A DNA stretch of 64,000 nt from an uncultured Latescibacterota bacterium. Its GTDB lineage: Bacteria > Latescibacterota > UBA2968 > UBA8231. Both the position numbers and the translations under genes were made by a program. The DNA lies in the NCBI GenBank assembly GCA_958295495.1, contig OY282352.1, positions 3,224,548 through 3,288,547 on the forward strand, written 5' to 3'. The notes under the pieces are model-generated. The model worked only from the letters and a program-made list of their open reading frames with translations, did not search any database and was not told where the DNA came from. Of this stretch, positions 1 to 64,000 are shown one piece after another. How positions within the stretch are numbered: position 1 is the stretch's first letter; each line of letters starts with the position of its first letter.

Positions 1-434
1 AGGCGATTCAGGCCGACCTCAAAAAGGTGGGCATCCGCGCCCGCATTGTGTCTTGGGAATGGGGAACGTACTTGGACAAGGTGTTCGACGGCCAGCACCA
101 GATGGCCTTGTTGGGCTGGACCGGCGACAACGGCGACCCGGACAACTTCCTCTACGTGCTCCTCGACTCCACCGCAGCCGTCAAGCCCGCCCAGAATATC
201 TCCTTCTACCGCAGTAGCGAGCTGCACGACGCCCTCGTCGCGGCCCGTCGTTCAACCGACCGCGACGAGCGCACGCGGCTCTACGCCCGGGCGCAGGAAA
301 TCGTCCACCGCGATGCGCCGTGGGTCCCCCTAGTACACGCGACGCAGACGGTGGCTTTCCAGCGCCGCGTCACTGGCTTCAAGCTGCATCCCACCGGCAG
401 CAAGTGGTTTCACAGTACCGCGCTGGCCCCTTGA
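1..434 (+). CDS. Peptide/nickel-type ABC transporter substrate-binding protein (family 5, DppA/OppA-like), C-terminal fragment; 5' end outside window
   Basis: The frame is open from the window edge to the stop at 432-434. The tail LGWTGDNGDPDNFLY...FYRS...LYARAQEIVHRDAPWVPLVH is typical of family-5 SBP C-termini. The cognate permease starts 3 nt later. Confidence 0.8.
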   Translation, partial: AIQADLKKVGIRARIVSWEWGTYLDKVFDGQHQMALLGWTGDNGDPDNFLYVLLDSTAAVKPAQNISFYRSSELHDALVAARRSTDRDERTRLYARAQEIVHRDAPWVPLVHATQTVAFQRRVTGFKLHPTGSKWFHSTALAP

Positions 435-437
435 GCC

Positions 438-1448
438 ATGCACCGCTTCGTCTTCCGGCGGCTCATCGCGCTCTTGCCGACGCTGGCGGGGATTTCGCTT
501 TTGGTTTTTCTGATGCTCTACTTGGTGCCGGGCGACCCGGCCCAAGTCATGCTCGGGGAACGCGCCAATGCCGAGAGCTTGGCCGAGTTGCGCGCGACCA
601 TGGGCCTCGACCAGCCCTTCCACGTGCAGTTTTACCGCTTCTTCACCGGCTTGTTGCGCGGCGACCTCGGCCGCTCGACTCGCACCCACGAGAAGATCAC
701 CACCGAGCTCGTCCAGCGCTTCCCGGCCACCTGTGAGCTGACCGTGGCCAGTATGCTGCTGGCCATGACGGTCGGCATCGCGGCCGGACTATGGGCCGCG
801 GTGCGGCGGGGCAAGCTCGCCGATCTCCTCAGCATGATCTTGGCCACGGCCGGCATTTCCATTCCCGTATTTTGGCTGGCCCTGATGCTGGTGTTGCTGT
901 TGGCCTTTTACGTGCCGCTCTTTCCGGTGTCTGGCCGCTTGAGCACGCATATCTACTTTGAGCCGATCACCTATTTCTACGTAATCGACGCCCTCGCGCA
1001 GGGCGATTTCGCGGCCGGCGGCGACGTGCTGTGGCACCTTTTCCTTCCAGCCCTGACTTTGGGGACCATTCCCATGGCCGTCATTGCGCGCATGACCCGC
1101 GCCAGCTTGCTCGACGTCCTCGGCGAGGACTACATCCGCACGGCTTGGGCCAAGGGCCTGCGGCAGCGGGTGGTGATTGTGCGCCACGCCCTGAAAAACG
1201 CCTTTATACCCACGCTTACGGTCATTGCCCTCGAATTCGGCTACCTGCTCGGGGGCGCGGTCATCACCGAAACCATCTTCGCTTGGCCCGGGGTCGGGCG
1301 CTGGCTCTTTTTGGCGGTGCAAGCGCGCGACTTCCGCGCCGTGCAGGGCGGGGTTTTGCTACTGGCCACGGTCTTCGTGCTGGCCAACCTCATCGCCGAT
1401 ATACTCTACGCTTGGCTCGACCCCCGCATCCGCTACGACGAGGAATAA
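438..1448 (+). CDS. ABC transporter permease, DppB/OppB-like (first permease of peptide/nickel systems)
   Basis: 336 aa. It has the N-terminal RRLIALLPTLAGISLLVFLMLYLVPGDP signature, the EDYIRTAWAKGL loop motif and multiple hydrophobic segments. Confidence 0.9.
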   Translation: MHRFVFRRLIALLPTLAGISLLVFLMLYLVPGDPAQVMLGERANAESLAELRATMGLDQPFHVQFYRFFTGLLRGDLGRSTRTHEKITTELVQRFPATCELTVASMLLAMTVGIAAGLWAAVRRGKLADLLSMILATAGISIPVFWLALMLVLLLAFYVPLFPVSGRLSTHIYFEPITYFYVIDALAQGDFAAGGDVLWHLFLPALTLGTIPMAVIARMTRASLLDVLGEDYIRTAWAKGLRQRVVIVRHALKNAFIPTLTVIALEFGYLLGGAVITETIFAWPGVGRWLFLAVQARDFRAVQGGVLLLATVFVLANLIADILYAWLDPRIRYDEE

Positions 1449-1467
1449 AGGGTATGGCTTTGAAATT

Positions 1468-1496
1468 GCCGCATAAAACGCGGATGCGGCGTTTTT
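1468..1496 (+). terminator. Rho-independent terminator after the DppB-like gene
   Basis: Stem GCCGCAT (1468-1474) pairs with ATGCGGC (1484-1490) around a 9-nt loop, followed by GTTTTT (1491-1496). Confidence 0.6.
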
Positions 1497-1560
1497 AGAA
1501 ACAATGCTTATGCTATTGGTCTGTTCAACTTGGGCCGAATGGAAAGGCGAGGGGTTAGCT

Positions 1561-2082
1561 ATGAATGCAATGCGGCTGTTGTGCCTAGGGTTCGCGCTCG
1601 TGGCTTCTACCGCTTTAGATGCCGATGAAACCACCCGCCGAATCAGGAAGGCCGTGGGGCCAGAAGCCTCGACAATCGCAGTGGTGGCTGAAGGGGACTT
1701 TGAGCCGAGGAGTATTGGCAGCTATAGCCTCCGAACATACGCTGGAATCGATCCTCGCTTCCCTTATGACCGCTTTATTGCAGGTATTGTCAGGCCGCGC
1801 GACGGGGTCGTTGAAAGTGTAAAATTCGCCGATTTGGACAGCGACGGATCATCCGAAATTGTCGTGATTATTCGTTCGGTTGGGTCGGGAGGCTATCTTT
1901 CGGCGGACGCCTTCGAGCTTCGCAATAAGGCCCCGACGTTGTTGGGGACGGTGGCTGGGTTGGCGCATGACGCCGACCTCATTCGCGCTCTCGAAGTCGA
2001 GCTCAAAGAGTGCTCTGAATCGCCTGCGGTACCAGACTCGAGCAATAGGCCCCAGTACCGGCTCAAAAACCCGGGGCATTAA
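1561..2082 (+). CDS. Secreted hypothetical protein with one FG-GAP/VCBS-like DxDxDG motif; weak resemblance to PliI-type lysozyme inhibitors (unverified)
   Basis: ATG 1561 (GAGGGG upstream) gives the signal peptide MNAMRLLCLGFALVASTALDA. The protein carries the motif FADLDSDGSSEIVVIIRSVGSGGYLS. The ORF-track start at 1504 is less likely. Confidence 0.5.
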   Translation: MNAMRLLCLGFALVASTALDADETTRRIRKAVGPEASTIAVVAEGDFEPRSIGSYSLRTYAGIDPRFPYDRFIAGIVRPRDGVVESVKFADLDSDGSSEIVVIIRSVGSGGYLSADAFELRNKAPTLLGTVAGLAHDADLIRALEVELKECSESPAVPDSSNRPQYRLKNPGH

Positions 2083-2185
2083 CTACTCTCCAAAGCGCGA
2101 ATCTCCCTCGTCAAAACGGTAGGCGTGGCTCAGGCCCATATCGCAAGCACCCTCCAGCCGGAGGCTGGATTGCGATGCCAAATAA

Positions 2186-2400
2186 CTGACGTTACGCAGC
2201 CTTATGCCGCGTCTGCCGCTTGCGGCCCCGCCCGTCGTCCTTCCCGAGAAAGAACGCCGCCACGGGGCGGGAATCCAGCCCAGCGCCCTAGCCTCTAGAT
2301 GCCTGCTTTCGCCGGCATGACACGAGGGCCGCACCCTGCACCAAGCGGGCGTAAGAAGCGGCCCCGGCGAAGGCAGAGGGTGCGGTGCGTAACGTCAGCA
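2186..2400. repeat. ~215-bp element bounded by perfect 13-bp terminal inverted repeats
   Basis: CTGACGTTACGCA at 2186-2198 and its reverse complement TGCGTAACGTCAG at 2388-2400. The arms inside show further imperfect complementarity (shared TCTGCC and GGCCCC blocks). Confidence 0.6.
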
Positions 2401-2446
2401 AATAATAAAAAGTGGAGGCAACGGCAAAGCCATTACCTCCACTTTT
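2401..2446 (-). terminator. Rho-independent terminator of the spondin_N lipoprotein gene
   Basis: Stem AAGTGGAGG (2410-2418) pairs with CCTCCACTT (2436-2444). On the - strand the hairpin is followed by TTTTATTATT (complement of 2401-2410). It lies 49 nt after the stop at 2493. Confidence 0.75.
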
Positions 2447-2492
2447 CGCGTTTAACAGTGCCTAGGTCGCTGGCACTGAGTTGTCTCAGCCA

Positions 2493-4712
2493 TCAGATCC
2501 CTTTAGAGGCGATGGTGATGCGCACGATGTCGGCCACGGCCGGATAAGTGAACCCATCGTCCACCAAGCGCACCACGCCTCCTTCGTCCGCGCCGGTGTT
2601 GGCCCCGGCCTGCCGCGGCGCTTGGTTTTCGCCCACGCCCGGCTCCTCATTGACTTCGGTACCCGTATCCCACAGGCCGATCTGAGCGGTGATGTCGCCG
2701 CTTATGGGCTGGCCGTCGGTGAACAGGGCAATGCCGGTGTCGCCGGGGGCCAAGAACAGGTCGTTGGATTGCACGTACATGGTGGCGAAAGACAGCCGGT
2801 CGCCTGGCCGGGCAACGAAGGTGAACTCATAGGCGTTGTCCGGCGTCAGCGGTCCGGGGCTGTCGGCTCCCACCGGCGTGGTGAAAACCCCGCTGTTATT
2901 GGGGAGACCCGCGGCGAGTTGCGCTGGATTGCCGTCTTCGGCGAGTGCTTCGAGTCCCGCGCCGCGATCGGGCTGGCCGTCGGCGAAGAAGGGCGTCCCA
3001 CCGCGTTGGGCGACCCACGCGCCTGGCGCGAGGACGGTGCCGATGTTTTCGATTCGCACCGTGAATTGCGCTGCCACGCGCGGTTCAGGCAAGCCAGCGA
3101 CTGGATCGGAAGAGATGGTCCGCGCGGAAGAGATGGTCGTCTCAGAGCTATCGTCGCTGTCGTCACCTTCACCTTCACCTTCACCTTCACCTTCACCTTC
3201 GCCGTCCATATCACCTTCGCTGTCCATATCACCTTCGCTGTCCATATCACCTTCGCCGTCCATATCACCGTCTCCTTCGCCTTCTCCTTCCCCGTCCATA
3301 TCACCTTCGCCAGCGAGTGCCGCCGCCGCCGCGATGATAGCACTGATGTCGTAAGGCACCCCAACGGTAATGGTGCCGGTCACAGAGGGCTCAGCTCCAG
3401 ACAGATCGACCAGAAGGTCTAGCGATACCGCAATATCGAACGCACCGGAAGCGGTTACCTCGCCAGTTACCGGAATGCTCGGGAACTGATCTTCGCCCAC
3501 GTTCACGGTGCCGTTGAGCACCAGCAGCCCGTCGTCCGAATAATCCGTTAGCACCCACTCGTTGCCGGCGATGGCCAACGTGCCACTGCTGGCTCCGTCA
3601 ATGGTCGCCTCATCCGAGGTCAGCGCGACCAACAGGGCGTTCTGAAAATGGCTTATCAGCGTAGTGGTCAGGGATAGGATATCGGGTGTTATCACAGCCT
3701 CGGGCCCGGTTGGGCCTTCGCCTTCGCCTTCGCCTTCACCGTCGCCTTCACCGTCGCCTTCGCCCTCGCCTTCACCTTCGCCTTCGCCTTCGCCTTCACC
3801 GTCGCCGTCGCCCTCACCTTCCCCTTCCCCTTCGCCTTCGCCTTCACCGTCGCCTTCGCCTTCGCCTTCACCGTCGCCTTCGCCTTCGCCTTCACCGTCG
3901 CCTTCGCCCTCGCCCTCGCCCTCACCGTCGCCTTCGCCTTCCCCCTCCCCCTCACCTGCTTCTCCGCTCACGCCACCTTCAGAGGCGACGGTGATGCGCA
4001 CGATGTCGGCCACGGCCGGATAGGTGAACCCATCGTCCACCAAGCGCACCACGCCTCCTTCGTCCGCGCCGGTGTTGGCCCCGGCCTGCCGCGGCGCTTG
4101 GTTTTCGCCCACGCCCGGCTCCTCGTTGACTTCGGTACCCGTATCCCACAGGCCGATCTGAGCGGTGATGTCGCCGCTTATGGGCTGGCCGTCGGTGAAC
4201 AGGGCAATGCCGGTGTCGCCGGGGGCCAAGAACAGGTCGTTGGATTGCACGTACATGGTGGCGAAAGACAGCCGGTCGCCTGGCCGGGCAACGAAGGTGA
4301 ACTCATAGGCGTTGTCCGGCGTCAGCGGTCCGGGGCTGTCGGCTCCCACCGGCGTGGTGAAAACCCCGCTGTTATTGGGGAGACCCGCGGCGAGTTGCGC
4401 TGGATTGCCGTCCTCGGCGAGTGCTTCGAGTCCCGCGCCGCGATCGGGCTGACCGTCGGCGAAGAAGGGCGTCCCACCGCGTTGGGCGACCCACGCACCC
4501 GGCGCGAGGACGGTGCCGATGTTTTCGATTCGCACCGTGAATTGCGCTGCCACGCGCAGTTCAGGCAAGCCAGCAGTCGGCCCGGAAGAAACCGTCGACT
4601 TACCTGCTGGGCTAGATGGGGCTGCGGTGGATGACAGGGGATCTCGGTCTGCACAGGCGGTGAGCAAGACGGCCGCAGCACAGACGACGTAGAACAGGTA
4701 GAACAGTTTCAT
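2493..4712 (-). CDS. Lipoprotein with two spondin_N-like domains separated by acidic (GE/GD)n linkers and a central unknown domain
   Basis: 739 aa. The signal peptide with lipobox is MKLFYLFYVVCAAAVLLTAC, and GAGGAG lies 7 nt upstream of the ATG. Two ~195-aa domains carry the spondin_N-type block SFATMYVQSNDLFLAP. Confidence 0.8.
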   Translation of the reverse strand: MKLFYLFYVVCAAAVLLTACADRDPLSSTAAPSSPAGKSTVSSGPTAGLPELRVAAQFTVRIENIGTVLAPGAWVAQRGGTPFFADGQPDRGAGLEALAEDGNPAQLAAGLPNNSGVFTTPVGADSPGPLTPDNAYEFTFVARPGDRLSFATMYVQSNDLFLAPGDTGIALFTDGQPISGDITAQIGLWDTGTEVNEEPGVGENQAPRQAGANTGADEGGVVRLVDDGFTYPAVADIVRITVASEGGVSGEAGEGEGEGEGDGEGEGEGEGDGEGEGEGDGEGEGEGDGEGEGEGEGEGEGDGDGEGEGEGEGEGEGEGDGEGDGEGEGEGEGPTGPEAVITPDILSLTTTLISHFQNALLVALTSDEATIDGASSGTLAIAGNEWVLTDYSDDGLLVLNGTVNVGEDQFPSIPVTGEVTASGAFDIAVSLDLLVDLSGAEPSVTGTITVGVPYDISAIIAAAAALAGEGDMDGEGEGEGDGDMDGEGDMDSEGDMDSEGDMDGEGEGEGEGEGEGDDSDDSSETTISSARTISSDPVAGLPEPRVAAQFTVRIENIGTVLAPGAWVAQRGGTPFFADGQPDRGAGLEALAEDGNPAQLAAGLPNNSGVFTTPVGADSPGPLTPDNAYEFTFVARPGDRLSFATMYVQSNDLFLAPGDTGIALFTDGQPISGDITAQIGLWDTGTEVNEEPGVGENQAPRQAGANTGADEGGVVRLVDDGFTYPAVADIVRITIASKGI
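2505..3098. repeat. Intragenic direct repeat, copy A (encodes the C-terminal spondin_N domain)
   Basis: It aligns base-for-base with 3981-4574 (offset 1476 nt, in frame). I saw only about 7-8 mismatches by eye. Confidence 0.9.
3141..3312. repeat. Coding low-complexity tract (GEGD/GDMD repeats)
   Basis: The + strand reads CACCTTCACCTTC / CATATCACCTTCGC(T/C)GTC reiterated. On the - strand it translates to GEGDMDGEGEGEGDGDMDGEGDMDSEGDMDSEGDMDGEGEGEGEGEGEGDDSDD. Confidence 0.9.
3714..3960. repeat. Coding low-complexity tract ((GEGEGD)n, 6/18-nt periodicity)
   Basis: GCCTTCGCCTTCGCCTTCACCGTC units are reiterated over about 245 nt. On the - strand this gives a ~80-aa run of G/E/D only. Confidence 0.9.
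3981..4574. repeat. Intragenic direct repeat, copy B (encodes the N-terminal spondin_N domain)
   Basis: Near-identical to 2505-3098. Confidence 0.9.
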
Positions 4713-4797
4713 GAAAAATTCTCCTCGAAAAGGGTTGGTGGATTCCTATCCACAAAGATCACATAGAGTTGACATAATTTCAAGCCGCAATGTGCAA

Positions 4798-5934
4798 CTA
4801 AACCTGCGTCCACGCGCCGTTGTTCTTTGAGGATTCTACTGCGGCTGCGACGAATTTCATCCCGGCTACGCCCTCATCCACCCCCGGATGCGGAAAGGCC
4901 GCGGGCACATCCTGTTCGCCCCGGCGCGTGCGGATGCGCCGCTCGATGGTGGTGTGGAGGTTGGCGAGGGCCGGGAAGAAGTCCTCGTGGTGCCCCGAGG
5001 GCACGCGCAAGTACGAGGCGACCGACGCGGGCAGGTCGAATTCAGCACCAGTCCAGTAGGTAATGTCGCGGCCGTCGCCGTGGCGCACCAGCAGGCATTC
5101 GGCCCGCTCCTGATGCCATTCGATAGAGCCTTTGGTGCCGAAGACTTGGAAGCCGTTGTCGTTGCGGTAGCCAACCGCAATTTGCGTGGCCGTGATCAGG
5201 GCGGTGCCGCCGTTTTTTAGCTCGCCGATCGCGTTGAAGTCGTCGTCGAGCACGCGGCCTTCGACAAAGGTGTTGAGCCGCGCCGAGACCTGCTCGACGG
5301 CTAGCCCGGTCACCCAAGTTGCCGCGATAAAGGCGTGCGTACCGATGTCGCCGCCGCAATTGGAAATACCCGTGCGCTCGGGATCGGTGCGCCAAGACGC
5401 CTGCTGCTGGCCGGTCTGTTCCAGCGCCGTGGCCAGCCAGCCTTGGTTGTACCAGGAAACCACCTTGCGGACTTGGCCGATTTCGCCGCTTTGGATCATT
5501 TGCTTGGCCAGCATCATCATGGGATGGCCCGTATAGGTGTGGGCCAGCACAAAGGGCACCTGCTCGCGCTCGACGATCTGCGCCAAGTCTTCGGCTTCGG
5601 CGACCGTCATGGTAATGGGCTTTTCGCAGAGCACTGGGATGCCGGCCTGTAAAAAGGCTTTGGCTGGCTCGTAGTGGGCGAAGTTGGGGGTGACGATGGT
5701 GACGTAATCGAGGGCTTGCTCGCCGCTTTGCACCGCCTCTAACAGCGCTTGGTAGGTGGGATAACCTTGGATGCCGTAGTCGTCGGCAGCGCGCATCGCC
5801 GCCTCGGGGCTAGAGCGCAGCGCGCCGGCGACCAATTCGCGGCTGGCGTCGAGCGCGATGGCGCGATTGTGAACCATGCCGAAAAAAGAATCGGGGCCGC
5901 CGCCGCCGATCATGCCTACTTGGAGTTTGCTCAT
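4798..5934 (-). CDS. Gfo/Idh/MocA family NAD(P)-dependent oxidoreductase
   Basis: The N-terminal Rossmann motif is KLQVGMIGGGGPDSFFG, and the EKP motif (CEKPITMT) is present. ATG 5934 is preceded by GGAGA 7 nt upstream. Confidence 0.85.
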   Translation of the reverse strand: MSKLQVGMIGGGGPDSFFGMVHNRAIALDASRELVAGALRSSPEAAMRAADDYGIQGYPTYQALLEAVQSGEQALDYVTIVTPNFAHYEPAKAFLQAGIPVLCEKPITMTVAEAEDLAQIVEREQVPFVLAHTYTGHPMMMLAKQMIQSGEIGQVRKVVSWYNQGWLATALEQTGQQQASWRTDPERTGISNCGGDIGTHAFIAATWVTGLAVEQVSARLNTFVEGRVLDDDFNAIGELKNGGTALITATQIAVGYRNDNGFQVFGTKGSIEWHQERAECLLVRHGDGRDITYWTGAEFDLPASVASYLRVPSGHHEDFFPALANLHTTIERRIRTRRGEQDVPAAFPHPGVDEGVAGMKFVAAAVESSKNNGAWTQV

Positions 5935-6019
5935 GGAATTTTCTCCCAAAAATGTATTGTTGAAGTGCTCTATTTTAAGTACGCGTGGGGGCCTCTAACT
6001 GTCAAACGATGCGGCTGTC

Positions 6020-6754
6020 TCACGGCACTCGCATCACTGCCGTAGGGAGTCCCTGTTGCAGTTGGCTGGCGTCTAGGCCGCTGTTGAAGGCATAGCGTTT
6101 GTAATCCAACGCTAGCGACACATCGGCTTGGCGTATTTCCACTCGGCGCGGCAAGTAAAGTGCGTCCTCTCGGCGGTATTCCCTTAGCTCGCGGAGCAGG
6201 ACATCGCCCCCGGGCAGCGGGATGCTCTCGCGCAACACCAAGCCGCGACGCAGGTCCAGCCACGCCCGCCGCCCTCCCGGGAGCGCGACTACTGCTTGGT
6301 CGGCGTGCGGATACTCGACTGGCCCGGCTATGGAACCCGGCTCGACGAGGCCGAGCAAGGCGTAGCGAAGGTCGCATACCCCGAGGTCTAGCCCGGTCAG
6401 CGTGGTTAGCAGCCGGCCGCGCATCGGTCCTTTTAAGGGAGGATCCACGGCCCGGCCGTACACGGTCAAGCTGTCGCCTTCGAGTAGGGCCGTAAAAATG
6501 TGCGTGAAAAAGGGGCCGCGCACTTCGACGCGGAAGAGATCTGGATTGACTAGCTGCACGAGGGCCGTCCCCCGATCGCGCACCGCGCCGCGTCGCAGCT
6601 CAATGGCCGCTTCCGCCGTTAGATCTTCGAACTGGGCGAGGGACGCCGAGGCCGTGAGCAAGGCGGCCGGCCCTTGGTCTGCATCCCAACCCTCCCGCAC
6701 CACCAGCGGCGGCGCGCAAGCTAGTGCTAGGGCGCAGAGCGCGAACCACTTCAT
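6020..6754 (-). CDS. Lipoprotein, LolA/LolB-fold (DUF4292-like) candidate
   Basis: The internal start MKWFALCALALAC (lipobox ALAC) at 6754 overlaps the upstream TPR gene's stop (ATGA). The pairing of a TPR gene with a LolB-like lipoprotein is common in FCB-type genomes. Confidence 0.5.
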   Translation of the reverse strand: MKWFALCALALACAPPLVVREGWDADQGPAALLTASASLAQFEDLTAEAAIELRRGAVRDRGTALVQLVNPDLFRVEVRGPFFTHIFTALLEGDSLTVYGRAVDPPLKGPMRGRLLTTLTGLDLGVCDLRYALLGLVEPGSIAGPVEYPHADQAVVALPGGRRAWLDLRRGLVLRESIPLPGGDVLLRELREYRREDALYLPRRVEIRQADVSLALDYKRYAFNSGLDASQLQQGLPTAVMRVP

Positions 6755-8637
6755 GGCAGCAGCTTGCGCCGGACCTCTTCGTTGTCCGGCGCGAGTTCCA
6801 GCACCTTCTGCCAATGCGCGCGCGCCTCGTCCGTTTTGCCGAGGGCGCTGGCAATGTCGCCGGCGTGGTCGAAGATCACGGCCTGCTCCTCGGGGTCGCC
6901 CTCGTCCATCAGCTCCAAGGCTTGTTGCAGGTAGTGATCGGCCTGCGCTAGCTCGCCGAGGCGGAAATAGGCCCAGCCGATGCTATCGAGAAACGCGCTG
7001 TTGTCCGGCTCGAGCGCGATCGCCTTCTCCAAGAGCGCGACCGCTTCGGTCAGCAGCATGCCCTTGTCCGCGTACATGTAGCCGAGGTAGTTGAGCGCGT
7101 ACGCATCGTTTGGCTCGATCTCCAACAGGCGTTGGAAGGTCTCTATCGCACGGTCGAAGTACTCGTCGCGGTCAAGTTTGCGCGAAGCCTGCTCATAGCA
7201 AGAGCCGAGGTAAAAGAGCACGCGGCTCTCGTCGCTGGAAAGCGCAACGGCCTGCGTCAGCTTTTCAAGTGCCGCTTCCCAGCGCTCCAATTCCTCTAAG
7301 GCGATGCCCCAGTGCAAAAAGGCCGGGCTGTACGCGGAGTCGAGCGAGGCCGCTGTTTCGTATTGGGCCAGCGCGTCTTCCCACTGCCCCTGCCGCCCCA
7401 AGCTGATGCCCCATCGCACGTGCAGCGCGGCGTGGCCCGGGGACGCTGCGAGTGCTTGGCTATAGACGCCAATTGCCTCTTGCCAAGCGTCTTGTTGCTC
7501 TAGTGCGAGTCCCCAGTATAGGTATATCTCAACCGCGTCGGGCAGGTGCTCAAGGCCGCGCTGGTACACGGCGATGGCCTCGTCGTAGCGCTCGGTGCTC
7601 TCTAGGGCCGTCCCCCAGTACAAGTAAATCTCGCTGCTATCGGGCATGGCCTCTGCCGCTTGGCTGAGGACGGCGGTGGCGGAGTCGTAATCCTCCAAGT
7701 AGATGTAGTAGCGCGCTAGGTCGGTCCACTGCTCGACCGTTTGGGGCTGCATCTCGACGATGCGCTTAAAGACCAACGTCGCTTGGTCGTACTTTCCGGT
7801 TTCGGACAGGGCCACTCCCAAGTGGTAGAGCACTTCGGCACCCTCTTCGACGAGGATTTCCTCTAGGTCGTGCTCGGTGACCATCAGCCGCGCCAAGTGG
7901 TAGGGGACGCTGCTGTCGGGCAGATGGCCTGCGGCCTCTCGGTAAATGGCGATGGCTTCGTGGCGGTACCCCTGCGCCAACTTGAGCTCGGCTAGACCCA
8001 GCCAGGCGTCCTCGACTGTGGGATCGGCCGCGAGGACTTGGTGGTAGATGCGCTCGGCCTCTTGTTGCAGGCCGATGCGAGAAAAAATGCTGGCTATGTC
8101 CACCTCGACCTCTGACGGCACTTGCTCTTGGGCGAGTACCTCCTTAAAAAGCGAGGCGATTCGCTTGGTTTGGCCCGATTCAAAGTAGAGATAGGCCAAG
8201 TGGCGGTAGAGCGGCCAATTGTCCGGCTCGTAGCGCAGCAGCTCTTCGATGTGGCCGATGGCGTCCTCGCGCTCGCCTTCGCGCTCCAAGAGCCGAATCA
8301 GCAGGCGGCGCAACCGCACTTGGCTGCCGTCCAATGCCAAGCCCTTGCGCGCAAAGTGGGCGGCCATCTGGGCGTCGTCGATGCGCTGGTAGTTGTAAGC
8401 GAGGCGGGCGTAGATGGTGGGCGAGGTCGGGTCGAGGTCGGCCGCGCTGCGCAGGGCGACTATCGCGCCGAGGTAGTTGTGCTGGGCTTCAAAGACCTTG
8501 GCCTTGACGAAGTATCGCATGGCTCGGTCGGGCCCCGTCGGCTCTGCAGGCGCGTTGTGGCTCCGCAGGCCCGCGCAGCCGCCCGCTGCCAGCGCGAGGG
8601 CGCAGAACAGGGGGAGAAGGTGCGAGACGTTGTTCAT
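6751..8637 (-). CDS. Tetratricopeptide-repeat (TPR) protein, probable lipoprotein
   Basis: About 15 TPR-like units are visible (recurrent W/Y-x-G-x-A-y...P pattern). The likely start is MNNVSHLLPLFCALALAAGGC at 8637. Confidence 0.8.
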   Translation of the reverse strand: MNNVSHLLPLFCALALAAGGCAGLRSHNAPAEPTGPDRAMRYFVKAKVFEAQHNYLGAIVALRSAADLDPTSPTIYARLAYNYQRIDDAQMAAHFARKGLALDGSQVRLRRLLIRLLEREGEREDAIGHIEELLRYEPDNWPLYRHLAYLYFESGQTKRIASLFKEVLAQEQVPSEVEVDIASIFSRIGLQQEAERIYHQVLAADPTVEDAWLGLAELKLAQGYRHEAIAIYREAAGHLPDSSVPYHLARLMVTEHDLEEILVEEGAEVLYHLGVALSETGKYDQATLVFKRIVEMQPQTVEQWTDLARYYIYLEDYDSATAVLSQAAEAMPDSSEIYLYWGTALESTERYDEAIAVYQRGLEHLPDAVEIYLYWGLALEQQDAWQEAIGVYSQALAASPGHAALHVRWGISLGRQGQWEDALAQYETAASLDSAYSPAFLHWGIALEELERWEAALEKLTQAVALSSDESRVLFYLGSCYEQASRKLDRDEYFDRAIETFQRLLEIEPNDAYALNYLGYMYADKGMLLTEAVALLEKAIALEPDNSAFLDSIGWAYFRLGELAQADHYLQQALELMDEGDPEEQAVIFDHAGDIASALGKTDEARAHWQKVLELAPDNEEVRRKLLP

Positions 8638-8684
8638 AATTCTAAGGGGTCCACCTGTATTAGCGGGGTCCAAGAAGCCACGCA

Positions 8685-9308
8685 TTATGTCATTGCCTCG
8701 ACGAGGGCGTCGCGGAATTTCACAAAGCTATGAGAGCGATTGCAGTCCGGGTTGATGCGAGCGGCAATGGTACGCGCTATTTCTACCTTGCTTCGCCCGT
8801 TTTTGAAGTAGCCTTTTTTCTTTAAGAGACGCTCAAACGCCTCCCAAGTGCCGCCTTGTATCGCATCGGGATCGCGATATTTTGCTTGATTCGGAACGGT
8901 TGGCGATACCTTCGGATAGGCACGCCTCACCGCCTCCCAATCGCCGAAGTACCACGCTTCAAGCTCCTCAATTGCGATGCGGTTTACCACTTGCCAAGGA
9001 GTTTCCCTGGCCCCTGAACGAGTGCTTAACCCCGCTGCGGTCGCGGCCTCTTCGAGTTGCTGCTTGAGTTTATGGCAATCGTCGTTGTCGCAATCAACCA
9101 CTACGACGAGACGCATGTAGTTCGGCAGCCAAGAGGCATAGCCCTTTAGGCGATCCTGTAATTTATCCAACAGGTCTGATTTGCCCTGAAACGCATGAAC
9201 TTGAAAGAAGGGGCAGTCTTTGGGAAACAGACGCGGGAGCAATTCATGCAAGAATGCCTCCATAGAAGGCTCTTCGACCAAAATCTCCAGATGTGGATTC
9301 ACCATCAT
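8685..9308 (-). CDS. TOPRIM-like protein (DUF4276-type)
   Basis: 207 aa. An acidic first strand (LEILVEEPS) is followed by a hydrophobic strand with a DxD motif ([11 protein letters not shown]). Its ATG overlaps the TGA of the upstream ATPase (ATGA at 9305-9308). Confidence 0.7.
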
Positions 9309-10546
9309 TCACTTCCCGCAAGTGGTCTAGTGGCCCCGCCTTGGTTGACTAGTGGATCACCTACATTGAAGTGGCCCTCCATCCACAGGTGACCGAGCAG
9401 TGCGCCTTGGTCCATAAACGCACGCACACGCTCCATATTCTCGACGCATTGCGTTTGTGCGTAGCCTTGCTCGTCGCGCCAGAGAACGCGCACCTCTTTG
9501 GATTGTAAGGCGTTAAGGAAAAACGGCGAATGCGTGGTGACCAGTAGCTGAGTGCGCTCGCTGGCCGTGCGGCATTCCTCGGCCAGTTCCCAAAGCAGTC
9601 GGGGGTGGAGGAAGTTTTCCGGTTCCTCAATGCCGATAAAGGGCGGTGGGGTCGGATCGTGGAGGAGCACGAGGTAGGCCAGCATTTTTAAGGTGCCGTC
9701 GGAGGCGAATCGCGCCAGCACCGGGTGGCTGAACGGGGCGTCCTTGATTTGCAGTAACAGGCGGCCATCGGGCATGGTATCGGCCAGCACCTTTTCGATG
9801 CGCGGTACGCGCCGGCGCAGCACCTCAAAGATGCGCTCGAGACGCTCTGGATGCTGCTCGGCCAAGTATTGGATGACGTTGGCGAGGTTGTCGCCCGTTT
9901 TGCTTAGCTGCTCCTGCGGCCCGGTTTCGGGCTGGCCGCGTGCGCTGTCTGCCGAAAGATAGGACAGATGCCAGCCAGTAATGAACTGGCGCAGTGCCGC
10001 CACGCGTGGGTGATCGGCGAACTGTCCGAGGGCATTGACTGCCAACAGGTCGGGTGCGTTCAGGGGGATTTCTATCCGCTTGTCCCGTTCGTCTGGCTGA
10101 TCGCCGCTGATTGCTTGACCTTGGCCGTACTCGTATTGGAGAAACCGAAACGGCTTTCCGCGTTGGCCCCGTCGCCATTGCAACCACTCTTCTGCGACCA
10201 CTGGGGCGCGGTTGCGTTCAACAACAGCCAAGTGATAGGTAATGAGCGGCTGTCCCGGCTTTTCGCGGTACTTAATTTCAATTACTACCGGTCCCTTCTC
10301 TTCTCGGGACGCAAGCTCTTTGCCTCGCCCACGCTTATCCCAAGCGCGGCGCAGCCCCAACTCGAAACACTCTGCCAGAAAAGCAAATACGTCGAATACG
10401 GTGGACTTGCCGCTGCCGTTGGGGCCGAGCAACACCGTCAGCGGCGTCAGGTTTTTGAACTCGACACTCCGCAGGGCACGGAAATTCTGCACCTTCAGGT
10501 ATTCGATGCGTGCCGGGGCAGTGGGTTGTGCAGGAATTGGGTTCAT
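9305..10546 (-). CDS. ABC/SMC-type (AAA_15/AAA_21-like) ATPase, non-transporter
   Basis: Motifs present: Walker [10 protein letters not shown], signature-like SDGTLKML, Walker [14 protein letters not shown] and H-loop VTTHSP. ATG 10546 is preceded by AAGGAG (10554-10559, 7-nt spacer). The track's TTG start at 10573 is rejected. Confidence 0.85.
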
Positions 10547-10569
10547 CTGTGGTCTCCTTGGTGAGAAGC

Positions 10570-11415
10570 TCAAATTTTTGGATCCAAGGCGTCTCTAAGC
10601 CCGTCGCCAAAGAGGTTGAGCGCCAAGACGACCGCGAAGATGGCCAGCCCGGGAAAGGCCATGACCCAGGGCGCTTGCAAGAGCAACTCGCGTCCCCCGG
10701 ATAGCATGGCTCCCCACTCGGGGGTCGGCGGCTGGGCCCCCAAGCCCAAAAAGCTCAAGCCGGCCGCGTCGAGGATGGCCGTGCCCGAGCTGAGCGTGGC
10801 TTGCACGACGAGCGGGACTGTGCAATTAGGTAAGATGCTGTAGAACAGCAGCCGCGATTCGCTCGCCCCCAGCGCACGCGCAGCCTCGACGTACGTGGCT
10901 TCGCGCACGGTCAACACCGAGGAGCGCATGAGGCGGGCAAATTGCGGCACCAACACGATGCTGACGGCGAGAATGGCATTGTCGATGCCCGGCCCGATGA
11001 CGGCGACGATGGCAATGGCCAAGAGGATGCTGGGGAACGCCAACATCAGGTCCATCAGCCGCATGATGAGCATGTCGGCGACCCCGCCGCGATACCCGGC
11101 CACGAGCCCGAGCAAGGTGCCGGTGGAAGCGGCCAGCGCGATGGCGACCAGCCCAATCCGCAACGAGATGCGGGCGCCGTACACGATGCGGCTGAAAATG
11201 TCGCGGCCAAAGTCGTCCGTCCCCAGCCAATGGCTCGGCGACGGCGGCTGCAAGCGCAGATAGAGGTTTTGCGCCAGTGGATCGTATGGTGCCAAAAGCG
11301 GTGCCAAAAGCGCAGCTACAAACGCGCCCGCCAAGACCCCGCCGCCGATCAGCGCGAGGCGCTGTTTGCCGAGCCGCCGCAGTTGACTGGTGACGTGTGC
11401 AATCATCTCAAGCAT
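10570..11415 (-). CDS. ABC transporter permease, DppC/OppC-like (second permease of peptide/nickel systems)
   Basis: 281 aa. It has an N-terminal OppC_N-like LLAPYDP...[24 protein letters not shown] segment and the EAA-loop region [11 protein letters not shown]. Confidence 0.9.
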
Positions 11416-11523
11416 GGAAAATTAGCATCGCCCTACTTAGAGGCCCTAGCAAAAGGTTGGTCCACGCCTTTGGGCCTCAACGGCAAATACATCTCTGCGT
11501 TCATCTGCGGATAGGCTACTTTG

Positions 11524-13713
11524 TTAGGCACTCTTAGGCTCTAGGACCAACACACCCAGCGGCGGCAGGTGCAACCGCGCCGAATGCGGCCGGCCGTGGC
11601 AGGCGACGGCCTCGGTTGGCACCCAGCCGCCGTGGCCCACGCCGCTGCCGCCATAGACTTCGGCGTCGCTGTTGAGCACCTCGCGGTACGGCCCGGCGGC
11701 TGGCAGCCCGAGCCGGTAGTCCGCTCGGGGGACTGGGGTAAAATTGCAGACGAAGATCAGGGGGTTTTCGCCCGCGGCGCGGCGCGCAAAAGCCGAGATG
11801 CTCTGCGTAGAGTCCGAGCAGTCGATCCACTCAAAACCATCGGGGTATGCGTCGGTGCGGTGCAGGGCCGCGCACCGGCGATAGAGCCGGTTGAGATCGC
11901 CGAGCCAGCGATAGACGCCGCGGTGGGCCTCGTCGTCGAGCAGGTGCCAGGGCAGCGCGCCTTGGTGATCCCACTCTTCCCACTGGGCCAATTCGGCTCC
12001 CATAAACAGCAGCTTCTTGCCTGGGTGCCCGTACATAAAGCCGTAGAGCAAGCGCAAGTTGGCCAGTTGTTGCCAGGCGTCCCCGGGCATCTTGCTCAAG
12101 AGCGAGCGCTTGCCGTGTACTACCTCGTCGTGCGACAGGGGCAACACGAAGTTTTCGCAATAGGCGTAGAGCATGCCAAAGGTCAGGTCGGATTGGTGGT
12201 CGCGGCGGTGGATCGGATCGCGCTGCATGTAGCGCAGCACGTCGTTCATCCAGCCCATGTTCCACTTGAAGCCAAAGCCGAGTCCCCCGGCGTCGGCCGG
12301 TCGGGAAACCTCCGGCCAAGCAGTCGATTCCTCGGCGATCATCAAGGCCCCGGGGCAGTGCTCGCCGATAGCTGTGTTGAGCTGTTTGAGGAAGTCGATG
12401 GCTTCGAGGTTTTCGCGCCCGCCAAATTCGTTGGGCACCCATTCGCCTTCTAAGCGCGAGTAGTCGAGGTAGAGCATGGAAGCCACCGCATCGACCCGCA
12501 GGCCGTCGAGGTGAAAGCGCTCGAGCCAAAAAAGGGCGTTGGAAATGAGAAAGGAGCGGACTTCGGCGCGGCCGTAGTTGAATATACAAGTCTGCCAATC
12601 GGGATGCCGCCCTTGGCGCGGGTCGCGGTGCTCGTAGAGGCTGGTGCCGTCAAATTGAGCCAAGCCGTGGGCGTCGTTGGGGAAGTGCCCAGGCACCCAG
12701 TCGAGAATCACACCGATCGCGTGGCGGTGGCAATAGTCGATGAAATAAGCGAAGTCCTCAGGGGCACCAAAGCGCGCGCTCGGGGCAAAATATCCAGTCC
12801 CTTGATAGCCCCACGAGCCGTCGAAGGGATGCTCGGCCACTGGCATCAGCTCGATGTGGGTAAAGCCTAGCTCGGCCACGTGGGCGACCAATTGGTGAGC
12901 CAGCGTGCGGTAGTTGAGATAGGCATTGCCGTTGCGTCGCCAAGAGCCGAGATGCACCTCGTATATGGCGAGGGGGGCCTCTAGCCAGTTGCACGCCCGT
13001 CGCTCGGCCATCCACGCGCTGTCGCCCCAGGCGAACGCATCGCCTTGGCAGACTGCGGAAGCGGTGTGGGGCGGCCGTTCAGTTGCAAAGGCAAAGGGAT
13101 CGCTTTTGAGCAGCACGGTGCCGGCGCGGCTGAGGATTTCGTACTTGTAGAGTGCGCCCGCGCCCACCTCCGGGACGAACAGTTCCCAGACTCCGGCCGC
13201 CCCCAGCGGGCGCAGGCAGTGCCGCCGACCGTCCCAGCCGTTGAAATCGCCAACTACGCTGACCCTGCGGGCACTCGGTGCCCACACCGCGAAATACGTG
13301 CCCTCGGCCCCGTCGATGCAGCGCGGATGCGCCCCCAGCACCTCGTGGGCGCGGTAGTGGGTTCCTTCGTTGAAGAGGTATTGGTCTTGGGGCGCAAGCT
13401 GCGGCCAGAACGAGTACGGGTCGCGGCAGTAGCGAACTGCGCCCTGCGCGTCTGTCACCGCTAGATGATAGGCAAAGGGCTTGCTGCAGCCGGCGATCCG
13501 CGCCTCGAACAGCCCTTCGGCATGGATCTTGACCGCCGGAAAGCTCCCACCTTGCCCCCCCCGCTCCACGACCCGTACGCTCGTCGCATCGGGCAAGAAC
13601 GCGCGCACGACCCATCCGTCGTCTAAAGGGTGCATACCCAAGACTGAGAACACATCGGCGCATTCGCCGTGCAAAAGGGCCTCCATTGTCTGCGGCTCAA
13701 GCGTTGTCGGCAT
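11524..13713 (-). CDS. glgB: 1,4-alpha-glucan branching enzyme
   Basis: 729 aa. The GH13 branching-enzyme blocks are present: [28 protein letters not shown] and [12 protein letters not shown]. Confidence 0.95.
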
Positions 13714-13863
13714 GGTCGCACTCGTTCAGAGTTGAACATCTTTGAGAAGATAGGTCAATTTGGAGGAAAGGTATAGGGCGTCCACAGAGGATGCCCCGGC
13801 GGAGGGTTGGCTGAAGGGACGGCCCCCACGCCCCCATTGCCGATCCTTGGCGATCAAAGCAAG

Positions 13864-13897
13864 AGTACGCCCCAGCAGCGAAATGCCGGGGCGTACT
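13864..13897 (-). terminator. 10-bp GC-rich hairpin, possible terminator downstream of the Uma2 gene
   Basis: AGTACGCCCC (13864-13873) pairs with GGGGCGTACT (13888-13897) around a 14-nt loop. Only a weak T-tract (CTTGCTTTG) follows on the - strand. Confidence 0.35.
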
Positions 13898-14124
13898 TGC
13901 GAAACAAGTAAATCCAATTCCCAATCAGAAATTTACCGAAAACCGCCGCTGCGGCCGGCCCCCCCAGAACGCCTCCTCGCCAAGTCCCCAGATCAGCGCC
14001 GGCCGAAAATTTCGTTCAGATCGGTGCTGAAGCCGGCGAGTGTGGGCGAGGTCATGGTCTGCCCCTCGCCGTAGATGGCTACCGCCGCGAAGGCACCCGC
14101 ATGTAGCCGCAGCACTGCCACCGT

Positions 14125-14554
14125 CTAGGCGTCGGGATCGACCAGCCAGTACTCCTGCACGCCGTGCTTGGCGTACAGGGCGCGTTTGAGCGTCTGGTCC
14201 CGTCCGGCGGTGGCGGTGGACAGGATCTCGACGACCAAGTCCGGCGCCCCGAGCACATTCGCGCCGCCCAGCAGCAGGTGCGCTCGCTTGTGGGAGACGA
14301 ACAGCAGGTCCGGCTGCACCACATCCGCGTTCGACAGCACCACATCGCAGGGCGCGTGGAAGACCTCGCCCAAGTCTTTCTCCTGTACATAAAGTATGGA
14401 GCAGCGCTCCCAGCCGGGTGTCAATTCTCTGGTGCCCTAAGTTGGGCGCGGGGGCCACAATCAACTCTCCGTCCAACAACTCGTAGCGCTGGTCTTCTGG
14501 GGTGTGCCGGTAGTCCTCATAGGTGAACTTGACGACCGGGTTGGGGCTGGACAT
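14125..14554 (-). pseudogene. Uma2-family (DUF820) endonuclease, interrupted by one frameshift
   Basis: The N-terminal frame starts at ATG 14554 (AGGAGG upstream) and reads MSSPNPVVKFTYEDYRHTPEDQRYELLDGELIVAPAPNLGHQRI. The remainder, YVQEKDLGEVFHAPCDVVLS...VVQPDLLFV...PDLVVEILS...YAKHGVQEYWLVDP, lies in another frame. The switch is near 14393-14405. Confidence 0.8.
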
Positions 14555-14763
14555 GGCAACCCTCCTCTCGTCGCTCGATACGCGGGGTGCGAACTTTCTA
14601 GCAACCGAAAATAAAACAAAATAAACCTCGTCAATAGGGCGCGGGGAGGTACTGGGCGAGGAACGGCTCTTAAGAACCGCTGCGGTCAAAGAATAAATGG
14701 CCGTCAACAAAAAAGGAGATAGGTTATATTTTTAAGAGAAAAACCACCCGACCTAATTCGACT

Positions 14764-16092
14764 GTGGACAAAAAAATCGCCACCGCCGGCTGGGGGCTGT
14801 ACCCGCTCGTCGCCGCTTCGGTTCAGCGCGCGCGCTACCTAAGCGACCTCGGTTCCGCCGCGCCCCCGATTTTGCCCCAAGGCAATTGCCGCTCCTACGG
14901 CGACGCCTGCCTATACGAGCGCGTCGTCTCCACCCTGCCCCTCAAGCACCTGCTCGACTTCGATGGGCAGCGCGGGCTTTTGCGGGCGCAAGCCGGCATT
15001 ACCTTAGCGGAGATCATTCGCTTTGCCCTGCCCCGCGGCTTTTTCCCGCCGGTTACGCCGGGGACCAAGTTCCCCACGCTCGGCGGCTGCATTGCCGCGG
15101 ATGTCCACGGCAAAAACCACCACGCCGCAGGTTCCATCGCCGCCTTTGTCGAATCGCTGGACATGGTGTTGGCCGATGGCTCGCCAGTGCGCTGCTCGCG
15201 CAGCCAGTGCGCCGACCTGTTTTGGGCCACGCTCGGCGGCATGGGCTTGACGGGATTTATCTATGCGGCGACGCTGCGGCTGAAAAAGGTGTCGTCGGCT
15301 TATGTGCGGCAGCGCACCATCAAGACGGCGAGCTGGGCCGAGACCTGCCGCGTCTGCACGGAGACCCAGCATCAGTACACCTATTCGGTCGCTTGGATTG
15401 ACGGCCTGCAAACGGGCCGACACCTAGGCCGCGGCCACGTCCTGCTGGGGGAACACGCCAGCGCACGCGAGCTCGAGGGTAAGCCGCCCTTTCCCATCCA
15501 CGGCGATGGCCGCTGGGCCGTGCCGTTCTTCTTGCCCGGCGGCGTGCTCAATTCCAAGTCGCTGAAGGCGTTTAACGCTCTCTATTATCATCGCCAAGTG
15601 CGCCGCTCGACCGAGGCCCTCGTCCACTACGACCCGTACTTCTATCCGCTCGACTCCGTCCGCGGCTGGAACCGCCTGTACGGCCGCCGGGGCTTTTTGC
15701 AGTACCAGGTCGCCGTGCCCTACACCGATGGCGCAGAGGTAGTCGCCGACCTGCTCGGGCGCATCGCCCGCCGGGGGGTAGCTTCGCCTTTGGCCGTGCT
15801 CAAGACGTTTGGGCCGCCGAGCGAGGGCCTGCTTTCTTTTCCCATAGCAGGTTATACCCTCGCGTTGGACATACCCTTGCGCGACTTTGGGACGATTCCC
15901 TTCTTGCGCGCACTGAACAAAACCGTCGTCGAGGCCAAGGGCCGCGTCTATCTGGCCAAGGACGCCATTTTGGAAAGGGAGGATTTTGCCGCCATGTATC
16001 CGCAACTGGAAAAATTCAAAGCGGTCAAGCGCAAATACGACCCCGAGCGCCGCTTCCGCTCCTGTCTGTCCGACCGCTTGGGGATCACGTGA
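14764..16092 (+). CDS. FAD-binding (PCMH-type) oxidoreductase, DprE1-like
   Basis: 442 aa with a GTG start. It carries GNCRSYGD and FPPVTPGTKFPTLGGCIAADVHGKNHH blocks, typical of polyprenyl-phosphoribose 2'-oxidases. Its end overlaps the next gene by 4 nt. Confidence 0.7.
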   Translation: MDKKIATAGWGLYPLVAASVQRARYLSDLGSAAPPILPQGNCRSYGDACLYERVVSTLPLKHLLDFDGQRGLLRAQAGITLAEIIRFALPRGFFPPVTPGTKFPTLGGCIAADVHGKNHHAAGSIAAFVESLDMVLADGSPVRCSRSQCADLFWATLGGMGLTGFIYAATLRLKKVSSAYVRQRTIKTASWAETCRVCTETQHQYTYSVAWIDGLQTGRHLGRGHVLLGEHASARELEGKPPFPIHGDGRWAVPFFLPGGVLNSKSLKAFNALYYHRQVRRSTEALVHYDPYFYPLDSVRGWNRLYGRRGFLQYQVAVPYTDGAEVVADLLGRIARRGVASPLAVLKTFGPPSEGLLSFPIAGYTLALDIPLRDFGTIPFLRALNKTVVEAKGRVYLAKDAILEREDFAAMYPQLEKFKAVKRKYDPERRFRSCLSDRLGIT

Positions 16093-16820
16093 GGGCACTG
16101 GTATTGGGGGCGAAGTCGGCGATTGCCCAAGCCATTGTCGAGCGCCTCGACGGCTATGACTTTGCGCTGGCCGCCCGCGAGTGTACCGAGTTGGAGCCTT
16201 TTGCCGCGGACTTGCGGCTCAAACGCTCGTGCCAAGTGGAGTTGTTTGAATTTGACGCCTTGGACTTCGCGGCTTTGGCGCACTTGCCGCAACAGGTTCA
16301 CGAGCGCGGCGGCCCCTTTGACTTGGTCGTCCTCGCCTTTGGCTATCTCGGAGACGCGCACGCCGCCCAGCGCAATACAGACGAGATCGCCCACATCCTC
16401 AACGCCAACCTCACCGGCGCGGCCATCGCCCTCGCGCCTTTGGCCAACTATCTAGAGGAAAAGGGTACGCCGGCTGGCATCATCGCCATCTCGTCGGTGG
16501 CCGGCGATCGGGGCCGCCGGGGCAACTACGTCTATGGGGCGGCTAAGGGGGGGCTTTCGATCTTCTTGCAAGGGCTGCGCAACCGGCTGGCCGCGACGCC
16601 TGTACACGTCCTGACCGTCAAGCCCGGGTTCGTCGATACGCCTATGACCGAGGGGCTAGACGGGCTTTTTTGGGTCGCTGCGCCGGACAGAGTGGCCGCC
16701 GACATCGTGCGTGCCTATCGGCAAAAGAAAGACGTGCTCTACACGCCGTTTTTTTGGCGCTGGATCATGCTCGCGGTCAAGAGCATCCCCGAGCGCATTT
16801 TTAAGAGGCTGAAATTGTGA
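16089..16820 (+). CDS. Short-chain dehydrogenase/reductase, DprE2-like
   Basis: 243 aa. It has the SDR catalytic motif YGAAKGG, the ISSVAG strand and PGFVDTPM. It is translationally coupled to the DprE1-like gene. Confidence 0.7.
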   Translation: MRALVLGAKSAIAQAIVERLDGYDFALAARECTELEPFAADLRLKRSCQVELFEFDALDFAALAHLPQQVHERGGPFDLVVLAFGYLGDAHAAQRNTDEIAHILNANLTGAAIALAPLANYLEEKGTPAGIIAISSVAGDRGRRGNYVYGAAKGGLSIFLQGLRNRLAATPVHVLTVKPGFVDTPMTEGLDGLFWVAAPDRVAADIVRAYRQKKDVLYTPFFWRWIMLAVKSIPERIFKRLKL

Positions 16821-16906
16821 TAGGTCCCAATCTGAAGACTTGGGCCTACGGTTCGCTATGGGCGTTTTTCAGGTTTGAGCCGGCGAGAGAGGAATAAATT
16901 GGTCCC

Positions 16907-17911
16907 TTGCAATATCGTCTGAAGCCGGGTGAAAGCACGCCCGCAGGGATGCGGCGGATGGCCGCCGAACAGCTCGATAAGGCCCTTGAGCACCTCGAGT
17001 GCCAAGACGGGAAACGAGACGAGCACATCCACGAGGCCCGCAAGGCCACCAAGCGCCTGCGGGCCTTGGTGCGCCTGGTCCGCCGCGAACTGGGAGACGA
17101 AGTGTACGCCTTGGAAAACCAGTACTATCGGGACGCCGGCCAGCGCCTTTCGGGGCTGCGCGATGCCGCGGTCTTGGTCGAGACCTTGGACCGCTTGGTG
17201 GAATACCTGGGCAGCGACGTGCCTAAGAGTCGATTCGCCCGGGTGCGGGGGTGGCTGGTGGAGCGCCGCGACCGGGCATATAGCCAAGCTGCCAGCAGCG
17301 ATCGAGCCATTCAGGAGGTAATCGCCGACCTCGCGCCGGCCCGCGAGCGTTTGGAACATTGGAATCTGCAGTGCGAGAGTTGGAAAGGGCTCCGGGCGGG
17401 GTTACAGCGGATATACGCGCGGGGCCGGCGCGACTTTGCCGCAGCCTACGCGTTGCCCAGCGACGAAGCATTCCACGACTGGCGCAAGCAGGTGAAGTAC
17501 CTGTGGTACCACACCCAAATAGTGCAAAATATCTGGCCGTCGGTTATGCAGGCTCTAGCCGAGGAATTGGACCAGCTAGGGGAGTTGCTCGGCCAAGATC
17601 ACGACCTAGCGGTATTGCGCACCACGGTTCTGGCCGAGTTTCCCAAGGCTGGAGCCACGGCCACGCTACTGGCCTTGGAAAGGCGGATTGACGAGGTGCG
17701 TTCTCGGATGCAGGCCCGGGCGCGTCTGCTGGCAGAGCGCATCTACTTGGAACGGCCCCGGGAGTTTTCCCGGCGTCTGCGGGGCTACTGGCGGGTGTGG
17801 CAGGCGGAACAATTGACCGGGTACGAGTTGAAAATCGGCGCACCGACACGGACAGAGCGGGTGCTGAAAAGAATAGACACTACTCGCCATTCGGCGGAAA
17901 AGGAGATATAA
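16907..17911 (+). CDS. CHAD domain-containing protein
   Basis: 334 aa with a TTG start. It is helical and His/Arg-rich, with the CHAD-type blocks IHEARKATKRLRALVRL and FHDWRKQVKYLWYH. Confidence 0.75.
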   Translation: MQYRLKPGESTPAGMRRMAAEQLDKALEHLECQDGKRDEHIHEARKATKRLRALVRLVRRELGDEVYALENQYYRDAGQRLSGLRDAAVLVETLDRLVEYLGSDVPKSRFARVRGWLVERRDRAYSQAASSDRAIQEVIADLAPARERLEHWNLQCESWKGLRAGLQRIYARGRRDFAAAYALPSDEAFHDWRKQVKYLWYHTQIVQNIWPSVMQALAEELDQLGELLGQDHDLAVLRTTVLAEFPKAGATATLLALERRIDEVRSRMQARARLLAERIYLERPREFSRRLRGYWRVWQAEQLTGYELKIGAPTRTERVLKRIDTTRHSAEKEI

Positions 17912-17912
17912 C

Positions 17913-19100
17913 ATGATCCATACGACTATGTGGACCTATCCCTGGGACGTGATCGACGAGGGGGTGGACCGCGTCATCGGCTTCCTCAAGGAAGAAGTTG
18001 GGCTGGATGCGATCAGCCTATCCACGGTCTATCACACCTACGATGCACTACGCACCCATATACCCGGCAAAAAGCTCTTTTCCGGGTACGAGGACGCCAT
18101 CTACTTCCAGCCCCAGAGCGAGCTGTACCAAGGCACCAAGATCAAGCCGCACATCCATCCCATGGCCAAGGACCAAGATCCGGTGCGGATCATCGCCGAG
18201 GCCTGCCGGGTGCGCGGTTTGGAACTGATTTCGTGGACCGTGCCCCTCCACAACCACTACATGGCCAGACAGCATCCAGACTGCGCCCTGCTCGGCGTGT
18301 TCGGGGATCGCTATCCGGGCTGTCTGTGCCCGGCCAATCCCGAGGTGCGGGAGTACGTCCGAGGCTTGAGTTTGGACTTGGCCACCAACTGCGATGTGCA
18401 GATGATTGAGTACGAATCCCTCCACTACATGGGCTTTGGCATGTTCCGCAACCACGCCAAGGTGGGGGTTGATCTGGGAGCGGTAGGCTCGCTGTTGATG
18501 TCGCTGTGCTTTTGCGCTGGTTGTGCGCAGCGGGCCGCGGACCGGGGCATGGACGTGGGGGAGTTAAAGGGCCGGGTGGAAAAATGGCTCCTCAACATTT
18601 TTGAGGCGGGGCCGCCGGAGCGCAGCGCGGAAGAATTCGTCGCCGACGAGCCTTTGGTATGCGAGTACCTAAAGATGCGGGCGGATACTGTGACGTCGCT
18701 GGCCACACAGGTGAAAGAGGCCGTAAAAAAGCCCATTTCTTTTTTGTACATGGGCAATTATTACAACAACGGCATCGACCGCGAACCCATTGAAAAGATC
18801 GTCGATCGGATCAATGTCCTGTGCTACAGCGGCTCGCCAAAGGAGGCCGGCCAAACGGCGCAGGAGACCCTAGCCGGCATGGCCGATCCCTCTATGTTGA
18901 TCTGCGGTCTGAACGGCCACCGACCCATAGACAGCGCCCAACAGATGCGAGATATCATCTCCGCGGTCTATGAAACGGGTGTGCGCCGGTTCTCGTATTA
19001 CAATTACGGTATGATTTCTCGGCGCAATCTCAGGTGGATTGCCGCGGCCATTGCCGCGGTGCGCGCCCTCGACGCCGGCCTTTTGCCCCCGACGGCTTAA
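17913..19100 (+). CDS. Hypothetical TIM-barrel protein, glycoside-hydrolase-like (GHL10-like?)
   Basis: 395 aa, starting 2 nt after the CHAD stop. It has an alternating beta/alpha pattern and a CPANPEVREYV...IEYESLHY block reminiscent of GH-like families. No confident family call. Confidence 0.35.
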   Translation: MIHTTMWTYPWDVIDEGVDRVIGFLKEEVGLDAISLSTVYHTYDALRTHIPGKKLFSGYEDAIYFQPQSELYQGTKIKPHIHPMAKDQDPVRIIAEACRVRGLELISWTVPLHNHYMARQHPDCALLGVFGDRYPGCLCPANPEVREYVRGLSLDLATNCDVQMIEYESLHYMGFGMFRNHAKVGVDLGAVGSLLMSLCFCAGCAQRAADRGMDVGELKGRVEKWLLNIFEAGPPERSAEEFVADEPLVCEYLKMRADTVTSLATQVKEAVKKPISFLYMGNYYNNGIDREPIEKIVDRINVLCYSGSPKEAGQTAQETLAGMADPSMLICGLNGHRPIDSAQQMRDIISAVYETGVRRFSYYNYGMISRRNLRWIAAAIAAVRALDAGLLPPTA

Positions 19101-19831
19101 ACTGCTTGAATTTCTATCCATTCACGACGTTTCTGCAACGCTTCTTCCAACTGAGAGGAAAGACAGTATTTTCCAATAGATTTTAATTGATCTGGTAGTT
19201 CAGGACGGGATGCGGGATAAATGCCTGACCTGATTAAATATGCACGGGCCCTTTGTGTCAACATCGTAATGTATTGTTCTTGAGCAGCATCCTCGTCACC
19301 AATCACTTTAAGATCCTCAAAAAGCTGCTTCGCTCTTTCTGCACGTTTATCCGCTATTCTTGCAGAAGGCAAAGGAAGACGATCTTTCCATTTATCACAT
19401 AAGTTAGTCCAATATTTATTTTTTTCGTAAAGAATTTTTCCAAAACGAATCGTCCAAGCTAGAAGTTCATGTTTCTCTAAAATAAGAGATTCTATGTCCT
19501 CTCGACGATATGAGCGAATATCGACATCAAGGGGTGGAAGTACAAAGTTCGGCCTGTCATTCTCATAGATAATCAGTAGGTCAACATCAATGCTATATTT
19601 GACCTGCTGACGAGTAATGGAACCGAAAATCACAATTGTCCAAATGTCGGGTTGCTTATGCAACGTTTGTACAAAATTCTCGACCCATTTTTTTGCATGG
19701 GGACTGGGCCATTTATTAATCGTTTCGAGAACGTCAAATAAGTTCATGTTCTCGGGGCTATTGTTCATCAGATAGTTGCTCATTTGACTCATCTCCCAAT
19801 AACGCAGAAACTGCTTCCACATATTCTTCAA
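19097..19831 (-). CDS. Nucleotidyltransferase (MNT/pol-beta superfamily) with helical C-terminal domain
   Basis: The NTase motif is IFGSITRQQVKYSIDVDLLI (GS...DxD). The gene is AT-rich. The true start is probably an internal Met (19768 or 19747), because the first ~21 codons overlap the upstream HEPN gene. Confidence 0.7.
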   Translation of the reverse strand: MKNMWKQFLRYWEMSQMSNYLMNNSPENMNLFDVLETINKWPSPHAKKWVENFVQTLHKQPDIWTIVIFGSITRQQVKYSIDVDLLIIYENDRPNFVLPPLDVDIRSYRREDIESLILEKHELLAWTIRFGKILYEKNKYWTNLCDKWKDRLPLPSARIADKRAERAKQLFEDLKVIGDEDAAQEQYITMLTQRARAYLIRSGIYPASRPELPDQLKSIGKYCLSSQLEEALQKRREWIEIQAV

Positions 19832-20165
19832 GTTTACCAGCCACGTCCTCTGGCTCCAAATCTGGAAAATCTACATCGCCATAGGCCGAAGCTTTGCGAG
19901 CAGTATTGAGAACCCAAAGAAAATCGGCAACATCGGGTAGCCCGTGAGAGTGAAAAAGTTTACGCGCTATTTCAGCTTTCTCGGTATGGGATCTTTTGAA
20001 ATCCAGACTTATATGGGATCCTGCCGCGACAATAGCGGCTTCGAGACAGTAAAACCCATAAATTGTAAGGTCTGCCCAATCAGTAGGATCCTCCCATGCT
20101 GCGAGGACGCGTTCCAGATGTTGCTTTGCGTATGACAGGGATTTTGCAGCTTCGATATTCAACAT
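19758..20165 (-). CDS. HEPN domain protein
   Basis: 135 aa, all-helical, with a C-terminal LNTARKASAYGD motif like PF05168-type HEPN. It lies directly upstream of the NTase gene in the same AT-rich islet. Confidence 0.6.
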   Translation of the reverse strand: MLNIEAAKSLSYAKQHLERVLAAWEDPTDWADLTIYGFYCLEAAIVAAGSHISLDFKRSHTEKAEIARKLFHSHGLPDVADFLWVLNTARKASAYGDVDFPDLEPEDVAGKLEEYVEAVSALLGDESNEQLSDEQ

Positions 20166-20589
20166 AATTTTCTAACAAATCATCTAGGCTGTGTACAGCC
20201 ATTGCTCGAAGCGAGTCCTCCATCATTCTGGTGAAAGCCAGAATCCGAAGGGAAGGAAAATCTATGGCATATGTTTTCCTTTCTCTGGTCCAAGATGACA
20301 ATAATCGGACCTGTTGTCAATACGATGCCATAGTTGGGAAATGAACCACTTAGCCTACGCGATACTTCTGAAGTCCGGTCTTGTCGTCCGTAAGGCCCAC
20401 GCTCCCGTTACTAACGCCTACCTCGCGCTCATGGCCCAGCGCGACCTGCCCGCCCAGCCAATGCTCATTCAGCGGCTCTTCCGCATGTTGGCCGCGCTGC
20501 ACGGCCAGATGTGGAATGCTTCCCAAGGTTGAATTATCACACCTCGATTGGCTTATGGGCTGAGGCGGGCGCGAGCGCGGAGGTCTGCC

Positions 20590-22512
20590 TTACTCCGGTA
20601 GCGTCAGCGCCACAAGCTGCGGCACCCAGTTGTCGTTGTTGATGGGAAAGACGATGTACTGACGCCCGGCGGCCATGTAGCTAATGGGACTGCCGTTGGG
20701 GTTGCCGGGGAATTCCATCTCAGCCAGCACCGCGCCCGTATTTAGGTCGAAGGCGCGCAGATAGGGCCCCTCCTCGACAAAGGCGTCGCCGCTGAGGTCC
20801 CCCCACCATTCGGGCTTGTGCGAGACCACCACCAGCACCGTCTCGGTGGCGAGCACGTAGTTGTAGTGGAACCAGCCCATAGCGGGCAGGTCGCGGTCGC
20901 GCAGGGCCTTGTGGTTGACCGGGCCTTTGCCCACCGGGCTCATCCAGACGTGCTCGCCGGTGTCCAAGTCGATGGCGGTGATCCGGCCGTAGGGGGGCTT
21001 GGTCAGAGGTAGGCCATCGACGTATTCGGTGTCGTCTTGGAAGAAGGCGTAATCCGAAAAGGCGCGCAGGCCCTCCACCTTTTCCAGCCGCACGATGTCG
21101 GGACGGGTGCGCGAAGGCACGTAGAGCACGTTTTCTTTTGGCATTAGGGCCGCGCCGCTCCAATCCGAGCCTCCCAAGCCCCCGGGCAATACGAGTGTGC
21201 CCTTTTCGCTGGGCGGGGTAAAAAGCGGGCCGTGCTCGTATTTTTCGAGGATCGCCAGCGCCTTTTCCCGCAGCTCGGGCGTAAAGTCGATCAGGTCGTC
21301 CTCCTGCAGACCTTGGTGGTCGTAGGGCGCGGGCTTGGTAGGGAAGGGCTGGGTCGGCCAGCTTTGCTCGCCCGGGGTTTTCGACTTGGGCACCTCGCGC
21401 TCTTTGATCGGCCAGACCGGCTCGCCGGTCGTGCGGTCGAACACATAGCAAAAGGCCTGTTTGCTCACCAAGGCTAGGGCTTTGATGGCTTTGCCGTTCA
21501 CCTCGATATCCGCCAGTACTGGCGGGGCCGGTGGGTCGTAGTTCCACAGGCCGTGGTGGATGAGCTGGTAGTGCCAGACGCGCTCGCCGGTTGCTGCCTT
21601 GAGGCAGACCAGTGTCTGGCTGAAGAGATTGGCACCGGGGCGCTCACCGCCGTAGTGATTGTGGGTGGTGCTGCTGACGGGCAGGTACACGTAGCCCAGC
21701 TCGTCGTCGGCGCTCATTGCAGCCCACACATTGGCTTGGCCATGGGTCTTCCACGCGTCGTTCTCCCAAGTGTCGTTGCCGTACTCGCCCTCCTGCGGCA
21801 CGGTCTGGAAGACCCACACCTGTTCGCCAGTGTGGGCGTCAAAGCCGCGCACATCGCCGGGGGTGGAGTATTTAGCGGGAGGCCGGTCGTGCCAGTCGGT
21901 GACGCCGGAACCCACTACTACCACGTCGCGGCAGATGATCGGTGGTGAGGTGATGCAGTAGCGGCTGCGGTCGATGCGGCGGCGCAGCCCCTTGCCTAGA
22001 TCGACGAAGCCGCCTGCGCCGAACTTCGGGTCGGGCTGGCCGGTCTCGACGTCAATTGAATAGAGGCGGTCGGAAGCAGTGCCGTAGAAGATGCGCTTCT
22101 TGTCGCCGCTTTGCCAGTAGGCTATGCCACGCGCAAAGCCCCAGAAATCGCCCCGATCCTTCCATGACTGCGGATCGAAGGTCCACAGCTCCTCGCCGCT
22201 TATCGGGTCGATAGCGCAGAGGACGTTGAAGGGCGACCCGTAGTACAGCACGCCGTCGATGACCAGCGGCGTGCCCTTGTTCGACCGAGTCCAGATGTCC
22301 TCGGCCGCGGCGATTGCGCTGTCCGGGGCCGCGTAGCGCCAAACCTCCTGTAGCTGGGCGAAGTTGCCGGCGTCAATCTGCGACAGGGGCGCGTACTTAC
22401 TGCTCTTGGCATCGGCGGCGTAATAGGGCCATTCCTCGGCCCAAGCTGCGCCGGCGGCCAGGACCAGTAACGCGCCGACGAACAAGTGGGTCTTTCTCGC
22501 TGTAATGGTCAT
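20590..22512 (-). CDS. PQQ-dependent dehydrogenase (quinoprotein, 8-bladed beta-propeller), secreted
   Basis: The start MTITARKTHLFVGALLVLAAGAAWA at 22512 overlaps the upstream stop (ATGA at 22509-22512). Recurrent W-containing propeller repeats are visible (VWxxQ..., GxxYxP...). The 913-aa track ORF is an artefactual 5' extension. Confidence 0.8.
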   Translation of the reverse strand: MTITARKTHLFVGALLVLAAGAAWAEEWPYYAADAKSSKYAPLSQIDAGNFAQLQEVWRYAAPDSAIAAAEDIWTRSNKGTPLVIDGVLYYGSPFNVLCAIDPISGEELWTFDPQSWKDRGDFWGFARGIAYWQSGDKKRIFYGTASDRLYSIDVETGQPDPKFGAGGFVDLGKGLRRRIDRSRYCITSPPIICRDVVVVGSGVTDWHDRPPAKYSTPGDVRGFDAHTGEQVWVFQTVPQEGEYGNDTWENDAWKTHGQANVWAAMSADDELGYVYLPVSSTTHNHYGGERPGANLFSQTLVCLKAATGERVWHYQLIHHGLWNYDPPAPPVLADIEVNGKAIKALALVSKQAFCYVFDRTTGEPVWPIKEREVPKSKTPGEQSWPTQPFPTKPAPYDHQGLQEDDLIDFTPELREKALAILEKYEHGPLFTPPSEKGTLVLPGGLGGSDWSGAALMPKENVLYVPSRTRPDIVRLEKVEGLRAFSDYAFFQDDTEYVDGLPLTKPPYGRITAIDLDTGEHVWMSPVGKGPVNHKALRDRDLPAMGWFHYNYVLATETVLVVVSHKPEWWGDLSGDAFVEEGPYLRAFDLNTGAVLAEMEFPGNPNGSPISYMAAGRQYIVFPINNDNWVPQLVALTLPE

Positions 22513-24068
22513 TCGGCCAAGCCTTGGTAGAGGGCGCTGATTTCCGCGGTTGTCAGTACGCGCCCGTAGAGCCGTGCGTCGTCTAACGCTCCGGTGAAGA
22601 AGAAGTCCGTCTCGTCGAGGTTTTTCGCGCCGATGTAAATGGGCTGGTCGGGCGAGGTTTTGACTGCGCTCTGCTTCTGCTCCTGCAACGCGCCATTGAC
22701 GAAGAGCCGGTGATAATCGCCGTCGAAAATGGCTGCGAAATGGTACCAGTGCTCTTGGCGCAAAAAGAGCTTGGAGTGGAGGTCGTCGTCGCGCATCCGG
22801 TGCCAGGTGACTCGCCGCCCCCGGGTGCTGAGCTGGAAGACGCGCACGCCGCCGCCGTTGTCCTGCGCCCATAAGCAGTTGTTCCACCAGTAAGGGCGCG
22901 TTTCGATTTTGTCGTATTTGGCCCAGATCGAGACGCTGAAGGGACCCTCTAGCAAAAAACCGTCGATTTCGACGACGGCCTCGCCGTCGAAATAACCGGC
23001 ACTGTCTTTGGCACCGGCGCGGTCCTCGGTGAGCACGACTTTGACGTTTTTGAGCGGGCGTTTGTGCGGGCTGGTGTCGCGGATCTCGCCGTCGAATAGG
23101 ACTTCGACGAGCAGGTCCTCGCGGCCGGGCAAGCTCGGCTCGGGCAATTCTGCGCCCGGGTCGGCTGCCTCGTCGCCCCAGCGCACCTCCACGTCGTACC
23201 AGTCGGCGCCGCTGTCTTGGTCGGCGAAGACGATGCTGAGGGTGTCGCCGGGTGCTCGGGGCTCCTTTTCCAACTGGGCGACGTCGCGCGCCTCGTGTTT
23301 GACTAGGCGGTACTGCGCCCCGGAAGGCCATGCGACTTTGTCGGCAAAATACACCTTGCGGGTTTTGTCGCCCTGCCAGACGGGTTGCCAGCGTACGCCA
23401 TTGACCTCGACCGGCGAAAGGCCGTCGCCGTCCTCGTGCCGCCCGGGCAGGACGCCGTGGCGGTGCTCAACCCACAAGCCCTCGCCATCTGCGAACACCT
23501 CGTCGCCGCCATCGACGAAGATGCGGACGCGGAGCCGCTCGTCGCGCGGCTCGACCTCGACCGTCTTGTATTCCTCGGCGGGGACTTGGTGGAGGACACC
23601 GGCGATCTCCCAGCCGCCGTCCTCCCGGTCGAGCAAATAGGCGCTGTATTGCTCCGCGCCCACCGGGCCGGACACGCCCACCAAGCGTTCCTGAGTGATG
23701 GCCATGGCCCGGTCGCCCCAAAGGAAGATGTCGAAAAACTCGGCCTCCTTGATGTACTTGTGGATTTCTTGGTCGTAGTCCCAACCGTCGCCGCCGGTCC
23801 ACTCGCTGACGATCCCGTCGAGGAACTCCTCGCGGGACTGCACCTTGCGCAAAATCCAGGTCTGCGGCTCCCGGCGGCCGCGCATGTCGAGTTCGACGAC
23901 GCTCTCGCCGATCAGGTCTTCGGCGGCGACGAAGTCCTGCTGGTTCCACGCCTCGTAAAAGCGCTGTACTACATCCTGTATCTGCTGGACGTCGGGTTGT
24001 TCGTCGCCGAAGGTCAGGGCAGGGTACAACAGACACAGAGCCAGTAAAACATTTGCTACAGAGTTCAT
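22509..24068 (-). CDS. Secreted protein with N-terminal SnoaL/NTF2-like domain and C-terminal LamG (concanavalin-A-like) domain
   Basis: The signal peptide is MNSVANVLLALCLLYPALTFG. VQRFYEAWNQQDF is NTF2-like. The C-terminal FSVSIWAKYD...WYHFAAIFDG...LFVNG...IYIGA...FTGALDDARLYGRVLTTAEI is a classic LamG pattern. Confidence 0.7.
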   Translation of the reverse strand: MNSVANVLLALCLLYPALTFGDEQPDVQQIQDVVQRFYEAWNQQDFVAAEDLIGESVVELDMRGRREPQTWILRKVQSREEFLDGIVSEWTGGDGWDYDQEIHKYIKEAEFFDIFLWGDRAMAITQERLVGVSGPVGAEQYSAYLLDREDGGWEIAGVLHQVPAEEYKTVEVEPRDERLRVRIFVDGGDEVFADGEGLWVEHRHGVLPGRHEDGDGLSPVEVNGVRWQPVWQGDKTRKVYFADKVAWPSGAQYRLVKHEARDVAQLEKEPRAPGDTLSIVFADQDSGADWYDVEVRWGDEAADPGAELPEPSLPGREDLLVEVLFDGEIRDTSPHKRPLKNVKVVLTEDRAGAKDSAGYFDGEAVVEIDGFLLEGPFSVSIWAKYDKIETRPYWWNNCLWAQDNGGGVRVFQLSTRGRRVTWHRMRDDDLHSKLFLRQEHWYHFAAIFDGDYHRLFVNGALQEQKQSAVKTSPDQPIYIGAKNLDETDFFFTGALDDARLYGRVLTTAEISALYQGLAE

Positions 24069-24404
24069 ATTCCCCCTCGAAGGCTGTGCGGCTGTGCGCT
24101 ACAGAATCAAAGCACGAGGGGCAATTGAACAGTGTCAATGTTTAGTCGCTTGGGTGCGGGAACGTCGAATCCGAGAACTATTATAGGCCCGGCCACGCAG
24201 GCGGTCGCAAAACAGGCTAGGGTGCCGCCCAGCATGGCGCGAAAACCCAACGCGCCAAATCGCGCCGTCGCTCTGGGCCAACCGCAAGCCGTCTAAGCAG
24301 GGCGAGGAGAAATTGCAATCCCGCGCCGGCCGCTACCAAGCCGCGATCTACCGATACCCACTTCTGCTGCGAGGGCTAGCCGGAGAATGCAGGGGGAAGT
24401 ACGT

Positions 24405-24428
24405 AAAAACGGCGGGGAGGTCCCGCCG
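24405..24428 (-). terminator. Rho-independent terminator of the PhyH gene
   Basis: CGGCGGG (24410-24416) pairs with CCCGCCG (24422-24428) around a 5-nt loop. On the - strand it is followed by TTTTT (complement of 24405-24409). It lies 44 nt after the stop. Confidence 0.7.
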
Positions 24429-24471
24429 AGAAAGTCAAAGCCCGAGTGCCGAGTGCCGAACTATCTATTTC

Positions 24472-25335
24472 TCACTTCAGCTCCTCGCCCGGTGTCCACT
24501 GTATTGCTATCGGCTCGGCCTCGCCATCGTACGCGATTTGGAGCGGTTCCATCAGAGCTTGGAGCTTTGCAGACGCTGAGGCCGCATCGCTGGTATTGGC
24601 TTCTGCCAGAGCAACTGTGGCCTGCGTGCGCTCGGGTAAGGCGACGAAGTCTGGATAGTACCACATTGTCAGCACTGTCCTCTGCCGATCGGTCTGGTTG
24701 GCATGTGAAGCGTGCAACAGGCTGCCGTACCCCATCACGAGATCGCCGGCTTGGACGGGAACATCGATCTCTTCCTCTACCCGTGAAAACCCCGGATCGT
24801 CGGGATTGGCAAATGTTCTGAGTTCGTCTGTATGGTTCGGTGCAATCCTGTCGTGTAGTACATGGCGCTTTAGATGCGACTTGGGAATCACGCGCAAACA
24901 CCCATTTTGCGGCGTTGTATCGGTGAGGTAATACATCAAAAAGCATTGGATGGGCTGCGTCGTATAGCTGATCGGATCGTCCCAAAAACGACCGTCTTCA
25001 TGCCAGAACAGGGGTGGGCTGTGTGGCGGTTTGCTGATGATGCGTCCGTGGCCAAACTTTGGGTCGTCGAACCCGAGCTGTTGCAGCGCTGTGAGCACGC
25101 CGGGGTGGGCGATGAGTTCGGCCATTACCGGATGCTGATAGGCCATGGCCCAATCAATCAGCACCATACTCCCGGTCGTGCGCTGTCTCTCAAAATGCGC
25201 TGGTTCCTGTCTGGCGAGCACATCATCGCTGAAGTGCCGTAAGCGATCCAACAGGAGGGAATCGAGAATGTTTTCAAATATATAAAACCCGTCGCGGGCA
25301 AACTGTTCTCGCTTTTTATTCGATCCATTTTCCAC
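24472..25335 (-). CDS. Phytanoyl-CoA dioxygenase (PhyH) family Fe(II)/2-oxoglutarate oxygenase
   Basis: 287 aa. It has an N-terminal FARDGFYIFENIL block, the HxD motif in FWHEDG, and a distal His in GSLLHASHAN. Confidence 0.8.
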   Translation of the reverse strand: MENGSNKKREQFARDGFYIFENILDSLLLDRLRHFSDDVLARQEPAHFERQRTTGSMVLIDWAMAYQHPVMAELIAHPGVLTALQQLGFDDPKFGHGRIISKPPHSPPLFWHEDGRFWDDPISYTTQPIQCFLMYYLTDTTPQNGCLRVIPKSHLKRHVLHDRIAPNHTDELRTFANPDDPGFSRVEEEIDVPVQAGDLVMGYGSLLHASHANQTDRQRTVLTMWYYPDFVALPERTQATVALAEANTSDAASASAKLQALMEPLQIAYDGEAEPIAIQWTPGEELK

Positions 25336-25341
25336 GATGAT

Positions 25342-26040
25342 CTAGTCCTTTGTTTGGATTGGCCGGTGCTGTCGCAACTGAACCTGCAAGAAAGTTTGCG
25401 GACGCCAACCTGCTTTCAGGCTGCCCCAGGTAGTTTGGGCGACAGCACTGGAGTCATCAATGGGGTGGAGTTCCCAGACTACAACCCCGGTCTCCTGCGT
25501 GGTCGTGAGGAACAGGGTGTCCCCCTCAAGGGCATACGTGCTACCCCCCCCCTCATTGAGTATAGCGAGGAATTCGACCTTATCGAGTTCAGCGAAAAAC
25601 GCGTCGATAAATTCCCGTTCAAAGGCCGGGTAGTTCTCGGGGGGAATTTCGTGCGAGTCCGCTACATAACGGGCGAAGTCGCGGGCCACTTGGGTGAAAA
25701 ATTCGCCGAAGCCCTCACCATTGACGGACAGGTCTAATGCGTCTATATCAACCACGAGGCTGTCGCCCAAGACTCCATAGGTGCCGGTGCCGTGGGCGGA
25801 AATCGTCTCTATGGTGGGTGGTTGCGGGACTTGGACCTCGGCTAGGAAGTCGTCCTTCACCTGAATGACTTGGTCGATCGCAAAGGCTCCATCCGCGGCA
25901 AAGGTCAGGCGAATGGTAATCTCGCCTATTTGCTCATCGACTATAGTGCCCTCCCAAGTGCCGTGCAGGGCCTCTTGCTGGGCGGAGAGCGGCGCGATAA
26001 GTAGGCAGAGGCAGAGGATGGACGACAGGAGTTGGCGCAT
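25342..26040 (-). CDS. Secreted hypothetical protein
   Basis: 232 aa with signal peptide MRQLLSSILCLCLLIAPLSAQQ. No recognisable family. Confidence 0.5.
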   Translation of the reverse strand: MRQLLSSILCLCLLIAPLSAQQEALHGTWEGTIVDEQIGEITIRLTFAADGAFAIDQVIQVKDDFLAEVQVPQPPTIETISAHGTGTYGVLGDSLVVDIDALDLSVNGEGFGEFFTQVARDFARYVADSHEIPPENYPAFEREFIDAFFAELDKVEFLAILNEGGGSTYALEGDTLFLTTTQETGVVVWELHPIDDSSAVAQTTWGSLKAGWRPQTFLQVQLRQHRPIQTKD

Positions 26041-26058
26041 AAGGGTTCCTTTGCAGGG

Positions 26059-27051
26059 TCACTCGTACAAATGGGCGACGTACTCTGCATAGCCGTTGTA
26101 GGGGAGGGTTTCACGTCGTGCGGGCGCGTCCGGGTCGGTGGTGATGAAGCGCTCGGTAGCTTGCGACCAGCGGGGATGGGGGACTTCAGGCTCGACGTTG
26201 GAGAAAAAGCCGTACTCGTGTGGTGCTAGGGTATTCCAAAAGGTCGCCGGCTGTTGGCTGGTGAATTCGATTTTGGTAATCGACTTGAGGCCCTTATAGC
26301 CGTATTTCCAAGGCGTCACCAAGCGCAGGGGAGCACCGTGTTGCTTGGGCAATGCGTGGCCGTAGATGCCCGTTACCAGCAAAGTCAATTCATTGGTCGC
26401 TTCGTCTATGGTCAGGCCCTCGGTATAGGGCCAAGGCCAATCGGACCGATCCCATTGCCCTGGGGCCACCTCGGGATTGAAGAAGGAGAGCATGCGCACG
26501 TAGCGGGCCGATGACAGCGGTTGCACCAAGTCGATAAGTGCCCGCATGGGAAAGCCCGTCCACGGTATGGCCATGGACCAAGCCTCGACGCAGCGGTGGC
26601 GGTAGAGACGCTCTTCTAAATCCATTGTGCCGATTAGGGTGTCGATATCGTAGGTTTTGGGCTGCTGCACTAGGCCGCCTATTTCCACGGTCCAGGGGGC
26701 AGGCTCAAAATTGTCTATGAAGCGCCACACCTCCTTGGTGGTGGAGAATTCATAGAAGTTGTTGTACAGGGCTGCTACTACTTCGTCGGTGAGCGGCCGG
26801 TCGAGCGTGGAAAAAGCATCGTTTGTGGGAGCCGGATACCACTCTGAAGGCGGGGTTGGCTCGATGCGCGTGGGACTGAGATATTTTGTTGGATCGACGA
26901 GCGTTGCTGGATTGAGGAGCTTTTCTGGGATACATCCTGCAAGCAGGCCGATGGTGCCCAAGCCGGCCCGCCGGATGAACTTGCGGCGGTTGAAATAGAC
27001 GTCTTCGTCGGTGGCTTGACGCTGGGGAATGTCCCATTTTTTGCGCGGCAT
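26059..27051 (-). CDS. msrP: Protein-methionine-sulfoxide reductase catalytic subunit MsrP (YedY, molybdopterin)
   Basis: It carries a Tat-type leader (NRRKFIRRAGLG). It matches E. coli MsrP closely in several blocks: NNFYEF, RHRCVEAWSM, GAPLRLVTPWKYGYKGLKSI and HPRWSQATERFI. Confidence 0.9.
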   Translation of the reverse strand: MPRKKWDIPQRQATDEDVYFNRRKFIRRAGLGTIGLLAGCIPEKLLNPATLVDPTKYLSPTRIEPTPPSEWYPAPTNDAFSTLDRPLTDEVVAALYNNFYEFSTTKEVWRFIDNFEPAPWTVEIGGLVQQPKTYDIDTLIGTMDLEERLYRHRCVEAWSMAIPWTGFPMRALIDLVQPLSSARYVRMLSFFNPEVAPGQWDRSDWPWPYTEGLTIDEATNELTLLVTGIYGHALPKQHGAPLRLVTPWKYGYKGLKSITKIEFTSQQPATFWNTLAPHEYGFFSNVEPEVPHPRWSQATERFITTDPDAPARRETLPYNGYAEYVAHLYE

Positions 27052-27116
27052 CCTAGCCTCCTTGTAATGGTTGTACGAAAAAAATATAACGGATTGGCTC
27101 TGCTGCCGCGATTGTT

Positions 27117-28178
27117 CTAGCGCTTGAAAGCTAGCCCCACGGCATAGGTCGTGCCCGCTGCTGTATTGCAGCCAGCCGCGATGTGGAATAGATCAACGCC
27201 GATTTCTAGGTGCTTACTGAGCGACCAAATCAACCCCGGGGCCACCTTGAGGATGTCTTGGTCGCCGACGAGACCGCCTCGTCCCATGGCACCGCAGTCG
27301 CCCATGGTGTGCATCCCCTCGACCGCGCCTTTGACTAGCAGACGTTTATACGTGACACCGGCCTCGAAGCCATAGAAGAATTCATCGCTGAAGGCCCCAC
27401 CTCGCTGGCGATAGCCGACTGTGCTCGTCAAGTAGCCCGGGAACGGATACAGGGATTTGCCTACCAATAGGCGCGTGTCGATGTCGTTCTCGCCCGTGCC
27501 CAAGGGAACCTTGCTGTCGGCTCCATCCACTGGACTTGGTCCCAAGCCAAGCCCGCCCGTGCCTAGGGCGCCGTTGCCGTCTCGATCCACGTTGTAGCCC
27601 AAGGGGAATTTGCCTCCCAGCGATAGGGAGACCACCGCCGGATTGAGCAGCAAACGCCAGCGCAGGCGCAGTTCCAAATCGGCCAGACCTGTGCGGATTT
27701 CGTCGGGGTGTAGGCGGGTTATGGTGGTATCGAGCACGTCGCTTTTGAATACTTTCACCTCCGTATTCTTGTACACCAAGTGCTTATAGGGCAGGCTGGC
27801 CACCAAGGTCAAGCGTTCCAGCAAGCCATATTCTAGGTAAGCCGATATGTTCTTATCGCTCAATTCCTCCATGCTGGGTTTTGCCGCTCGGACCTGCCGG
27901 TCGCCGGCCGCGTCCAGATATTTTTGGGAGCGGAAGGAAAGTCCGGCGATTTTGCAGTACAATCCGCCCGGGGACTGCGTCCAAGCGCCGGCATGTAGTT
28001 GGGTAGGGATAGCTGTCAGTAGGATGGCCGCCAGCGGGAGCCAGTGCCGCAGTGGGCGGAACGAATTCGGTCGAGTACAGGGCTTCACGAAAGTCTCTTT
28101 TGCACTTGGCGCGGGTCGCCCAAGCCCGACTGCACGGTGCTGTAGAAAAGGCAAAAGGCGAAGTCGATGCGTCGGCAT
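27117..28178 (-). CDS. Outer-membrane beta-barrel protein (transporter-like); start uncertain
   Basis: A signal-like segment HWLPLAAILLTAIPTQLHAGAW is present. Alternating amphipathic strands run throughout, with an aromatic-rich C-terminus. Confidence 0.5.
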   Translation of the reverse strand: MPTHRLRLLPFLQHRAVGLGRPAPSAKETFVKPCTRPNSFRPLRHWLPLAAILLTAIPTQLHAGAWTQSPGGLYCKIAGLSFRSQKYLDAAGDRQVRAAKPSMEELSDKNISAYLEYGLLERLTLVASLPYKHLVYKNTEVKVFKSDVLDTTITRLHPDEIRTGLADLELRLRWRLLLNPAVVSLSLGGKFPLGYNVDRDGNGALGTGGLGLGPSPVDGADSKVPLGTGENDIDTRLLVGKSLYPFPGYLTSTVGYRQRGGAFSDEFFYGFEAGVTYKRLLVKGAVEGMHTMGDCGAMGRGGLVGDQDILKVAPGLIWSLSKHLEIGVDLFHIAAGCNTAAGTTYAVGLAFKR

Positions 28179-28312
28179 AAGCTATGTGGTAAGGAGGTGA
28201 GAGCGGAAAGCGATTTGCTTCCCAGTCCAGACCGAGCCGACCTTGCGCGGCTCAAAGGTATTCATAATCTATATTTGTCTCGTTTGAAAATCCAAATACG
28301 GAGGATAATCTA

Positions 28313-28714
28313 TTGGGCATCTTTCGCGTTCCCGCCAAAGTGAGAAACTGGCAGAATCGGTTCCTACCGCCGGGGAAACAGGGGCGAGAAGTCTCCTGTG
28401 ACATGCTGGTGGATTCCGGTGCCGCTGAATTGGCACTTCCCGCTGAACTCATGGACCCTCTCAAGCTCGAAGAGCTGGGGACCATGCGCGTGGTTACCGC
28501 CGATGGCGGCCAGCGCGAATGCCGCGTCTTAGGCATGGTCGAGCTCGAGGTTCAGGGACGAGTATGTCAGGTCAGAGCCCTTGAATTGCCTCGTGGCACC
28601 CAACCGCTGCTGGGGGCCGTTCCGCTCGAAGAAATGGACTGGCATATCGATCCTTTAGGGCAAAAACTGGTCCCCAATCCCCTTTCCCCCGACCGGCCAC
28701 TGCTGCATCTATGA
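28313..28714 (+). CDS. Retropepsin-like (clan AA) aspartic protease, single-domain
   Basis: 133 aa with a TTG start and GGAGGA upstream. The active-site motif is MLVDSGAAELALP (D-S-G-A). Confidence 0.7.
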   Translation: MGIFRVPAKVRNWQNRFLPPGKQGREVSCDMLVDSGAAELALPAELMDPLKLEELGTMRVVTADGGQRECRVLGMVELEVQGRVCQVRALELPRGTQPLLGAVPLEEMDWHIDPLGQKLVPNPLSPDRPLLHL

Positions 28715-28806
28715 TGGGCGACCGCGCTACGCATCTGCAACGACCACTGCACAGGCTCAGCGCAACTGCGGAAGTCCTAACGCAAATCTAGCCGTCCGGC
28801 GACCTC

Positions 28807-29538
28807 TTGCCACTCGACAAATCCATGCCCACCCTGATTGCCTTTGACGCCGACGATACCCTGTGGGAAAACGAGATTTACTTTGAAGCGGCTAAAGACC
28901 GCTTTAAGAATATGTTGGCCCCTGCCTGCGATCCGGAGTGGACCGAGCGGGAGCTGTACGAGACTGAAATGTGCAACCTAGCCCACTTTGGCTACGGCAT
29001 CAAAGGTTTCACCTTGTCCATGATAGAGACGGCCCTCGATCTGACGAAGGGCGCGGTAACGGGGCAGCAAATTCGCCAGATTTTGGACTATGGCAAAGAG
29101 CTGCTGCAAATGCCCATCGAACCGCTGCCCCACGTCGAGGAAGTGCTCGCCCATCTGTCCCGAACTTGTCCCTTGATGCTGCTGACCAAGGGCGACTTGT
29201 TCGACCAAGAGGCCAAGATCGCCCGCTCCGGTTTGGCCGACCACTTCACCTACATCGAAATCGTCAGCGACAAAAACGAGGCAACCTACGCGGCCCTGCT
29301 GCAGCACCACCGCATCCGGCCAGCCGACTTTTGCATGGTGGGCAATTCGCTCAAATCGGATGTCCTGCCCGTCGTCGCCTTGGGAGGATGCGCCGTCCAC
29401 GTCCCCTATCACACTACTTGGACCCACGAACGCGTCGAGCCCTCCGAGGCCGAGCGCAGGCAATACGACCAAATAGCCAACCTAGGCGAATTGCCCGATC
29501 TGCTCGCAGAGCGGTTTGCCTCCACCAGCCAAAACTAA
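28807..29538 (+). CDS. HAD-superfamily hydrolase
   Basis: Motif I is LIAFDADDTLW (DxDxT) and the C-terminal motif is MVGNSLKSD. The start may be ATG 28825. Confidence 0.8.
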   Translation: MPLDKSMPTLIAFDADDTLWENEIYFEAAKDRFKNMLAPACDPEWTERELYETEMCNLAHFGYGIKGFTLSMIETALDLTKGAVTGQQIRQILDYGKELLQMPIEPLPHVEEVLAHLSRTCPLMLLTKGDLFDQEAKIARSGLADHFTYIEIVSDKNEATYAALLQHHRIRPADFCMVGNSLKSDVLPVVALGGCAVHVPYHTTWTHERVEPSEAERRQYDQIANLGELPDLLAERFASTSQN

Positions 29539-29579
29539 AACCGTGACTTCGTCCGGCCTTTCTGCGCGACGGATCTGCA

Positions 29580-31628
29580 ATGCCGGCGACCGATTCTACC
29601 ACACCTGAGCCGGGCAGGGTCGGCCGGGGTCTGCTGCCGGCGGCCTTTCGCTCGCGGCTGGACCTAAAGCCGCCCGACCCGGAGTCTGCCGTCGAAGAGG
29701 CCGGCTCGGCCTTTACGCTCCGGGCCTTTGCTCTGGGCACCTTTTTGGCTGCCTTCATCGGCGGCGGCATAGCCTATAGCACCCTGTACCTGCAAGGCTC
29801 CTACATGGCCTTGGGCTTCAGCACGGTGGGGGCGGTTTGCCTGCTGTCCCTGCTGACGGGCTTGGTCAATCCCCTGCTCAAGTTGGGAGGGACGCAGGGT
29901 TTGCGCCGGGGCGAATTGCTGCTGGTATATATAATGATGGTGATGGCCTCGCCCATCCCCATCGTTTTTACCTCGCGGATCATCAGCCAGCTCGCCTCCC
30001 CCTTTTACTTTGCCACGCCCGAAAACGATTGGCAGGGCCTCATCCATCCCCACATCCCCCACTGGATGATGCCGCGCCAGCTTGGCGACGCCCAGTTTTT
30101 CTTTGAGGGAATGGGGGCCGCCTACGCGGTGCCGTGGAAGGCTTGGCTGCTGGCGCTGGCGGCTTGGCAGCCCTTTATCTGGTCCCTCTTCCTAATGATG
30201 ATCGCCAGCATGGTCGTGCTGCGGCGGCAGTGGATCGACAACGAGCGCCTCGTCTATCCGCTGGTGCAAGTGCCGCTGGCCATGACCGCAATGGGGGCGG
30301 CCAACGAGCGCTGGCCGCCCTTTTTTAAGAATCGGGGGATGTGGATCGGCTTTGCCCTCGCCGCTACTTGGAGCACGCTACACGGCCTGTACGCCTATTT
30401 CCCGGAAGGAGTGCAATTCGCCCACGGCGTTGATCTGTTCCACCAAGAACTGTCGATCATGCGCGGCACCTCTAAGCTGTATATCATCTTCCGCTTCCAC
30501 ATCCTCGGTTTTTTTTACTTCCTCAAGACCGAAGTCGCGCTTAGCCTGTGGGTTTTCAATCTGTTGGCCAATATCTTGCGCGGTGCTTTCGCCATCCTCG
30601 GCGTGGGCAATACGCCCAGCTTGGGCAGTGGGCACGGCATCGGGCATACGCTTCAGGTCTATCACGCTATGGGCGCGATGGTGGTCCTCTTCCTCGGTGG
30701 CTTGTGGGCCGCCCGCCGACATCTGGCCGCGGTCTGGCGCAAAGCGTGGTCCGGCGATCCGGCCATTGATGACGCCCAAGAAATACTGTCGTACCGGGCG
30801 GCGGTGGCCATCCTCGTCTTAGGCACGGCGATCCTGATCGGCTGGCTGTGGCTGGCTGGATTGCCGTTGTGGGCCGGCACAGCTGTGCTCTTGCTGGCCG
30901 CTGCCCTCTTTGTCGCCTTCACCCGGATAGTGGCTGAAGGCGGTTTGTCCGACGGTGCTCCGCCCGTGGTGCCGGCCGGCATCCTCATCTCCGCGGTAGG
31001 CTCGTCAGCACTGGGGGCCCCGGGCTTGGTCTTGCTGGCTGGCACCTATATCTGGACGGCCAATGTCCGCAGCTTTGTCATGGCCTCCTGCGCCAACAGC
31101 CTGAAACTGAGCGAGGGCTTGGGCCGGGGGCGACGGCCTTTGTTCTGGGCCATGGTCGTGGCCATAGCCGTGGCGCTAATGACTTCGACTTGGATGATCT
31201 TGGAACTGAGTTACGAGCACGGCAACCTCAATCTGCGGGGCACGGTTAGCCGCGAAGCCCCCTACCGCTATGTCGAGAGTTTGCTGCGCTACCCGAGCGA
31301 GCCGCATCTGTGGGGCTGGATCAACATGGGCTTGGGCGCGGCCATCATGCTGGGCTTGACCGTGGCCCGGTGGCACTACGCTTGGTGGCCTCTACACCCT
31401 CTGGGCTATCCCATTGGGCCGACTTGGATTATGGACCACCTGTGGTTCAATATGTTTTTGGCTTGGTCGATCAAAGTTCTAGTGCTCAAGTACGGCGGTG
31501 CCGACCGCTACCGCCAGACTAGGCCGTTTTTTATGGGGCTGATCTTGGGGCAACTGCTGCCGGGCGGCATCTTCCTCGTCATCGACCATTGTACCGGCAC
31601 GGTCGGCAATGTGATTTTCTGGGGGTGA
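29580..31628 (+). CDS. Large polytopic inner-membrane protein of unknown function (>=12 predicted TM segments)
   Basis: 682 aa, with hydrophobic helices throughout and a short soluble N-terminus. No transporter signature that I recognise. Confidence 0.6.
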   Translation: MPATDSTTPEPGRVGRGLLPAAFRSRLDLKPPDPESAVEEAGSAFTLRAFALGTFLAAFIGGGIAYSTLYLQGSYMALGFSTVGAVCLLSLLTGLVNPLLKLGGTQGLRRGELLLVYIMMVMASPIPIVFTSRIISQLASPFYFATPENDWQGLIHPHIPHWMMPRQLGDAQFFFEGMGAAYAVPWKAWLLALAAWQPFIWSLFLMMIASMVVLRRQWIDNERLVYPLVQVPLAMTAMGAANERWPPFFKNRGMWIGFALAATWSTLHGLYAYFPEGVQFAHGVDLFHQELSIMRGTSKLYIIFRFHILGFFYFLKTEVALSLWVFNLLANILRGAFAILGVGNTPSLGSGHGIGHTLQVYHAMGAMVVLFLGGLWAARRHLAAVWRKAWSGDPAIDDAQEILSYRAAVAILVLGTAILIGWLWLAGLPLWAGTAVLLLAAALFVAFTRIVAEGGLSDGAPPVVPAGILISAVGSSALGAPGLVLLAGTYIWTANVRSFVMASCANSLKLSEGLGRGRRPLFWAMVVAIAVALMTSTWMILELSYEHGNLNLRGTVSREAPYRYVESLLRYPSEPHLWGWINMGLGAAIMLGLTVARWHYAWWPLHPLGYPIGPTWIMDHLWFNMFLAWSIKVLVLKYGGADRYRQTRPFFMGLILGQLLPGGIFLVIDHCTGTVGNVIFWG

Positions 31629-31688
31629 ATCGTAGTGGTGTTTCAAACACGACGTATTTAGACGTTTATGAGATAACTTCTAACCACT

Positions 31689-34600
31689 ATGAATAACTTG
31701 GGATGGCTATATCTGGCCTTCTGGTTGGGGCTGCTGCAAAGGCCCTGCTATGGGGAGGTGGCTGCTTTGCGCGCCACCATCGAAGCCCTAAGTGCCGTTG
31801 AATCGCGCTTGGCTGGCTATCCGGGTGCCGAAGCGGGTGCGGCGTTGGTGGAGCGGGAACTGGTCGCGGCTGGCGTCGAAGCGGTGCGGCGCGACTCGTT
31901 TGCCGTGGTGGTGCCCGTAGATCGCGGCGGGCACCTGCGCTTGGAGCACAGCGGGGAACAGTTCCCGCTGTGGGGCCTGTGGCCCAATCTAGCGCGGACG
32001 GTCACGCTGCCGCCAGAAGGCCTGCGAGCGTCGATGATCTATGGCGGCCGGGGCGAGTGGCGCGATTTCGATGGCCGCGCCATGGACGGGCGCATTGTCT
32101 TGCTGGAATTCGACAGTTGGAACCACTGGCTGCGAGCCGCTTCGCTGGGTGCCCGGGCCGTGGTGTTTATCGCGCCCGAGCGGGCCAACCGCCACCAAGC
32201 CGACGCCAAGTACGCCCAAGTGCCGCTCGATATTCCCCGCTTCTGGATCGAGCGCGAAGCGGGCCTAATGCTGCGCCAGCGCCTGCGGGCCGGCGAGCTA
32301 GCGGTGCATTTGCAGGGCCGCATGGATTGGCAACGGCGGCCGGCGTGGAATATCTGGGGCGTGATCTCCGGCACCGCTCCCGAGCTGGCCGACGAGCGCG
32401 TCGCGATTGAGGCGTACTACGACGGCATTTCCGTGGTGCCGGGCCGGGCCCCTAGCGCCGAGACCGCCTGCGGCATGGCCGCCCTACTGGACCTCGCCCG
32501 CCACCTCGCGGCCCATCCGCCGGCGCGCACCACCATTCTAGTGGCGACCTCGGCCCATTTCCAAAACCGCCAAGGCATGGCCGACTTTCTCGCCCGCCAC
32601 GCTCGCCGCTTGGAGGAACCCCTCCACATAGACCTGTTCATCGGCCTCGATCTGTCGAGCCGCACCGATCAAGTCGGCATTTGGAACAATACCGCCAAGC
32701 CCGAATTGCGGCGCTTTTTCGCCCCATTCGGTCGCCGCTTCAGCCGCTACGCCAGCACCCTAGACTCGGCCGCAGTCGGCAGTCTGGTCAACGGCATCAC
32801 GCCCATCAAGGGCCTCGAATGGTCGGCGTACATGCCCGGCGGCCTAGCTGCCAACAGCCAACTCGCTCTTGCAGGCGGTCTGATTTCCTTGGGCTTGATC
32901 ACCGCAAACGACGCCCGCCTGCAAATCGATTCGCCGCTGGACCGACCAGCCGCTGTCAACTACGGCAATCTGGCGCGCCAAGTTGCCTTGATAAACGGCT
33001 TGGTGCAACAGGCCCTGAACGATCCGCAATTATTGGAGAAGCAAGAAGCCTTTGGGCCGGTGTTGCAGGATCGCTTGCGCGACTTGCGCCTCAAGGTGCG
33101 GACCTTTCCGCGCCGCTCGCAAACGCCGGACCGGCCGGTGGCCGACGCCGTGGCCGTGGTGCGCTCGCAACGGGCGACCGCTGGCAAAGCCGTCAAAGGG
33201 GTGCGCACGGCCCAAGTCCATCTGAGCGACGACGAGGGCGAGTTGCTCATAATTGGGCTGCCACAAGCCCAATACCGCACCAGCGTTTACGTCTTGGACC
33301 CGCACAGCGGAGCCATTACCTACGCCGCCGATCTGAGCAAAAGGGCGCAAGGCTTCCACGGGGCACCGCTGCTCGACGGTTCCATCCCAAGCACCGTCCA
33401 GTGGGCACTCACCGAACAATCGGTGGTGGTGTTCCCCTGCCTGAGCCGCCCTTTTTACGGCCTAATCAGTCCGCGCTCGCTCAATTTCTTGGGCGGCATC
33501 TCCCTGCTCAATCGCTACGACACCACCCCGCGCCAATTCGGCTATGCGCTGGGCAGCGGCCTCGACGAAGCGGCCGGGGTGGTATTCGGGCCGCCGGACG
33601 ACGAGCCGCAAAACCGCATCAAAATACTGGCGGGCCGACAACTGCTGCTGCTCAACAACGGCATCCCCGGCAGCCGCCCCAACGGCGAGGGCTTTTCCCT
33701 CGCCGAGGATCGGCTGGTGCCGACGCTGTTGCAGGCCGCCTCGGATATGTGGCGTCTCGACGAGGAGCGGCTGCAGACCATGCGCGACCACGCCATTGAA
33801 AACCAGTATTTGCAGCGCCTGCACCAGCGCACCGCCCAAGTCCTCGAAGCCGCCGAAGAGGCCGCCCGCCAAAAAGAATGGAGCCGCTACGTGGCTCATC
33901 TGCGGGTGGCGCTGGGGCTGGAAAACGAGGTCTATCCCCAAGCTATGGCGACCTTAAACGATGTCATAAAGGGCATGGTATTCTTTTTGGCGCTGCTCAT
34001 TCCCGCGGCCTTTTTGGGCGAGCGCTTGCTGTTGGGAGCAGCGCAGATCACGCGGCAATTAGCTGGTTTTGGCGCGTTATTGGCCTTGGTCTGGCTCGCG
34101 GTCTCTCAAGTGCATCCCGCCTTTGCCATCGCCCATCCGCTGGTCATTCTGCTGGCCTTTGCCATCATGGCGATGGCTGGTTTTGTCCTCGTTCTCATCG
34201 GCAGCCGCTTCAACAGTTTTATGAAGGAGCGAGGCGACCAGATCCACCATGTTGAGATGCGGCGTTTCAGCGTCGCCCATGCCGCGTTCATGCTGGGCAT
34301 ATCCAACATGCGGCGGCGCAAACTGCGCACCGGCCTGACCTTGACGACCTTGGTCCTGCTGACGTTTACAGTGCTCTCCTTTGCCTCGTACGAGAGCCGG
34401 GCGCACTTTATCTCGCTGCCCCTTGAGCACGAGGGTGGGTACGAGGGCATCTTGGTCCGCAACCGGGCTTGGAGTCCCTTGGGTCAGCCCATGCTGGATT
34501 ACATTCACTCCCACTTTTCCGCAGTCGGCCCGCTGAGCCCGCGCAACTGGTTCATTTTGCAAGAGGACAAAAAGACCTACCTCGAAGCGGCGGCCGGCCG

Positions 34601-36047
34601 GCAATTGGTAAGGACCTACGGCTTGCTCGGACTGAGCACCGAGGAAACTGGCATCACCGGCGTTGATCAAGCCCTGACCGCCGGGCGTTTTTTCACTGCC
34701 GCGACCGAGGCCAGTTGTCTGCTACCCTTGCCGATGGCCGAAGCCTTGGGCTTGGATGCCGGCGACTTGGGACGCGCGCAAGTGCAGGTGATGGGCAAAG
34801 AACTGACCGCGATAGGCTTGTTCGATCCAGAGACCTTTAACGGCATCCGCGACCTAGACGGCGGCCCGCTGACGCCCGTTGACTTTGAGCTGTCCCAAAC
34901 CGCCGGCAGTACCTTTCAGATCAACCAGAGCACGGCCACCACCGCCACCGCCTCCCAGTACCGCCCCTACGTGCATGTACTGCCGGACAACGTGCTCATT
35001 GCGCCCTATGAGATCGTCCGCCAAATGGGGGGGCGGTTGCGCTCGGTGGCCGTAGCCTTTGACCGCGAGCGCTTGGACGCCGGGGCGGCTCAAACGTTGC
35101 TGGAGGATTTTCTGCTGCGGGTGGCCGTCAGCCTGTTCGTCGGGTTGCGGCAAGACGCCGCCGCGACCATCGACGTGTGGGCCTATTCGTCGATTGGGGC
35201 GACGGCGATAAAGGGCCTGGGGATGCTGATCGTTCCCATGCTCATCGCCGCCTTCATCGTCCTCAATACCATGCTGGGAACGGTGTACGAGCGCCTCAAG
35301 GACATTGGCATCTACGCGGCCGTAGGGCTGGCTCCGTCCCACATCGCCCTGCTGTTTATCGCCGAAGCTTGTGCCTATGCGGTCTTGGGCATTACGCTGG
35401 GGTACTTGGGGGGCCAAGGGACGGGCTTGGTGTTGAACCACTTGGATATGCTGGGTGGACTCAATTTGAACTATTCGTCCTTGGCGGCTGTATTTTCGGC
35501 GCTCATCGTCATGGGCGTGGTCTTGCTATCCACGGTGTACCCGGCCCGGGTGGCTGCCCGCACGGCTGTTCCCGATCTGGCGCGGCGCTGGCAGCCCGAG
35601 CCGCCGGTGGGTGCCGAGTGGGAATTCCGCTTCCCCTTCTTGGTGTCGGCGGCCGAGGCCAAGGGCCTGTGCGGCTTTTTGTTGGATTACCTAGGGTCCT
35701 ACGGCGAGGCTTCGATTGGCTCGTTTTACACCGAGGGCACTCTGCTCCAGTCCTTTGCCACGCCCCAAGGCACGGCCTACGCCCTCGAAGCCCGGGTGTG
35801 GCTGGCACCGCTCGATTTGGGCGTGAGCCAGCACGCCGTACTGTGCGTCCGCCCCGAGGACCAAGCCGATATTTACGGCCTAGTGTTCTATCTGCGCTGC
35901 CTCAGCGGCGACAACGATTCGTGGCGCCGGGCCAATCGCAGCTTTTTGCAGGCGATCCGCAAAGAGCTGCTGATCTGGAATACGCTCAAGACAGCGGAGC
36001 GGAGCGCGTTTCGGCAGCGGGCGGAGGAACAACTTCAGCGGCCATAA
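31689..36047 (+). CDS. Giant membrane protein: signal peptide + PA/M28-peptidase-like ectodomain + long linker + FtsX/MacB-type permease module + C-terminal cytoplasmic domain
   Basis: 1452 aa. The N-terminal third resembles PA-domain M28 peptidases (RIVLLEFD...GARAVVFI...NIWGVISG...AALLDLARHL). The C-terminal part has the FtsX hallmarks RRRKLRTGLTLTTLVLLTFTVLSFAS, a ~250-aa loop, then LIAAFIVLNTMLGTVYERLKDIGIYAAVGLAPSHIALLFIAEA. Confidence 0.7.
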   Translation: MNNLGWLYLAFWLGLLQRPCYGEVAALRATIEALSAVESRLAGYPGAEAGAALVERELVAAGVEAVRRDSFAVVVPVDRGGHLRLEHSGEQFPLWGLWPNLARTVTLPPEGLRASMIYGGRGEWRDFDGRAMDGRIVLLEFDSWNHWLRAASLGARAVVFIAPERANRHQADAKYAQVPLDIPRFWIEREAGLMLRQRLRAGELAVHLQGRMDWQRRPAWNIWGVISGTAPELADERVAIEAYYDGISVVPGRAPSAETACGMAALLDLARHLAAHPPARTTILVATSAHFQNRQGMADFLARHARRLEEPLHIDLFIGLDLSSRTDQVGIWNNTAKPELRRFFAPFGRRFSRYASTLDSAAVGSLVNGITPIKGLEWSAYMPGGLAANSQLALAGGLISLGLITANDARLQIDSPLDRPAAVNYGNLARQVALINGLVQQALNDPQLLEKQEAFGPVLQDRLRDLRLKVRTFPRRSQTPDRPVADAVAVVRSQRATAGKAVKGVRTAQVHLSDDEGELLIIGLPQAQYRTSVYVLDPHSGAITYAADLSKRAQGFHGAPLLDGSIPSTVQWALTEQSVVVFPCLSRPFYGLISPRSLNFLGGISLLNRYDTTPRQFGYALGSGLDEAAGVVFGPPDDEPQNRIKILAGRQLLLLNNGIPGSRPNGEGFSLAEDRLVPTLLQAASDMWRLDEERLQTMRDHAIENQYLQRLHQRTAQVLEAAEEAARQKEWSRYVAHLRVALGLENEVYPQAMATLNDVIKGMVFFLALLIPAAFLGERLLLGAAQITRQLAGFGALLALVWLAVSQVHPAFAIAHPLVILLAFAIMAMAGFVLVLIGSRFNSFMKERGDQIHHVEMRRFSVAHAAFMLGISNMRRRKLRTGLTLTTLVLLTFTVLSFASYESRAHFISLPLEHEGGYEGILVRNRAWSPLGQPMLDYIHSHFSAVGPLSPRNWFILQEDKKTYLEAAAGRQLVRTYGLLGLSTEETGITGVDQALTAGRFFTAATEASCLLPLPMAEALGLDAGDLGRAQVQVMGKELTAIGLFDPETFNGIRDLDGGPLTPVDFELSQTAGSTFQINQSTATTATASQYRPYVHVLPDNVLIAPYEIVRQMGGRLRSVAVAFDRERLDAGAAQTLLEDFLLRVAVSLFVGLRQDAAATIDVWAYSSIGATAIKGLGMLIVPMLIAAFIVLNTMLGTVYERLKDIGIYAAVGLAPSHIALLFIAEACAYAVLGITLGYLGGQGTGLVLNHLDMLGGLNLNYSSLAAVFSALIVMGVVLLSTVYPARVAARTAVPDLARRWQPEPPVGAEWEFRFPFLVSAAEAKGLCGFLLDYLGSYGEASIGSFYTEGTLLQSFATPQGTAYALEARVWLAPLDLGVSQHAVLCVRPEDQADIYGLVFYLRCLSGDNDSWRRANRSFLQAIRKELLIWNTLKTAERSAFRQRAEEQLQRP

Positions 36048-36053
36048 ACCGGC

Positions 36054-36438
36054 GTAGCCCTTTCTCGCGCAACGGAATTGCACAGACGGCGAAAAAGGTT
36101 TGTGGAGCGGTTCGCCCGCCACCGACCCTCAACGACGGGGTGGTCGCGCACTTGCAGGCGTATTCTTGGCCGGGGAATGTGCGCGATGGAGCACCTGATC
36201 CAGCAGAGGGTCTTGTTGTGCGAGGGGGGCGTGATGCGGGTAGCGGATGTGCCGTTCCTTTCTGAAGACGAGGAGGGGCCGAGATCAGGGATGAGAAACA
36301 GCAAATCGTCGAGGCACTCCAAGCCACCGAGGGACGGATTTATGGTGAGCGGGGTGCGCGTTGTTGGGCATGAACCCAGAGCGGCTGCGTTCCCGCATGC
36401 GCGTGTATGGGTTGCAGCGACCTAAGCAACCGTCTTAA
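36054..36438 (+). pseudogene. 3' remnant of a sigma-54-dependent transcriptional activator (end of AAA+ domain + Fis-type HTH), truncated and frameshifted
   Basis: Three successive frames read ...TLNDGVVAHLQAYSWPGNVR / EHLIQQRVLLCEGGVMRVADV...EDEEGP / EIRDEKQQIVEALQATEGRIYGERGAARLLGMNPERLRSRMRVYGLQRPKQPS*. The WPGNVRE(L)E and HTH signatures are present. There is no N-terminal or Walker region. Confidence 0.75.
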
Positions 36439-36467
36439 CGGGGAAAGGGAGCCCTGCGCCGTGGATG

Positions 36468-36534
36468 AAAAATCGTATTTAATACGAAAAAAATCGTATA
36501 AAATCGTATAAAATCGTATTTAATACGAAAAAAA
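36468..36534. promoter_or_regulatory. Operator/UAS-like repeat array: two 15-bp perfect palindromes plus two direct half-sites
   Basis: TCGTATTTAATACGA occurs at 36473-36487 and 36514-36528 (41 bp apart), each flanked by A-runs. ATCGTATAAA is repeated directly at 36493-36502 and 36503-36512. The array lies ~135-190 bp upstream of the sigma-54 promoter. Confidence 0.6.
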
Positions 36535-36613
36535 TGTTATGTTCCATTGAACCCATAGCAAATGCAACGTCTGTAAAAAGAAAATTACACTTTTATAACT
36601 CATATATTTTTCA

Positions 36614-36644
36614 ATCCTTTAGGGCAATCCTAAAGGATTTTTTT
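36614..36644 (+). terminator. Rho-independent terminator (or bend/hairpin element) between UAS and promoter
   Basis: ATCCTTTAGG (36614-36623) pairs with CCTAAAGGAT (36629-36638) around the loop GCAAT, followed by TTTTTT (36639-36644). Confidence 0.6.
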
Positions 36645-36661
36645 GTGCGTGTCCTGCTTTT

Positions 36662-36677
36662 TGGTACGCAATTTGCA
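36662..36677 (+). promoter_or_regulatory. Sigma-54 (-24/-12) promoter
   Basis: TGGTACG-caat-TTGCA matches the consensus TGGCACG-N4-TTGCW with one mismatch and exact spacing. GG is at 36663-36664 and GC at 36675-36676. Confidence 0.7.
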
Positions 36678-36816
36678 TATATAACCCGTAGAGCCGAGGC
36701 CGATGCGAAAGAAAGGAGGGGATACCAACTCGTCTTGGTCGTTGCTCAACTCTCACTTCCAGTACCGTAGCGACACTAGGCCGTGGGAGTACTGGGTTAC
36801 TCAGAAGAAAAGAACC

Positions 36817-37125
36817 ATGGAAAGCTTGCGGGAATTCTTCACGTCGTCGAGCGGGTTGGTGCCGGCTCGGCAGGGTCTGGGTCTGGGGTGGGTCATCAGC
36901 GCCCTCACGGGGATCACCGTCCTGCTCGGGGCCAAGGAAGCCGAAGCCGACAATGATTGCGGCGTATCCCCTTGGATAAGGGATCTTGGGTACAGCGCAG
37001 CTTGCGACGAAGCCACGAACGGGGCCAGGTCTTACAGGTGTCAGAGGTGTCAGAGGTGTCAGGATTGTCATATATCCCCGGACTGCGAATCGGTAGTATG
37101 CGGTGCCCCCTACTGTTGCGCATGA
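36817..37125 (+). CDS. Small secreted cysteine-rich protein (10 Cys in the ~58-aa predicted mature part)
   Basis: MESLREFFTSSSGLVPARQGLGLGWVISALTGITVLLGAKEAEA is signal-like. The remainder is DNDCGVSPWIRDLGYSAACDEATNGARSYRCQRCQRCQDCHISPDCESVVCGAPYCCA. It lies between the sigma-54 promoter and a terminator. An alternative in-frame start is ATG 36703. Confidence 0.5.
   Translation: MESLREFFTSSSGLVPARQGLGLGWVISALTGITVLLGAKEAEADNDCGVSPWIRDLGYSAACDEATNGARSYRCQRCQRCQDCHISPDCESVVCGAPYCCA
37036..37062 (+). repeat. Perfect 9-bp x3 tandem repeat inside the Cys-rich ORF
   Basis: AGGTGTCAG x3 encodes the (R)CQRCQRCQ stretch. Confidence 0.9.
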
Positions 37126-37179
37126 ATATCTGAGCCTACCTTAGCTACTGTCGGGCCGTTTTTCTTGCTAAGGTGTAAG

Positions 37180-37216
37180 GGGCCGGCTTAATCGTAGCGA
37201 TTGAGTCGGCCCTTTT
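37180..37216 (+). terminator. Rho-independent terminator after the Cys-rich ORF
   Basis: GGGCCGGCT (37180-37188) pairs with AGTCGGCCC (37204-37212, one G-U pair), followed by TTTT (37213-37216). Confidence 0.55.
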
Positions 37217-37279
37217 CCTCATTTCACGGAGAGTACGCTGTTGGTCAGCCTCTTACAGTTGGAAAGGAGTGGTGCTATT

Positions 37280-39409
37280 ATGCTGAAAGTTGCTATTGTT
37301 GCCGGCGTTGTGCTATGGAGTAGCCTCGCCGAGGCGATCAAGTGGGATTTCGATGACGGGACGACGCAAGGGTGGACCCCCAAAGAAGCTCTTGTACGGG
37401 GGGGGACGCGTGAATTTAACCAGTTTCCAGCGATGGTTGACAACGGCGTGTGGCGGATCCGGGTCGATCCGGCCGTCACCAAGAGTTTGTACACCTCCCA
37501 GGCGGGCGTCGAAGTGGTTTCTCCGCCTATCGGGTACGATTCGAGCTTGTTCGACCACGTCCGCGTCCGGCTCCGCACCGTCCATGACCACCCCACAGAG
37601 GGTAGTTTTTGGATCACGTGGGACAACTCTTCAGGTTTAGGAGATTTCTTTACCCACTCAGTACGAGGACAAACAGTCTATACCACCGAGTGGCAGGAAG
37701 TGGAGTTCCCGTTGGCGGGTCGCGACGGCTGGGAGGGCCTGTTGAGAAATGTTCAGCTCGGTTTTGTACTGGCTTTTGATTTGGATACCGAGGTTATCCA
37801 GTCGTTTGAGATCGACTGGATTGAGTTGACCGGCGTGGGCGAGCTTTTAGAGGGGGAACTGCCGCCGCCGCCGGTAGAGTACTACTTCCGCTTTGTGGGG
37901 GCCGGTCTTTTCGCCCCGCCGGTTTTCTATCCGATTGCCCCGGGCATCGGGGAAGCCCCTTTTGGAGGGGGAGGGTATCTAGGGGAGGTCAAGGGCAACG
38001 TGTTGACGGACTTGGATGGCGATGGCGACTTAGACCTGTTCGCCCTGTGGGAAACGCAAACAGAGAATAAGTATGGGGCTCCTAAGACGAAAGCGGGCTG
38101 GCTGATGGCCGTCAATGACGGGCGCGGGGCCTTGGAACGGGGGCCTGTTATAGAAGAAGTAGAAGGAGCAGCTGAAGGTGGGGCAGTCTTAAAGGTGCTT
38201 GGTGCCGATTTGACGGGCGACGGTCAAGACGAAATCGCCCTATCGAGAAACAACCGGGAGCCCCAGACCGAAGTGTGGTCTATCGGGCCGGACCTCCAAG
38301 TTGAGGTGCTCGTGCAGATCGATAGACGGATCCATAGTGTGGCCGATTGGGATGGCGACGGCCGAGTCGAATTATTTGTCGGGGGGGGTATGTTTAGAGG
38401 CACTTTCGAGGAAATGATCGCCGGTACGGCGGAGGTTTATAGCACATTAGCGGTCTGGGAGGTAGCACAAGGGATGTGGACCTCCGAGGAGGTGGCGTAT
38501 TCCGAAGACTATGTGTCCACTCAGATCGGCGACTTTACCGGCGATGGAACCCTAGACGTGCTCTGGACACCGACGAGAAAGCTGGTGAACAGGTGGATTG
38601 TGGGGGCCTTGGGCGAGGAGCTTCCGAGCGGCGAGATATTTGAAGTCGATGAAGAGATGAAGCGACCGTTAGGGGTGGGCGACTTTGATGGCGATGGGCA
38701 GGTGGACTTCCTCACCGAGTTCACATCCGATCTAATCGAAGAGAGCAAGGGACTCGTCTTGCAGAGAAAGGGAGCCGGAGACCGCCTAGAAGCGGAGGTG
38801 CTATATGATGATCGGCTGTTGCGGCGCTCGCCGGTGGTGGTGCGCGACCTCAACGCCGATGGGATTGAGGACTGGGTGTTTATCGGCGGGGATCGCGTCT
38901 CGGGCTTTGGGGTGTTCGTCGAATGGGGTGGGGGAGTCAACCCTACTCAAGCAGGGGAGCGGCATCGGCTGGAGGGCAGTGGGCGATCCGTGCTCTGCGG
39001 GGATATGGATAGCGACGGCGATCTCGATTTGGTGGTGTTGGATCCGATCTTGGGCGGCGTGCATCTGCTCAAGAGTTCGCTGAGCGAGCAGCCGACCGCG
39101 GTGCAGACGCCAGCGGCAGCGCGACCAGTGCAACATCGGCTGGGCGACAGCTATCCCAATCCGTTCAATCCGGCGGTGGTGATCCCTCTTGAGTTGGCGA
39201 CGGACGCGGCCGGGGTGTCGCTGACGGTGTACGATGTGTTGGGTCGTCGGGTGCGGCAGGTGTGGGACGGGTCGCTGGAGGCGGGCAGGCATCGGTTTGT
39301 GTGGGATGGCCGCGACGACGCGAGCAAAGACGTGGCCGCTGGGGTGTATATCTATCAGGTCGAAATTGACGGACGGGTGGAAGCGAAAAAGACGACGAAG
39401 CTGCCGTGA
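37280..39409 (+). CDS. Secreted FG-GAP/VCBS-repeat protein with T9SS type-A (FlgD-Ig-like) C-terminal sorting domain
   Basis: ATG 37280 (AAGGAG upstream) gives signal peptide MLKVAIVAGVVLWSSLAEA. Repeated DxDGDGxxD motifs are present (DLDGDGDLD, DWDGDGRVE, DFDGDGQVD, DMDSDGDLD). The C-terminus SYPNPFNPAVVIPL...LTVYDVLGRRV...VWDGRDD...AAGVYIYQV is the type-A CTD. Confidence 0.8.
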   Translation: MLKVAIVAGVVLWSSLAEAIKWDFDDGTTQGWTPKEALVRGGTREFNQFPAMVDNGVWRIRVDPAVTKSLYTSQAGVEVVSPPIGYDSSLFDHVRVRLRTVHDHPTEGSFWITWDNSSGLGDFFTHSVRGQTVYTTEWQEVEFPLAGRDGWEGLLRNVQLGFVLAFDLDTEVIQSFEIDWIELTGVGELLEGELPPPPVEYYFRFVGAGLFAPPVFYPIAPGIGEAPFGGGGYLGEVKGNVLTDLDGDGDLDLFALWETQTENKYGAPKTKAGWLMAVNDGRGALERGPVIEEVEGAAEGGAVLKVLGADLTGDGQDEIALSRNNREPQTEVWSIGPDLQVEVLVQIDRRIHSVADWDGDGRVELFVGGGMFRGTFEEMIAGTAEVYSTLAVWEVAQGMWTSEEVAYSEDYVSTQIGDFTGDGTLDVLWTPTRKLVNRWIVGALGEELPSGEIFEVDEEMKRPLGVGDFDGDGQVDFLTEFTSDLIEESKGLVLQRKGAGDRLEAEVLYDDRLLRRSPVVVRDLNADGIEDWVFIGGDRVSGFGVFVEWGGGVNPTQAGERHRLEGSGRSVLCGDMDSDGDLDLVVLDPILGGVHLLKSSLSEQPTAVQTPAAARPVQHRLGDSYPNPFNPAVVIPLELATDAAGVSLTVYDVLGRRVRQVWDGSLEAGRHRFVWDGRDDASKDVAAGVYIYQVEIDGRVEAKKTTKLP

Positions 39410-39591
39410 GAAAGGGACGTGAGCCGATGAGACGGCCATGGAAAGTCCCGCTACAGAAAAATAGAAAACTCCAAGGATGCTGGGCGTTATCGCTGGCCTT
39501 GCATCACTGCCGCACCGCGAGCAGGTTACTCAACCGGCGTCGCCTCCTGTCCTACTGAGCCGAGTACCACCGCCATAACCAGCGCGAGAAG

Positions 39592-40614
39592 CTATCCGGG
39601 TCTGAGGCCGCTGCGGCCCAGAGATTCCCAACACCGCACGGACGACTCTCTTAGTAGTGCCGAGACCTCCGCCTGTAGGTCGTTCGCAGTTTCGCCCTCG
39701 GGACACAAATGGGCCAAGCGGCTCAGCGCATCCATGGCAAAGCCAACGCAGATGACGTTCTCGTCGCCGCGAATAACCTCTTGCAAGGCCCGTGCGGTCG
39801 GCCCCAGCGCCGGGCCGGTAATACATGAAGCGCGGGTTATCTTCCCAGGTGCGCCAATCGTCGCGGCGGTGATTGCCCCGGTGGAAGGTATTGTGCGAGT
39901 ACAACACGACACTGCCGGTGTGCAGCGGGGCCACTTCAAACGACTGCACGAGCGGCCACTTTAAGTTGGTGACCGCCTCTCGCAGGCGCACGTCGTGCGC
40001 GGTGCGGCGATGGACAATATCGCCGCGGTCGTATTGGGAATCGGGGCCGCTGACTGGCTGGCCCTCCATGCCGCTGAGCTGGTAGGCGAAGTCGAGGTGA
40101 TCGGCCCTGGCGAAATTGTCGTGGTTTTCTTCGTGGTTGAAGGTCCAGTAGTGCGAGTAGGGCACGGTCGCGGTCGGGCCCATGTCCTCGCGCACGGCCT
40201 GCGGATAGTACAGCATTTCGATTTGCACGGCTTGGTGGTGGCGCTGTTTGCGGCCATTGAACGGGCCGTTGTCGTCCTTGTGCCAGTGCTGGTCGCGGCC
40301 GCCGCTGGAGAAGGTCGCGTTGTGAGTGAACGGCACAATGGCCCAGTTCTCGCCGACTAGTTGATTGCAGGCGGCAACGACGCCGGGGGCGTTGATCACT
40401 TCGAGCACGTCTGGGATGAGTTCGGGCGTGACGCGCTCGCCGGTGCCGACCGCCTGCTTTTCGCGCTGATAGATTCGCTCGTGGATTTCGAGTGAAATGC
40501 CGAGGCTTTCCGGGGATAGGACGACCAGCCCGCGGCTGGCAAAATCCCGTACTAGATGTTCTGGCTTGCTGTAGGCCAGTGGGGCCGGGCAGAAGAAAGC
40601 TCTTTCGCGTTCAT
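39592..40614 (-). pseudogene. PhyH-like Fe(II)/2OG dioxygenase family gene with two frameshifts
   Basis: ATG 40614 (MNAKELSSA) runs into a stop. The main body lies in a second frame (PLAYSKPEHLVRDFASRGLVVL...QHWHKDDN...SHNTFHRGNHRR...NPRFMYYR). The tail lies in a third frame (PALGPTARALQEVIRGDENVICVGF... to the stop at 39592). The switches are near 40578-40592 and 39815-39835, at G/C runs. Confidence 0.65.
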
Positions 40615-40703
40615 GTCGATTTATTCACCTTCCCGTTTAGTTTCATCCAATCTAACCACGGGGTTCTTCCCATTCAATTTAGACTACCAATACAGGAGTC
40701 ATT

Positions 40704-41441
40704 ATGTCGCAAAAGAAGACGCTCAGACAACGCATGCAAGATGGCGAAGTGCTAACTGCCCTGCGTGGCTGGCTGACCACGACCAAGGAGGAATTAGCCG
40801 ATATATGGTCAACCGGCGAGTTCGACTATATCTGGATCGACAGCCAGCACACCCCTTTCAGCGAAGAGCAATTGGTCGCCTACTGTCGGGCGGCCGAAGA
40901 GTTGGATATCGACGTGCAATTGCGTATCCCGCACACCCGACATGCCTATATGGTCGGGCGCTATCTCGACTTGGGTCCTAGTGCGGTCTTAGTCCCCGAA
41001 GTCATGGAGCCGGAGACCGTGGACGACGCCATTGCCTATGCCTATTACGGCCCCATCGGACGGCGCAGTTGGGGTGGCGCGAATCGCCGCGGCCTGCGCG
41101 GCTCGACCCAAGGGATCGACCGACGCGCCTATGCGGCGTGGTGGAATGACTACGCGATTTTGGCGATCCAAATAGAATCCGTCGAAGCGGTGACCAATAT
41201 TCGCAAATTGGCCAAGCCGGGAGTGAGTGTGGTCACTTTTGGCCCCAACGACCTCTCCTTCAGCTTGGAGGATCACCCGGACTATCCGCTGCGCACGGTC
41301 GATGACTGTATGCACAATGTCGCTGCCCAATTGGCTGGTACTGGCATCTGTCTGGCCATGGGAACGGGTACTAGCCCCGCAGAACGCGACAAGTATCTGA
41401 AGATGGGGGTTACGCTTTTCCAGGCGGATGCGCCGAGCTAG
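40704..41441 (+). CDS. HpcH/HpaI-family aldolase (2-keto-3-deoxy-acid aldolase type)
   Basis: 245 aa with blocks DYIWIDSQHTPF, LRIPH and AILAIQIESVEAV, typical of the family. Confidence 0.8.
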   Translation: MSQKKTLRQRMQDGEVLTALRGWLTTTKEELADIWSTGEFDYIWIDSQHTPFSEEQLVAYCRAAEELDIDVQLRIPHTRHAYMVGRYLDLGPSAVLVPEVMEPETVDDAIAYAYYGPIGRRSWGGANRRGLRGSTQGIDRRAYAAWWNDYAILAIQIESVEAVTNIRKLAKPGVSVVTFGPNDLSFSLEDHPDYPLRTVDDCMHNVAAQLAGTGICLAMGTGTSPAERDKYLKMGVTLFQADAPS

Positions 41442-41517
41442 GCTTTGGCCGCACTCCCGCGACGGCCTTATGTTAATTACCCGACCCGTTCTAAATTGAC
41501 CACTCGGAGGATACGCT

Positions 41518-42501
41518 ATGTATATCGGATCGCAATTCGGGGAACAGACCGACGAAGAAATGAGGGTCTTGTCGCAACTCGGCATCAAAAACGTCGATCA
41601 GACGCCTTCCGCGCCGTGGCGGGAATGGAGCACGGATATGCTACTGCAGATGAAGGAGCGGTGGGCCAAACACGGCATCAGCATGGAGATGATCCACATC
41701 CCCCTGGGCTCGCGCAGCGCCTACCAAAACGAGGCCGGGGCGATTTTTCTCAAACCGAGCGACGAGCGCGCCCGCCAGATCGACTGGATGAAAGAGACCG
41801 TGCGGATGGCGGGCGAGGCTGGCCTCCGCGGCCTCAACTACAACATCACCATCTTGGGGCACCTGCGGACGCCCTCGAAGACCGGGCGCGGAGGAGCCAC
41901 GGTATCGACCTTTGAGTTGGACAAATTGGATCAGTCGCTGGGCGAGTTCGAGGATGGGCCGGCCGATGAAGACGAAATGTGGGCGCGCATTGACCACTGG
42001 CTGCAGGAGATCATGCCCGTGGCCGAAGAGTACAAGGTCCAGATGGCCTGCCATCCGTCCGACCCGGGCATTGGCGTGGGCAATACGTACCGGGGCGTGG
42101 CGCGTCCCTTGGGGATGGTCGAGGGCTTCAAAAAGCTCATCGCGCTCTACAACAGTCCGTACAACGGGCTGAATTTTTGCCAGGGCTGCATGTCCGAGGC
42201 GCTGGTCAATCCGGCGGAGGAGATCTTCGATGTCATTCGCTACTTTGGCGAGCGCAAGAAAATTTTCAACGTCCACTTCCGCAATATCAAAGGCGGCCTA
42301 GGTACCTTCGTCGAGGTTTTTCCCGACGAAGGCGATGTCAATATGATCCGGGCGCTGAAGGTGTACAAGGAAGTCGGCTACGAGTACATGATCATGCCGG
42401 ATCACGTCCCCGGGATCAACGGCCCCGAGCCGGGCAAAGTCGGCTTTGCCTATGCCTTCGGCTATATCCACGCGGCCTTGCAAGCGGTGGAGGAGTTGTA
42501 A
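41518..42501 (+). CDS. UxuA-like mannonate dehydratase family protein (xylose-isomerase-like TIM barrel)
   Basis: C-terminal blocks align by eye with E. coli UxuA: IMPVAEEYKVQMACHPSDP, GLNFCQG, IFNVHFRN, EGDVNM and MPDHVP. Confidence 0.65.
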   Translation: MYIGSQFGEQTDEEMRVLSQLGIKNVDQTPSAPWREWSTDMLLQMKERWAKHGISMEMIHIPLGSRSAYQNEAGAIFLKPSDERARQIDWMKETVRMAGEAGLRGLNYNITILGHLRTPSKTGRGGATVSTFELDKLDQSLGEFEDGPADEDEMWARIDHWLQEIMPVAEEYKVQMACHPSDPGIGVGNTYRGVARPLGMVEGFKKLIALYNSPYNGLNFCQGCMSEALVNPAEEIFDVIRYFGERKKIFNVHFRNIKGGLGTFVEVFPDEGDVNMIRALKVYKEVGYEYMIMPDHVPGINGPEPGKVGFAYAFGYIHAALQAVEEL

Positions 42502-42574
42502 ATCAGGCCTTCTTTTTTTTTAACGGCATCTCAATCCCATATTGCTCCACAACAAACATGAGTTAAAATAAAAA

Positions 42575-43363
42575 ATGCAAAAAAAAGGCGTTTCCTTTTC
42601 CGTTTTCACCAAAATGTGGAAGGACAAATCTCCAACCGAACTCGGAGAGTTTGTACTCGATCTGGGCTTCGACGGCATTGAACTGCCCGTGCGTGCGGAT
42701 TATCCAGTGCCCCCCGAAAGTGTTGGACGCGACTTGCCCAAAGCGGCAAAGGAACTCGGCACTTTGGGTGTCGCCATTACCAGTGTGGCCGGACCGACGG
42801 ACGAAGCAACCATTGCGGCTTGTGGTGCTGCCGGAGTTCCGGTCATTCGCACCTGTCCAGCCATTGCTACCGGAGGGTATTTGGCCAGCGTAGAAGGTCA
42901 CCAGCGAGCCTTTGACGCCCTAATTCCTTTGCTCGACAAACACGGGGTCGCTTTGGGCATCCAAAATCACGAAGACCAATGGGTGTGCAATGCCATGGGC
43001 ATTAAACACCTAATCGACCGCTACGATCCCAGCCATATCTGTGCCATACCCTGTGCTGGGCACACTGCTCTCAACGGAGAATCCCCCGAGATGGCGATCG
43101 ATATCGTCTGGTCGCATCTGTCCCAGTTCAAGCTCAAAAATGCGTACTGGCGGCGGCAGACCGGACCGGAAGCGGAAAACGTGGAATGGCGTCCTTATTG
43201 GACCACGGGACGGCAGGGCTTGGCTTCGTGGCCGCGGTCGGTCGCAGAACTGAAACGAAGGGGCTTCAGCGGTGTCGTCTGCATGGATGCCGAATACCAC
43301 GATACAGCCTCCACAGAGCGACTCCTCGCCGAAGACCTCGCCTTCGCCAAGTCTCTGTTTTGA
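42575..43363 (+). CDS. Sugar-phosphate isomerase/epimerase (xylose-isomerase-like TIM barrel)
   Basis: 262 aa with FDGIELPV, a GIQNHE motif and a late-His/Asp pattern. Confidence 0.7.
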   Translation: MQKKGVSFSVFTKMWKDKSPTELGEFVLDLGFDGIELPVRADYPVPPESVGRDLPKAAKELGTLGVAITSVAGPTDEATIAACGAAGVPVIRTCPAIATGGYLASVEGHQRAFDALIPLLDKHGVALGIQNHEDQWVCNAMGIKHLIDRYDPSHICAIPCAGHTALNGESPEMAIDIVWSHLSQFKLKNAYWRRQTGPEAENVEWRPYWTTGRQGLASWPRSVAELKRRGFSGVVCMDAEYHDTASTERLLAEDLAFAKSLF

Positions 43364-43441
43364 GCGGGCCCCGACAAACCGCTCCATCGCGAAAGGAATT
43401 GCCCGCCTATGCACATAACCGATGTATCCTTGGCCCTCAAC

Positions 43442-44437
43442 TTATCCGGCACGAAATCCCACTTCGACCCCATCCCCTACATCGACAGTGGCTCGCAGCA
43501 CCCGGGGCCGCACTAACTCCGCTGTCTGCGCTACGCCGTCGACCCATATACGGGGAAAGTTGCACCAGGCCGCCGGCACTTCCGCTTCAAGGGTCAGCTC
43601 CTTGCAAGCCACGCCTGCGGGCAGATCGGTGAAAGAAATTTGATACCGTCGCTCATCGACACTGTCGCCAACAACGTCAATGGCGGCATGACGCCGACTC
43701 AGATGATAGAACACGACTTCTTCGGGCACGGCGCACCAGACTTCGTCGCCGCCCTCTGCAAGCACCGTCTCCAAGCGCTTGCGTAGCTGGGCTGCGGAGC
43801 AATCCTTATTGATGTGGATGGGCTCTTCGAGCGGGCAGTGGCAGTAGTCGATGACCCAACCGCGGGACTGGCGGGCGGGGAGAATATTGCGGAAGGGATC
43901 GTGTTTGCTGAAGAAAGGAGGGGGGTATTCATGGATCAGAGGACTGCGGTCGAGCCAATAGCACTCGTCCGCGGGTCGATTTATTCCCTCCCTGATGCTC
44001 ATCGCGCCCAAATAGCCGAGTTGGCGGCAGGCCGCGAGAATGTGTGGGGCCATATTGCGGTTGTTGCCGGGGGCACAATACAGCGGCACCGGCGCGTCAA
44101 TGGCTTGCTCTAAAACCTCCTTGGCCACGCGCAGCTCCTGATCGACCATCTCGGGTTCGATAAAGCCGTGAGTCCACGAGTGATTGCCGACGCCCCAGCC
44201 GCGAGCGATCAGGTCTTTGATTTCATCGGTATTCATATGCCGGTAGCCATTGAAGCTCGACCCGGCGACCCGGCGCACTTCCCCCATCTGCCCGACGACC
44301 ACTTCCAAGTGCCCGGGAATACCGCATTCTTCGTGATAGGGCACAGCAAAACGGTGCAAATCGACCAAGGCCTCGTCGTAGGTAATGGAGTAGGCCCAGC
44401 GTTTGCCGTATTTCCAATCGCAAATGTGCAACGACAT
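43442..44437 (-). CDS. Polysaccharide deacetylase (NodB-homology / CE4) family protein, paralogue 1
   Basis: The internal start MSLHICDWKYGKRWAYSITYDE is at 44437. WGVGNHSWTH is His-rich and the arrangement is NodB-like. It aligns end to end with the neighbouring paralogue. Confidence 0.7.
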   Translation of the reverse strand: MSLHICDWKYGKRWAYSITYDEALVDLHRFAVPYHEECGIPGHLEVVVGQMGEVRRVAGSSFNGYRHMNTDEIKDLIARGWGVGNHSWTHGFIEPEMVDQELRVAKEVLEQAIDAPVPLYCAPGNNRNMAPHILAACRQLGYLGAMSIREGINRPADECYWLDRSPLIHEYPPPFFSKHDPFRNILPARQSRGWVIDYCHCPLEEPIHINKDCSAAQLRKRLETVLAEGGDEVWCAVPEEVVFYHLSRRHAAIDVVGDSVDERRYQISFTDLPAGVACKELTLEAEVPAAWCNFPRIWVDGVAQTAELVRPRVLRATVDVGDGVEVGFRAG

Positions 44438-44740
44438 AATCAATCCTTCGCATCGAACGGTTTTTAGCCAGTTGTTGTACTGCGACCAACAAACAGTTCG
44501 CGTCCGCGACGAAAATCTACTCGCCCTACTGACTACAGACATAGCCAGTTCCCACCGGACAATCCGTACGCCGTTCCCCCGTCCCGCAACATTCCAATTC
44601 ACACGTCAGCAGTGCTTCTACCCGCCGCTTCCAGTCGGCTGGGTAGCGCAGCGTTCCTTTCAAGCGGAAGCCGCTGACCCAATACAAATAAACCTAAGTC
44701 GGGGCTGTACCACAACTTAGCTTACTGTCGTGTACTTAGC

Positions 44741-45763
44741 TCAGAAAGTTAAAGGACGAAACTGCAACTCCGTCCCATCCTCCGCCTCCACCGTCGTCCG
44801 CAGCCGGCGAGGGCGCACCACAGAGGCCGACCGGGGCACCCCGTTTACCCACACTCGGGGAGAATTGCACCAGGCCGTCGGCACCTCCACTTCAAAGGTC
44901 AACTCCCGGCGCTCAACCCGGACAGGCAACGCCTCATAGCGGATTCGGTATCGTTGTTCGCGAGCCGTTTCGGCCACGGTTTCGACCACGGCGTGCCGTC
45001 GGCACAAGTGATAGGAGACGACCTCTTCGGGCACTGCGCACCAGACTTGGTCACCGCCCTCTTCGATGATCGTCTGCAAACGCAGGCGCAATTGCGCTTC
45101 CGAGCAGTCTTTGCTGGGGTGAACGGCCTGTTCCAACGGGCAGTGGCAGTAGTCGATAATCCAACCCTTGGCCTCTTGGGCTAGCAGAATATGGCGGAAC
45201 GGGTCGTAAGCACTGTAAAAGGGTGCCTCATAGCGCTCGTGCAACGGCGTGCGATTGAGGTAGTACAATTCATCGCCCGCCGCGTTCACCCCATCCGTTA
45301 TGCTCATGGCGCCCAAGTAACCGAGTTGGCGACAGGCGTCCAGCACATAGTCGGACATATTTTCATTGCCGTTGGGGGCGCAGTACAGCAGCACAGGAGC
45401 GCCAATAGCCTGTTCTATAACATCGCGAGACAGGCGGATTTCTTGGTCGACCATATCGGGCCTGATAAAGTGGTGACTCCAGCCGTGGCTGCCCACGCCC
45501 CAGCCGCGGGCGAGCAAATCCTTGAGCTCATCGCCATTCATGTGCCGGTAGCCGTTGAAGCTGGAAGTGCCGATATTGCGGATTTCGCCGATCTGCTGGG
45601 CCACGGCCTCTACGTGTCCGGGAATGCCGAATTCCTCATGATGGGGAATGGCAAAGCGGTGTAGATCGGCCAGCGCCTCGTCGTAGGTAATCGAATAGAC
45701 CCAGTTCTTGCCGTATTTCCAGTCGCAGATGCACAGGGCCCTAGTTTCGTTGTCTTTGTTCAT
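44741..45763 (-). CDS. Polysaccharide deacetylase (NodB-homology / CE4) family protein, paralogue 2
   Basis: 340 aa with CICDWKYGKNWVYSITYDE...WGVGSHGWSH. It is collinear with 43442-44437 over the full length. Confidence 0.7.
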   Translation of the reverse strand: MNKDNETRALCICDWKYGKNWVYSITYDEALADLHRFAIPHHEEFGIPGHVEAVAQQIGEIRNIGTSSFNGYRHMNGDELKDLLARGWGVGSHGWSHHFIRPDMVDQEIRLSRDVIEQAIGAPVLLYCAPNGNENMSDYVLDACRQLGYLGAMSITDGVNAAGDELYYLNRTPLHERYEAPFYSAYDPFRHILLAQEAKGWIIDYCHCPLEQAVHPSKDCSEAQLRLRLQTIIEEGGDQVWCAVPEEVVSYHLCRRHAVVETVAETAREQRYRIRYEALPVRVERRELTFEVEVPTAWCNSPRVWVNGVPRSASVVRPRRLRTTVEAEDGTELQFRPLTF

Positions 45764-45770
45764 CTACGCT

Positions 45771-46577
45771 TTATTTATTTAGCGTTGCAACGGCGGTCTG
45801 GAAATCCGCCCATGTGGTGGAATAACCTACGGCTATTTCAAAGCGGTGAATGCCATAACGCGTGGCCAGACGCTCGGGAAAGGTATCGGGCGTTTCCACG
45901 CCCACCGTGCCGTCCCGCATGAGAATACAGCGGTAGCCCGCCCGCAGCATGGGGCGGCCCCCTCCCTCTGAGTTGAGAATGCACATATCTGCGGCAAAGC
46001 CCGTATAGATGAGGGTCTCGACGCCGCGCTCTTGCAAGTATGCGTCGAGCTGGTCGGTGTAAAAGACGAGGGGCTCGTCCCCCATCGCCTCGACGATTTT
46101 GGCCCTTTTCATGCGCGCAGCGGGCGATTTGGCCAGATCGATGCCGGTCGATCTTTTTTCGATGGTTTGGAATTCGCCGGTGCGGGCGATGGCCCAGCGG
46201 TCCGACTGGTGCCGTAGAGAGGCCGCGTAGCGCTGGTTTTCCGGGGTGCGGCGAGAAGGCACTTGGGGGTAGTGCTCGTCAAAATCCTCGGGCTCGACGT
46301 GGCACACCGGCATACCGAGTCGCCGGGCGATATCCATGGCCGGCCGGATCACTTTTTTCATAACGCGCCAAGATTCTTCGATGGCCTGAGGCCAGCCCAT
46401 GCCCGTGACGTAGTTGACGTCGATTTCAGGGCCATCCGGCAGCCCCACATTCCAGCAGTGCAAACCAATGAGCGCCGTGCGTTCTACTGGCAACTCGAAG
46501 ACGTCCTCTGCGTAGCCGGCTTTGTCTATGGGCAGGGCGCGGTAATGGCGAGTCTTGAGTTTGAGCGTCTTACTCAT
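45771..46577 (-). CDS. Isochorismatase-like cysteine hydrolase family protein
   Basis: 268 aa. The LIGLHCWN and LIYTGFAADMCIL blocks resemble the isochorismatase fold (Asp/Lys/Cys triad region). Confidence 0.5.
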   Translation of the reverse strand: MSKTLKLKTRHYRALPIDKAGYAEDVFELPVERTALIGLHCWNVGLPDGPEIDVNYVTGMGWPQAIEESWRVMKKVIRPAMDIARRLGMPVCHVEPEDFDEHYPQVPSRRTPENQRYAASLRHQSDRWAIARTGEFQTIEKRSTGIDLAKSPAARMKRAKIVEAMGDEPLVFYTDQLDAYLQERGVETLIYTGFAADMCILNSEGGGRPMLRAGYRCILMRDGTVGVETPDTFPERLATRYGIHRFEIAVGYSTTWADFQTAVATLNK

Positions 46578-46582
46578 CGGAC

Positions 46583-47842
46583 CTACCCCTCCCGATTTCG
46601 GTCCGCCACTTCTTCGACGATGGCCGCGATCATCTCTACGTGTTCATCTTCCCATTTTTCGGTAATCGAGCAGGTGCGGACCCAGTTTTCGAGAAAAGCC
46701 GAGGCCGTAGGGCAAGTAGCAGAACTGTAGTGATGCACACGCGAGGCCGGCGGCCGCGAAAACGGGTACTTGTTGGCGTCCACATATTCCTGGAGAAAGG
46801 TGAGGGCAGCGGGCATCAGGTAATACTTGCCTTGGCCGGCTCCATTTATTCCGGCTTCTAGTACTTGGGTGGCAAACTCCTCGCCCGTGCATTTGAAGGC
46901 CTCTGAGTCGATGCTGAAGCTGGACATCCAAGCGGAGTATTTGGTGACGTAGTCGGGAATGGGCAATGGCGTAATGCCGGGAATAGAGGAGAGCTTCTCC
47001 GTGATCAGACGCACGGTGCGGTCGATCTTGTTTACCTGAGCGCGGATGGTCTCCAGTTGACCTAGGCACAGCGCCGCGGTCATGCGGCTCATATCGTAGG
47101 CATGACCAAAGGCCGTGTGGGTGCGGCCGAAGTGGGGCACATCCACCCCGGCGCGGCCCGAACTGAGGAAGCGCACTTTTTCCGCTAGTTCGTCATCGTC
47201 AGTAGCGATGCAGCCCCCTTTATCCGAGCTGAAGGTTTTCTCCGAATCCAGAGAGAAGGCCGAGGCCGTCCCCAGGGTGCCGACGACGCGCCCCTTGTAT
47301 TCGCTGAATATGGCCTGACAGATGTCCTCGTAGACGATCAGTCCGTGTTTGGCGGCCAATTCGTTGATCGGATCCATATCGTTGGGCAGGCCACATTTGT
47401 GTACCGCCAGAATTGCCCGCGTGCGCTCGGTGATGCAGGGCTCTATGGTCGCGGCACTGAAATTGACCGTGCCCGGTGCCGTATCGGGAAAAACGGGAAT
47501 ATAGTTGTGCATGAGCACGCCGTAGACGGTGCCGTAATCGGTGAGCGGGCTGATGATGACCTCGTCGCCGGGATCGAAGTCAAAGGCCAGCGCCAGGGCG
47601 GCCATGGCCGTGGTGCAGGTGGGGGTGGCGATGCAGTGCTTGACGCCCAGTTCTGCGGCGAACGCCTGCTCGAACTTGCCCACTGAATCGCAGCTTAGCC
47701 CCGAATCCAATACCTCCTGTACGTACTTTAGACTGTTGGGCGAAATGGTGCGGGGAAAGAGAGGAGGCACGATGCCTTCGTTGCTGTGGGCGTCGGCCCC
47801 GCGCTTGGTGGGCTTGTGAGCCGGTGCTGGTTGCTGGGACAT
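46583..47842 (-). CDS. DegT/DnrJ/EryC1/StrS-family PLP-dependent aminotransferase
   Basis: 419 aa with FEQAFAAELGVKHCIATPTCTTAM, DEVIISP and AFSLDSEKTFSSDKGG (Lys region). Confidence 0.8.
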   Translation of the reverse strand: MSQQPAPAHKPTKRGADAHSNEGIVPPLFPRTISPNSLKYVQEVLDSGLSCDSVGKFEQAFAAELGVKHCIATPTCTTAMAALALAFDFDPGDEVIISPLTDYGTVYGVLMHNYIPVFPDTAPGTVNFSAATIEPCITERTRAILAVHKCGLPNDMDPINELAAKHGLIVYEDICQAIFSEYKGRVVGTLGTASAFSLDSEKTFSSDKGGCIATDDDELAEKVRFLSSGRAGVDVPHFGRTHTAFGHAYDMSRMTAALCLGQLETIRAQVNKIDRTVRLITEKLSSIPGITPLPIPDYVTKYSAWMSSFSIDSEAFKCTGEEFATQVLEAGINGAGQGKYYLMPAALTFLQEYVDANKYPFSRPPASRVHHYSSATCPTASAFLENWVRTCSITEKWEDEHVEMIAAIVEEVADRNREG

Positions 47843-47968
47843 TAGACTCTCCTATGGGGGCCAAACATATATCGCTTTGAATCGCCGCATTCTTTTCGGT
47901 CGTTGCGACCCAACTTATCCCTTTTGTCTCTCGGGTGTCAAGTCTTGCCGATCTCAAGTGCGGCTGCC

Positions 47969-48784
47969 CTATGGCCGTTCGCGCTCAGCTTGCTTTAGAT
48001 GTTGAAAATCCCGCAATAACCGCTGACCTTCTTCCCGGCGCCCCTGTTTGAGATAAAGCTGAGCTAGACGGTAGTGGGTGGAAATGTGGCGGGGATCTCT
48101 TTTGAGCGCTTGCTGGTAGAAATAAGCGGCCTCTGTTTGCTCTCCCTGCTTCTCCAGGACGGCGCCTAGACGGCAATAGGGATCGGCAAATTCGGAATTC
48201 ACCTGAATAGCCTGCTGGAAATAGCTTCTGGCAGCTTCCAATTCGTTTTCTCGCTCACTGACCAGCCCTAGATCATAGTAAATTTTTGCCCGTTTTACTC
48301 CCAACTCAAGAGCGCGTCGATAGGCCTTCTTGGCTTCGGCATAATCGCGAAGATCCATGTAGGTTTTTCCGAGATGCATGAGGAAAATCCCATTCTCGGG
48401 CGCTTGGGCGATGGCCCTTTTGTAGTACGGAATGGCTTTCCCCGATCTTCGCTGCAGCGCATAGGCCAAACCGATCTGGTCCAGGGCCCGGGCAAAATCT
48501 GGCTTCAGATGCACTGCCTGGCTGAATTCTCCAACCGCTTCTTCATACTGACCATTCTGCAGGTAGGTCCGACCGCGACGATAGTAAACCTCGGCAGCAA
48601 TCTGCTCCTCTTGTGCGACCTTTAACGGTTGGGGTTTGCCTTCCTTTTGCACGGTTTTTCGTTCTTTTTGACCGCAGCCGATCCATCCCCAACTGCCCAT
48701 AAAAAGAGCTAGGAGCAGCCCCAGCAGACGGTCGCGTCCGGTGCGGTTCCGCGATACTCTTAGAAGCCGTTGCTGATGCGCCAA
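47969..48784 (-). CDS. TPR-repeat lipoprotein
   Basis: It has a TTG start and the lipobox GSWGWIGC. About 6 TPR units are visible (AxxYYRRG..., A...Y...A...P). Confidence 0.75.
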   Translation of the reverse strand: MAHQQRLLRVSRNRTGRDRLLGLLLALFMGSWGWIGCGQKERKTVQKEGKPQPLKVAQEEQIAAEVYYRRGRTYLQNGQYEEAVGEFSQAVHLKPDFARALDQIGLAYALQRRSGKAIPYYKRAIAQAPENGIFLMHLGKTYMDLRDYAEAKKAYRRALELGVKRAKIYYDLGLVSERENELEAARSYFQQAIQVNSEFADPYCRLGAVLEKQGEQTEAAYFYQQALKRDPRHISTHYRLAQLYLKQGRREEGQRLLRDFQHLKQAERERP

Positions 48785-48960
48785 GGTTTACGCGCCCTTT
48801 TTTTAGAAGCCTCCCGAATTATCCTTAGGGAGGTTCTCTATTATGGCTTATAGCGCAAAAATCTAAAGATTCCGTCGGTCGGCTCAAAAAGTTGACGCGC
48901 TGCGCGGTTAGAGAGCCGACAGCTTGCACCAGATACCTCTACAGAGTATCTATATTTCTC

Positions 48961-50514
48961 ATGTGGACATTGAACTGGGTTAAATCGAAGCGGGCCATCC
49001 CCGCCCTGATAATCGCTCTGACCACGACCGTTGGTGCCCAACCGAGCGCGCCGACCGATACCACTATCGCGGGCCGCAGCTACACCCTGCTTGAGGCCGG
49101 GGAATTAATGGACCTCTTGGGCACGGCCCATGACCATAGCCGCCTTGCTTTGCGGCAAACAGCCGTAAAGGGTCGCCTCTCCAGCTTAGCGGCCAATCTC
49201 GACACTGTGCGGGCGGCGCTGGAATTGGCCGATGTGCTTTTCCTCGACGAAGTTTTGCTGGCCGAGGTTGTTTTTCTCGGTCCGGTGATCTTTTCTCGTA
49301 CTACCTTTGCCGCTGACCTTTCCCTAGCTGAAGCGCAATTCTTGCAATCCTTTGCCCTGCGAGAATGCGAGCTAAGGCAAAAAACCAACCTTAGAGATGC
49401 TCGCTTCGCCGCCATGGCCGACTTCACCCAAAGTCACCTCGGTGCCATATTTTCCTGCGCCGGAGCCCACTTCAGCGACGCCACTTTCGCGCGCCTTCGC
49501 TGCGAGGGCGGTGCCTATTTTGAGGACGTTCTTTTTGCCGGTCCGGTCGACTTCAGCGACGCCCGCTTTGCCGGTGTCGCCTCGTTCAAAACAGCGCGCT
49601 GGCGCGCTCCCGTCTCCTTTGCTGGGGCGCGCTTTCTGGATCGGTCTTTTTTTTGGCAAGCCCAATTCGCCGCCGCCGATTTTTCCAGCGCCCGCTTTGC
49701 CGGGAAAACCTCGTTTAAGCAAGCCGCTTTCGCGCATCGGGCGGCTTTCGCAAATATCGCTTTCGCCCACTCTGCCCACTTTGAACAAGCCCGTTTTGAC
49801 GACGGAGCTGTCTTCGACGGCAGCATCTTCGCAAAAGAAGCGGTCTTTACCGGCGTCCACAGCGACAACGATCTCCAGCTCAATGCCCTTTTTCGCATCA
49901 GCCTCGACTTGCGCCACCTAGTCACCCCCAGCTTGGATCTGCGGCCTTCCGCTACCATGCCCGACTCGCTGCTGGCCCCTAGAGCCCAGCTCTTGCTGCA
50001 AAACGCGCGTTTCCAGCGCCTGTTCTCCACTTGGGATCATTTGCGCGGCCACTTAGCCCAGCCCCCGGAGCAGGCCAACTACGATCTGGATCGCGTCTAT
50101 GCCGGCCTGCGCCATCAGTTCCTCATCTCCGGCATGGTCGCCGATGCCCGCGGCTGTTATATAGAGTCGCTGGATCGCCGTCGCCACCACCTGCCCTGGA
50201 CCTCTACCGAGCGCTACGCCCTCATCGCCTTTGACCTGAGCTCGCGCTACGGCACCGACTTGGAGCGCCTAGCCCTAGTCGCTTTGGCTTGGGTGGCGCT
50301 CTTTGCCCTGCTATACCGTTGGTTGCTGATAGATGATCGTCGGCTGCCCTTGGTGGAGTGCCTGCTTTTCAGCCTGCATACTTTTTTTATTGCGGGCGCA
50401 GCATCAGTGCGTCCCCATGGCAAATTGCGCTTCTTGGTCCTGTTTCAGGCCCTTTCCGGCTGGCTCTTCTGGGGCCTTTGCACTGCCGTCCTCCTCTCCT
50501 TTTTACTGCGCTGA
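48961..50514 (+). CDS. Pentapeptide-repeat protein with C-terminal transmembrane segments
   Basis: A long run of A(D/N)(L/F)xx-type pentapeptides is present (ARFAGVASFKTARWRAPVSFAGARFLDRSFFWQAQFAAADFSSARFAGKTSF...). Two or three hydrophobic helices lie at the C-terminus. The start is chosen at MWTLNW. Confidence 0.7.
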   Translation: MWTLNWVKSKRAIPALIIALTTTVGAQPSAPTDTTIAGRSYTLLEAGELMDLLGTAHDHSRLALRQTAVKGRLSSLAANLDTVRAALELADVLFLDEVLLAEVVFLGPVIFSRTTFAADLSLAEAQFLQSFALRECELRQKTNLRDARFAAMADFTQSHLGAIFSCAGAHFSDATFARLRCEGGAYFEDVLFAGPVDFSDARFAGVASFKTARWRAPVSFAGARFLDRSFFWQAQFAAADFSSARFAGKTSFKQAAFAHRAAFANIAFAHSAHFEQARFDDGAVFDGSIFAKEAVFTGVHSDNDLQLNALFRISLDLRHLVTPSLDLRPSATMPDSLLAPRAQLLLQNARFQRLFSTWDHLRGHLAQPPEQANYDLDRVYAGLRHQFLISGMVADARGCYIESLDRRRHHLPWTSTERYALIAFDLSSRYGTDLERLALVALAWVALFALLYRWLLIDDRRLPLVECLLFSLHTFFIAGAASVRPHGKLRFLVLFQALSGWLFWGLCTAVLLSFLLR

Positions 50515-50517
50515 TTC

Positions 50518-52167
50518 ATGTTCCGCTGCGTCTGTGTCCTTTTCCTCCTATGGCTGGTGGCCTGTATCCGGGAAGAACCGACGCAGTCCCTGCGCTTTGT
50601 CGACGTCGCCCAGACGGCCGGTCTTGACTTTGTACACTACAACGGTGCCGAGGGCGACTATTTCTACGTAGAGACTTTTGGCTCGGGAGCTGCTTTCTTG
50701 GACTACGATGGCGACGGCTGGCAGGATATCTATCTGGTCAACTCCACTTATCTCACCGGCCTGGCCCCCGAGCCCCTGCCGACCGATAAACTCTACCGCA
50801 ACCGGGGCGACGGTCGCTTTGACGCCGCTCCCGGCAGCGGCGATAGCGGCTACGGCACGGGTGTGGCCGCGGCCGATTGGGACAACGACGGCGACCAGGA
50901 CTTATACGTGACCTGCTTTGGTCCCAACGCTTTGTACCGCAACGATGCGGGAAAATTCACCGACAGCGCCAAACGGGCGGGCGTCGCCGATGGCCGATGG
51001 GGTGCCAGTTGCGGTTTTCTAGACTACGACTTGGACGGTGACCTCGATCTCTTCGTCGCTAACTACGTGGACTTCACTACAGCCAACAACATCGTCTGCA
51101 AGCGCGGCGATATCCACACCTACTGCGACCCGGACGAATACGGCCCAACGAGCGATCTGCTCTACCGCAACGACGGCCAAAGCCAATTCACCGACATCAC
51201 CTATGAGGCGGGCATCACATTAGAGGGCCCTGGTTTGGGCGTGGCCTTTTCTGACTACGACTGGGATGGGGATACCGATATCTACGTGGCCAACGACGGT
51301 ACGCTAAACTTCCTTTATGAGAACCACCAGACCCACTTCGTCGAAACAGGTCTGACGACTGGGGGCCGCTACAACGAGGCCGGCCGCGCCGAGGCCGGCA
51401 TGGGCGTGGACTTTGGCGACTGGGACAACGACGGCAACCAGGACCTGTTCGTCACCAATTTCGCCCACGAGACCAATACGCTCTACCACAACGACGGCCA
51501 GGGCCAATTCGCCGATATCAGCGCTGGCGTCGGCCTCTTCGAGCCCAGCTACAATCCCCTCGGTTTCGGCACTAAATTCCTCGACGTCGATCTGGACGGC
51601 GACCTCGATCTCTTCGTCGCCAACGGCCACGTCCTCGACATCGTGGAACAGATTGACTCTACGCTTAGTTATGCCCAGACCAACCAGATTTTGCGCAACG
51701 AGGCCAACGCCTGGGATGCAGTCTCCACCGAGCCGAATCCCAGAAAATTTGTCGATATTTCCCCCACTTTGGGTCCCAGTTTTGCCACCCCCAACGTCGG
51801 GCGCGGCGCGGCCTTGGCCGACTACGACAACGATGGCGATCTCGATCTGCTGGTTTGCTCTGTGGCCAGCCCCGTGCGCCTCTTGCGCAATGACATTGGC
51901 AGGCAAAACCACTGGCTCCTAGTCGAATTAGTCGGCCGCCAGCAGCGCGACGCAATCGGCACCCTAGTCGCCGTCACGGCTGGGGTCCACCGCCAAGTGC
52001 GGGAACGCCAGTCCGGCGGCAGCTACCTTTCCAGCCATGACCACCGCCTGCACTTTGGTTTGGGCGCCGTTGCTAGGGTGGATATGGAGGTGCGCTGGCC
52101 CGATGGCACTGTGCAGACGCTTGCCGATGTCGCAGCCGATCAGATCTTGCGCCTGGTGCAGCCGTAG
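50518..52167 (+). CDS. CRTAC1-family lipoprotein (FG-GAP/VCBS repeats + ASPIC/UnbV C-terminal domain)
   Basis: The lipobox is LWLVAC. Repeated DYDGDG/DWDNDG/DLDGDLDLFVAN motifs are present. The C-terminus NHWLLVELVG...GGSYLSSHDHRLHFGLG...VEVRWPDG is the UnbV_ASPIC signature. Confidence 0.85.
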   Translation: MFRCVCVLFLLWLVACIREEPTQSLRFVDVAQTAGLDFVHYNGAEGDYFYVETFGSGAAFLDYDGDGWQDIYLVNSTYLTGLAPEPLPTDKLYRNRGDGRFDAAPGSGDSGYGTGVAAADWDNDGDQDLYVTCFGPNALYRNDAGKFTDSAKRAGVADGRWGASCGFLDYDLDGDLDLFVANYVDFTTANNIVCKRGDIHTYCDPDEYGPTSDLLYRNDGQSQFTDITYEAGITLEGPGLGVAFSDYDWDGDTDIYVANDGTLNFLYENHQTHFVETGLTTGGRYNEAGRAEAGMGVDFGDWDNDGNQDLFVTNFAHETNTLYHNDGQGQFADISAGVGLFEPSYNPLGFGTKFLDVDLDGDLDLFVANGHVLDIVEQIDSTLSYAQTNQILRNEANAWDAVSTEPNPRKFVDISPTLGPSFATPNVGRGAALADYDNDGDLDLLVCSVASPVRLLRNDIGRQNHWLLVELVGRQQRDAIGTLVAVTAGVHRQVRERQSGGSYLSSHDHRLHFGLGAVARVDMEVRWPDGTVQTLADVAADQILRLVQP

Positions 52168-52345
52168 GAAGGTACAATACCGTGCTGCTGCGACTGCACC
52201 ACGGCAATCGAAAATAGCCAAACCGTCGCCGCTGTGGGCATGACCCGATTTGCCATCATGGACATTGAGCGCAGCAGTGCCAGCGCCCCATCCGCTGATT
52301 TTATCAAAGCCTGTGAAACCCGTCTCGAAGTATAAGGAGCGAAAT

Positions 52346-53290
52346 ATGCCAGCACTAGAAACGAGAGCTTTTGCCAAAACCGGGATGCAGCCCAAATCTC
52401 TGGGACTGGGCGGGGCTTGGTGGGGTGCGGGAACTGAGGCCGAAGGCATTGCCGGCATCCACCGAGCCCTCGAACTGGGCTTTAATTACTTGGATACATA
52501 CCCCGAACTGGAAACGTGGTGGGGTAAAGCCCTAGCAGGCGGCAGAAGGCACAATATATACCTGCAAGCCAAGGTAACTACTAATGGCCCCCAAGAGACG
52601 ATTTCAGATCACTCGGGGCCGCAGACGCGCCGCAGCGTGGAAGCCAGCTTAAAGCGCTTGCGAACGGACTATCTCGACAATGTCCTCATCCACGGCTACG
52701 ACGAGCCCGAGGATGTTGGCAGCAAGGAGGGCATGGTGGATCCGCTGGCTCCGGGCCATGCCTTGGATGAACTGGTAAAGATGAAAGAAGAGGGCTCAAT
52801 CCGCCACATCGGCATTGGAGCGCGCAATTCGGCCGTGCATCGCCGGGCGCTCGAGACCGGCCAAATAGAAATTTGCCTCACTTATCTAGAATACAACTTG
52901 TTCAATACGGCCGCAGCTACAGATCTATTTCCCCGCGCCCGCCAGTGCCAAGTAGGTCTCATTCTCGCCAGTCCTCTCGGCATGGGGCTGTTGACGGGCG
53001 ATGAAAAAGTATTCGAGCGCTCGGCGGCCTACTTCGACAACCGCGAATACCCCGAACGCAAACTCCATCCGGCGGTCCGCGCCCGGGCTATGTGGGACTG
53101 GTGTCGGAAACGAGACGCGAACATCCGCCATCTGGCCATCCAGTTTTGCTTGGCGGCGCCCATCAGCAGCATTGTCCTGCCCGGTGCGGCTTCAAAGACG
53201 CAGGTCGAAGAAGCCTACGAGGCGGCTACGGCGGATATTTCTCCCGAGATATGGCGCGATTTCGAGCTGGAGTTCGGGGTGGGGATTTAG
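52346..53290 (+). CDS. Aldo/keto reductase
   Basis: ATG 52346 has AAGGAG upstream. It carries the blocks LGLGGAWWG, NYLDTYP and DNVLIHGYD...IRHIGIGA. Confidence 0.8.
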   Translation: MPALETRAFAKTGMQPKSLGLGGAWWGAGTEAEGIAGIHRALELGFNYLDTYPELETWWGKALAGGRRHNIYLQAKVTTNGPQETISDHSGPQTRRSVEASLKRLRTDYLDNVLIHGYDEPEDVGSKEGMVDPLAPGHALDELVKMKEEGSIRHIGIGARNSAVHRRALETGQIEICLTYLEYNLFNTAAATDLFPRARQCQVGLILASPLGMGLLTGDEKVFERSAAYFDNREYPERKLHPAVRARAMWDWCRKRDANIRHLAIQFCLAAPISSIVLPGAASKTQVEEAYEAATADISPEIWRDFELEFGVGI

Positions 53291-53310
53291 GTACTAGGGT
53301 CCATCGGGGT

Positions 53311-54693
53311 CTATCTCTCCGCCAATACCCGGACTGAGAATTTCTGTCGCAGCGCATCCAAGTGCCGACGCTCTTTTTCCTCTCTGGCCAGCCGCTCGGC
53401 CCGCCGTTGCGAAGCCCGATCCCACTGGCCCCCTTCTCGCACTTTGTTTACTACGACAAATACGGAGAATTTGTCGGCCCACTCCATCGGCCCCCCGACG
53501 GCGTTGAGCTCCATACCTTTGGCGCGCTCGTAGCGCATGGATGGCATGGTATATGGGCTGAGCTTTACGCGCCCCCCGCTTGCCCCGACGCCTTGGGAGA
53601 ATATTGGGACTAGTAGCTCTGGGTCGGCACCCCGCGCTATTTCTAGGCGCAAATCTTGGGCCAATTTGCGATTGTGGACCACAATCTCGGTGATGGTGAT
53701 GGCCTCATAGGCGGGAAATTGATCGGGATGACGCGCAAAATAACTTCGCACCTCTGCTGGGGATATGTCGATTTGTTCCAGATAATAGCTCAGGAGTACA
53801 TCCTCGGCGATGGTTCTGAGTTTTGCCTGTAGCTCGGTTTCCTCGTCGATACCATTTTGCCGTCCTGCGGCAAAATAGAGCTCGGAGATACATGCACTGT
53901 CGGGCCCAACGGACGAGGAATCGAACTTGCGAAGGCCAGATGGATTGTTCTTAGCAGTGCCGATGGCGTATTTATGGCTCAGAGAGAGCCCGAGATCCCG
54001 CTCCATCTTTGCCCTGATACGGGAGTGCAGGCCGCGTTCAATAAGCTGCCGCACGGCGATGAGAGGGACGCGCTTTTCATCGAGAACCTTAAAAGCCACA
54101 AAGACTGTATCCGCTTTGATCGGCAGCGGGAGCGCTGGGGAAATGGATCCCACGGGCAGAGCGAACAATTCGTCGGCCACTTGCTCATTGACCTGTCCTT
54201 TGAGCACATAACCGGGGAGGCCCAAAATGGATTTTTCCGCGGCCAAGTCCTCTACCGCGACGGCTTTTGTCGCTCTTGCAGAATAGATAAACTTGAGACC
54301 GCGATTCCCGTTTGCATCATAGTATTCCTGCAAAATATCTTCTGCTGTCACGACGATTTTCGCGTGGACTTGGCGCTCGAGATAAAATTTAATCACCGCA
54401 TCTCGCCGCCGGCGCTCCAATCGGCGCACAAAAACCGAGTCAGCGGCCATACCGACATTGCGGGCCTCTAGCAGTAACAGCCTTCTGGCGATGAGCTGTT
54501 GCAGCGGATCGCTCGTATCGGAGATTGCAGAGCCGACTCTTATAGCTCTTTTTTCTCTCCGCTCCGCAAAGTCGCGAAGGTCTGCCGCAGTGATCTTTTC
54601 ATCCCCGACCAAGGCGATGACCTCCGTCTCGGGCTGGCCGCAGCTAAAAAAGAGCGGGCAAAGGCAGGCGATTAAGCGTTTTAATTTTATCAT
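53311..54693 (-). CDS. SurA/PrsA-like lipoprotein with parvulin-type PPIase domain
   Basis: The start MIKLKRLIACLCPLFFSCG carries a lipobox. A parvulin-like block ITITEIVVHNRKLAQDLRLEIARGADPE...GGPMEW..FSVFVV is present. Confidence 0.6.
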   Translation of the reverse strand: MIKLKRLIACLCPLFFSCGQPETEVIALVGDEKITAADLRDFAERREKRAIRVGSAISDTSDPLQQLIARRLLLLEARNVGMAADSVFVRRLERRRRDAVIKFYLERQVHAKIVVTAEDILQEYYDANGNRGLKFIYSARATKAVAVEDLAAEKSILGLPGYVLKGQVNEQVADELFALPVGSISPALPLPIKADTVFVAFKVLDEKRVPLIAVRQLIERGLHSRIRAKMERDLGLSLSHKYAIGTAKNNPSGLRKFDSSSVGPDSACISELYFAAGRQNGIDEETELQAKLRTIAEDVLLSYYLEQIDISPAEVRSYFARHPDQFPAYEAITITEIVVHNRKLAQDLRLEIARGADPELLVPIFSQGVGASGGRVKLSPYTMPSMRYERAKGMELNAVGGPMEWADKFSVFVVVNKVREGGQWDRASQRRAERLAREEKERRHLDALRQKFSVRVLAER

Positions 54694-54785
54694 TACAATA
54701 AGATCGGCAGAGCGACTCGTCCGGTGAATAAACGGTACACACCCTACCGGGCCCATAGCCCAATTAAACCGCATAGGTTGCCATT

Positions 54786-57341
54786 TTGAGCCGCGGTGCC
54801 CACATCTTCCTTCTCGTCCTGTTCTTCCTTTCCGGTGCCTGTACCTTGGTATATCAGGTGATATGGGTGAGAATGCTCGTCCTCGTATTCGGCACCGGGG
54901 CTTTTGCGGTCAGCACGGTCTTGGCAGCTTTTATGGCGGGGTTGGCGCTGGGCAGCTTCTACTTAGGGCACTTGGCCGACAAGAGCGAAAACAACCTGCG
55001 CCTCTACGCCCTCCTCGAGCTGGGCATCGCCGCCTTTGCTCTGGCTTTCCCCTTAATCCTTAGCGGACTGGACGCAATCCACACTTGGCTCTACCAGCAA
55101 CTGGAGGCGACGCCCTATGTCTTTGCACTCATGCGCTTCCCGCTTTGTTTCCTCGTCCTGCTCATTCCCACTACGCTAATGGGGGGCACCCTGCCTATTC
55201 TGGTCCGCTTTGCAACTCGGCAGATGTCGCAGGTGGGTTGGAGTGTGGGGACCTTGTATTCCGCCAATACGTTCGGAGCCGCCTGCGGGGTCGGGACCGC
55301 GGCTTATCTGACCATCGAGTATTTGGGCATCAGCGGAACGACTACAGTCGCCGTTGTTGGCAATGTCCTCATTGCGGTCTTTTCCCTGACGTGGTATCGC
55401 CGTTTCTCGGACTCAGCCGAGCCATACCGGGTGAGTCTAGGCAAAAGAAACAACGCGCAGCAAAAGAATCCTCCAGCACTACCCAACTGGCTGGTGCAAT
55501 TGACGCTTTTGGTCTTCTGCGCATCGGGTTTCACTGCTCTGGGATACGAAGTGCTGTGGACGCGGGTGCTGACCATGATACTGGGGCTGAGCACGGCCCA
55601 AAGTCTCAGCATCATCCTGATCGCCTTCTTGCTCGGTCTGGCGCTCGGAGGGGCCATTGCCTCTCGTTTTGTCGGCCGCTGGCCGGATCTGCTCATTGCA
55701 TTCGGCGTCGTTGAGATACTCCTGGGCCTGTTTGGTCATATCTCCATCGGCGCATTCGGCGCTAGCACCCATTTCATTCCATATCTCAGTGCGCTTACCT
55801 CGTGGACGGGCTATCTTTTCGGAACAGCTATCTTGGTTTTCTGGATCGCGCTCATTCCCACCTGTCTGATGGGAGTGCTCTTTCCGCTCGTAGGACAACT
55901 CAACGTCACGCATTTAAAGACCTTGGGCACAAAAATCGGCAAGGTCTATGCCGTCAATTCACTGGGATCTATCGGTGGTGCTTTTGGCAGCGGTTTTTTA
56001 TTGATTCCGCTACTGGGCACAGAGCGTGCGGTGCAAGTTTTGGCTTGGACCAACATCGCCTTGGGGGTGGTGCTGCTGCTGGTCCATCCAAACGCCAGTA
56101 GCCGTTTTAAGCTGCAAGCCATAGGCCTACCTGTCGGCGCGGTACTGCTGCTGACTTGGGCCATGCCGAGTAATTTTTTTATCGCGCTGTTCACAAATAC
56201 AGAAAAAGACAGCGAGCTTGTCTATTATCGCGAGGGTACTGCCGGGACGGTAACGGTCCATCAAATGAACCACGGCAACCGCATCCTCAAAGTAAATGGC
56301 ATGGGAGAAGTGCCGACAGATCATGCCTCAATCAAAATTTTTCGACTCCTCGGCAGTCTGCCGATGATCCTGCACAGCGATCCCCGGCAAGTCCTAGTGA
56401 TTGCCTTCGGGGGCGGCGTTACCCTCGGTTCGGTCTTGCTCCACCAACCCGAGCGGGTGGATTGCGTCGAAGTCGTACCCGGTGTGGTCGAGGCCGCCGA
56501 TTTTTTTGCCCGCTACAACAACTACGTCTTCAACAGAGTGGGCACGGGTGGCCTCCGACTAATCCACGGCGACGGCAGAAACCACGTGATGCGGACATCA
56601 GAGCGCTACGATATCATTATCGCCGACGCGACCCATCCCGGCACGGCGGATAGCTGGGTGCTATATACGGAAGAATTCTACCAGCTCTGTCGCCGGCGAC
56701 TCAAAACAGAAGGCTTCATAGCTCAGTGGATCCCCCTACACGGACTGGCCGTAGCCGACTACGAGATGATCTTGCGAACACTTCGCGCGGTTTTCCCCCA
56801 TGCGACCCTGTGGCTGACCGACAAATACTCCATTGTGCTGGGTGCCAACCAGCCTCAACACATCGACTTTGAATTATTGGCACAACGACTGTCAGCAGCG
56901 GCTTTGCAAGAATCTCTGCAAGAGGTAGATCTGGCCGATCCGGTTTCTTTCGCAGGGACCTTGGCTCTGGACGAGCGCGCTTTTGCAGACTACGCCGGCC
57001 ATGGCCCTTTGAACACCGACGACCGACCCTATATAAGCTTTACCGACCGCCGGCGGGGGGATACGGGCGCGGGCCTGCCCGCTCTGTCAAGCCTGTTGCC
57101 CCACCTAGTGGTGGAGGCAAACGAGTCTCTTTTTGGCATGGACGAAGAGGAGAAACAAAACATCGAGCGCCGCCTCCGATCTCGTAAGTACTCGATCCAA
57201 GGCGCGGTGTCCCTGCTAAACGACAAAACAGGCGACGCGATTTGGCACTACAGACAGGCCCGCAAAACCGATCCGGACGAAAGAACGGCTCTGCGGGCCC
57301 TGAGAAGGTTAGAAGGAGCCGGCCAGCGGCCAAAAAAATAA
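54786..57341 (+). CDS. Fused polytopic membrane domain / spermidine-synthase-like methyltransferase-fold protein with C-terminal TPR-like tail
   Basis: 851 aa with a TTG start and ~12 N-terminal TM helices. These are followed by VLVIAFGGGVTLGSVL...DCVEVVP...DIIIADATHP, the spermidine synthase fold motifs. Confidence 0.75.
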   Translation: MSRGAHIFLLVLFFLSGACTLVYQVIWVRMLVLVFGTGAFAVSTVLAAFMAGLALGSFYLGHLADKSENNLRLYALLELGIAAFALAFPLILSGLDAIHTWLYQQLEATPYVFALMRFPLCFLVLLIPTTLMGGTLPILVRFATRQMSQVGWSVGTLYSANTFGAACGVGTAAYLTIEYLGISGTTTVAVVGNVLIAVFSLTWYRRFSDSAEPYRVSLGKRNNAQQKNPPALPNWLVQLTLLVFCASGFTALGYEVLWTRVLTMILGLSTAQSLSIILIAFLLGLALGGAIASRFVGRWPDLLIAFGVVEILLGLFGHISIGAFGASTHFIPYLSALTSWTGYLFGTAILVFWIALIPTCLMGVLFPLVGQLNVTHLKTLGTKIGKVYAVNSLGSIGGAFGSGFLLIPLLGTERAVQVLAWTNIALGVVLLLVHPNASSRFKLQAIGLPVGAVLLLTWAMPSNFFIALFTNTEKDSELVYYREGTAGTVTVHQMNHGNRILKVNGMGEVPTDHASIKIFRLLGSLPMILHSDPRQVLVIAFGGGVTLGSVLLHQPERVDCVEVVPGVVEAADFFARYNNYVFNRVGTGGLRLIHGDGRNHVMRTSERYDIIIADATHPGTADSWVLYTEEFYQLCRRRLKTEGFIAQWIPLHGLAVADYEMILRTLRAVFPHATLWLTDKYSIVLGANQPQHIDFELLAQRLSAAALQESLQEVDLADPVSFAGTLALDERAFADYAGHGPLNTDDRPYISFTDRRRGDTGAGLPALSSLLPHLVVEANESLFGMDEEEKQNIERRLRSRKYSIQGAVSLLNDKTGDAIWHYRQARKTDPDERTALRALRRLEGAGQRPKK

Positions 57342-57483
57342 AGAAACCGCTGCTAAAAATCGGGTGGCCGTTCACAGATTTTCTGCTCGACATTTAACCT
57401 CTTATAAAGGTGGGGTACGAGTGCCGCAACGGCCGCAGCACCGCTCTATATGGAATGCGTTTTCTTCACTAGCGAATAACCAG

Positions 57484-59196
57484 CTAATTGTCGGCCTGAA
57501 ATTTCCCGTCTTTGATCATGTTGGGAATATTGGCGAGGAAAGTTTCCACGTCGTATTTCTCCCGCAAAGTGCTTGCGAACTCCACATAGCCGTGCTTGGC
57601 CTTATTGATCCTGACATAGGCGGTGGCGCGTTTTTTTGAAGCGGCATTAAAAGGTTTGGGCTTGGCCGCTTCCCGGGCGACTATTTTAAATACGGAATAC
57701 CCTTCCGCAACCTTGATGGGTCCGCCGACTTGGCCTATTTCCATATCTTGGGAGAGATCGTATATATGGGGGTAGTGAAGTCGCTTGTAGGCGTCGAGGC
57801 GCACAAATCCCCTTTTTTTTCCATGGACCCCGCGAGTGTCGTATTTTGCGATCAATTGCTCTGCATCGGCTCCCTCTTGCAATTGCTCTTTTACTCGCTG
57901 AGCTTGCTCTTCGTTGGACAAAAGAACCTCTGCGGCTATAATGGCTTCGAGATAGCGAAATTTTTCGGGGTTTTTGTCGTAGAAGGCGCGGGCTTCTTCT
58001 GCTTCAACCCTGATATAGGCATCGACATTGATCTTGCGCAGCAGGCTCACGAGTAGATTTTCGCGCTCGTTTTCCACGCTGGCTACCAAGGTAGAATCCC
58101 GATCTAAGCCCAAGGCGTAGGATTCTTTGAGTAGCATCTGGGCAGTGAGCAGGCTGCGGACCTTGGCCGCTACCAACGTAGTATCGGCGAGTTGGTGCCG
58201 GGTCCCCGGACCGGCTTTGTGTAGCACGACGGAAAGAAATGCGCCAATGGTCAGATCGCCGTCTCGGTAGGAACCCAATCGCATAGTGGCCTCCGCCCCG
58301 GACACATTGATTTGGCCGCTGGCCGACCACTCGGCCAAAAATGCCACCCCATCGGCATCTACTAGAGGCTCGTAAACGCCCGCCAGCGAATCGGTCAACG
58401 CCGCTCTGCGGGCAATTCGTTTGGAGCCGAAAATTTTCTCCTCGAGGACATTTTTCACCTCGTTTAAGGCAATGGGCATCTCGTCCAGTACTTTGAATAC
58501 GGCGTAGTGCTTTTTTCCTTTATAGGCGAAGGGCCGCGGCTCCGATAGGTCACCCACCTGCAGGGTCAATAATTCCCGCAGGGACTCATCGGCTGTGTCT
58601 CTGGACAAATAGCGTCCCGTGTCTCCACCCCAAGCTTTGGTTGTCGCATCGACAGAATAGGCGTCGACGAGTTGGCGGAATGCCTTGCCGCTGTTGAGCT
58701 CGGCTACTAGTTCGTCGGCTTTCTCCCGCGTCTCGACCACTATGGCTGCAAGGCGTAGCGCTCTGTCCCAAGCCTCGTCCCGGTAAAGTTCGATTAGTTC
58801 CCCTTGTGAAATCGAAATCTGCTGATCCACTTTGAGACGGTTGTACAACTTCATCATTTCCTGATCTCTGAAGGCGGATAAATCGAGGACCAAGCCCGGA
58901 TCGCTCTGCAATTGCTGTGCCTCTGCTTCGGCTAGCAGCACTTTTTTGTCGATCAGCGCATTCAAGACCATGACATTGGCCTCACTGTCGCTCTTACCTT
59001 CGTGGATGCCGTCCGGCAGGCGAGCGGCAAACGCTTGCAGTTCGACAGTGGTGATTTCTTGCCCAGCTATCCTTGCGACCACATGGCTCTGGGGCTGTGA
59101 GCCGCACCCGACCTGCAAAGCCAGAACAAAGCAGACGGACAAAATGGTCCATGCAGTATCGCACTTGGCCGTTCGAGCAAAAACGGGGAAATACAT
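57484..59196 (-). CDS. SurA/PpiD-like periplasmic chaperone lipoprotein with parvulin-type PPIase domain
   Basis: The lipobox is LALQVGCG. A parvulin-like block IIAAEVLLSNEEQAQRVKEQLQEGADAEQL...GGPIKVAEGYSVFKIV is present. Confidence 0.6.
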   Translation of the reverse strand: MYFPVFARTAKCDTAWTILSVCFVLALQVGCGSQPQSHVVARIAGQEITTVELQAFAARLPDGIHEGKSDSEANVMVLNALIDKKVLLAEAEAQQLQSDPGLVLDLSAFRDQEMMKLYNRLKVDQQISISQGELIELYRDEAWDRALRLAAIVVETREKADELVAELNSGKAFRQLVDAYSVDATTKAWGGDTGRYLSRDTADESLRELLTLQVGDLSEPRPFAYKGKKHYAVFKVLDEMPIALNEVKNVLEEKIFGSKRIARRAALTDSLAGVYEPLVDADGVAFLAEWSASGQINVSGAEATMRLGSYRDGDLTIGAFLSVVLHKAGPGTRHQLADTTLVAAKVRSLLTAQMLLKESYALGLDRDSTLVASVENERENLLVSLLRKINVDAYIRVEAEEARAFYDKNPEKFRYLEAIIAAEVLLSNEEQAQRVKEQLQEGADAEQLIAKYDTRGVHGKKRGFVRLDAYKRLHYPHIYDLSQDMEIGQVGGPIKVAEGYSVFKIVAREAAKPKPFNAASKKRATAYVRINKAKHGYVEFASTLREKYDVETFLANIPNMIKDGKFQADN

Positions 59197-59230
59197 TAAT
59201 AGCCCCTTTTTTTAGTGCTTCATCCGCTGC

Positions 59231-59995
59231 TCACGGCACGGCTAGGTCGCAGTCTTTGAGATCGGTGACAAAGCCGTGTCCCGTCGAATGGGTTATCATG
59301 AATGGAATGGCGGAAGCCTGCGCCACCGTCTGAGGCGTAACACTACAAGCCCAAAATAGTGCTACATCGCCGGCGGGAATGCCGTTGGGGGGCGCGGGAC
59401 CAATGGTTTGCGAAAGGTCGGTAATGCCTATGGCTGCTGGATCGCCAATGTGTATCGGGGGCCCGTGCGTGGCCTGGAATCGCGAAGTCACCTGCACGGC
59501 GCGCGCCACCTTTGCCGCCGGCAAGGTTTGCATGGTCACTACCATCGGCCCGGCAAAACGCCCCGCCGGTTTGCAGATGATATTGGTTTTGTATAACACG
59601 ACGCCAACCGAACTGACGCATCCGGCGTCGGCCAGAGCTTGCAAAAAAGTCAGGCTTGACCCCAAAAAAAAGGCTACGAAATCATCCTGCCACAACGGCG
59701 CAATATCGGTCACTTCTTCCACCAACTCACCGCCGCGCCAGACCGAGTATAGCCCGACCTCATGGCGAATATCCGAGCCCGGTGCCAGTGTTTTCGGCGT
59801 CGGACAACCCGGGTCCGTCACTTCGAGCAGTGGACACGGCTGCGGGTTGCGCTGGCAGAAGACGAGAAAATCATAAGACTCGGCTTTGCGGAGAATGACC
59901 AAGCCGGTCTGTACATAACGCCCCGCCCTGCCAACGGTCGTACCTCGCCACTCGCCGCTACTAATCTGGCGACGAATTGTCTTAGCATCCGGCAT
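59231..59995 (-). CDS. DUF1445-family putative hydro-lyase (D-glutamate cyclase-like)
   Basis: 254 aa with RRQISSGEW.G.T.G...YVQTGLVILRK..A.DFLVFCQRNPQPCPLLEV and a C-terminal MITH.PGHMF-like block (FMITHSTGHGFVTD). Confidence 0.7.
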   Translation of the reverse strand: MPDAKTIRRQISSGEWRGTTVGRAGRYVQTGLVILRKAESYDFLVFCQRNPQPCPLLEVTDPGCPTPKTLAPGSDIRHEVGLYSVWRGGELVEEVTDIAPLWQDDFVAFFLGSSLTFLQALADAGCVSSVGVVLYKTNIICKPAGRFAGPMVVTMQTLPAAKVARAVQVTSRFQATHGPPIHIGDPAAIGITDLSQTIGPAPPNGIPAGDVALFWACSVTPQTVAQASAIPFMITHSTGHGFVTDLKDCDLAVP

Positions 59996-60099
59996 TGTTG
60001 AACTTGGTGATCATCTGCTGTCCATCCGGGTGGCAGTACTAGTGCCTATGGGCATAAGTAATTTCTTGGTTTTCGGGGAAGGATTTCTGTCCAGAGGCG

Positions 60100-62880
60100 C
60101 TAGTAGGCGACCGCCACCGTGCGGGCGAGATTACTCGCGTCTAGGCCAGCCCCCTCAGTATTGGCATCGATCTTGAGCAGGACGACGTACACTCCGGGCG
60201 CCACGAGATTTCCAGCATGGTCTCTGCCGTCCCATTCGAGCGCGTGGGTACCAGTGACCACCGGACGCCGCTCGGAAATGCTTCTCACCCGGCGACCGCC
60301 CAGATCGTGGATATGGATTTCGACGGCACTGTTCTGACGGATCAACACGACGTCGAATATAAACCTCACCGCATCGTTTATATCGTCTCCATTGGGCGTG
60401 CATACCTGCGGCTCGATCGATAAGTTGCGGAAAATTTCCTTGCGCCTCGGTACCGCGACCAGCGTTAGATCGTTGTCGGTGACTTGCGCGGCGGCGTCTC
60501 CCGCGTCCACGCGCTGCCACCAACCGTCGTCTCCCCGCCGCAGGGCTGCTCTCAGCGGGGCACTTACAGTAAAAAGAGACGTGTCGAAATCGAGGCGGAA
60601 CAGTTCAATATCCGACTCCGACAGTACGGCCGGAAAAGTCAGATGCAGGCTATCCGAGCGATCGCTTAGGACATCGACATCTTCGATGGCCAGAGAGGCC
60701 AGATCGGCGGCCGGCGAAAAATCGCTGCCTTTGCCCCCGTATAGCCCTCGATAGGTCAGACGCATCTGGGGGGGGGCCGCGAGCAAGAGCTGATCGAATC
60801 CTCCGGCACTGACGGTATCCGGCCGGATGTATATCGAAAAAGGACGCTGGACGCCGAGGCTGTCGATCTGTGTAGGGGTAACTTCGCCCAACAGGTGCCG
60901 AGCCACCGGCTCGGCAAAATTGAGCCGGATCTCTTTGAGGGTGGCGTGGACTTCTGGATCGTTGGAGAACAACGTGGCTCGAATGCGTACAAATTGGCGC
61001 GGTGAGGGCGAGGTGATGGGGCTGCCGGTGGCATTTTCGTACGGCGCACTAAAGGACTTTTCCCACTCCGGCCCATCGACCCATATACCTATTTTGTCGC
61101 CTCTGTCGCGCCGGTTTTTGCGAGTGTAGTATTCTACAGCACCTCCTTCGTAGAGTCTTATATTGTCTCCGTGATAGTAGAGCGTATCTGGACTGAAGGT
61201 GTCCCCCGTCCGCGTCTGTAGCTCTACCTTGGTGCCGGGAGGCGTATCGGCATCCCATTCGATAGACAGCAAATTTTTGCTGTTCCCCAGAGGGATACGC
61301 TCCGACGTCAGCTCGACTTGGGGCTGAAAGCCAGTGCCGAAAAGCTGGAACTCACTCAGTGCGGTCAGGATCCTCGCGGCGATGGGTTGGACATTCCACT
61401 GGATCTTAAAAAAACGGCCAACGACGGGATCGAAGTCATTGCCCTCCGTGATCTTGCCGATCAAACCGCCCAGGGTTTCGGTCTGTCTGCGATCTACTGT
61501 GATGGACCACTTGAGGCTGCCATCGGACTCTCTGCTGCCATCCGAAATTTCTAGGGTATAGTTGCCAAAAGTGTGGGCGTCGTTATCGGTGAATGTATAG
61601 GTCATCCTTTGCGCATCTATCCAGAAAAACGATCCCAGATCGAAAGTCACCGTGCCGATGGGACCCAAATTGAATTTGGGATCTCTATAGAGGTCGAGAA
61701 AATGAGCGGAGTCCACATCGCCATCGAGGAGGATCGCTCCATTGCGGGGATCGGGCGAGCTTATGATCCCGCCCCGTCGCAATGTCCCGTGGAAGATATC
61801 ATCCCCTTCGACCCAGACATTGAGCTCGGCTAAGCGCGGGCGCTCGCGGATATAATAGCGGATGTCGCCGCGCTTTTCCTCTTCGAGGCGGTCGAAATAG
61901 ACTTGCCTCGACACTTGTAACTGGCCGCCGTCTGGCAGTTTTTTATAATACTCAACCGTGCCCGTATCGGCCGGGGCGAGTTGCTCGAATTCCGCTTTCG
62001 CGATCTGGCGGCCTCGGTTCAGGTCACTGCCTCTTATGACGACCTGGACAAAACGTCCGGCCAGCGTCGCCATGTCTGTTGTCGGACCAGACTCCTCCGC
62101 CAAATCCTCAAATTGGATCTGTTCCGCCAGAAACTCATCCTGCTCGCCGCCCAATTCTCTTCGACCCGTGATGCCGCGCAGATCCACCTCGACGTTGCGT
62201 TGGGTCTTATTGGGCTTGAGAGAGAGCAGGACGGGAAAAAATTCGGGTGGGGCGGTTCCCGATTGGGCGGCAATGGGTTTGCGCCCGTCCGATACAAGGA
62301 CATCGTACAACAAAAAGGGGTCGCCCAGATCTTCATCGACGAATTTCAGCTCGATTTTCTTGAGGAAAACCAGACGTCCCAGATCCACCGTAAACCACCA
62401 AAGGGCGCCGACATCCACACTCGCCGGATCCACACCTGTCGGCAGCGGTGCTGGTTCCCAAAAGGTAGTGGGGTCGCCGTCGAGGACATTGGCTACTCCT
62501 GCGGGGTTCGAGCCTGCTTCCACGACGGCATCTCGCAGAGAGATTTCAGCCACCTCCTTGCCCTGGAGACGCTCGGGAATTTTGAACAGCGTGGGATCGC
62601 GCCGTGACGCTTCGATCTGGAAGCGCAGAAAATCGACAATGTCCTCAGTGGCGTCTGTATTGCGATTCCAGCGGCGCGGCCGTACTTCCCCCTGGGAGGA
62701 AATCTCGAGAGTGCCTGCGGAAAAGCTCCAATCCTCCCAATGGCTCTGGGCGTTCACAACGATCTGGTTTGGTCGGGTGCGAAACTCGCGAGTGGTCTGG
62801 GCTCGGACCGAGGTCCATCCGCTGAGGAGCCAAAGAGCACCCGCGCCGATTATAAAAATTCTAGGCGAGATTTTAGGCAT
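60100..62880 (-). CDS. Large secreted surface protein with discoidin (F5/8 type C)-like domain(s) and T9SS type-B (CHU_C-like) C-terminal domain
   Basis: ATG 62880 gives signal peptide MPKISPRIFIIGAGALWLLSGWTSVRAQ. VLDGDPTTFWEP is the discoidin hallmark. The C-terminus CTPNGDDINDAVRF...WDGRDHAGNLVAPGVYVV...VAVAY is the type-B CTD. Confidence 0.7.
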   Translation of the reverse strand: MPKISPRIFIIGAGALWLLSGWTSVRAQTTREFRTRPNQIVVNAQSHWEDWSFSAGTLEISSQGEVRPRRWNRNTDATEDIVDFLRFQIEASRRDPTLFKIPERLQGKEVAEISLRDAVVEAGSNPAGVANVLDGDPTTFWEPAPLPTGVDPASVDVGALWWFTVDLGRLVFLKKIELKFVDEDLGDPFLLYDVLVSDGRKPIAAQSGTAPPEFFPVLLSLKPNKTQRNVEVDLRGITGRRELGGEQDEFLAEQIQFEDLAEESGPTTDMATLAGRFVQVVIRGSDLNRGRQIAKAEFEQLAPADTGTVEYYKKLPDGGQLQVSRQVYFDRLEEEKRGDIRYYIRERPRLAELNVWVEGDDIFHGTLRRGGIISSPDPRNGAILLDGDVDSAHFLDLYRDPKFNLGPIGTVTFDLGSFFWIDAQRMTYTFTDNDAHTFGNYTLEISDGSRESDGSLKWSITVDRRQTETLGGLIGKITEGNDFDPVVGRFFKIQWNVQPIAARILTALSEFQLFGTGFQPQVELTSERIPLGNSKNLLSIEWDADTPPGTKVELQTRTGDTFSPDTLYYHGDNIRLYEGGAVEYYTRKNRRDRGDKIGIWVDGPEWEKSFSAPYENATGSPITSPSPRQFVRIRATLFSNDPEVHATLKEIRLNFAEPVARHLLGEVTPTQIDSLGVQRPFSIYIRPDTVSAGGFDQLLLAAPPQMRLTYRGLYGGKGSDFSPAADLASLAIEDVDVLSDRSDSLHLTFPAVLSESDIELFRLDFDTSLFTVSAPLRAALRRGDDGWWQRVDAGDAAAQVTDNDLTLVAVPRRKEIFRNLSIEPQVCTPNGDDINDAVRFIFDVVLIRQNSAVEIHIHDLGGRRVRSISERRPVVTGTHALEWDGRDHAGNLVAPGVYVVLLKIDANTEGAGLDASNLARTVAVAY

Positions 62881-62910
62881 AGCAAGCACTCCCGGCGCCA
62901 ACCCGCATAG

Positions 62911-64000
62911 CTAATACGCCACTGCTACGGAGCGAAACGCCGCGTCCGTATCGCGGTCCGCATCGACAGCCAGACGGAGGATATAGAGGCCCGGCGGCAG
63001 CACCCGACCATTGCCATCGGTGCCGGGCCACGAGAAATGAATCCGGCCGCTGGTTATCTCGGTTTGCTGCAACACCCCGATGCGCGCTCCCGCCAGCCCG
63101 TAGAGTTCGACCCGGGCGATACCAGCGCCGGCATTATCGACATTGATGAGGTCGTACTCGATCAGCAACTCGTCATTGGCCAGATCTCCATTTGGCGTTA
63201 CCACCTGAGAAGACAGATCGAAGCGCCCTATGGACTGCTTTCCCGTTTGTTGCAGAGCCACACTGAGCCTGTTGTTACCCACCAGATCGTCGGCATTGCC
63301 CGGCGTCACTGGTTGGCGCACTTCGTAGGGCCGTTCGCTGTCCCAGACCGCGCCGGAAAATACCGTGCCAAAACGGAACACCTCTGCCTCGAAAACGACT
63401 TCGATCAACTCCCCCGAACGGTCGTCGCCGATGCGGGGAATCCGCACTTCCAGACCGGTGGCGTCCACCCGCAGGAGTGCCCACTCCACTTCGGCACCGC
63501 TGATGTACACGGATTCGATCCGCGGCTCGATGGGCGTGCGGATCTCAATAGTGTCGAAACCCGACTCCCCCAGTTGGACCTCGGGCAATACCTTGTAAAT
63601 AAACCGCGTCGGCTCGCCAGCGCCGACGACAGCGGGTGCTATTTCGGCCACGACTCCTGCTGCCATCGGCGGTTGCGTAACGGCGAATTGGAGATAGTCG
63701 AGCCGGCTGTTTTTCTCGCTTGGCAGCGAGTGGAAATCGGCCTTGAACTGGAGGAACTGACGGGATTTGAGACGGCTCATCTCGGCACGGCCCTCCTCAA
63801 AAGAAAAGAAAGGTGGCCACAGTTCCCAATTCTGTTCGTCGGGGGTTATGCCCGCCTTCTCTCCCCCTTCCAATTTGGCGTAGGCGGTGCGACTGAGGGG
63901 TTGGCCATTGGCATCGAAACGAGACCTTTCATCCCCTCTGAAGGTGAAACGCCAGTACGTATTGGGATCGGACGTGTCGCCACCGCGGGCCGTCAGGTCG
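62911..64000 (-). CDS. Large secreted surface protein, C-terminal part (5' end outside window), T9SS type-B C-terminal domain
   Basis: The frame stays open upstream of the track's TTG (63873) to the window edge. The C-terminus VTPNGDLANDELLI...WPGTDGNGRVLPPGLYIL...VAVAY parallels the neighbouring gene. Confidence 0.7.
   Translation of the reverse strand, partial: DLTARGGDTSDPNTYWRFTFRGDERSRFDANGQPLSRTAYAKLEGGEKAGITPDEQNWELWPPFFSFEEGRAEMSRLKSRQFLQFKADFHSLPSEKNSRLDYLQFAVTQPPMAAGVVAEIAPAVVGAGEPTRFIYKVLPEVQLGESGFDTIEIRTPIEPRIESVYISGAEVEWALLRVDATGLEVRIPRIGDDRSGELIEVVFEAEVFRFGTVFSGAVWDSERPYEVRQPVTPGNADDLVGNNRLSVALQQTGKQSIGRFDLSSQVVTPNGDLANDELLIEYDLINVDNAGAGIARVELYGLAGARIGVLQQTEITSGRIHFSWPGTDGNGRVLPPGLYILRLAVDADRDTDAAFRSVAVAY

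Follow-up and report, generated by a model that had tools for sequence, protein, structure and literature searches.

An intact HEC-01-type cassette of an OLD-like ABC ATPase and a predicted DUF4276/TOPRIM nuclease, a candidate anti-phage module, in a Latescibacterota genome

The window analysed here, a stretch of 64,000 nucleotides from an uncultured Latescibacterota bacterium, carries two adjacent minus-strand genes, one coding for a 413-aa ABC-type ATPase (9305–10546) and the other for a 207-aa DUF4276 protein (8685–9308). Together they form an intact HEC-01 cassette, in which an OLD-like ABC ATPase is paired with a small predicted DUF4276/TOPRIM nuclease as a candidate anti-phage module. 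With a probability of about 0.7, we take the pair to be a HEC-01-type, OLD-like conflict module in which the ABC ATPase and a small nuclease, a TOPRIM protein of the DUF4276 family, are separate polypeptides. The initial annotation had already recognized a split OLD-like module of an ABC ATPase and a DUF4276 protein, and Pfam, PADLOC, structure and genomic context all support this. The locus is a real, already catalogued two-gene candidate system and is not new in kind: since PADLOC would already call it HEC-01, it opens no new category.

HEC-01 is a PADLOC candidate defined as an ABC ATPase with a TOPRIM protein bearing an OLD-like metal site (Payne et al., bioRxiv 10.1101/2024.01.29.577857). 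Hence, the earlier remark that no experimental characterization of the ATPase–DUF4276 arrangement was known has to be withdrawn, as the arrangement has been published under this name along with phage assays (10.1101/2024.01.29.577857, PMC12881386). These are conflicting and were both made on homologues other than the present pair: one homologue blocked no phage of the panel in E. coli MG1655 deltaRM (10.1101/2024.01.29.577857), while one from a cold seep made E. coli B resistant to one or more of T4, T5 and T7 (PMC12881386). The value of the present locus lies in its being a clean natural example of a candidate system with a disputed function. Its features are as follows:

6751–8637, minus strand: TPR lipoprotein-like gene, downstream flank and 3′ boundary of the insertion, host context (conserved start; adjoins dppC in L082–L089)
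8685–9308, minus strand: HEC-01B-type DUF4276 protein, 207 aa, predicted TOPRIM-fold metal-dependent nuclease and putative effector (Pfam, PADLOC, AF2, Foldseek)
8958–8966, minus strand: E115-L-E117, further acidic residues past strand β-4, followed by the family signature AWYFGDW (conservation)
9087–9095, minus strand: D72-C-D74 at the end of strand β-3, predicted TOPRIM DxD (conservation and model)
9270–9275, minus strand: E12-E13 directly past strand β-1, predicted position of the TOPRIM catalytic Glu (conservation and model)
9305–9308, minus strand: ATGA overlap of the ATPase TGA with the ATG of the small gene (sequence; a -4 overlap is common in relatives)
9305–10546, minus strand: HEC-01A-type ABC (OLD/Septu-like) ATPase, 413 aa (ORF, Pfam, PADLOC, AF2, Foldseek)
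9524–9538, minus strand: H-loop TTHSP, residues 337–341 (T337–P341 invariant)
9602–9640, minus strand: Walker B/D-loop region, residues 303–315 (F303, I304, G305, E307, E308, P309, E310 and N311 invariant)
9680–9703, minus strand: ABC signature-like SDGTLKML, residues 282–289 (S282, D283, G284, T285, L286 and K287 invariant)
10400–10426, minus strand: Walker A, residues 41–49 (G41–T49 invariant in 37 homologues)
10554–10559, minus strand: Shine–Dalgarno sequence AAGGAG, 7 nt upstream of the ATPase ATG (sequence; inside the 23-nt spacer past the dppC stop)
10570–11415, minus strand: dppC/oppC-type ABC permease gene, upstream flank and 5′ boundary of the insertion, host context (Pfam OppC_N and BPD_transp_1)

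Both proteins are matched almost end to end by the PADLOC HMMs for HEC-01, with residues 12–397 of the ATPase aligning to positions 2–404 of the 406 in HEC-01A (PDLC04182; 2.1e-160, 532 bits) and residues 6–205 of the 207-aa protein to positions 2–200 of the 204 in HEC-01B (PDLC04202; 4.3e-86, 286 bits). The same-strand adjacency of the two HEC-01 genes is likewise observed, both in the overlap at 9305–9308 and in the related loci, where the ATPase gene lies directly upstream of the DUF4276 gene in 80 out of 80 cases, whatever the neighbours. The Pfam searches proposed in the initial annotation recovered AAA_21 (6.5e-30) and AAA_15 (1.6e-16) in the ATPase and, over profile positions 1–191 of 192, DUF4276 in the small protein (4.1e-32, 112 bits against a cut-off of 30.2). 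Pfam describes AAA_21 as 'putative AbiEii toxin, Type IV TA system'.

The first reading of the ATPase gene as a 413-aa ORF beginning at ATG 10546, with AAGGAG 7 nt upstream, proved exact: this start, the GGAG and the spacer are kept in six syntenic relatives, and a longer ORF from TTG-10573 is unneeded. The Walker, SDGTLKML and TTHSP motifs singled out at the same time are all present, with core residues that vary little or not at all across 37 homologues. The AF2 model of the ATPase (pTM 0.77) contains a helical insert at about residues 194–281, modelled with low confidence, that is presumed to act as a sensor or scaffold. The best Foldseek match of this model is the class 1 OLD nuclease 6P74, followed by PtuA, retron PtuA and GajA, with RecN also among the neighbours.

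Published work counts DUF4276 among the families of the Toprim superfamily and links it to Mad4 (PMC12065111, PMC11464382). In the AF2 model of the present member (pLDDT 85, pTM 0.84), with strands at residues 6–11, 34–39, 65–72 and 107–113, the small protein is predicted to be a three-layer α/β TOPRIM domain with a Glu after β-1 and a DxD after β-3, a layout judged from the order of residues along the modelled strands together with their conservation. The LEILVEEPS first strand and the DxD-ending strand that had suggested a TOPRIM domain by eye are both present, and E12, D72, D74, E115, E117, W119, F121, G122 and W124 are invariant in the 80 loci; across 41 clusters both E12 and E13 are invariant. 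The fold search that had been recommended for this TOPRIM-like model returned a sole significant match in the PDB, namely the TOPRIM-containing C-terminal region of a Xanthomonas OLD protein (6NJX; E 2.4e-5, probability 1.0), and in a viral structure library its best full-length match was an RloB-like phage protein (probability 0.99). The OLD link is seen only by fold comparison, since a search of PDB chain sequences with the DUF4276 profile found nothing below E 0.2.

The ATGA overlap at 9305–9308 reported initially is confirmed and implies that the two genes are probably translationally coupled. Of the 80 related loci, 44 have the same -4 overlap and another 13 overlap by -1 (57/80 together), so the overlap is a conserved feature rather than a chance one. 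Moreover, a mirror-tree comparison shows that the ATPase and DUF4276 genes co-evolve (r=0.59, Mantel p=0.001). A TAATG coupling of the small gene to a 644-aa TPR ORF at 8685 was rejected as a longest-ORF artefact because the conserved start of the TPR gene is ATG 8637 (MNNVSH...GGC, lipoprotein-like), leaving a 47-nt spacer after the cassette; the upstream extension of that ORF is out of frame or stop-interrupted in 5 of 6 syntenic relatives.

Comparison with related genomes shows that the cassette was inserted at this site. The site is filled in L001–L007 and L090, while in the sister lineage represented by L082–L089 it is empty, dppC being followed after ~6–25 nt by the same TPR gene. The cassette, 1.9 kb long and of lower GC content, was gained horizontally and inserted where only a short spacer otherwise separates dppC from the TPR lipoprotein gene, and the filled and empty sites delimit the mobile unit to just the two genes. 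Its AT-richer composition had been noticed by eye and is borne out by a GC content of 57.0% as against 62.0% in the flanks and by GC3 values of 0.58 and 0.67 for its genes as against 0.78–0.82 in their neighbours. In contrast, the idea that it occupies a slot belonging to the ATPase genes of the transporter does not hold, because the empty-site lineage runs directly from dppC to the TPR gene and no vacated slot lies between them. The cassette contains no mobility genes. A blastn-short comparison of 250 nt on each side recovered no conserved terminal repeats or att-like flanks, with shared DNA only among related taxa or co-transferred R-M loci.

A sigma-70 consensus scan of positions 6000–14200 found no promoter, though this consensus may not suit Latescibacterota; terminator-like sites in the same interval are no commoner than in shuffles, and between dppC and the cassette there is no promoter-like or terminator-like site. 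The cassette is without a recognizable promoter of its own and is most likely read through from the glgB–dppC transcript. Over seven species the ATPase gene has a dN/dS of 0.10 and the DUF4276 gene one of 0.23; this shows that the cassette has been kept under purifying selection since its insertion in the Latescibacterota lineage and that the two-gene unit is functional. The dS of the cassette is roughly double the value for the flanks, which might reflect an allelic replacement of the small gene in the lineage of the window but could equally come from the weaker codon bias of the cassette.

Related pairs in the 80 loci, at 56–91% identity, span more than 10 phyla and one archaeon, their hosts including Latescibacterota, Binatia, Proteobacteria, Chloroflexota, Acidobacteriota, Planctomycetota, Cyanobacteria, Spirochaetia and Methanosarcina; culturable species with close homologues include Rhodopila globiformis, Halochromatium roseum and Burkholderia sp. 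Bp9142. A scan with two peptide patterns found at least 538 matching loci among representative genomes of 185,579 species, a patchy distribution. The GC content of the cassette follows that of the host with a slope of 0.54, and in Methanosarcina it stands at 54.4% between flanks of 40.1%. These genomic comparisons show horizontal spread between phyla and into an archaeon. Defence sensors usually diversify fast; the ATPases, being 62–91% identical across phyla from Latescibacterota to Methanosarcina, are unusually conserved for a defence gene. Carriage by phages or satellites, in which PARIS is common, was considered and rejected: tblastn against 50,697 phage records gave no match, IMG/VR contains no confirmed copy of the family, and of 72,556 plasmid records only 7 were positive, one of them with a close match.

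The association of such pairs with defence islands, which the initial annotation proposed to examine, was found in part. Type I R-M genes lie within 8 kb in 14 of 74 independent (non-syntenic) loci, with at least two such genes in 8 of these; the typical order is hsdS-[cassette]-hsdR, and among the genes next to the cassette PADLOC matched, for instance, Specificity_I (7), MTase_I (6) and mad5 (5). Embedding in type I R-M operons is thus a recurrent feature of the cassette. About 80% of the related loci, on the other hand, are surrounded by ordinary genes, for example those for ribonucleotide reductase, a tRNA synthetase or an amidase, and among the 46 other proteins of the window PADLOC found only generic matches and a Uma2/PDC-S03-like ORF, with no defence island in the 64 kb. 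The embedding between hsdS and hsdR may hint at the trigger, in that the module might sense anti-restriction proteins or serve as a backup to type I R-M; along with spread across domains at high identity, it provides testable hints in this regard.

By analogy with PARIS, OLD/Gabija and Septu, we propose that the ATPase would oligomerize through its head domains and the helical insert and keep the TOPRIM nuclease inactive. A phage-derived trigger, either an anti-restriction-type protein or an aberrant nucleic acid, might then alter the ATP-dependent state of the ATPase, whereupon the TOPRIM subunit would be released or activated to cut nucleic acid by a two-metal mechanism and so halt the replication of the phage, either directly or through abortive infection. 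It might cut DNA, as OLD and GajA do, or tRNA, like AriB; the trigger, substrate and stoichiometry suggested for the present pair are all inferred from these systems. Every motif for binding and hydrolysing ATP is intact and invariant, and so is the acidic TOPRIM set of E12, D72-x-D74 and E115/E117, which makes the ATPase motifs and these five residues ready targets for mutagenesis.

Two alternative readings concern what kind of unit the ATPase belongs to. Its position on the same strand directly downstream of dppC, across a 23-nt spacer, and its Walker A, Walker B, signature and H-loop motifs could suggest that it serves the adjacent Dpp/Opp-type peptide ABC transporter as its nucleotide-binding subunit. 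That identity is refuted for practical purposes: Pfam ABC_tran (PF00005) reaches 18.4 bits, below its cut-off of 25, over the 21 residues around Walker A (36–56), no NCBIfam transporter ATPase model exceeds 20 bits although their cut-offs lie above 190, the nearest structures are those of OLD, PtuA, GajA and RecN, a DUF4276 partner is present at 80/80 loci regardless of the neighbours, and the empty-site relatives have no ATPase between dppC and the TPR gene. It is quite improbable, too, that the pair is a selfish addiction cassette akin to toxin–antitoxin systems, in which the ATPase would hold back a TOPRIM toxin and the cassette would persist and spread because losing it does harm, and not through any defence of the host. 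A compact, translationally coupled gene pair devoid of mobility genes, rampant horizontal transfer, persistence in a non-defence context and the Pfam label of AAA_21 would suit such a cassette; however, the gene sizes and the ABC ATPase fold fit the sensors of OLD, PARIS and Septu and not classical antitoxins, and to be embedded in type I R-M operons is what one expects of defence cargo. Many abortive-infection defence systems share this very architecture, so the addiction and defence readings overlap.

A cellular, non-defence role in DNA or RNA maintenance is likewise unlikely. Cran1, an archaeal OLD-family ATPase, acts in cell-cycle progression and offers a non-defence precedent (PMC12796447), and such a role would agree with the very high conservation across phyla, purifying selection and vertical retention over seven species in an ordinary glgB-dppC-TPR string, a window free of defence islands, the absence of the family from phages and its rarity on plasmids, and the negative result for one HEC-01 homologue. 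Against it stand the patchy distribution (at least 538 loci among representatives of 185,579 species), the cassette-free sister lineage, clear transfer between phyla and domains with compositional mismatch, repeated insertion between hsdS and hsdR, and the positive result for the other homologue. A related and rather unlikely proposal is that this ultra-conserved HEC-01 clade is no conventional phage-specific sensor and is instead a guard of a host process or a domesticated ATPase–nuclease, since the conservation, the promoterless insertion in an operon spacer and the long vertical retention away from any defence island fit both. As a guard, it would fit a module monitoring an invariant host process or molecule, such as type I restriction enzymes or translation, in the manner of PrrC; as a domesticated enzyme, it would fit a cellular role like that of Cran1. 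We nevertheless favour the HEC-01-type conflict module.

Among known systems, HEC-01 itself shares with the present cassette the same two families, adjacent and in the same order, and with related loci the embedding in larger defence operons. The copies that served to define it lie within Hma systems, whereas the present copy stands alone in a string of housekeeping genes and its relatives, where embedded, lie within type I R-M operons. MADS comprises eight genes, a methyltransferase gene among them. As here, its Mad3 is an AAA_15/21 ABC ATPase and its Mad4 a DUF4276 homologue (PMC12065111, PMC11464382), and deletion of mad3 or mad4 weakens its defence (10.1101/2023.03.30.534895). However, the present ATPase scores 110.6 bits against the NCBIfam MAD3 model (NF047739), whose cut-off is 420, the small protein matches no PADLOC mad4 model, and the 46 other window proteins match no mad models, including those of the mandatory mad6-8.

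OLD proteins of class 1 (P2 Old, TsOLD) and class 2 (GajA, BpOLD, XccOLD) provide the closest solved folds, 6P74 for the ATPase and 6NJX for the nuclease, and have the Glu and DxD metal-binding layout in common with the small protein. Their ATPase is fused to the TOPRIM domain; here the two are separate ORFs with a stop between them, as in 80/80 relatives, and with no Pfam Toprim_OLD match at E <= 0.1 the likeness is structural, at a sequence identity of 16–17%. Gabija adds a (UvrD-like) helicase partner, GajB, which has no counterpart in the cassette, its neighbours being dppC and the TPR lipoprotein gene. AbiL (AbiLi/AbiLii) and RloA/RloB also pair an ABC ATPase with a small partner from the TOPRIM superfamily, and RloB-type modules, too, sit inside type I R-M operons; AbiLi is matched only at 5.5e-22, no AbiLii or RloB sequence match was found, and the Pfam families differ. 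PARIS likewise splits an AAA_15/21 ABC ATPase from a separate, usually translationally coupled TOPRIM nuclease, so that the initial description of the pair as PARIS-like stands as regards split architecture. It is not PARIS: the effector AriB is a DUF4435 protein of ~300 aa as against 207 aa of DUF4276 here, and since neither PADLOC nor Pfam finds AriB/DUF4435 in the 207-aa protein, the likeness is architectural only. PADLOC AriA models match the ATPase at 2.3e-29 and 1.1e-19 over generic AAA_21/AAA_15 segments only, far below the HEC-01A score. In AriA–AriB the scaffold frees the nuclease on sensing a phage protein (PMC11464382), and by analogy PARIS would be the best mechanistic model for the present pair.

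The cassette consists of two overlapping minus-strand ORFs within 8685-10573, and its reading involves the following features of the window:

27-1448, plus strand: solute-binding and dppB-like genes at the start of the window, 9 kb from dppC
8685-9308, minus strand: DUF4276 ORF, 207 aa, its ATG overlapping the TGA of the ATPase ORF as ATGA at 9305-9308
9305-10546, minus strand: ATPase ORF, start ATG 10546, 413 aa, the preferred reading of the larger ORF
10554-10559, minus strand: AAGGAG, 7 nt upstream of the ATPase ATG
10570-11415, minus strand: lone dppC-like gene, behind glgB
13925-14710, minus strand: Uma2-family endonuclease-like gene, matching PDC-S03 at 2.3e-22

On re-reading the sequence, the ORF pair, start, AAGGAG, ATGA junction and motifs are all as the initial annotation described them. 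The larger product carries a Walker A (GPNGSGKST), the signature-like SDGTLKML, a Walker B and an H-loop (TTHSP), with their core residues invariant or nearly so in 37 homologues; the smaller one contains LEILVEEPS and the second, 11-residue stretch noted before. The ATPase start and GGAG are kept in the six Latescibacterota genomes syntenic with the window. The cassette is also AT-richer than its surroundings, as had been claimed, with 57.0% GC versus 62.0% in the flanks and a GC3 of 0.58 and 0.67 versus 0.78-0.82 in the neighbouring genes.

Profile searches assign the large protein to the Pfam families AAA_21 (6.5e-30) and AAA_15 and the small one to DUF4276, with the whole profile covered (4.1e-32). 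In PADLOC, the ATPase matches HEC-01A (2.1e-160, 532 bits) and the small protein HEC-01B (4.3e-86, 286 bits), both nearly end to end, with other systems far weaker (AriA 2e-29, mad3 4e-25, AbiLi 6e-22, PtuA 1e-17); NCBIfam has no equivalog for the pair, MAD3 reaching 110 bits against a cut-off of 420. We identify the pair as HEC-01 with very high confidence. The A and B labels are swapped in some HEC-01 models (e.g., PDLC04144, PDLC04143), so that the ATPase is matched by a model named HEC-01B (1.1e-121) and the DUF4276 protein by one named HEC-01A (8.6e-30).

The AlphaFold2 model of the DUF4276 protein (pLDDT 85, pTM 0.84) displays alternating β and α elements, with E12/E13 directly after strand 1 and D72-x-D74 closing strand 3, and only one PDB entry resembles it significantly, the TOPRIM-containing C-terminal region of Xanthomonas campestris OLD (6NJX, E 2.4e-5, prob 1.0). 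A sequence-profile search of the PDB with this protein found nothing, and no match of the model in a viral structure library reached E 1e-3, the best full-length one being an RloB-like protein. The ATPase model (pTM 0.77; helical insert at ~194-281 poorly modelled) has the class 1 OLD nuclease 6P74 of Thermus scotoductus as its nearest structure, followed by PtuA, retron PtuA, GajA and RecN heads; by sequence, its solved relatives are PtuA and 6P74 only, both weak. These family and fold matches uphold the earlier structural inference of an OLD-like ATPase paired with a TOPRIM protein.

The two genes form an obligate, co-evolving, translationally coupled ATPase-TOPRIM unit with intact catalytic motifs. 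Homologues of the small protein make up 5234 clusters in a 90%-identity collection (the top 120 all at least 62% identical), and the ATPase has at least 8000 homologues at E <= 0.001 (the 120 best matches listed all at least 77% identical). In a 50%-identity library, 1360 clusters belong to the DUF4276 superfamily at E <= 1e-3, of which 195 reach E <= 1e-30. A scan of one genome per species gave at least 538 confirmed loci, the best 80 of which come from Latescibacterota, Binatia, Alpha- and Gammaproteobacteria, Chloroflexota, Acidobacteriota, Planctomycetota, Cyanobacteria, Spirochaetia, Thermodesulfobacteriota and one Methanosarcina. Each of these 80 loci has an ATPase homologue (62-91% identical) directly upstream, and E12, D72, D74, E115 and E117 of DUF4276 are invariant in all of them; the two genes meet in a -4 (ATGA-type) overlap at 44 loci and in a -1 overlap at 13, and the pairwise distances of one protein correlate with those of the other (r=0.59, Mantel p=0.001). 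One ATPase homologue, P0189 (81% identical), has 596 aa instead of ~413, which could mean that it is a fusion or is extended at the N-terminus; fusion with the nuclease would recreate an OLD-like single polypeptide. Its precomputed Pfam list contains ATPase domains only.

The window is ~99% identical at the protein level to a locus on a 5.9-Mb metagenomic contig (L001), and its closest named genomes among the best 80 of at least 538 loci are Candidatus Latescibacterota MAGs. The order glgB - dppC - ATPase - DUF4276 - TPR protein - 244/264-aa protein, on one strand, recurs in one metagenome contig (L090) and in the genomes of six further Latescibacterota species (L002-L007). In contrast, a sister lineage (L082-L089; DppC 85-88%, TPR ~70% and GlgB ~72% identical to the window) has an empty site, with the TPR gene following dppC after ~6-25 nt. 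Therefore, the cassette is an insert of ~1.9 kb in what was a very short operon spacer, and this clean filled/empty site pair defines a two-gene unit. Both neighbours are intact around it, at spacers of 23 nt and 47 nt, and no mobility gene, repeat or recognisable promoter was found accompanying it. We rejected a TPR ORF from ATG 8685 (644 aa; TAATG overlap with the DUF4276 stop) as an over-extended artefact; five of the six syntenic genomes (L003-L007) either carry stops in the extension or have it out of frame, and the conserved start is ATG 8637 (8637-8685, minus strand), encoding MNNVSHLLPLFCALALAAGGC, a lipoprotein-type signal. An extra ~1.1-kb gene between glgB and dppC of the empty-site lineage (L085:4885-6000 and equivalents in L086-L089), missing from the window's lineage, looks by eye like a cyclic-nucleotide-binding domain with a response-regulator receiver.

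PADLOC gives a single defence-type match for the remaining 46 proteins of the window, the Uma2-family ORF (candidate PDC-S03). This gene is apparently split over two frames, its N-terminal part in ORF 13925-14710 and its core in ORF 14125-14424, which suggests a frameshift, pseudogene or assembly error; a 126-aa Uma2 gene is called at the corresponding place in L001. A 244-aa ORF at 19097-19831 (minus strand), with a GC3 of just 0.38 versus a window gene average of ~0.7 and no PADLOC match, may be of foreign origin or no genuine gene.

The GC content of the cassette tracks that of its host only in part (slope 0.54, r=0.73), being below that of the flanks in 58 of 76 loci. The archaeal copy in Methanosarcina sp. 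DH2 (L080, 6796-8609), whose ATPase shares 76% identity with that of the window, stands at 54.4% GC, 14 points above its flanks (40.1%), and looks like a very recent inter-domain transfer. This mismatch, together with ATPase identity above 75% between bacterium and archaeon, therefore shows, as judged from composition and sequence, frequent and partly recent horizontal transfer. The family was found neither in 50,697 phage genomes nor in IMG/VR, and it is present on seven of 72,556 plasmids, just one of them close.

Clustering of four genes on each side of the cassette yielded two recurrent families, one upstream and one downstream, in 10 loci each; by Pfam these are HsdS and HsdR, with HsdM farther upstream. 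Of 74 non-syntenic loci, 14 have type I R-M components no more than 8 kb away (tblastn), and eight of these have two or more, typically as hsdM-hsdS-[cassette]-hsdR, and the PADLOC matches of immediate neighbours are consistent (Specificity_I 7, MTase_I 6, mad5 5). Neighbours are ordinary in most other loci. The adjacent HsdR is 74-95% identical between phyla (L015, L032, L050, L065, L073, L077; ~8600-15600 each), its hosts being Alphaproteobacteria, Longimicrobiales, Thermoanaerobaculia and Chloroflexota, which suggests that the R-M operon and its embedded cassette sometimes move between phyla as a unit. Three loci have a second, distantly related AAA_21/AAA_15 ATPase gene just upstream of the pair (L012:5333-6361, L036 ~4146-5117, L050 ~4899-5882; ~24-26% identical over most of the length), which may be another ATPase-based system stacked beside it. 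A second association with a dppC-type gene, probably a coincidence, is seen in Chloroflexota, where an independently located cassette is followed immediately by a gene for a DppC-like permease (L056:8664-9632) with 54% identity to that of the window.

By analogy with PARIS, OLD/Gabija and Septu, we propose that an ATPase oligomer would restrain the nuclease and sense a phage-derived cue, upon which an ATP-dependent rearrangement would free or activate the TOPRIM subunit. The nuclease might then cut DNA or tRNA with two metal ions, the catalysis used by OLD TOPRIM domains (PMC10568477), and this cleavage would block phage replication directly or by abortive infection. We give a probability of roughly 0.7 to the pair being a defence module working broadly in this manner. 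The opposing view of a transporter ATPase is effectively refuted: at 18.4 bits, the ABC_tran match stays under its cut-off and extends over the P-loop only. Nor does the cassette fill a transporter ATPase slot, as had been supposed, with empty-site relatives running dppC straight to the TPR gene. There are no dppD/F genes at the cassette position or near either transporter gene set.

In the seven syntenic genomes, the ATPase has a dN/dS of 0.10 and DUF4276 one of 0.23 (0.09-0.18 in flanking genes), at similar mean dS for cassette and flanks; therefore, purifying selection has maintained both genes since insertion. Change has been fastest in the small protein (75-80% identity versus 88-91% for the ATPase), and in the window lineage cassette dS is ~2x that of the flanks, which could stem from weaker codon bias or some allelic exchange. 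A domesticated cellular role for the pair, for which a non-defence OLD-family ATPase reported from archaea (PMC12796447) offers a precedent, is unlikely, and a purely selfish addiction cassette is slightly less likely again.

The combination of ATPase and DUF4276 is the 'Hma-embedded candidate' HEC-01 of PADLOC, described as pairing an ABC ATPase with a TOPRIM protein whose metal site is OLD-like; a tested HEC-01 homologue protected against none of the phages used (10.1101/2024.01.29.577857). A different HEC-01, from cold-seep metagenomes, gave E. coli B protection from one or more of T4, T5 and T7 (PMC12881386), so the arrangement does have some experimental characterisation, of which the initial annotation was not aware; later surveys still rate it a candidate (PMC12853721). 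The system being already catalogued and partly tested, the pair therefore adds another copy of the candidate HEC-01; the noteworthy points are evolutionary, namely the filled/empty site pair, the unusually high cross-phylum conservation and the recurrent hsdS-[cassette]-hsdR embedding. Among known systems, DUF4276 has been placed in the Toprim superfamily, related to Mad4 of MADS (PMC12065111), whose defence is reduced by mad3 and mad4 deletions (10.1101/2023.03.30.534895), and the ABC ATPase and TOPRIM grouping comprises MADS3-4, AbiL and PARIS (PMC11464382).

Follow-up and report, generated by a model that had tools for sequence, protein, structure and literature searches.

A giant MacB/FtsX-type permease and a predicted OPT-like membrane protein as the proposed core of an undescribed envelope system widespread in bacteria

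Type VII ABC systems, among them MacB, LolCDE, FtsEX, YbbAP, YtrF, and BceAB, share an FtsX-type module of four transmembrane (TM) helices, the first two of which (TM1 and TM2) flank a periplasmic core domain. FtsEX systems control the extracytoplasmic hydrolases or hydrolase partners EnvC-amidases, PcsB, RipC, and CwlO. A separate group of extracytoplasmic proteins, the PA-domain M28 aminopeptidases of Aneurinibacillus (2ek8) and B. subtilis (YwaD; 6hc6), carries a PA insertion in an M28-like fold near the N terminus, and canonical M28 enzymes have five zinc ligands (His, Asp, Glu, Asp, and His) and a catalytic Glu. In the noncatalytic M28-like proteins transferrin receptor and nicalin, the canonical metal ligands are not kept. 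A third known family is the polytopic OPT/YSL family (PF03169); to our knowledge, no OPT protein works with, or is fused to, an ABC-type permease. Its structural representative is barley YS1 (HvYS1; 7wst), whose fold had no structural homolog when it was solved. HvYS1, the one solved structure of the fold, is described as an elevator-type transporter that is coupled to protons and undergoes large domain movements (PMC9691689).

The locus described here lies in a 64-kb stretch of Latescibacterota DNA (the window). As in the original prediction, two genes on the + strand, 60 bp apart, encode a polytopic membrane protein of 682 aa and a giant protein of 1452 aa, and the giant protein has the layout proposed for it: a leader, a PA/M28-like domain, an extracytoplasmic region, a TM block (of three helices), an FtsX/MacB-type unit, and a tail.

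29580..31628, + strand: gene for the 682-aa polytopic membrane protein, DUF6785 plus DUF6784 (ORF, Pfam, AF2 fold match)
29715..31223, + strand: DUF6785 domain, residues 46-548 of the 682-aa protein (Pfam)
31317..31601, + strand: DUF6784 domain, residues 580-674 of the 682-aa protein (Pfam)
31689..36047, + strand: gene for the 1452-aa giant protein (ORF, Pfam, family profile, hydropathy, AF2 model)
31749..32684, + strand: PA/M28-like domain with noncanonical active site, residues about 21-332 (profile-to-PDB residue alignments)
32685..33938, + strand: extracytoplasmic region, beta-rich then helical, residues 333-750 (low-confidence AF2 secondary structure)
33942..34214, + strand: extra block of three TM helices ahead of the FtsX module, residues 752-842 (hydropathy, model helices)
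34266..35573, + strand: complete FtsX/MacB-type permease module, residues 860-1295 (Pfam FtsX, PDB matches, conservation)
35574..36047, + strand: cytoplasmic tail, residues 1296-1452 (AF2 model, clade conservation)
36613..36639, + strand: terminator-like hairpin, a 12-bp stem followed by a T run (consensus match only)

The hairpin is probably the end of the transcription unit. An open reading frame as long as that of the giant protein could be an assembly chimera, or the product of a frameshift that joins separate genes, a caveat raised with the original prediction. We checked this and consider the chance negligible. Nothing was found in favor of an artifact, whereas more than 300 full-length homologs (46-93% identity) exist, several of them from complete long-read chromosomes, and the same architecture recurs in several phyla; the gene is genuine.

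The giant protein begins with a hydrophobic leader, and over residues about 21-310 a profile of its family matches the PA-domain aminopeptidase 2ek8 (E = 1.2e-11) and YwaD (6hc6; E = 7e-9), sharing their arrangement of a PA domain inserted into an M28-like fold. In Pfam, the giant protein itself scores 18.2 bits for M28, below the cut-off of 21.3 bits, which distant members of its family do exceed. The positions of the M28 active site fall on Y244, D245, E258, H290, F291, and D321. In this alignment His is replaced by Tyr244, the bridging Asp by Glu258, and the catalytic Glu-Glu pair by His290-Phe291; Asp321 is kept, and the last His could not be aligned. The canonical set of zinc ligands and the catalytic Glu are not retained in any family member examined. 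No fewer than three of the five ligands, together with the catalytic Glu, are substituted throughout the family (His by Tyr, Asp by Glu or kept as Asp, and Glu-Glu by His-Phe), and the same substitutions were seen in distant members, compared by means of an aminopeptidase guide sequence. D245, E258, H290, and D321 are the conserved residues left in the former active-site pocket. The loss of the canonical ligands and catalytic Glu suggests that the domain is probably not an ordinary aminopeptidase. The proposed fusion of a hydrolase-like domain to a permease is real as an architecture, but an active hydrolase is doubtful because the M28 catalytic residues are gone. The domain resembles transferrin receptor and nicalin in not keeping the metal ligands, although profile matches to those proteins were not significant (E = 0.08-0.9). 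An extracytoplasmic region of about 420 aa follows, for which one homolog gave a weak match to CarboxypepD_reg.

Hydropathy places three hydrophobic helices at residues 752-842, a block with many invariant residues, and then an FtsX/MacB-type unit consisting of a TM helix (881-901), a loop of about 265 aa (902-1167), and three TM helices (1170-1290). The unit thus has four TM helices, and a large periplasmic domain separates TM1 from TM2. The module runs from an amphipathic pre-TM1 stretch, named by analogy with MacB, through TM1, the periplasmic loop, TM2, VYERLKDIGIYAAVGL, and TM3 to TM4. As had been expected, FtsX (PF02687) passes its Pfam cut-off (40.4 versus 25.5 bits, residues 1180-1292), and the family profile also matches PDB chains of YtrF, MacB, LolC, and LolF. 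Among the other domains named in the original prediction, M28 stays below its Pfam cut-off in the giant protein, with the profile matches given above, and MacB_PCD gave weak matches, and these only in homologs. The TM2-TM3 segment VYERLKDIGIYAAVGL aligns with the MacB coupling helix, the alignment on which this identification rests, and its residues E1201, R1202, and I1206 are invariant.

The cytoplasmic tail, of about 157 aa, forms a beta-alpha-beta4-alpha2 domain and is the only well-modeled part (blocks mostly at pLDDT 64-87) of an otherwise poor AF2 model of the giant protein (pLDDT 54.7, pTM 0.27). The model gave weak fold matches to START/Bet v 1 and PsbP/Mog1-like proteins, which we assume to lie on the tail. 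There is no Walker A motif in the tail, which is not a P-loop ATPase, and the tail is conserved also in relatives that have a linked ATPase (see below), which argues that it is no substitute for one.

The 682-aa neighbor, described in the original prediction simply as polytopic, is indeed polytopic but need not be left anonymous. Pfam assigns it DUF6785 (E = 1.3e-113, 380.6 bits) followed by DUF6784 (E = 2.1e-31, 108.5 bits), both above their cut-offs, the order that defines this Pfam class. Its AF2 model is of moderate quality (pLDDT 64, pTM 0.70), and the sole PDB fold match at E <= 0.001 was barley YS1 (7wst_A; E = 1.9e-6, probability 1.0), with TM scores of 0.49/0.55 over 615 columns at a sequence identity of about 12%. 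The protein is like OPT/YSL proteins in fold, size, and polytopic topology, and unlike them in its low identity, in its DUF6785 plus DUF6784 classification, and in having no match to Pfam OPT (PF03169); a transport function is putative. Sub-threshold OPT matches were seen in 2 of 31 DUF6785 proteins (best E = 5e-6), P0196, the one of the two that was scanned by itself, scoring 23.1 bits against a cut-off of 25.8, and one member of a second conserved partner family passes that cut-off with 36.9 bits. Profile comparison gave no evidence of homology between the DUF6785 and second partner families. The 682-aa protein is a predicted distant homolog of transporters of the OPT/YSL superfamily.

The suggestion that this neighbor is a partner of the giant protein was upheld. 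A local HMM scan covered 84 related loci, almost all of them from Latescibacterota. DUF6785 lies directly upstream of the giant gene in 55 of them and downstream in 3; in another 21 it forms a C-terminal extension of the giant protein itself, and most loci without a detected DUF6785 lie on truncated contigs. The fusion proteins are 2086-2137 aa long, and their order, giant protein then DUF6785, is the reverse of the gene order in the window. In a second, metagenomic clade, whose giant genes are linked to an ATPase, the gene directly after the giant gene encodes DUF6785 in 56 of 59 loci; no fusions were seen among 80 metagenome loci of this clade. The giant and DUF6785 proteins are partners in function and very probably also in one membrane complex.

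No ABC ATPase was found in the 64-kb window by a six-frame scan for Walker A and signature motifs, and no window open reading frame was matched by jackhmmer seeded with real ABC ATPases from related loci, in agreement with the original prediction. The observation extends to the 84 related loci, none of which has an ATPase or a small FtsX gene within 10 kb. These loci represent four paralogous types, with two or three copies per genome on complete chromosomes; one type has a gene for a cytoplasmic M42 aminopeptidase beside it. Omnitrophica loci, one Planctomycetes MAG, and two Armatimonadota loci likewise have no adjacent ATPase. In contrast, the Desulfospira-like clade is ATPase-linked. Of its 80 metagenome loci, 63 have sufficient flanking sequence, and in 59 of these a LolD/MacB-type ATPase gene directly precedes the giant gene; a second FtsX permease, of small size, is present in 52 of 54. 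The gap between a LolD/MacB/FtsE-type ATPase gene and the start of the giant gene that follows it is 4 bp in Desulfospira joergensenii and 1 bp in a Phycisphaerae MAG. The conserved operon of this clade comprises genes for the small FtsX, the MacB-type ATPase, the giant protein, DUF6785, and a second transporter-like protein, often with three further genes, one of them PqqD-like. One partner protein carries a PDZ insert. Adjacency to an ATPase is thus the rule in much of the wider family and not in Latescibacterota, and a canonical MacAB or Lol context was not found among the homolog loci. The missing ATPase looks like a local feature of gene order and is no proof that the system works without ATP.

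We read the pair as the core of an envelope system, widespread in bacteria and so far undescribed, in which a MacB/FtsX-type permease with a peptidase-like outer domain is joined to a predicted OPT-like protein. We consider it somewhat more probable than the alternatives taken together that this core membrane pair is built on a type VII (MacB/FtsX-type) ABC engine. The giant protein shares with type VII systems the four-helix module, the periplasmic core, and a conserved segment aligning with the MacB coupling helix, and the operon pairing of an ATPase with a second FtsX subunit in other lineages recalls the LolC/LolE heterodimer. It differs from them in about 850 extra N-terminal residues (the ectodomain and three TM helices), in its conserved alpha/beta tail, in its obligate pairing with OPT-like polytopic proteins, to which it is sometimes fused, and, in Latescibacterota, in having no linked ATPase; no MacA/TolC, LolA/B, or EnvC-type partner was seen at the loci examined. 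On this type VII reading, the giant protein would supply the MacB-like permease module with its periplasmic core domain and add the ectodomain (PA/M28-like with a rewired active site, then beta-rich and helical), the three TM helices, and the tail. A MacB-type ATPase would dock on the conserved TM2-TM3 segment and drive movements of the periplasmic domain (mechanotransmission), which may catch, retain, or free a substrate in the periplasm. The OPT-like transporter would either accept this substrate or deliver it, the direction being a guess. So is the nature of the substrate, perhaps a peptide-like molecule, which is suggested by the PA/M28 scaffold, the OPT-like partners, the PDZ insert, and the PqqD-like operon gene. 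The ATPase and small FtsX subunit are encoded directly upstream in many lineages and, in Latescibacterota, including the window, most likely elsewhere in the genome.

The self-contained, ATPase-less machine of the original prediction is possible for Latescibacterota as a minority reading, which we regard as rather unlikely. In a refined version of it, the ATPase and small FtsX would have been lost, and the FtsX module would serve as a homodimeric scaffold or take its motion from the OPT-like partner. Mechanical work would then come from a proton-driven elevator movement of that partner, of the kind described for HvYS1 with its large domain movements (PMC9691689), instead of from ATP hydrolysis. 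The absence of an adjacent ATPase or small FtsX from all 84 related loci, versus 59 of 63 with an ATPase in the other clade, would fit such a loss, as would the fusions, seen in 21 of the former loci and in none of the 80 metagenome loci of the latter clade. However, the family is ATPase-linked in other lineages, and lack of linkage brings no lower conservation in the segments that align with three parts of MacB, namely the coupling helix, the pre-TM1 helix, and the region after TM4. VYER(F/K)REIGIY(S/T)SVGL is the most conserved stretch in each clade (0.92 and 0.91), its consensus being 88% identical between them. ATPase docking is probably retained in the window's giant protein, but the TM2-TM3 segment is also structural, and its conservation is no proof. 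Moreover, annotated genomes of related phyla commonly contain FtsX-type permeases with no linked ATPase, and no member of the MacB/FtsX fold is known to us that works without an ATPase. A type VII ABC system with its ATPase encoded elsewhere in the genome thus appears most likely for the window.

The pairing might also be loosely metabolic: the membrane-anchored ectodomain, active as an atypical exopeptidase, would trim peptides outside the cell, the OPT-like protein would import the products, and the FtsX module would be a mere anchor with no part in mechanical coupling. The PA/M28 scaffold, the OPT-like partners, the M42 aminopeptidase gene, and the four residues conserved in the former pocket are all compatible with this, but the family-wide replacement of zinc ligands and catalytic Glu is not easily reconciled with it, and an anchor needs no complete, conserved FtsX module, periplasmic core domain, tail, or operon ATPase; we consider it distinctly improbable. 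Less probable still, and hardly to be expected, is an FtsEX-like regulator of envelope remodeling or division with its cell-wall hydrolase covalently attached. What FtsEX and the giant protein would have in common is an extracytoplasmic hydrolase-like domain under the control of a MacB-fold module, and the hydrolases under FtsEX control offer a precedent. Here, however, the domain is in the same polypeptide, N-terminal to extra TM helices and not bound to the periplasmic loop; it is M28/PA-like rather than a peptidoglycan hydrolase or coiled-coil adaptor; genomes carry two or three paralogs; the constant partners are transporter-like; and the neighborhoods examined contained no division or cell-wall genes and no EnvC, PcsB, RipC, or CwlO-type partner.

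No description of the giant plus DUF6785 system was found in the searchable literature, as the original prediction had supposed in not recognizing it. The giant-protein family comprises 1,143 clusters at 50% identity (E <= 1e-30), with members in Latescibacterota, Armatimonadota, Omnitrophica, Planctomycetota, and Desulfobacterota.

The two genes lie on the same strand, separated by the 60-bp spacer that the original prediction had placed between them. The relevant features of the window are as follows.

24472-25335, minus strand: PhyH-like dioxygenase gene
28313-28714, plus strand: 133-aa ORF two genes upstream of the pair; its domains are of the retropepsin-like aspartyl protease type (gag-asp_proteas, Asp_protease_2)
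29580-31628, plus strand: ORF of the 682-aa protein
31689-36047, plus strand: ORF of the 1452-aa protein, here called the giant
36613-36639: strong terminator-like hairpin (12-bp stem and T run)
37241-39409: gene for an FG-GAP/FlgD_ig protein, next after the giant gene

The long ORF is not an assembly or frameshift fusion of separate genes, since it has more than 300 full-length homologues with 46 to 93% identity, several of them on complete chromosomes. The prediction that no ABC ATPase lies nearby was borne out, and the whole 64-kb window encodes none. Neighboring genes are unrelated (a PQQ-dependent dehydrogenase, the PhyH-like dioxygenase, a molybdopterin oxidoreductase, a HAD hydrolase, and the FG-GAP protein). 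Downstream of the giant gene, the hairpin closes a stretch of approximately 570 bp without a convincing ORF; Rfam searches found nothing between 36048 and 37240, and Rfam and tRNA scans of the whole window were both empty. The FG-GAP gene has no counterpart at the syntenic loci of close relatives and for that reason was not counted in the system; it may be a local insertion.

The FtsX-type module predicted for the giant was confirmed by a Pfam FtsX match above cut-off (40.4 bits, residues 1180 to 1292) and by a profile of 35 giant homologues searched against PDB sequences, in which the C-terminal part matched YtrF, MacB, LolC, and LolF. A hydropathy scan placed three transmembrane (TM) helices at residues 752 to 842, a further one at 881 to 901, a loop of ~265 aa, three helices at 1170 to 1290, and a tail of ~157 aa, and this helix parity, given an exported N terminus, places the FtsX module in the MacB orientation. 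With the same profile, residues ~21 to 310 matched the PA-domain aminopeptidases 2ek8 (E 1.2e-11) and YwaD (6hc6; E 7e-9); the Pfam M28 match (18.2 bits, residues 221 to 332) was below threshold. The profile matches favor the PA/M28-like domain originally proposed, but several of its canonical active-site residues are replaced. When the giant is aligned residue by residue with 2ek8 and YwaD, Tyr244 stands in place of the first zinc-binding His, Glu258 in place of the bridging Asp, and His290-Phe291 in place of the catalytic/ligand Glu-Glu pair; Asp321 is kept, and the last His is not alignable. These residues are invariant or almost so across the family, and members that share just ~40 to 45% identity over the C-terminal module show identical replacements (EAYYDS, SGHF, LDLSS), a family-wide rewiring rather than decay in one lineage. 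Judged from these replacements, the domain would be either noncatalytic, like the M28-like proteins transferrin receptor and nicalin, or of different chemistry.

An AF2 model of giant residues 335 to 1452 was poor (pLDDT 54.7, pTM 0.27), and a fold search with it returned nothing at an E of ≤0.001; consequently, we make no claim about domain packing or the middle ectodomain. The sole well-modeled part was the tail, a beta-alpha-beta4-alpha2 domain. Weak matches in the fold search comprised a MacB-like permease from a pneumococcus, START/Bet v 1 folds, and PsbP/Mog1-like folds; the last two are assumed to fall on the tail.

The 682-aa protein matches Pfam DUF6785 (E 1.3e-113) and DUF6784 (E 2.1e-31). 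A single PDB fold matched its AF2 model (31 input sequences; pLDDT 64, pTM 0.70) at an E of ≤0.001, namely that of the barley Yellow Stripe 1 transporter (7wst_A; E 1.9e-6, probability 1.0, TM 0.49/0.55 over 615 columns). Yellow Stripe 1 is described as a proton-coupled, elevator-type homodimer, and its fold had no structural homologue at the time it was solved (PMC9691689). Weak Pfam OPT matches were seen in 2 of 31 members of the 682-aa protein family, and the DUF6785 profile gave no meaningful match to PDB sequences. From its modeled fold, the 682-aa protein is predicted to be an OPT/YSL-like transporter homologue. To our knowledge, this OPT-like family has no characterized bacterial member.

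Scanning one genome per species yielded 338 relatives, the best 80 of which come nearly all from Latescibacterota metagenome-assembled genomes (MAGs), some labeled Gemmatimonadota or Handelsmanbacteria; genomes with a complete chromosome available each carry two or three copies. Complete Latescibacterota chromosomes with these genes include OZ244561.1, OZ241362.1, OX638377.1, and OZ242361.1. The loci of these 80, together with 4 fetched earlier, were scanned with local HMMs. The proposal that the 682-aa neighbor is a partner was well supported: a DUF6785 gene lies directly upstream of the giant gene in 55 of the 84 loci (the stop and start codons often overlap), lies downstream in 3, and is fused to its 3′ end in a further 21, giving proteins of 2086 to 2137 aa in which the giant precedes DUF6785, the reverse of the gene order in the window. 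Most remaining loci are truncated contigs. Adjacency in both orders and repeated fusion are strong evidence for a physical complex of the two proteins. In two loci (L054 and L056, 9992-16527), the fused gene is spread over two ORFs that overlap but lie in different frames, suggesting a frameshift, either real or an assembly error.

To place the giant in its wider family, 1.84 billion representative proteins were searched with the FtsX module and tail (residues 850 to 1452), giving 1,143 clusters at an E of ≤1e-30. Among the best 150, almost all span module and tail together, and most are 1400 to 1800 aa long; shorter members (~600 to 800 aa) were considered as minimal forms and look like truncated gene calls. 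A search from a distant member found the family in Armatimonadota, Omnitrophica, Planctomycetota, and Desulfobacterota, and its members include the named species Desulfospira joergensenii. In D. joergensenii, the genes encode, in order, a small FtsX protein (227 aa), an ABC ATPase (248 aa), the giant (1604 aa), and a DUF6785 protein (663 aa), followed by a 653-aa membrane protein, 204-aa and 295-aa proteins, and a PqqD-like protein. A Phycisphaerae MAG has much the same operon, in which the giant gene starts 1 bp after the ATPase gene. Both ATPases score best against LolD, MacB, FtsE, DevA, and YbbA models. ATPase genes of these operons lie at L085:9250-9996 and L087:9151-9999, and a small FtsX gene lies at L085:8480-9163. 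A metagenome scan seeded from the Desulfospira-like clade added 80 loci.

Conserved five- to eight-gene operon of the Desulfospira-like clade and the Phycisphaerae MAG (L085:8480-20711; L087:5096-18325; metagenome loci L092-L171); counts are of metagenome loci with enough flank
Small FtsX, upstream of the giant: 52 of 54
ABC ATPase, directly upstream of the giant: 59 of 63
DUF6785, directly downstream of the giant: 56 of 59
Second partner (~650 aa), downstream: 45 of 46
204-aa, 295-aa, and PqqD-like genes, further downstream: 21-22 of 35

Representatives of the 204-aa and 295-aa accessory proteins had no Pfam or NCBIfam match, and neither their sequences nor their profiles matched the PDB. The Phycisphaerae version of the small FtsX subunit (L087:6397-9129) has 910 aa, includes a biotin-lipoyl domain (36 bits), and gives very weak HlyD-like matches, an arrangement that recalls a membrane-fusion adaptor fused to a permease.

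The ~650-aa second partner belongs to a membrane protein family with no Pfam model of its own, one member of which passes the Pfam OPT cut-off (36.9 bits). The same family supplies a third conserved gene in one Latescibacterota paralogous type, where it lies directly downstream in 39 loci (e.g., L001:14401-17604) and encodes a polytopic protein of ~900 to 1090 aa, 36 to 42% identical to the ~650-aa form, and in this protein PDZ domains interrupt an extracytoplasmic loop. Homology of this family to DUF6785 was considered, and profile-profile comparison was not significant (E 0.18 with and 0.022 without the PDZ insert). In L025, L060, L039, and L040, the PDZ-bearing partner is present and an adjacent DUF6785 gene is absent.

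The original prediction of an ATPase-less machine holds insofar as no ATPase is linked to the giant in the window or in the 84 related loci, 0 of which have an adjacent ATPase or small FtsX gene, but homologues in the Desulfospira-like clade do stand next to an ATPase, and the missing ATPase looks like a matter of gene order particular to the lineage. The few ATPases within 10 kb of related loci are MalK/UgpC-type importer ATPases (L038 and L041), SufC (L021), and a LolD-type ATPase (L054 and L056) that forms a separate pair with a 395-aa MacB_PCD-FtsX protein 4.6 kb downstream, past opposite-strand genes; none is a conserved partner. Loci without a linked ATPase were also seen outside Latescibacterota, at one Omnitrophica locus, one Planctomycetes MAG locus, and two Armatimonadota loci.

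An ATP-independent system in Latescibacterota would accord with this absence of linkage, but the giant itself appears to keep a candidate docking segment. The tail lacks a Walker A motif and is conserved in the ATPase-linked clade as well, and therefore is no ATPase substitute. The segment aligning with the ATPase-coupling helix of MacB is the most conserved stretch in both the linked and unlinked clades (mean 0.92 and 0.91), its consensus being 88% identical between them (VYERFREIGIYSSVGL versus VYERKREIGIYTSVGL), and the segments before TM1 and after TM4 are equally conserved in both. These segments likely represent a putative ATPase docking site retained in Latescibacterota, and with the site apparently kept, the ATPase is most likely encoded elsewhere in the genome; such conservation falls short of proof because the segments also have structural roles. 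We regard ATP independence as rather unlikely. More doubtful still is its boldest form, in which a MacB-fold module cut loose from ATP and fused or bound to an OPT-type elevator would be the first PMF-powered mechanotransmission device of this fold, driven through a secondary transporter, or a periplasmic gate controlling one.

The protein architecture, the conserved pairing of the two genes and their fusion, the OPT-like fold, the noncanonical M28 site, and the MacB-type ATPase operon elsewhere in the family can be taken as established. The best explanation of the whole, which we favor with some reserve, is that the pair forms the core of a type VII ABC-based envelope system whose ATPase is encoded elsewhere in Latescibacterota. 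The giant would act as a homodimer or be paired with a small FtsX subunit, as LolC is with LolE. ATP-driven movement of its TM helices could be converted into motion of the periplasmic core domain and the PA/M28-like ectodomain, and this periplasmic work might capture or release a substrate for transport across the membrane by the OPT-like protein or proteins. A peptide-like substrate is a guess suggested by the PA/M28 scaffold, the OPT relationship, the PDZ insert, and the PqqD-like gene; the last counts because PqqD proteins act as peptide-binding chaperones in the making of peptide natural products. Whether transport would be import or export is likewise a guess.

Type VII ABC systems (MacB, Lol, FtsEX, Bce, and YbbAP) perform mechanical envelope work, not transmembrane substrate movement, and each newly understood member has turned out to do a different job. 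The giant's permease module belongs to the MacB/FtsX fold family, but three things set the whole system apart from MacAB-TolC, LolCDE, FtsEX, BceAB, and YbbAP: the ectodomain, the tail, and the obligate partnership with OPT-like proteins. In line with the original impression that this is not a described system, literature searches turned up no paper mentioning DUF6785 or DUF6784 and no account of the gene combination. Of more interest than the missing ATPase, in our view, is that a large, multiphylum, uncharacterized family conserves a link, in some cases covalent, between a type VII ABC permease and an OPT-like transporter, a coupling of engine and transporter tight enough for the two proteins to be fused naturally. 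Working out its function would give a role to DUF6785/DUF6784 and to the second ~650-aa family, reveal the use of a rewired M28/PA domain, and put to the test the idea that a single machine can combine an ABC-type mechanotransmitter with a secondary transporter. Latescibacterota, in which no ATPase is linked, offer the natural test case for whether a MacB fold can work without its own ATPase.

A PhyH-like dioxygenase gene recurs near 14 loci of two paralogous types (the window; also L004:7742-8629 and L091:15797-16612, in the latter of which it directly adjoins a second DUF6785 gene), which may be coincidence in PhyH-rich genomes. The Armatimonadota loci (L086:7361-9927 and L088:4071-7930) have no adjacent DUF6785 gene, second partner, or ATPase and instead have divergent neighbors encoding a conserved ~605-aa protein and one of 170 to 190 aa, both without Pfam matches; L088 also encodes a 397-aa MacB_PCD-FtsX permease. 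Downstream of the three-gene version, a conserved block (L001:17650-24404 and ~25 loci of the same type) encodes DnaJ, YbjN/CesT-like, PspA/IM30, amine oxidase, spermine-synthase-like, DUF4178, and DUF350 proteins and looks like a membrane-stress and polyamine cluster.
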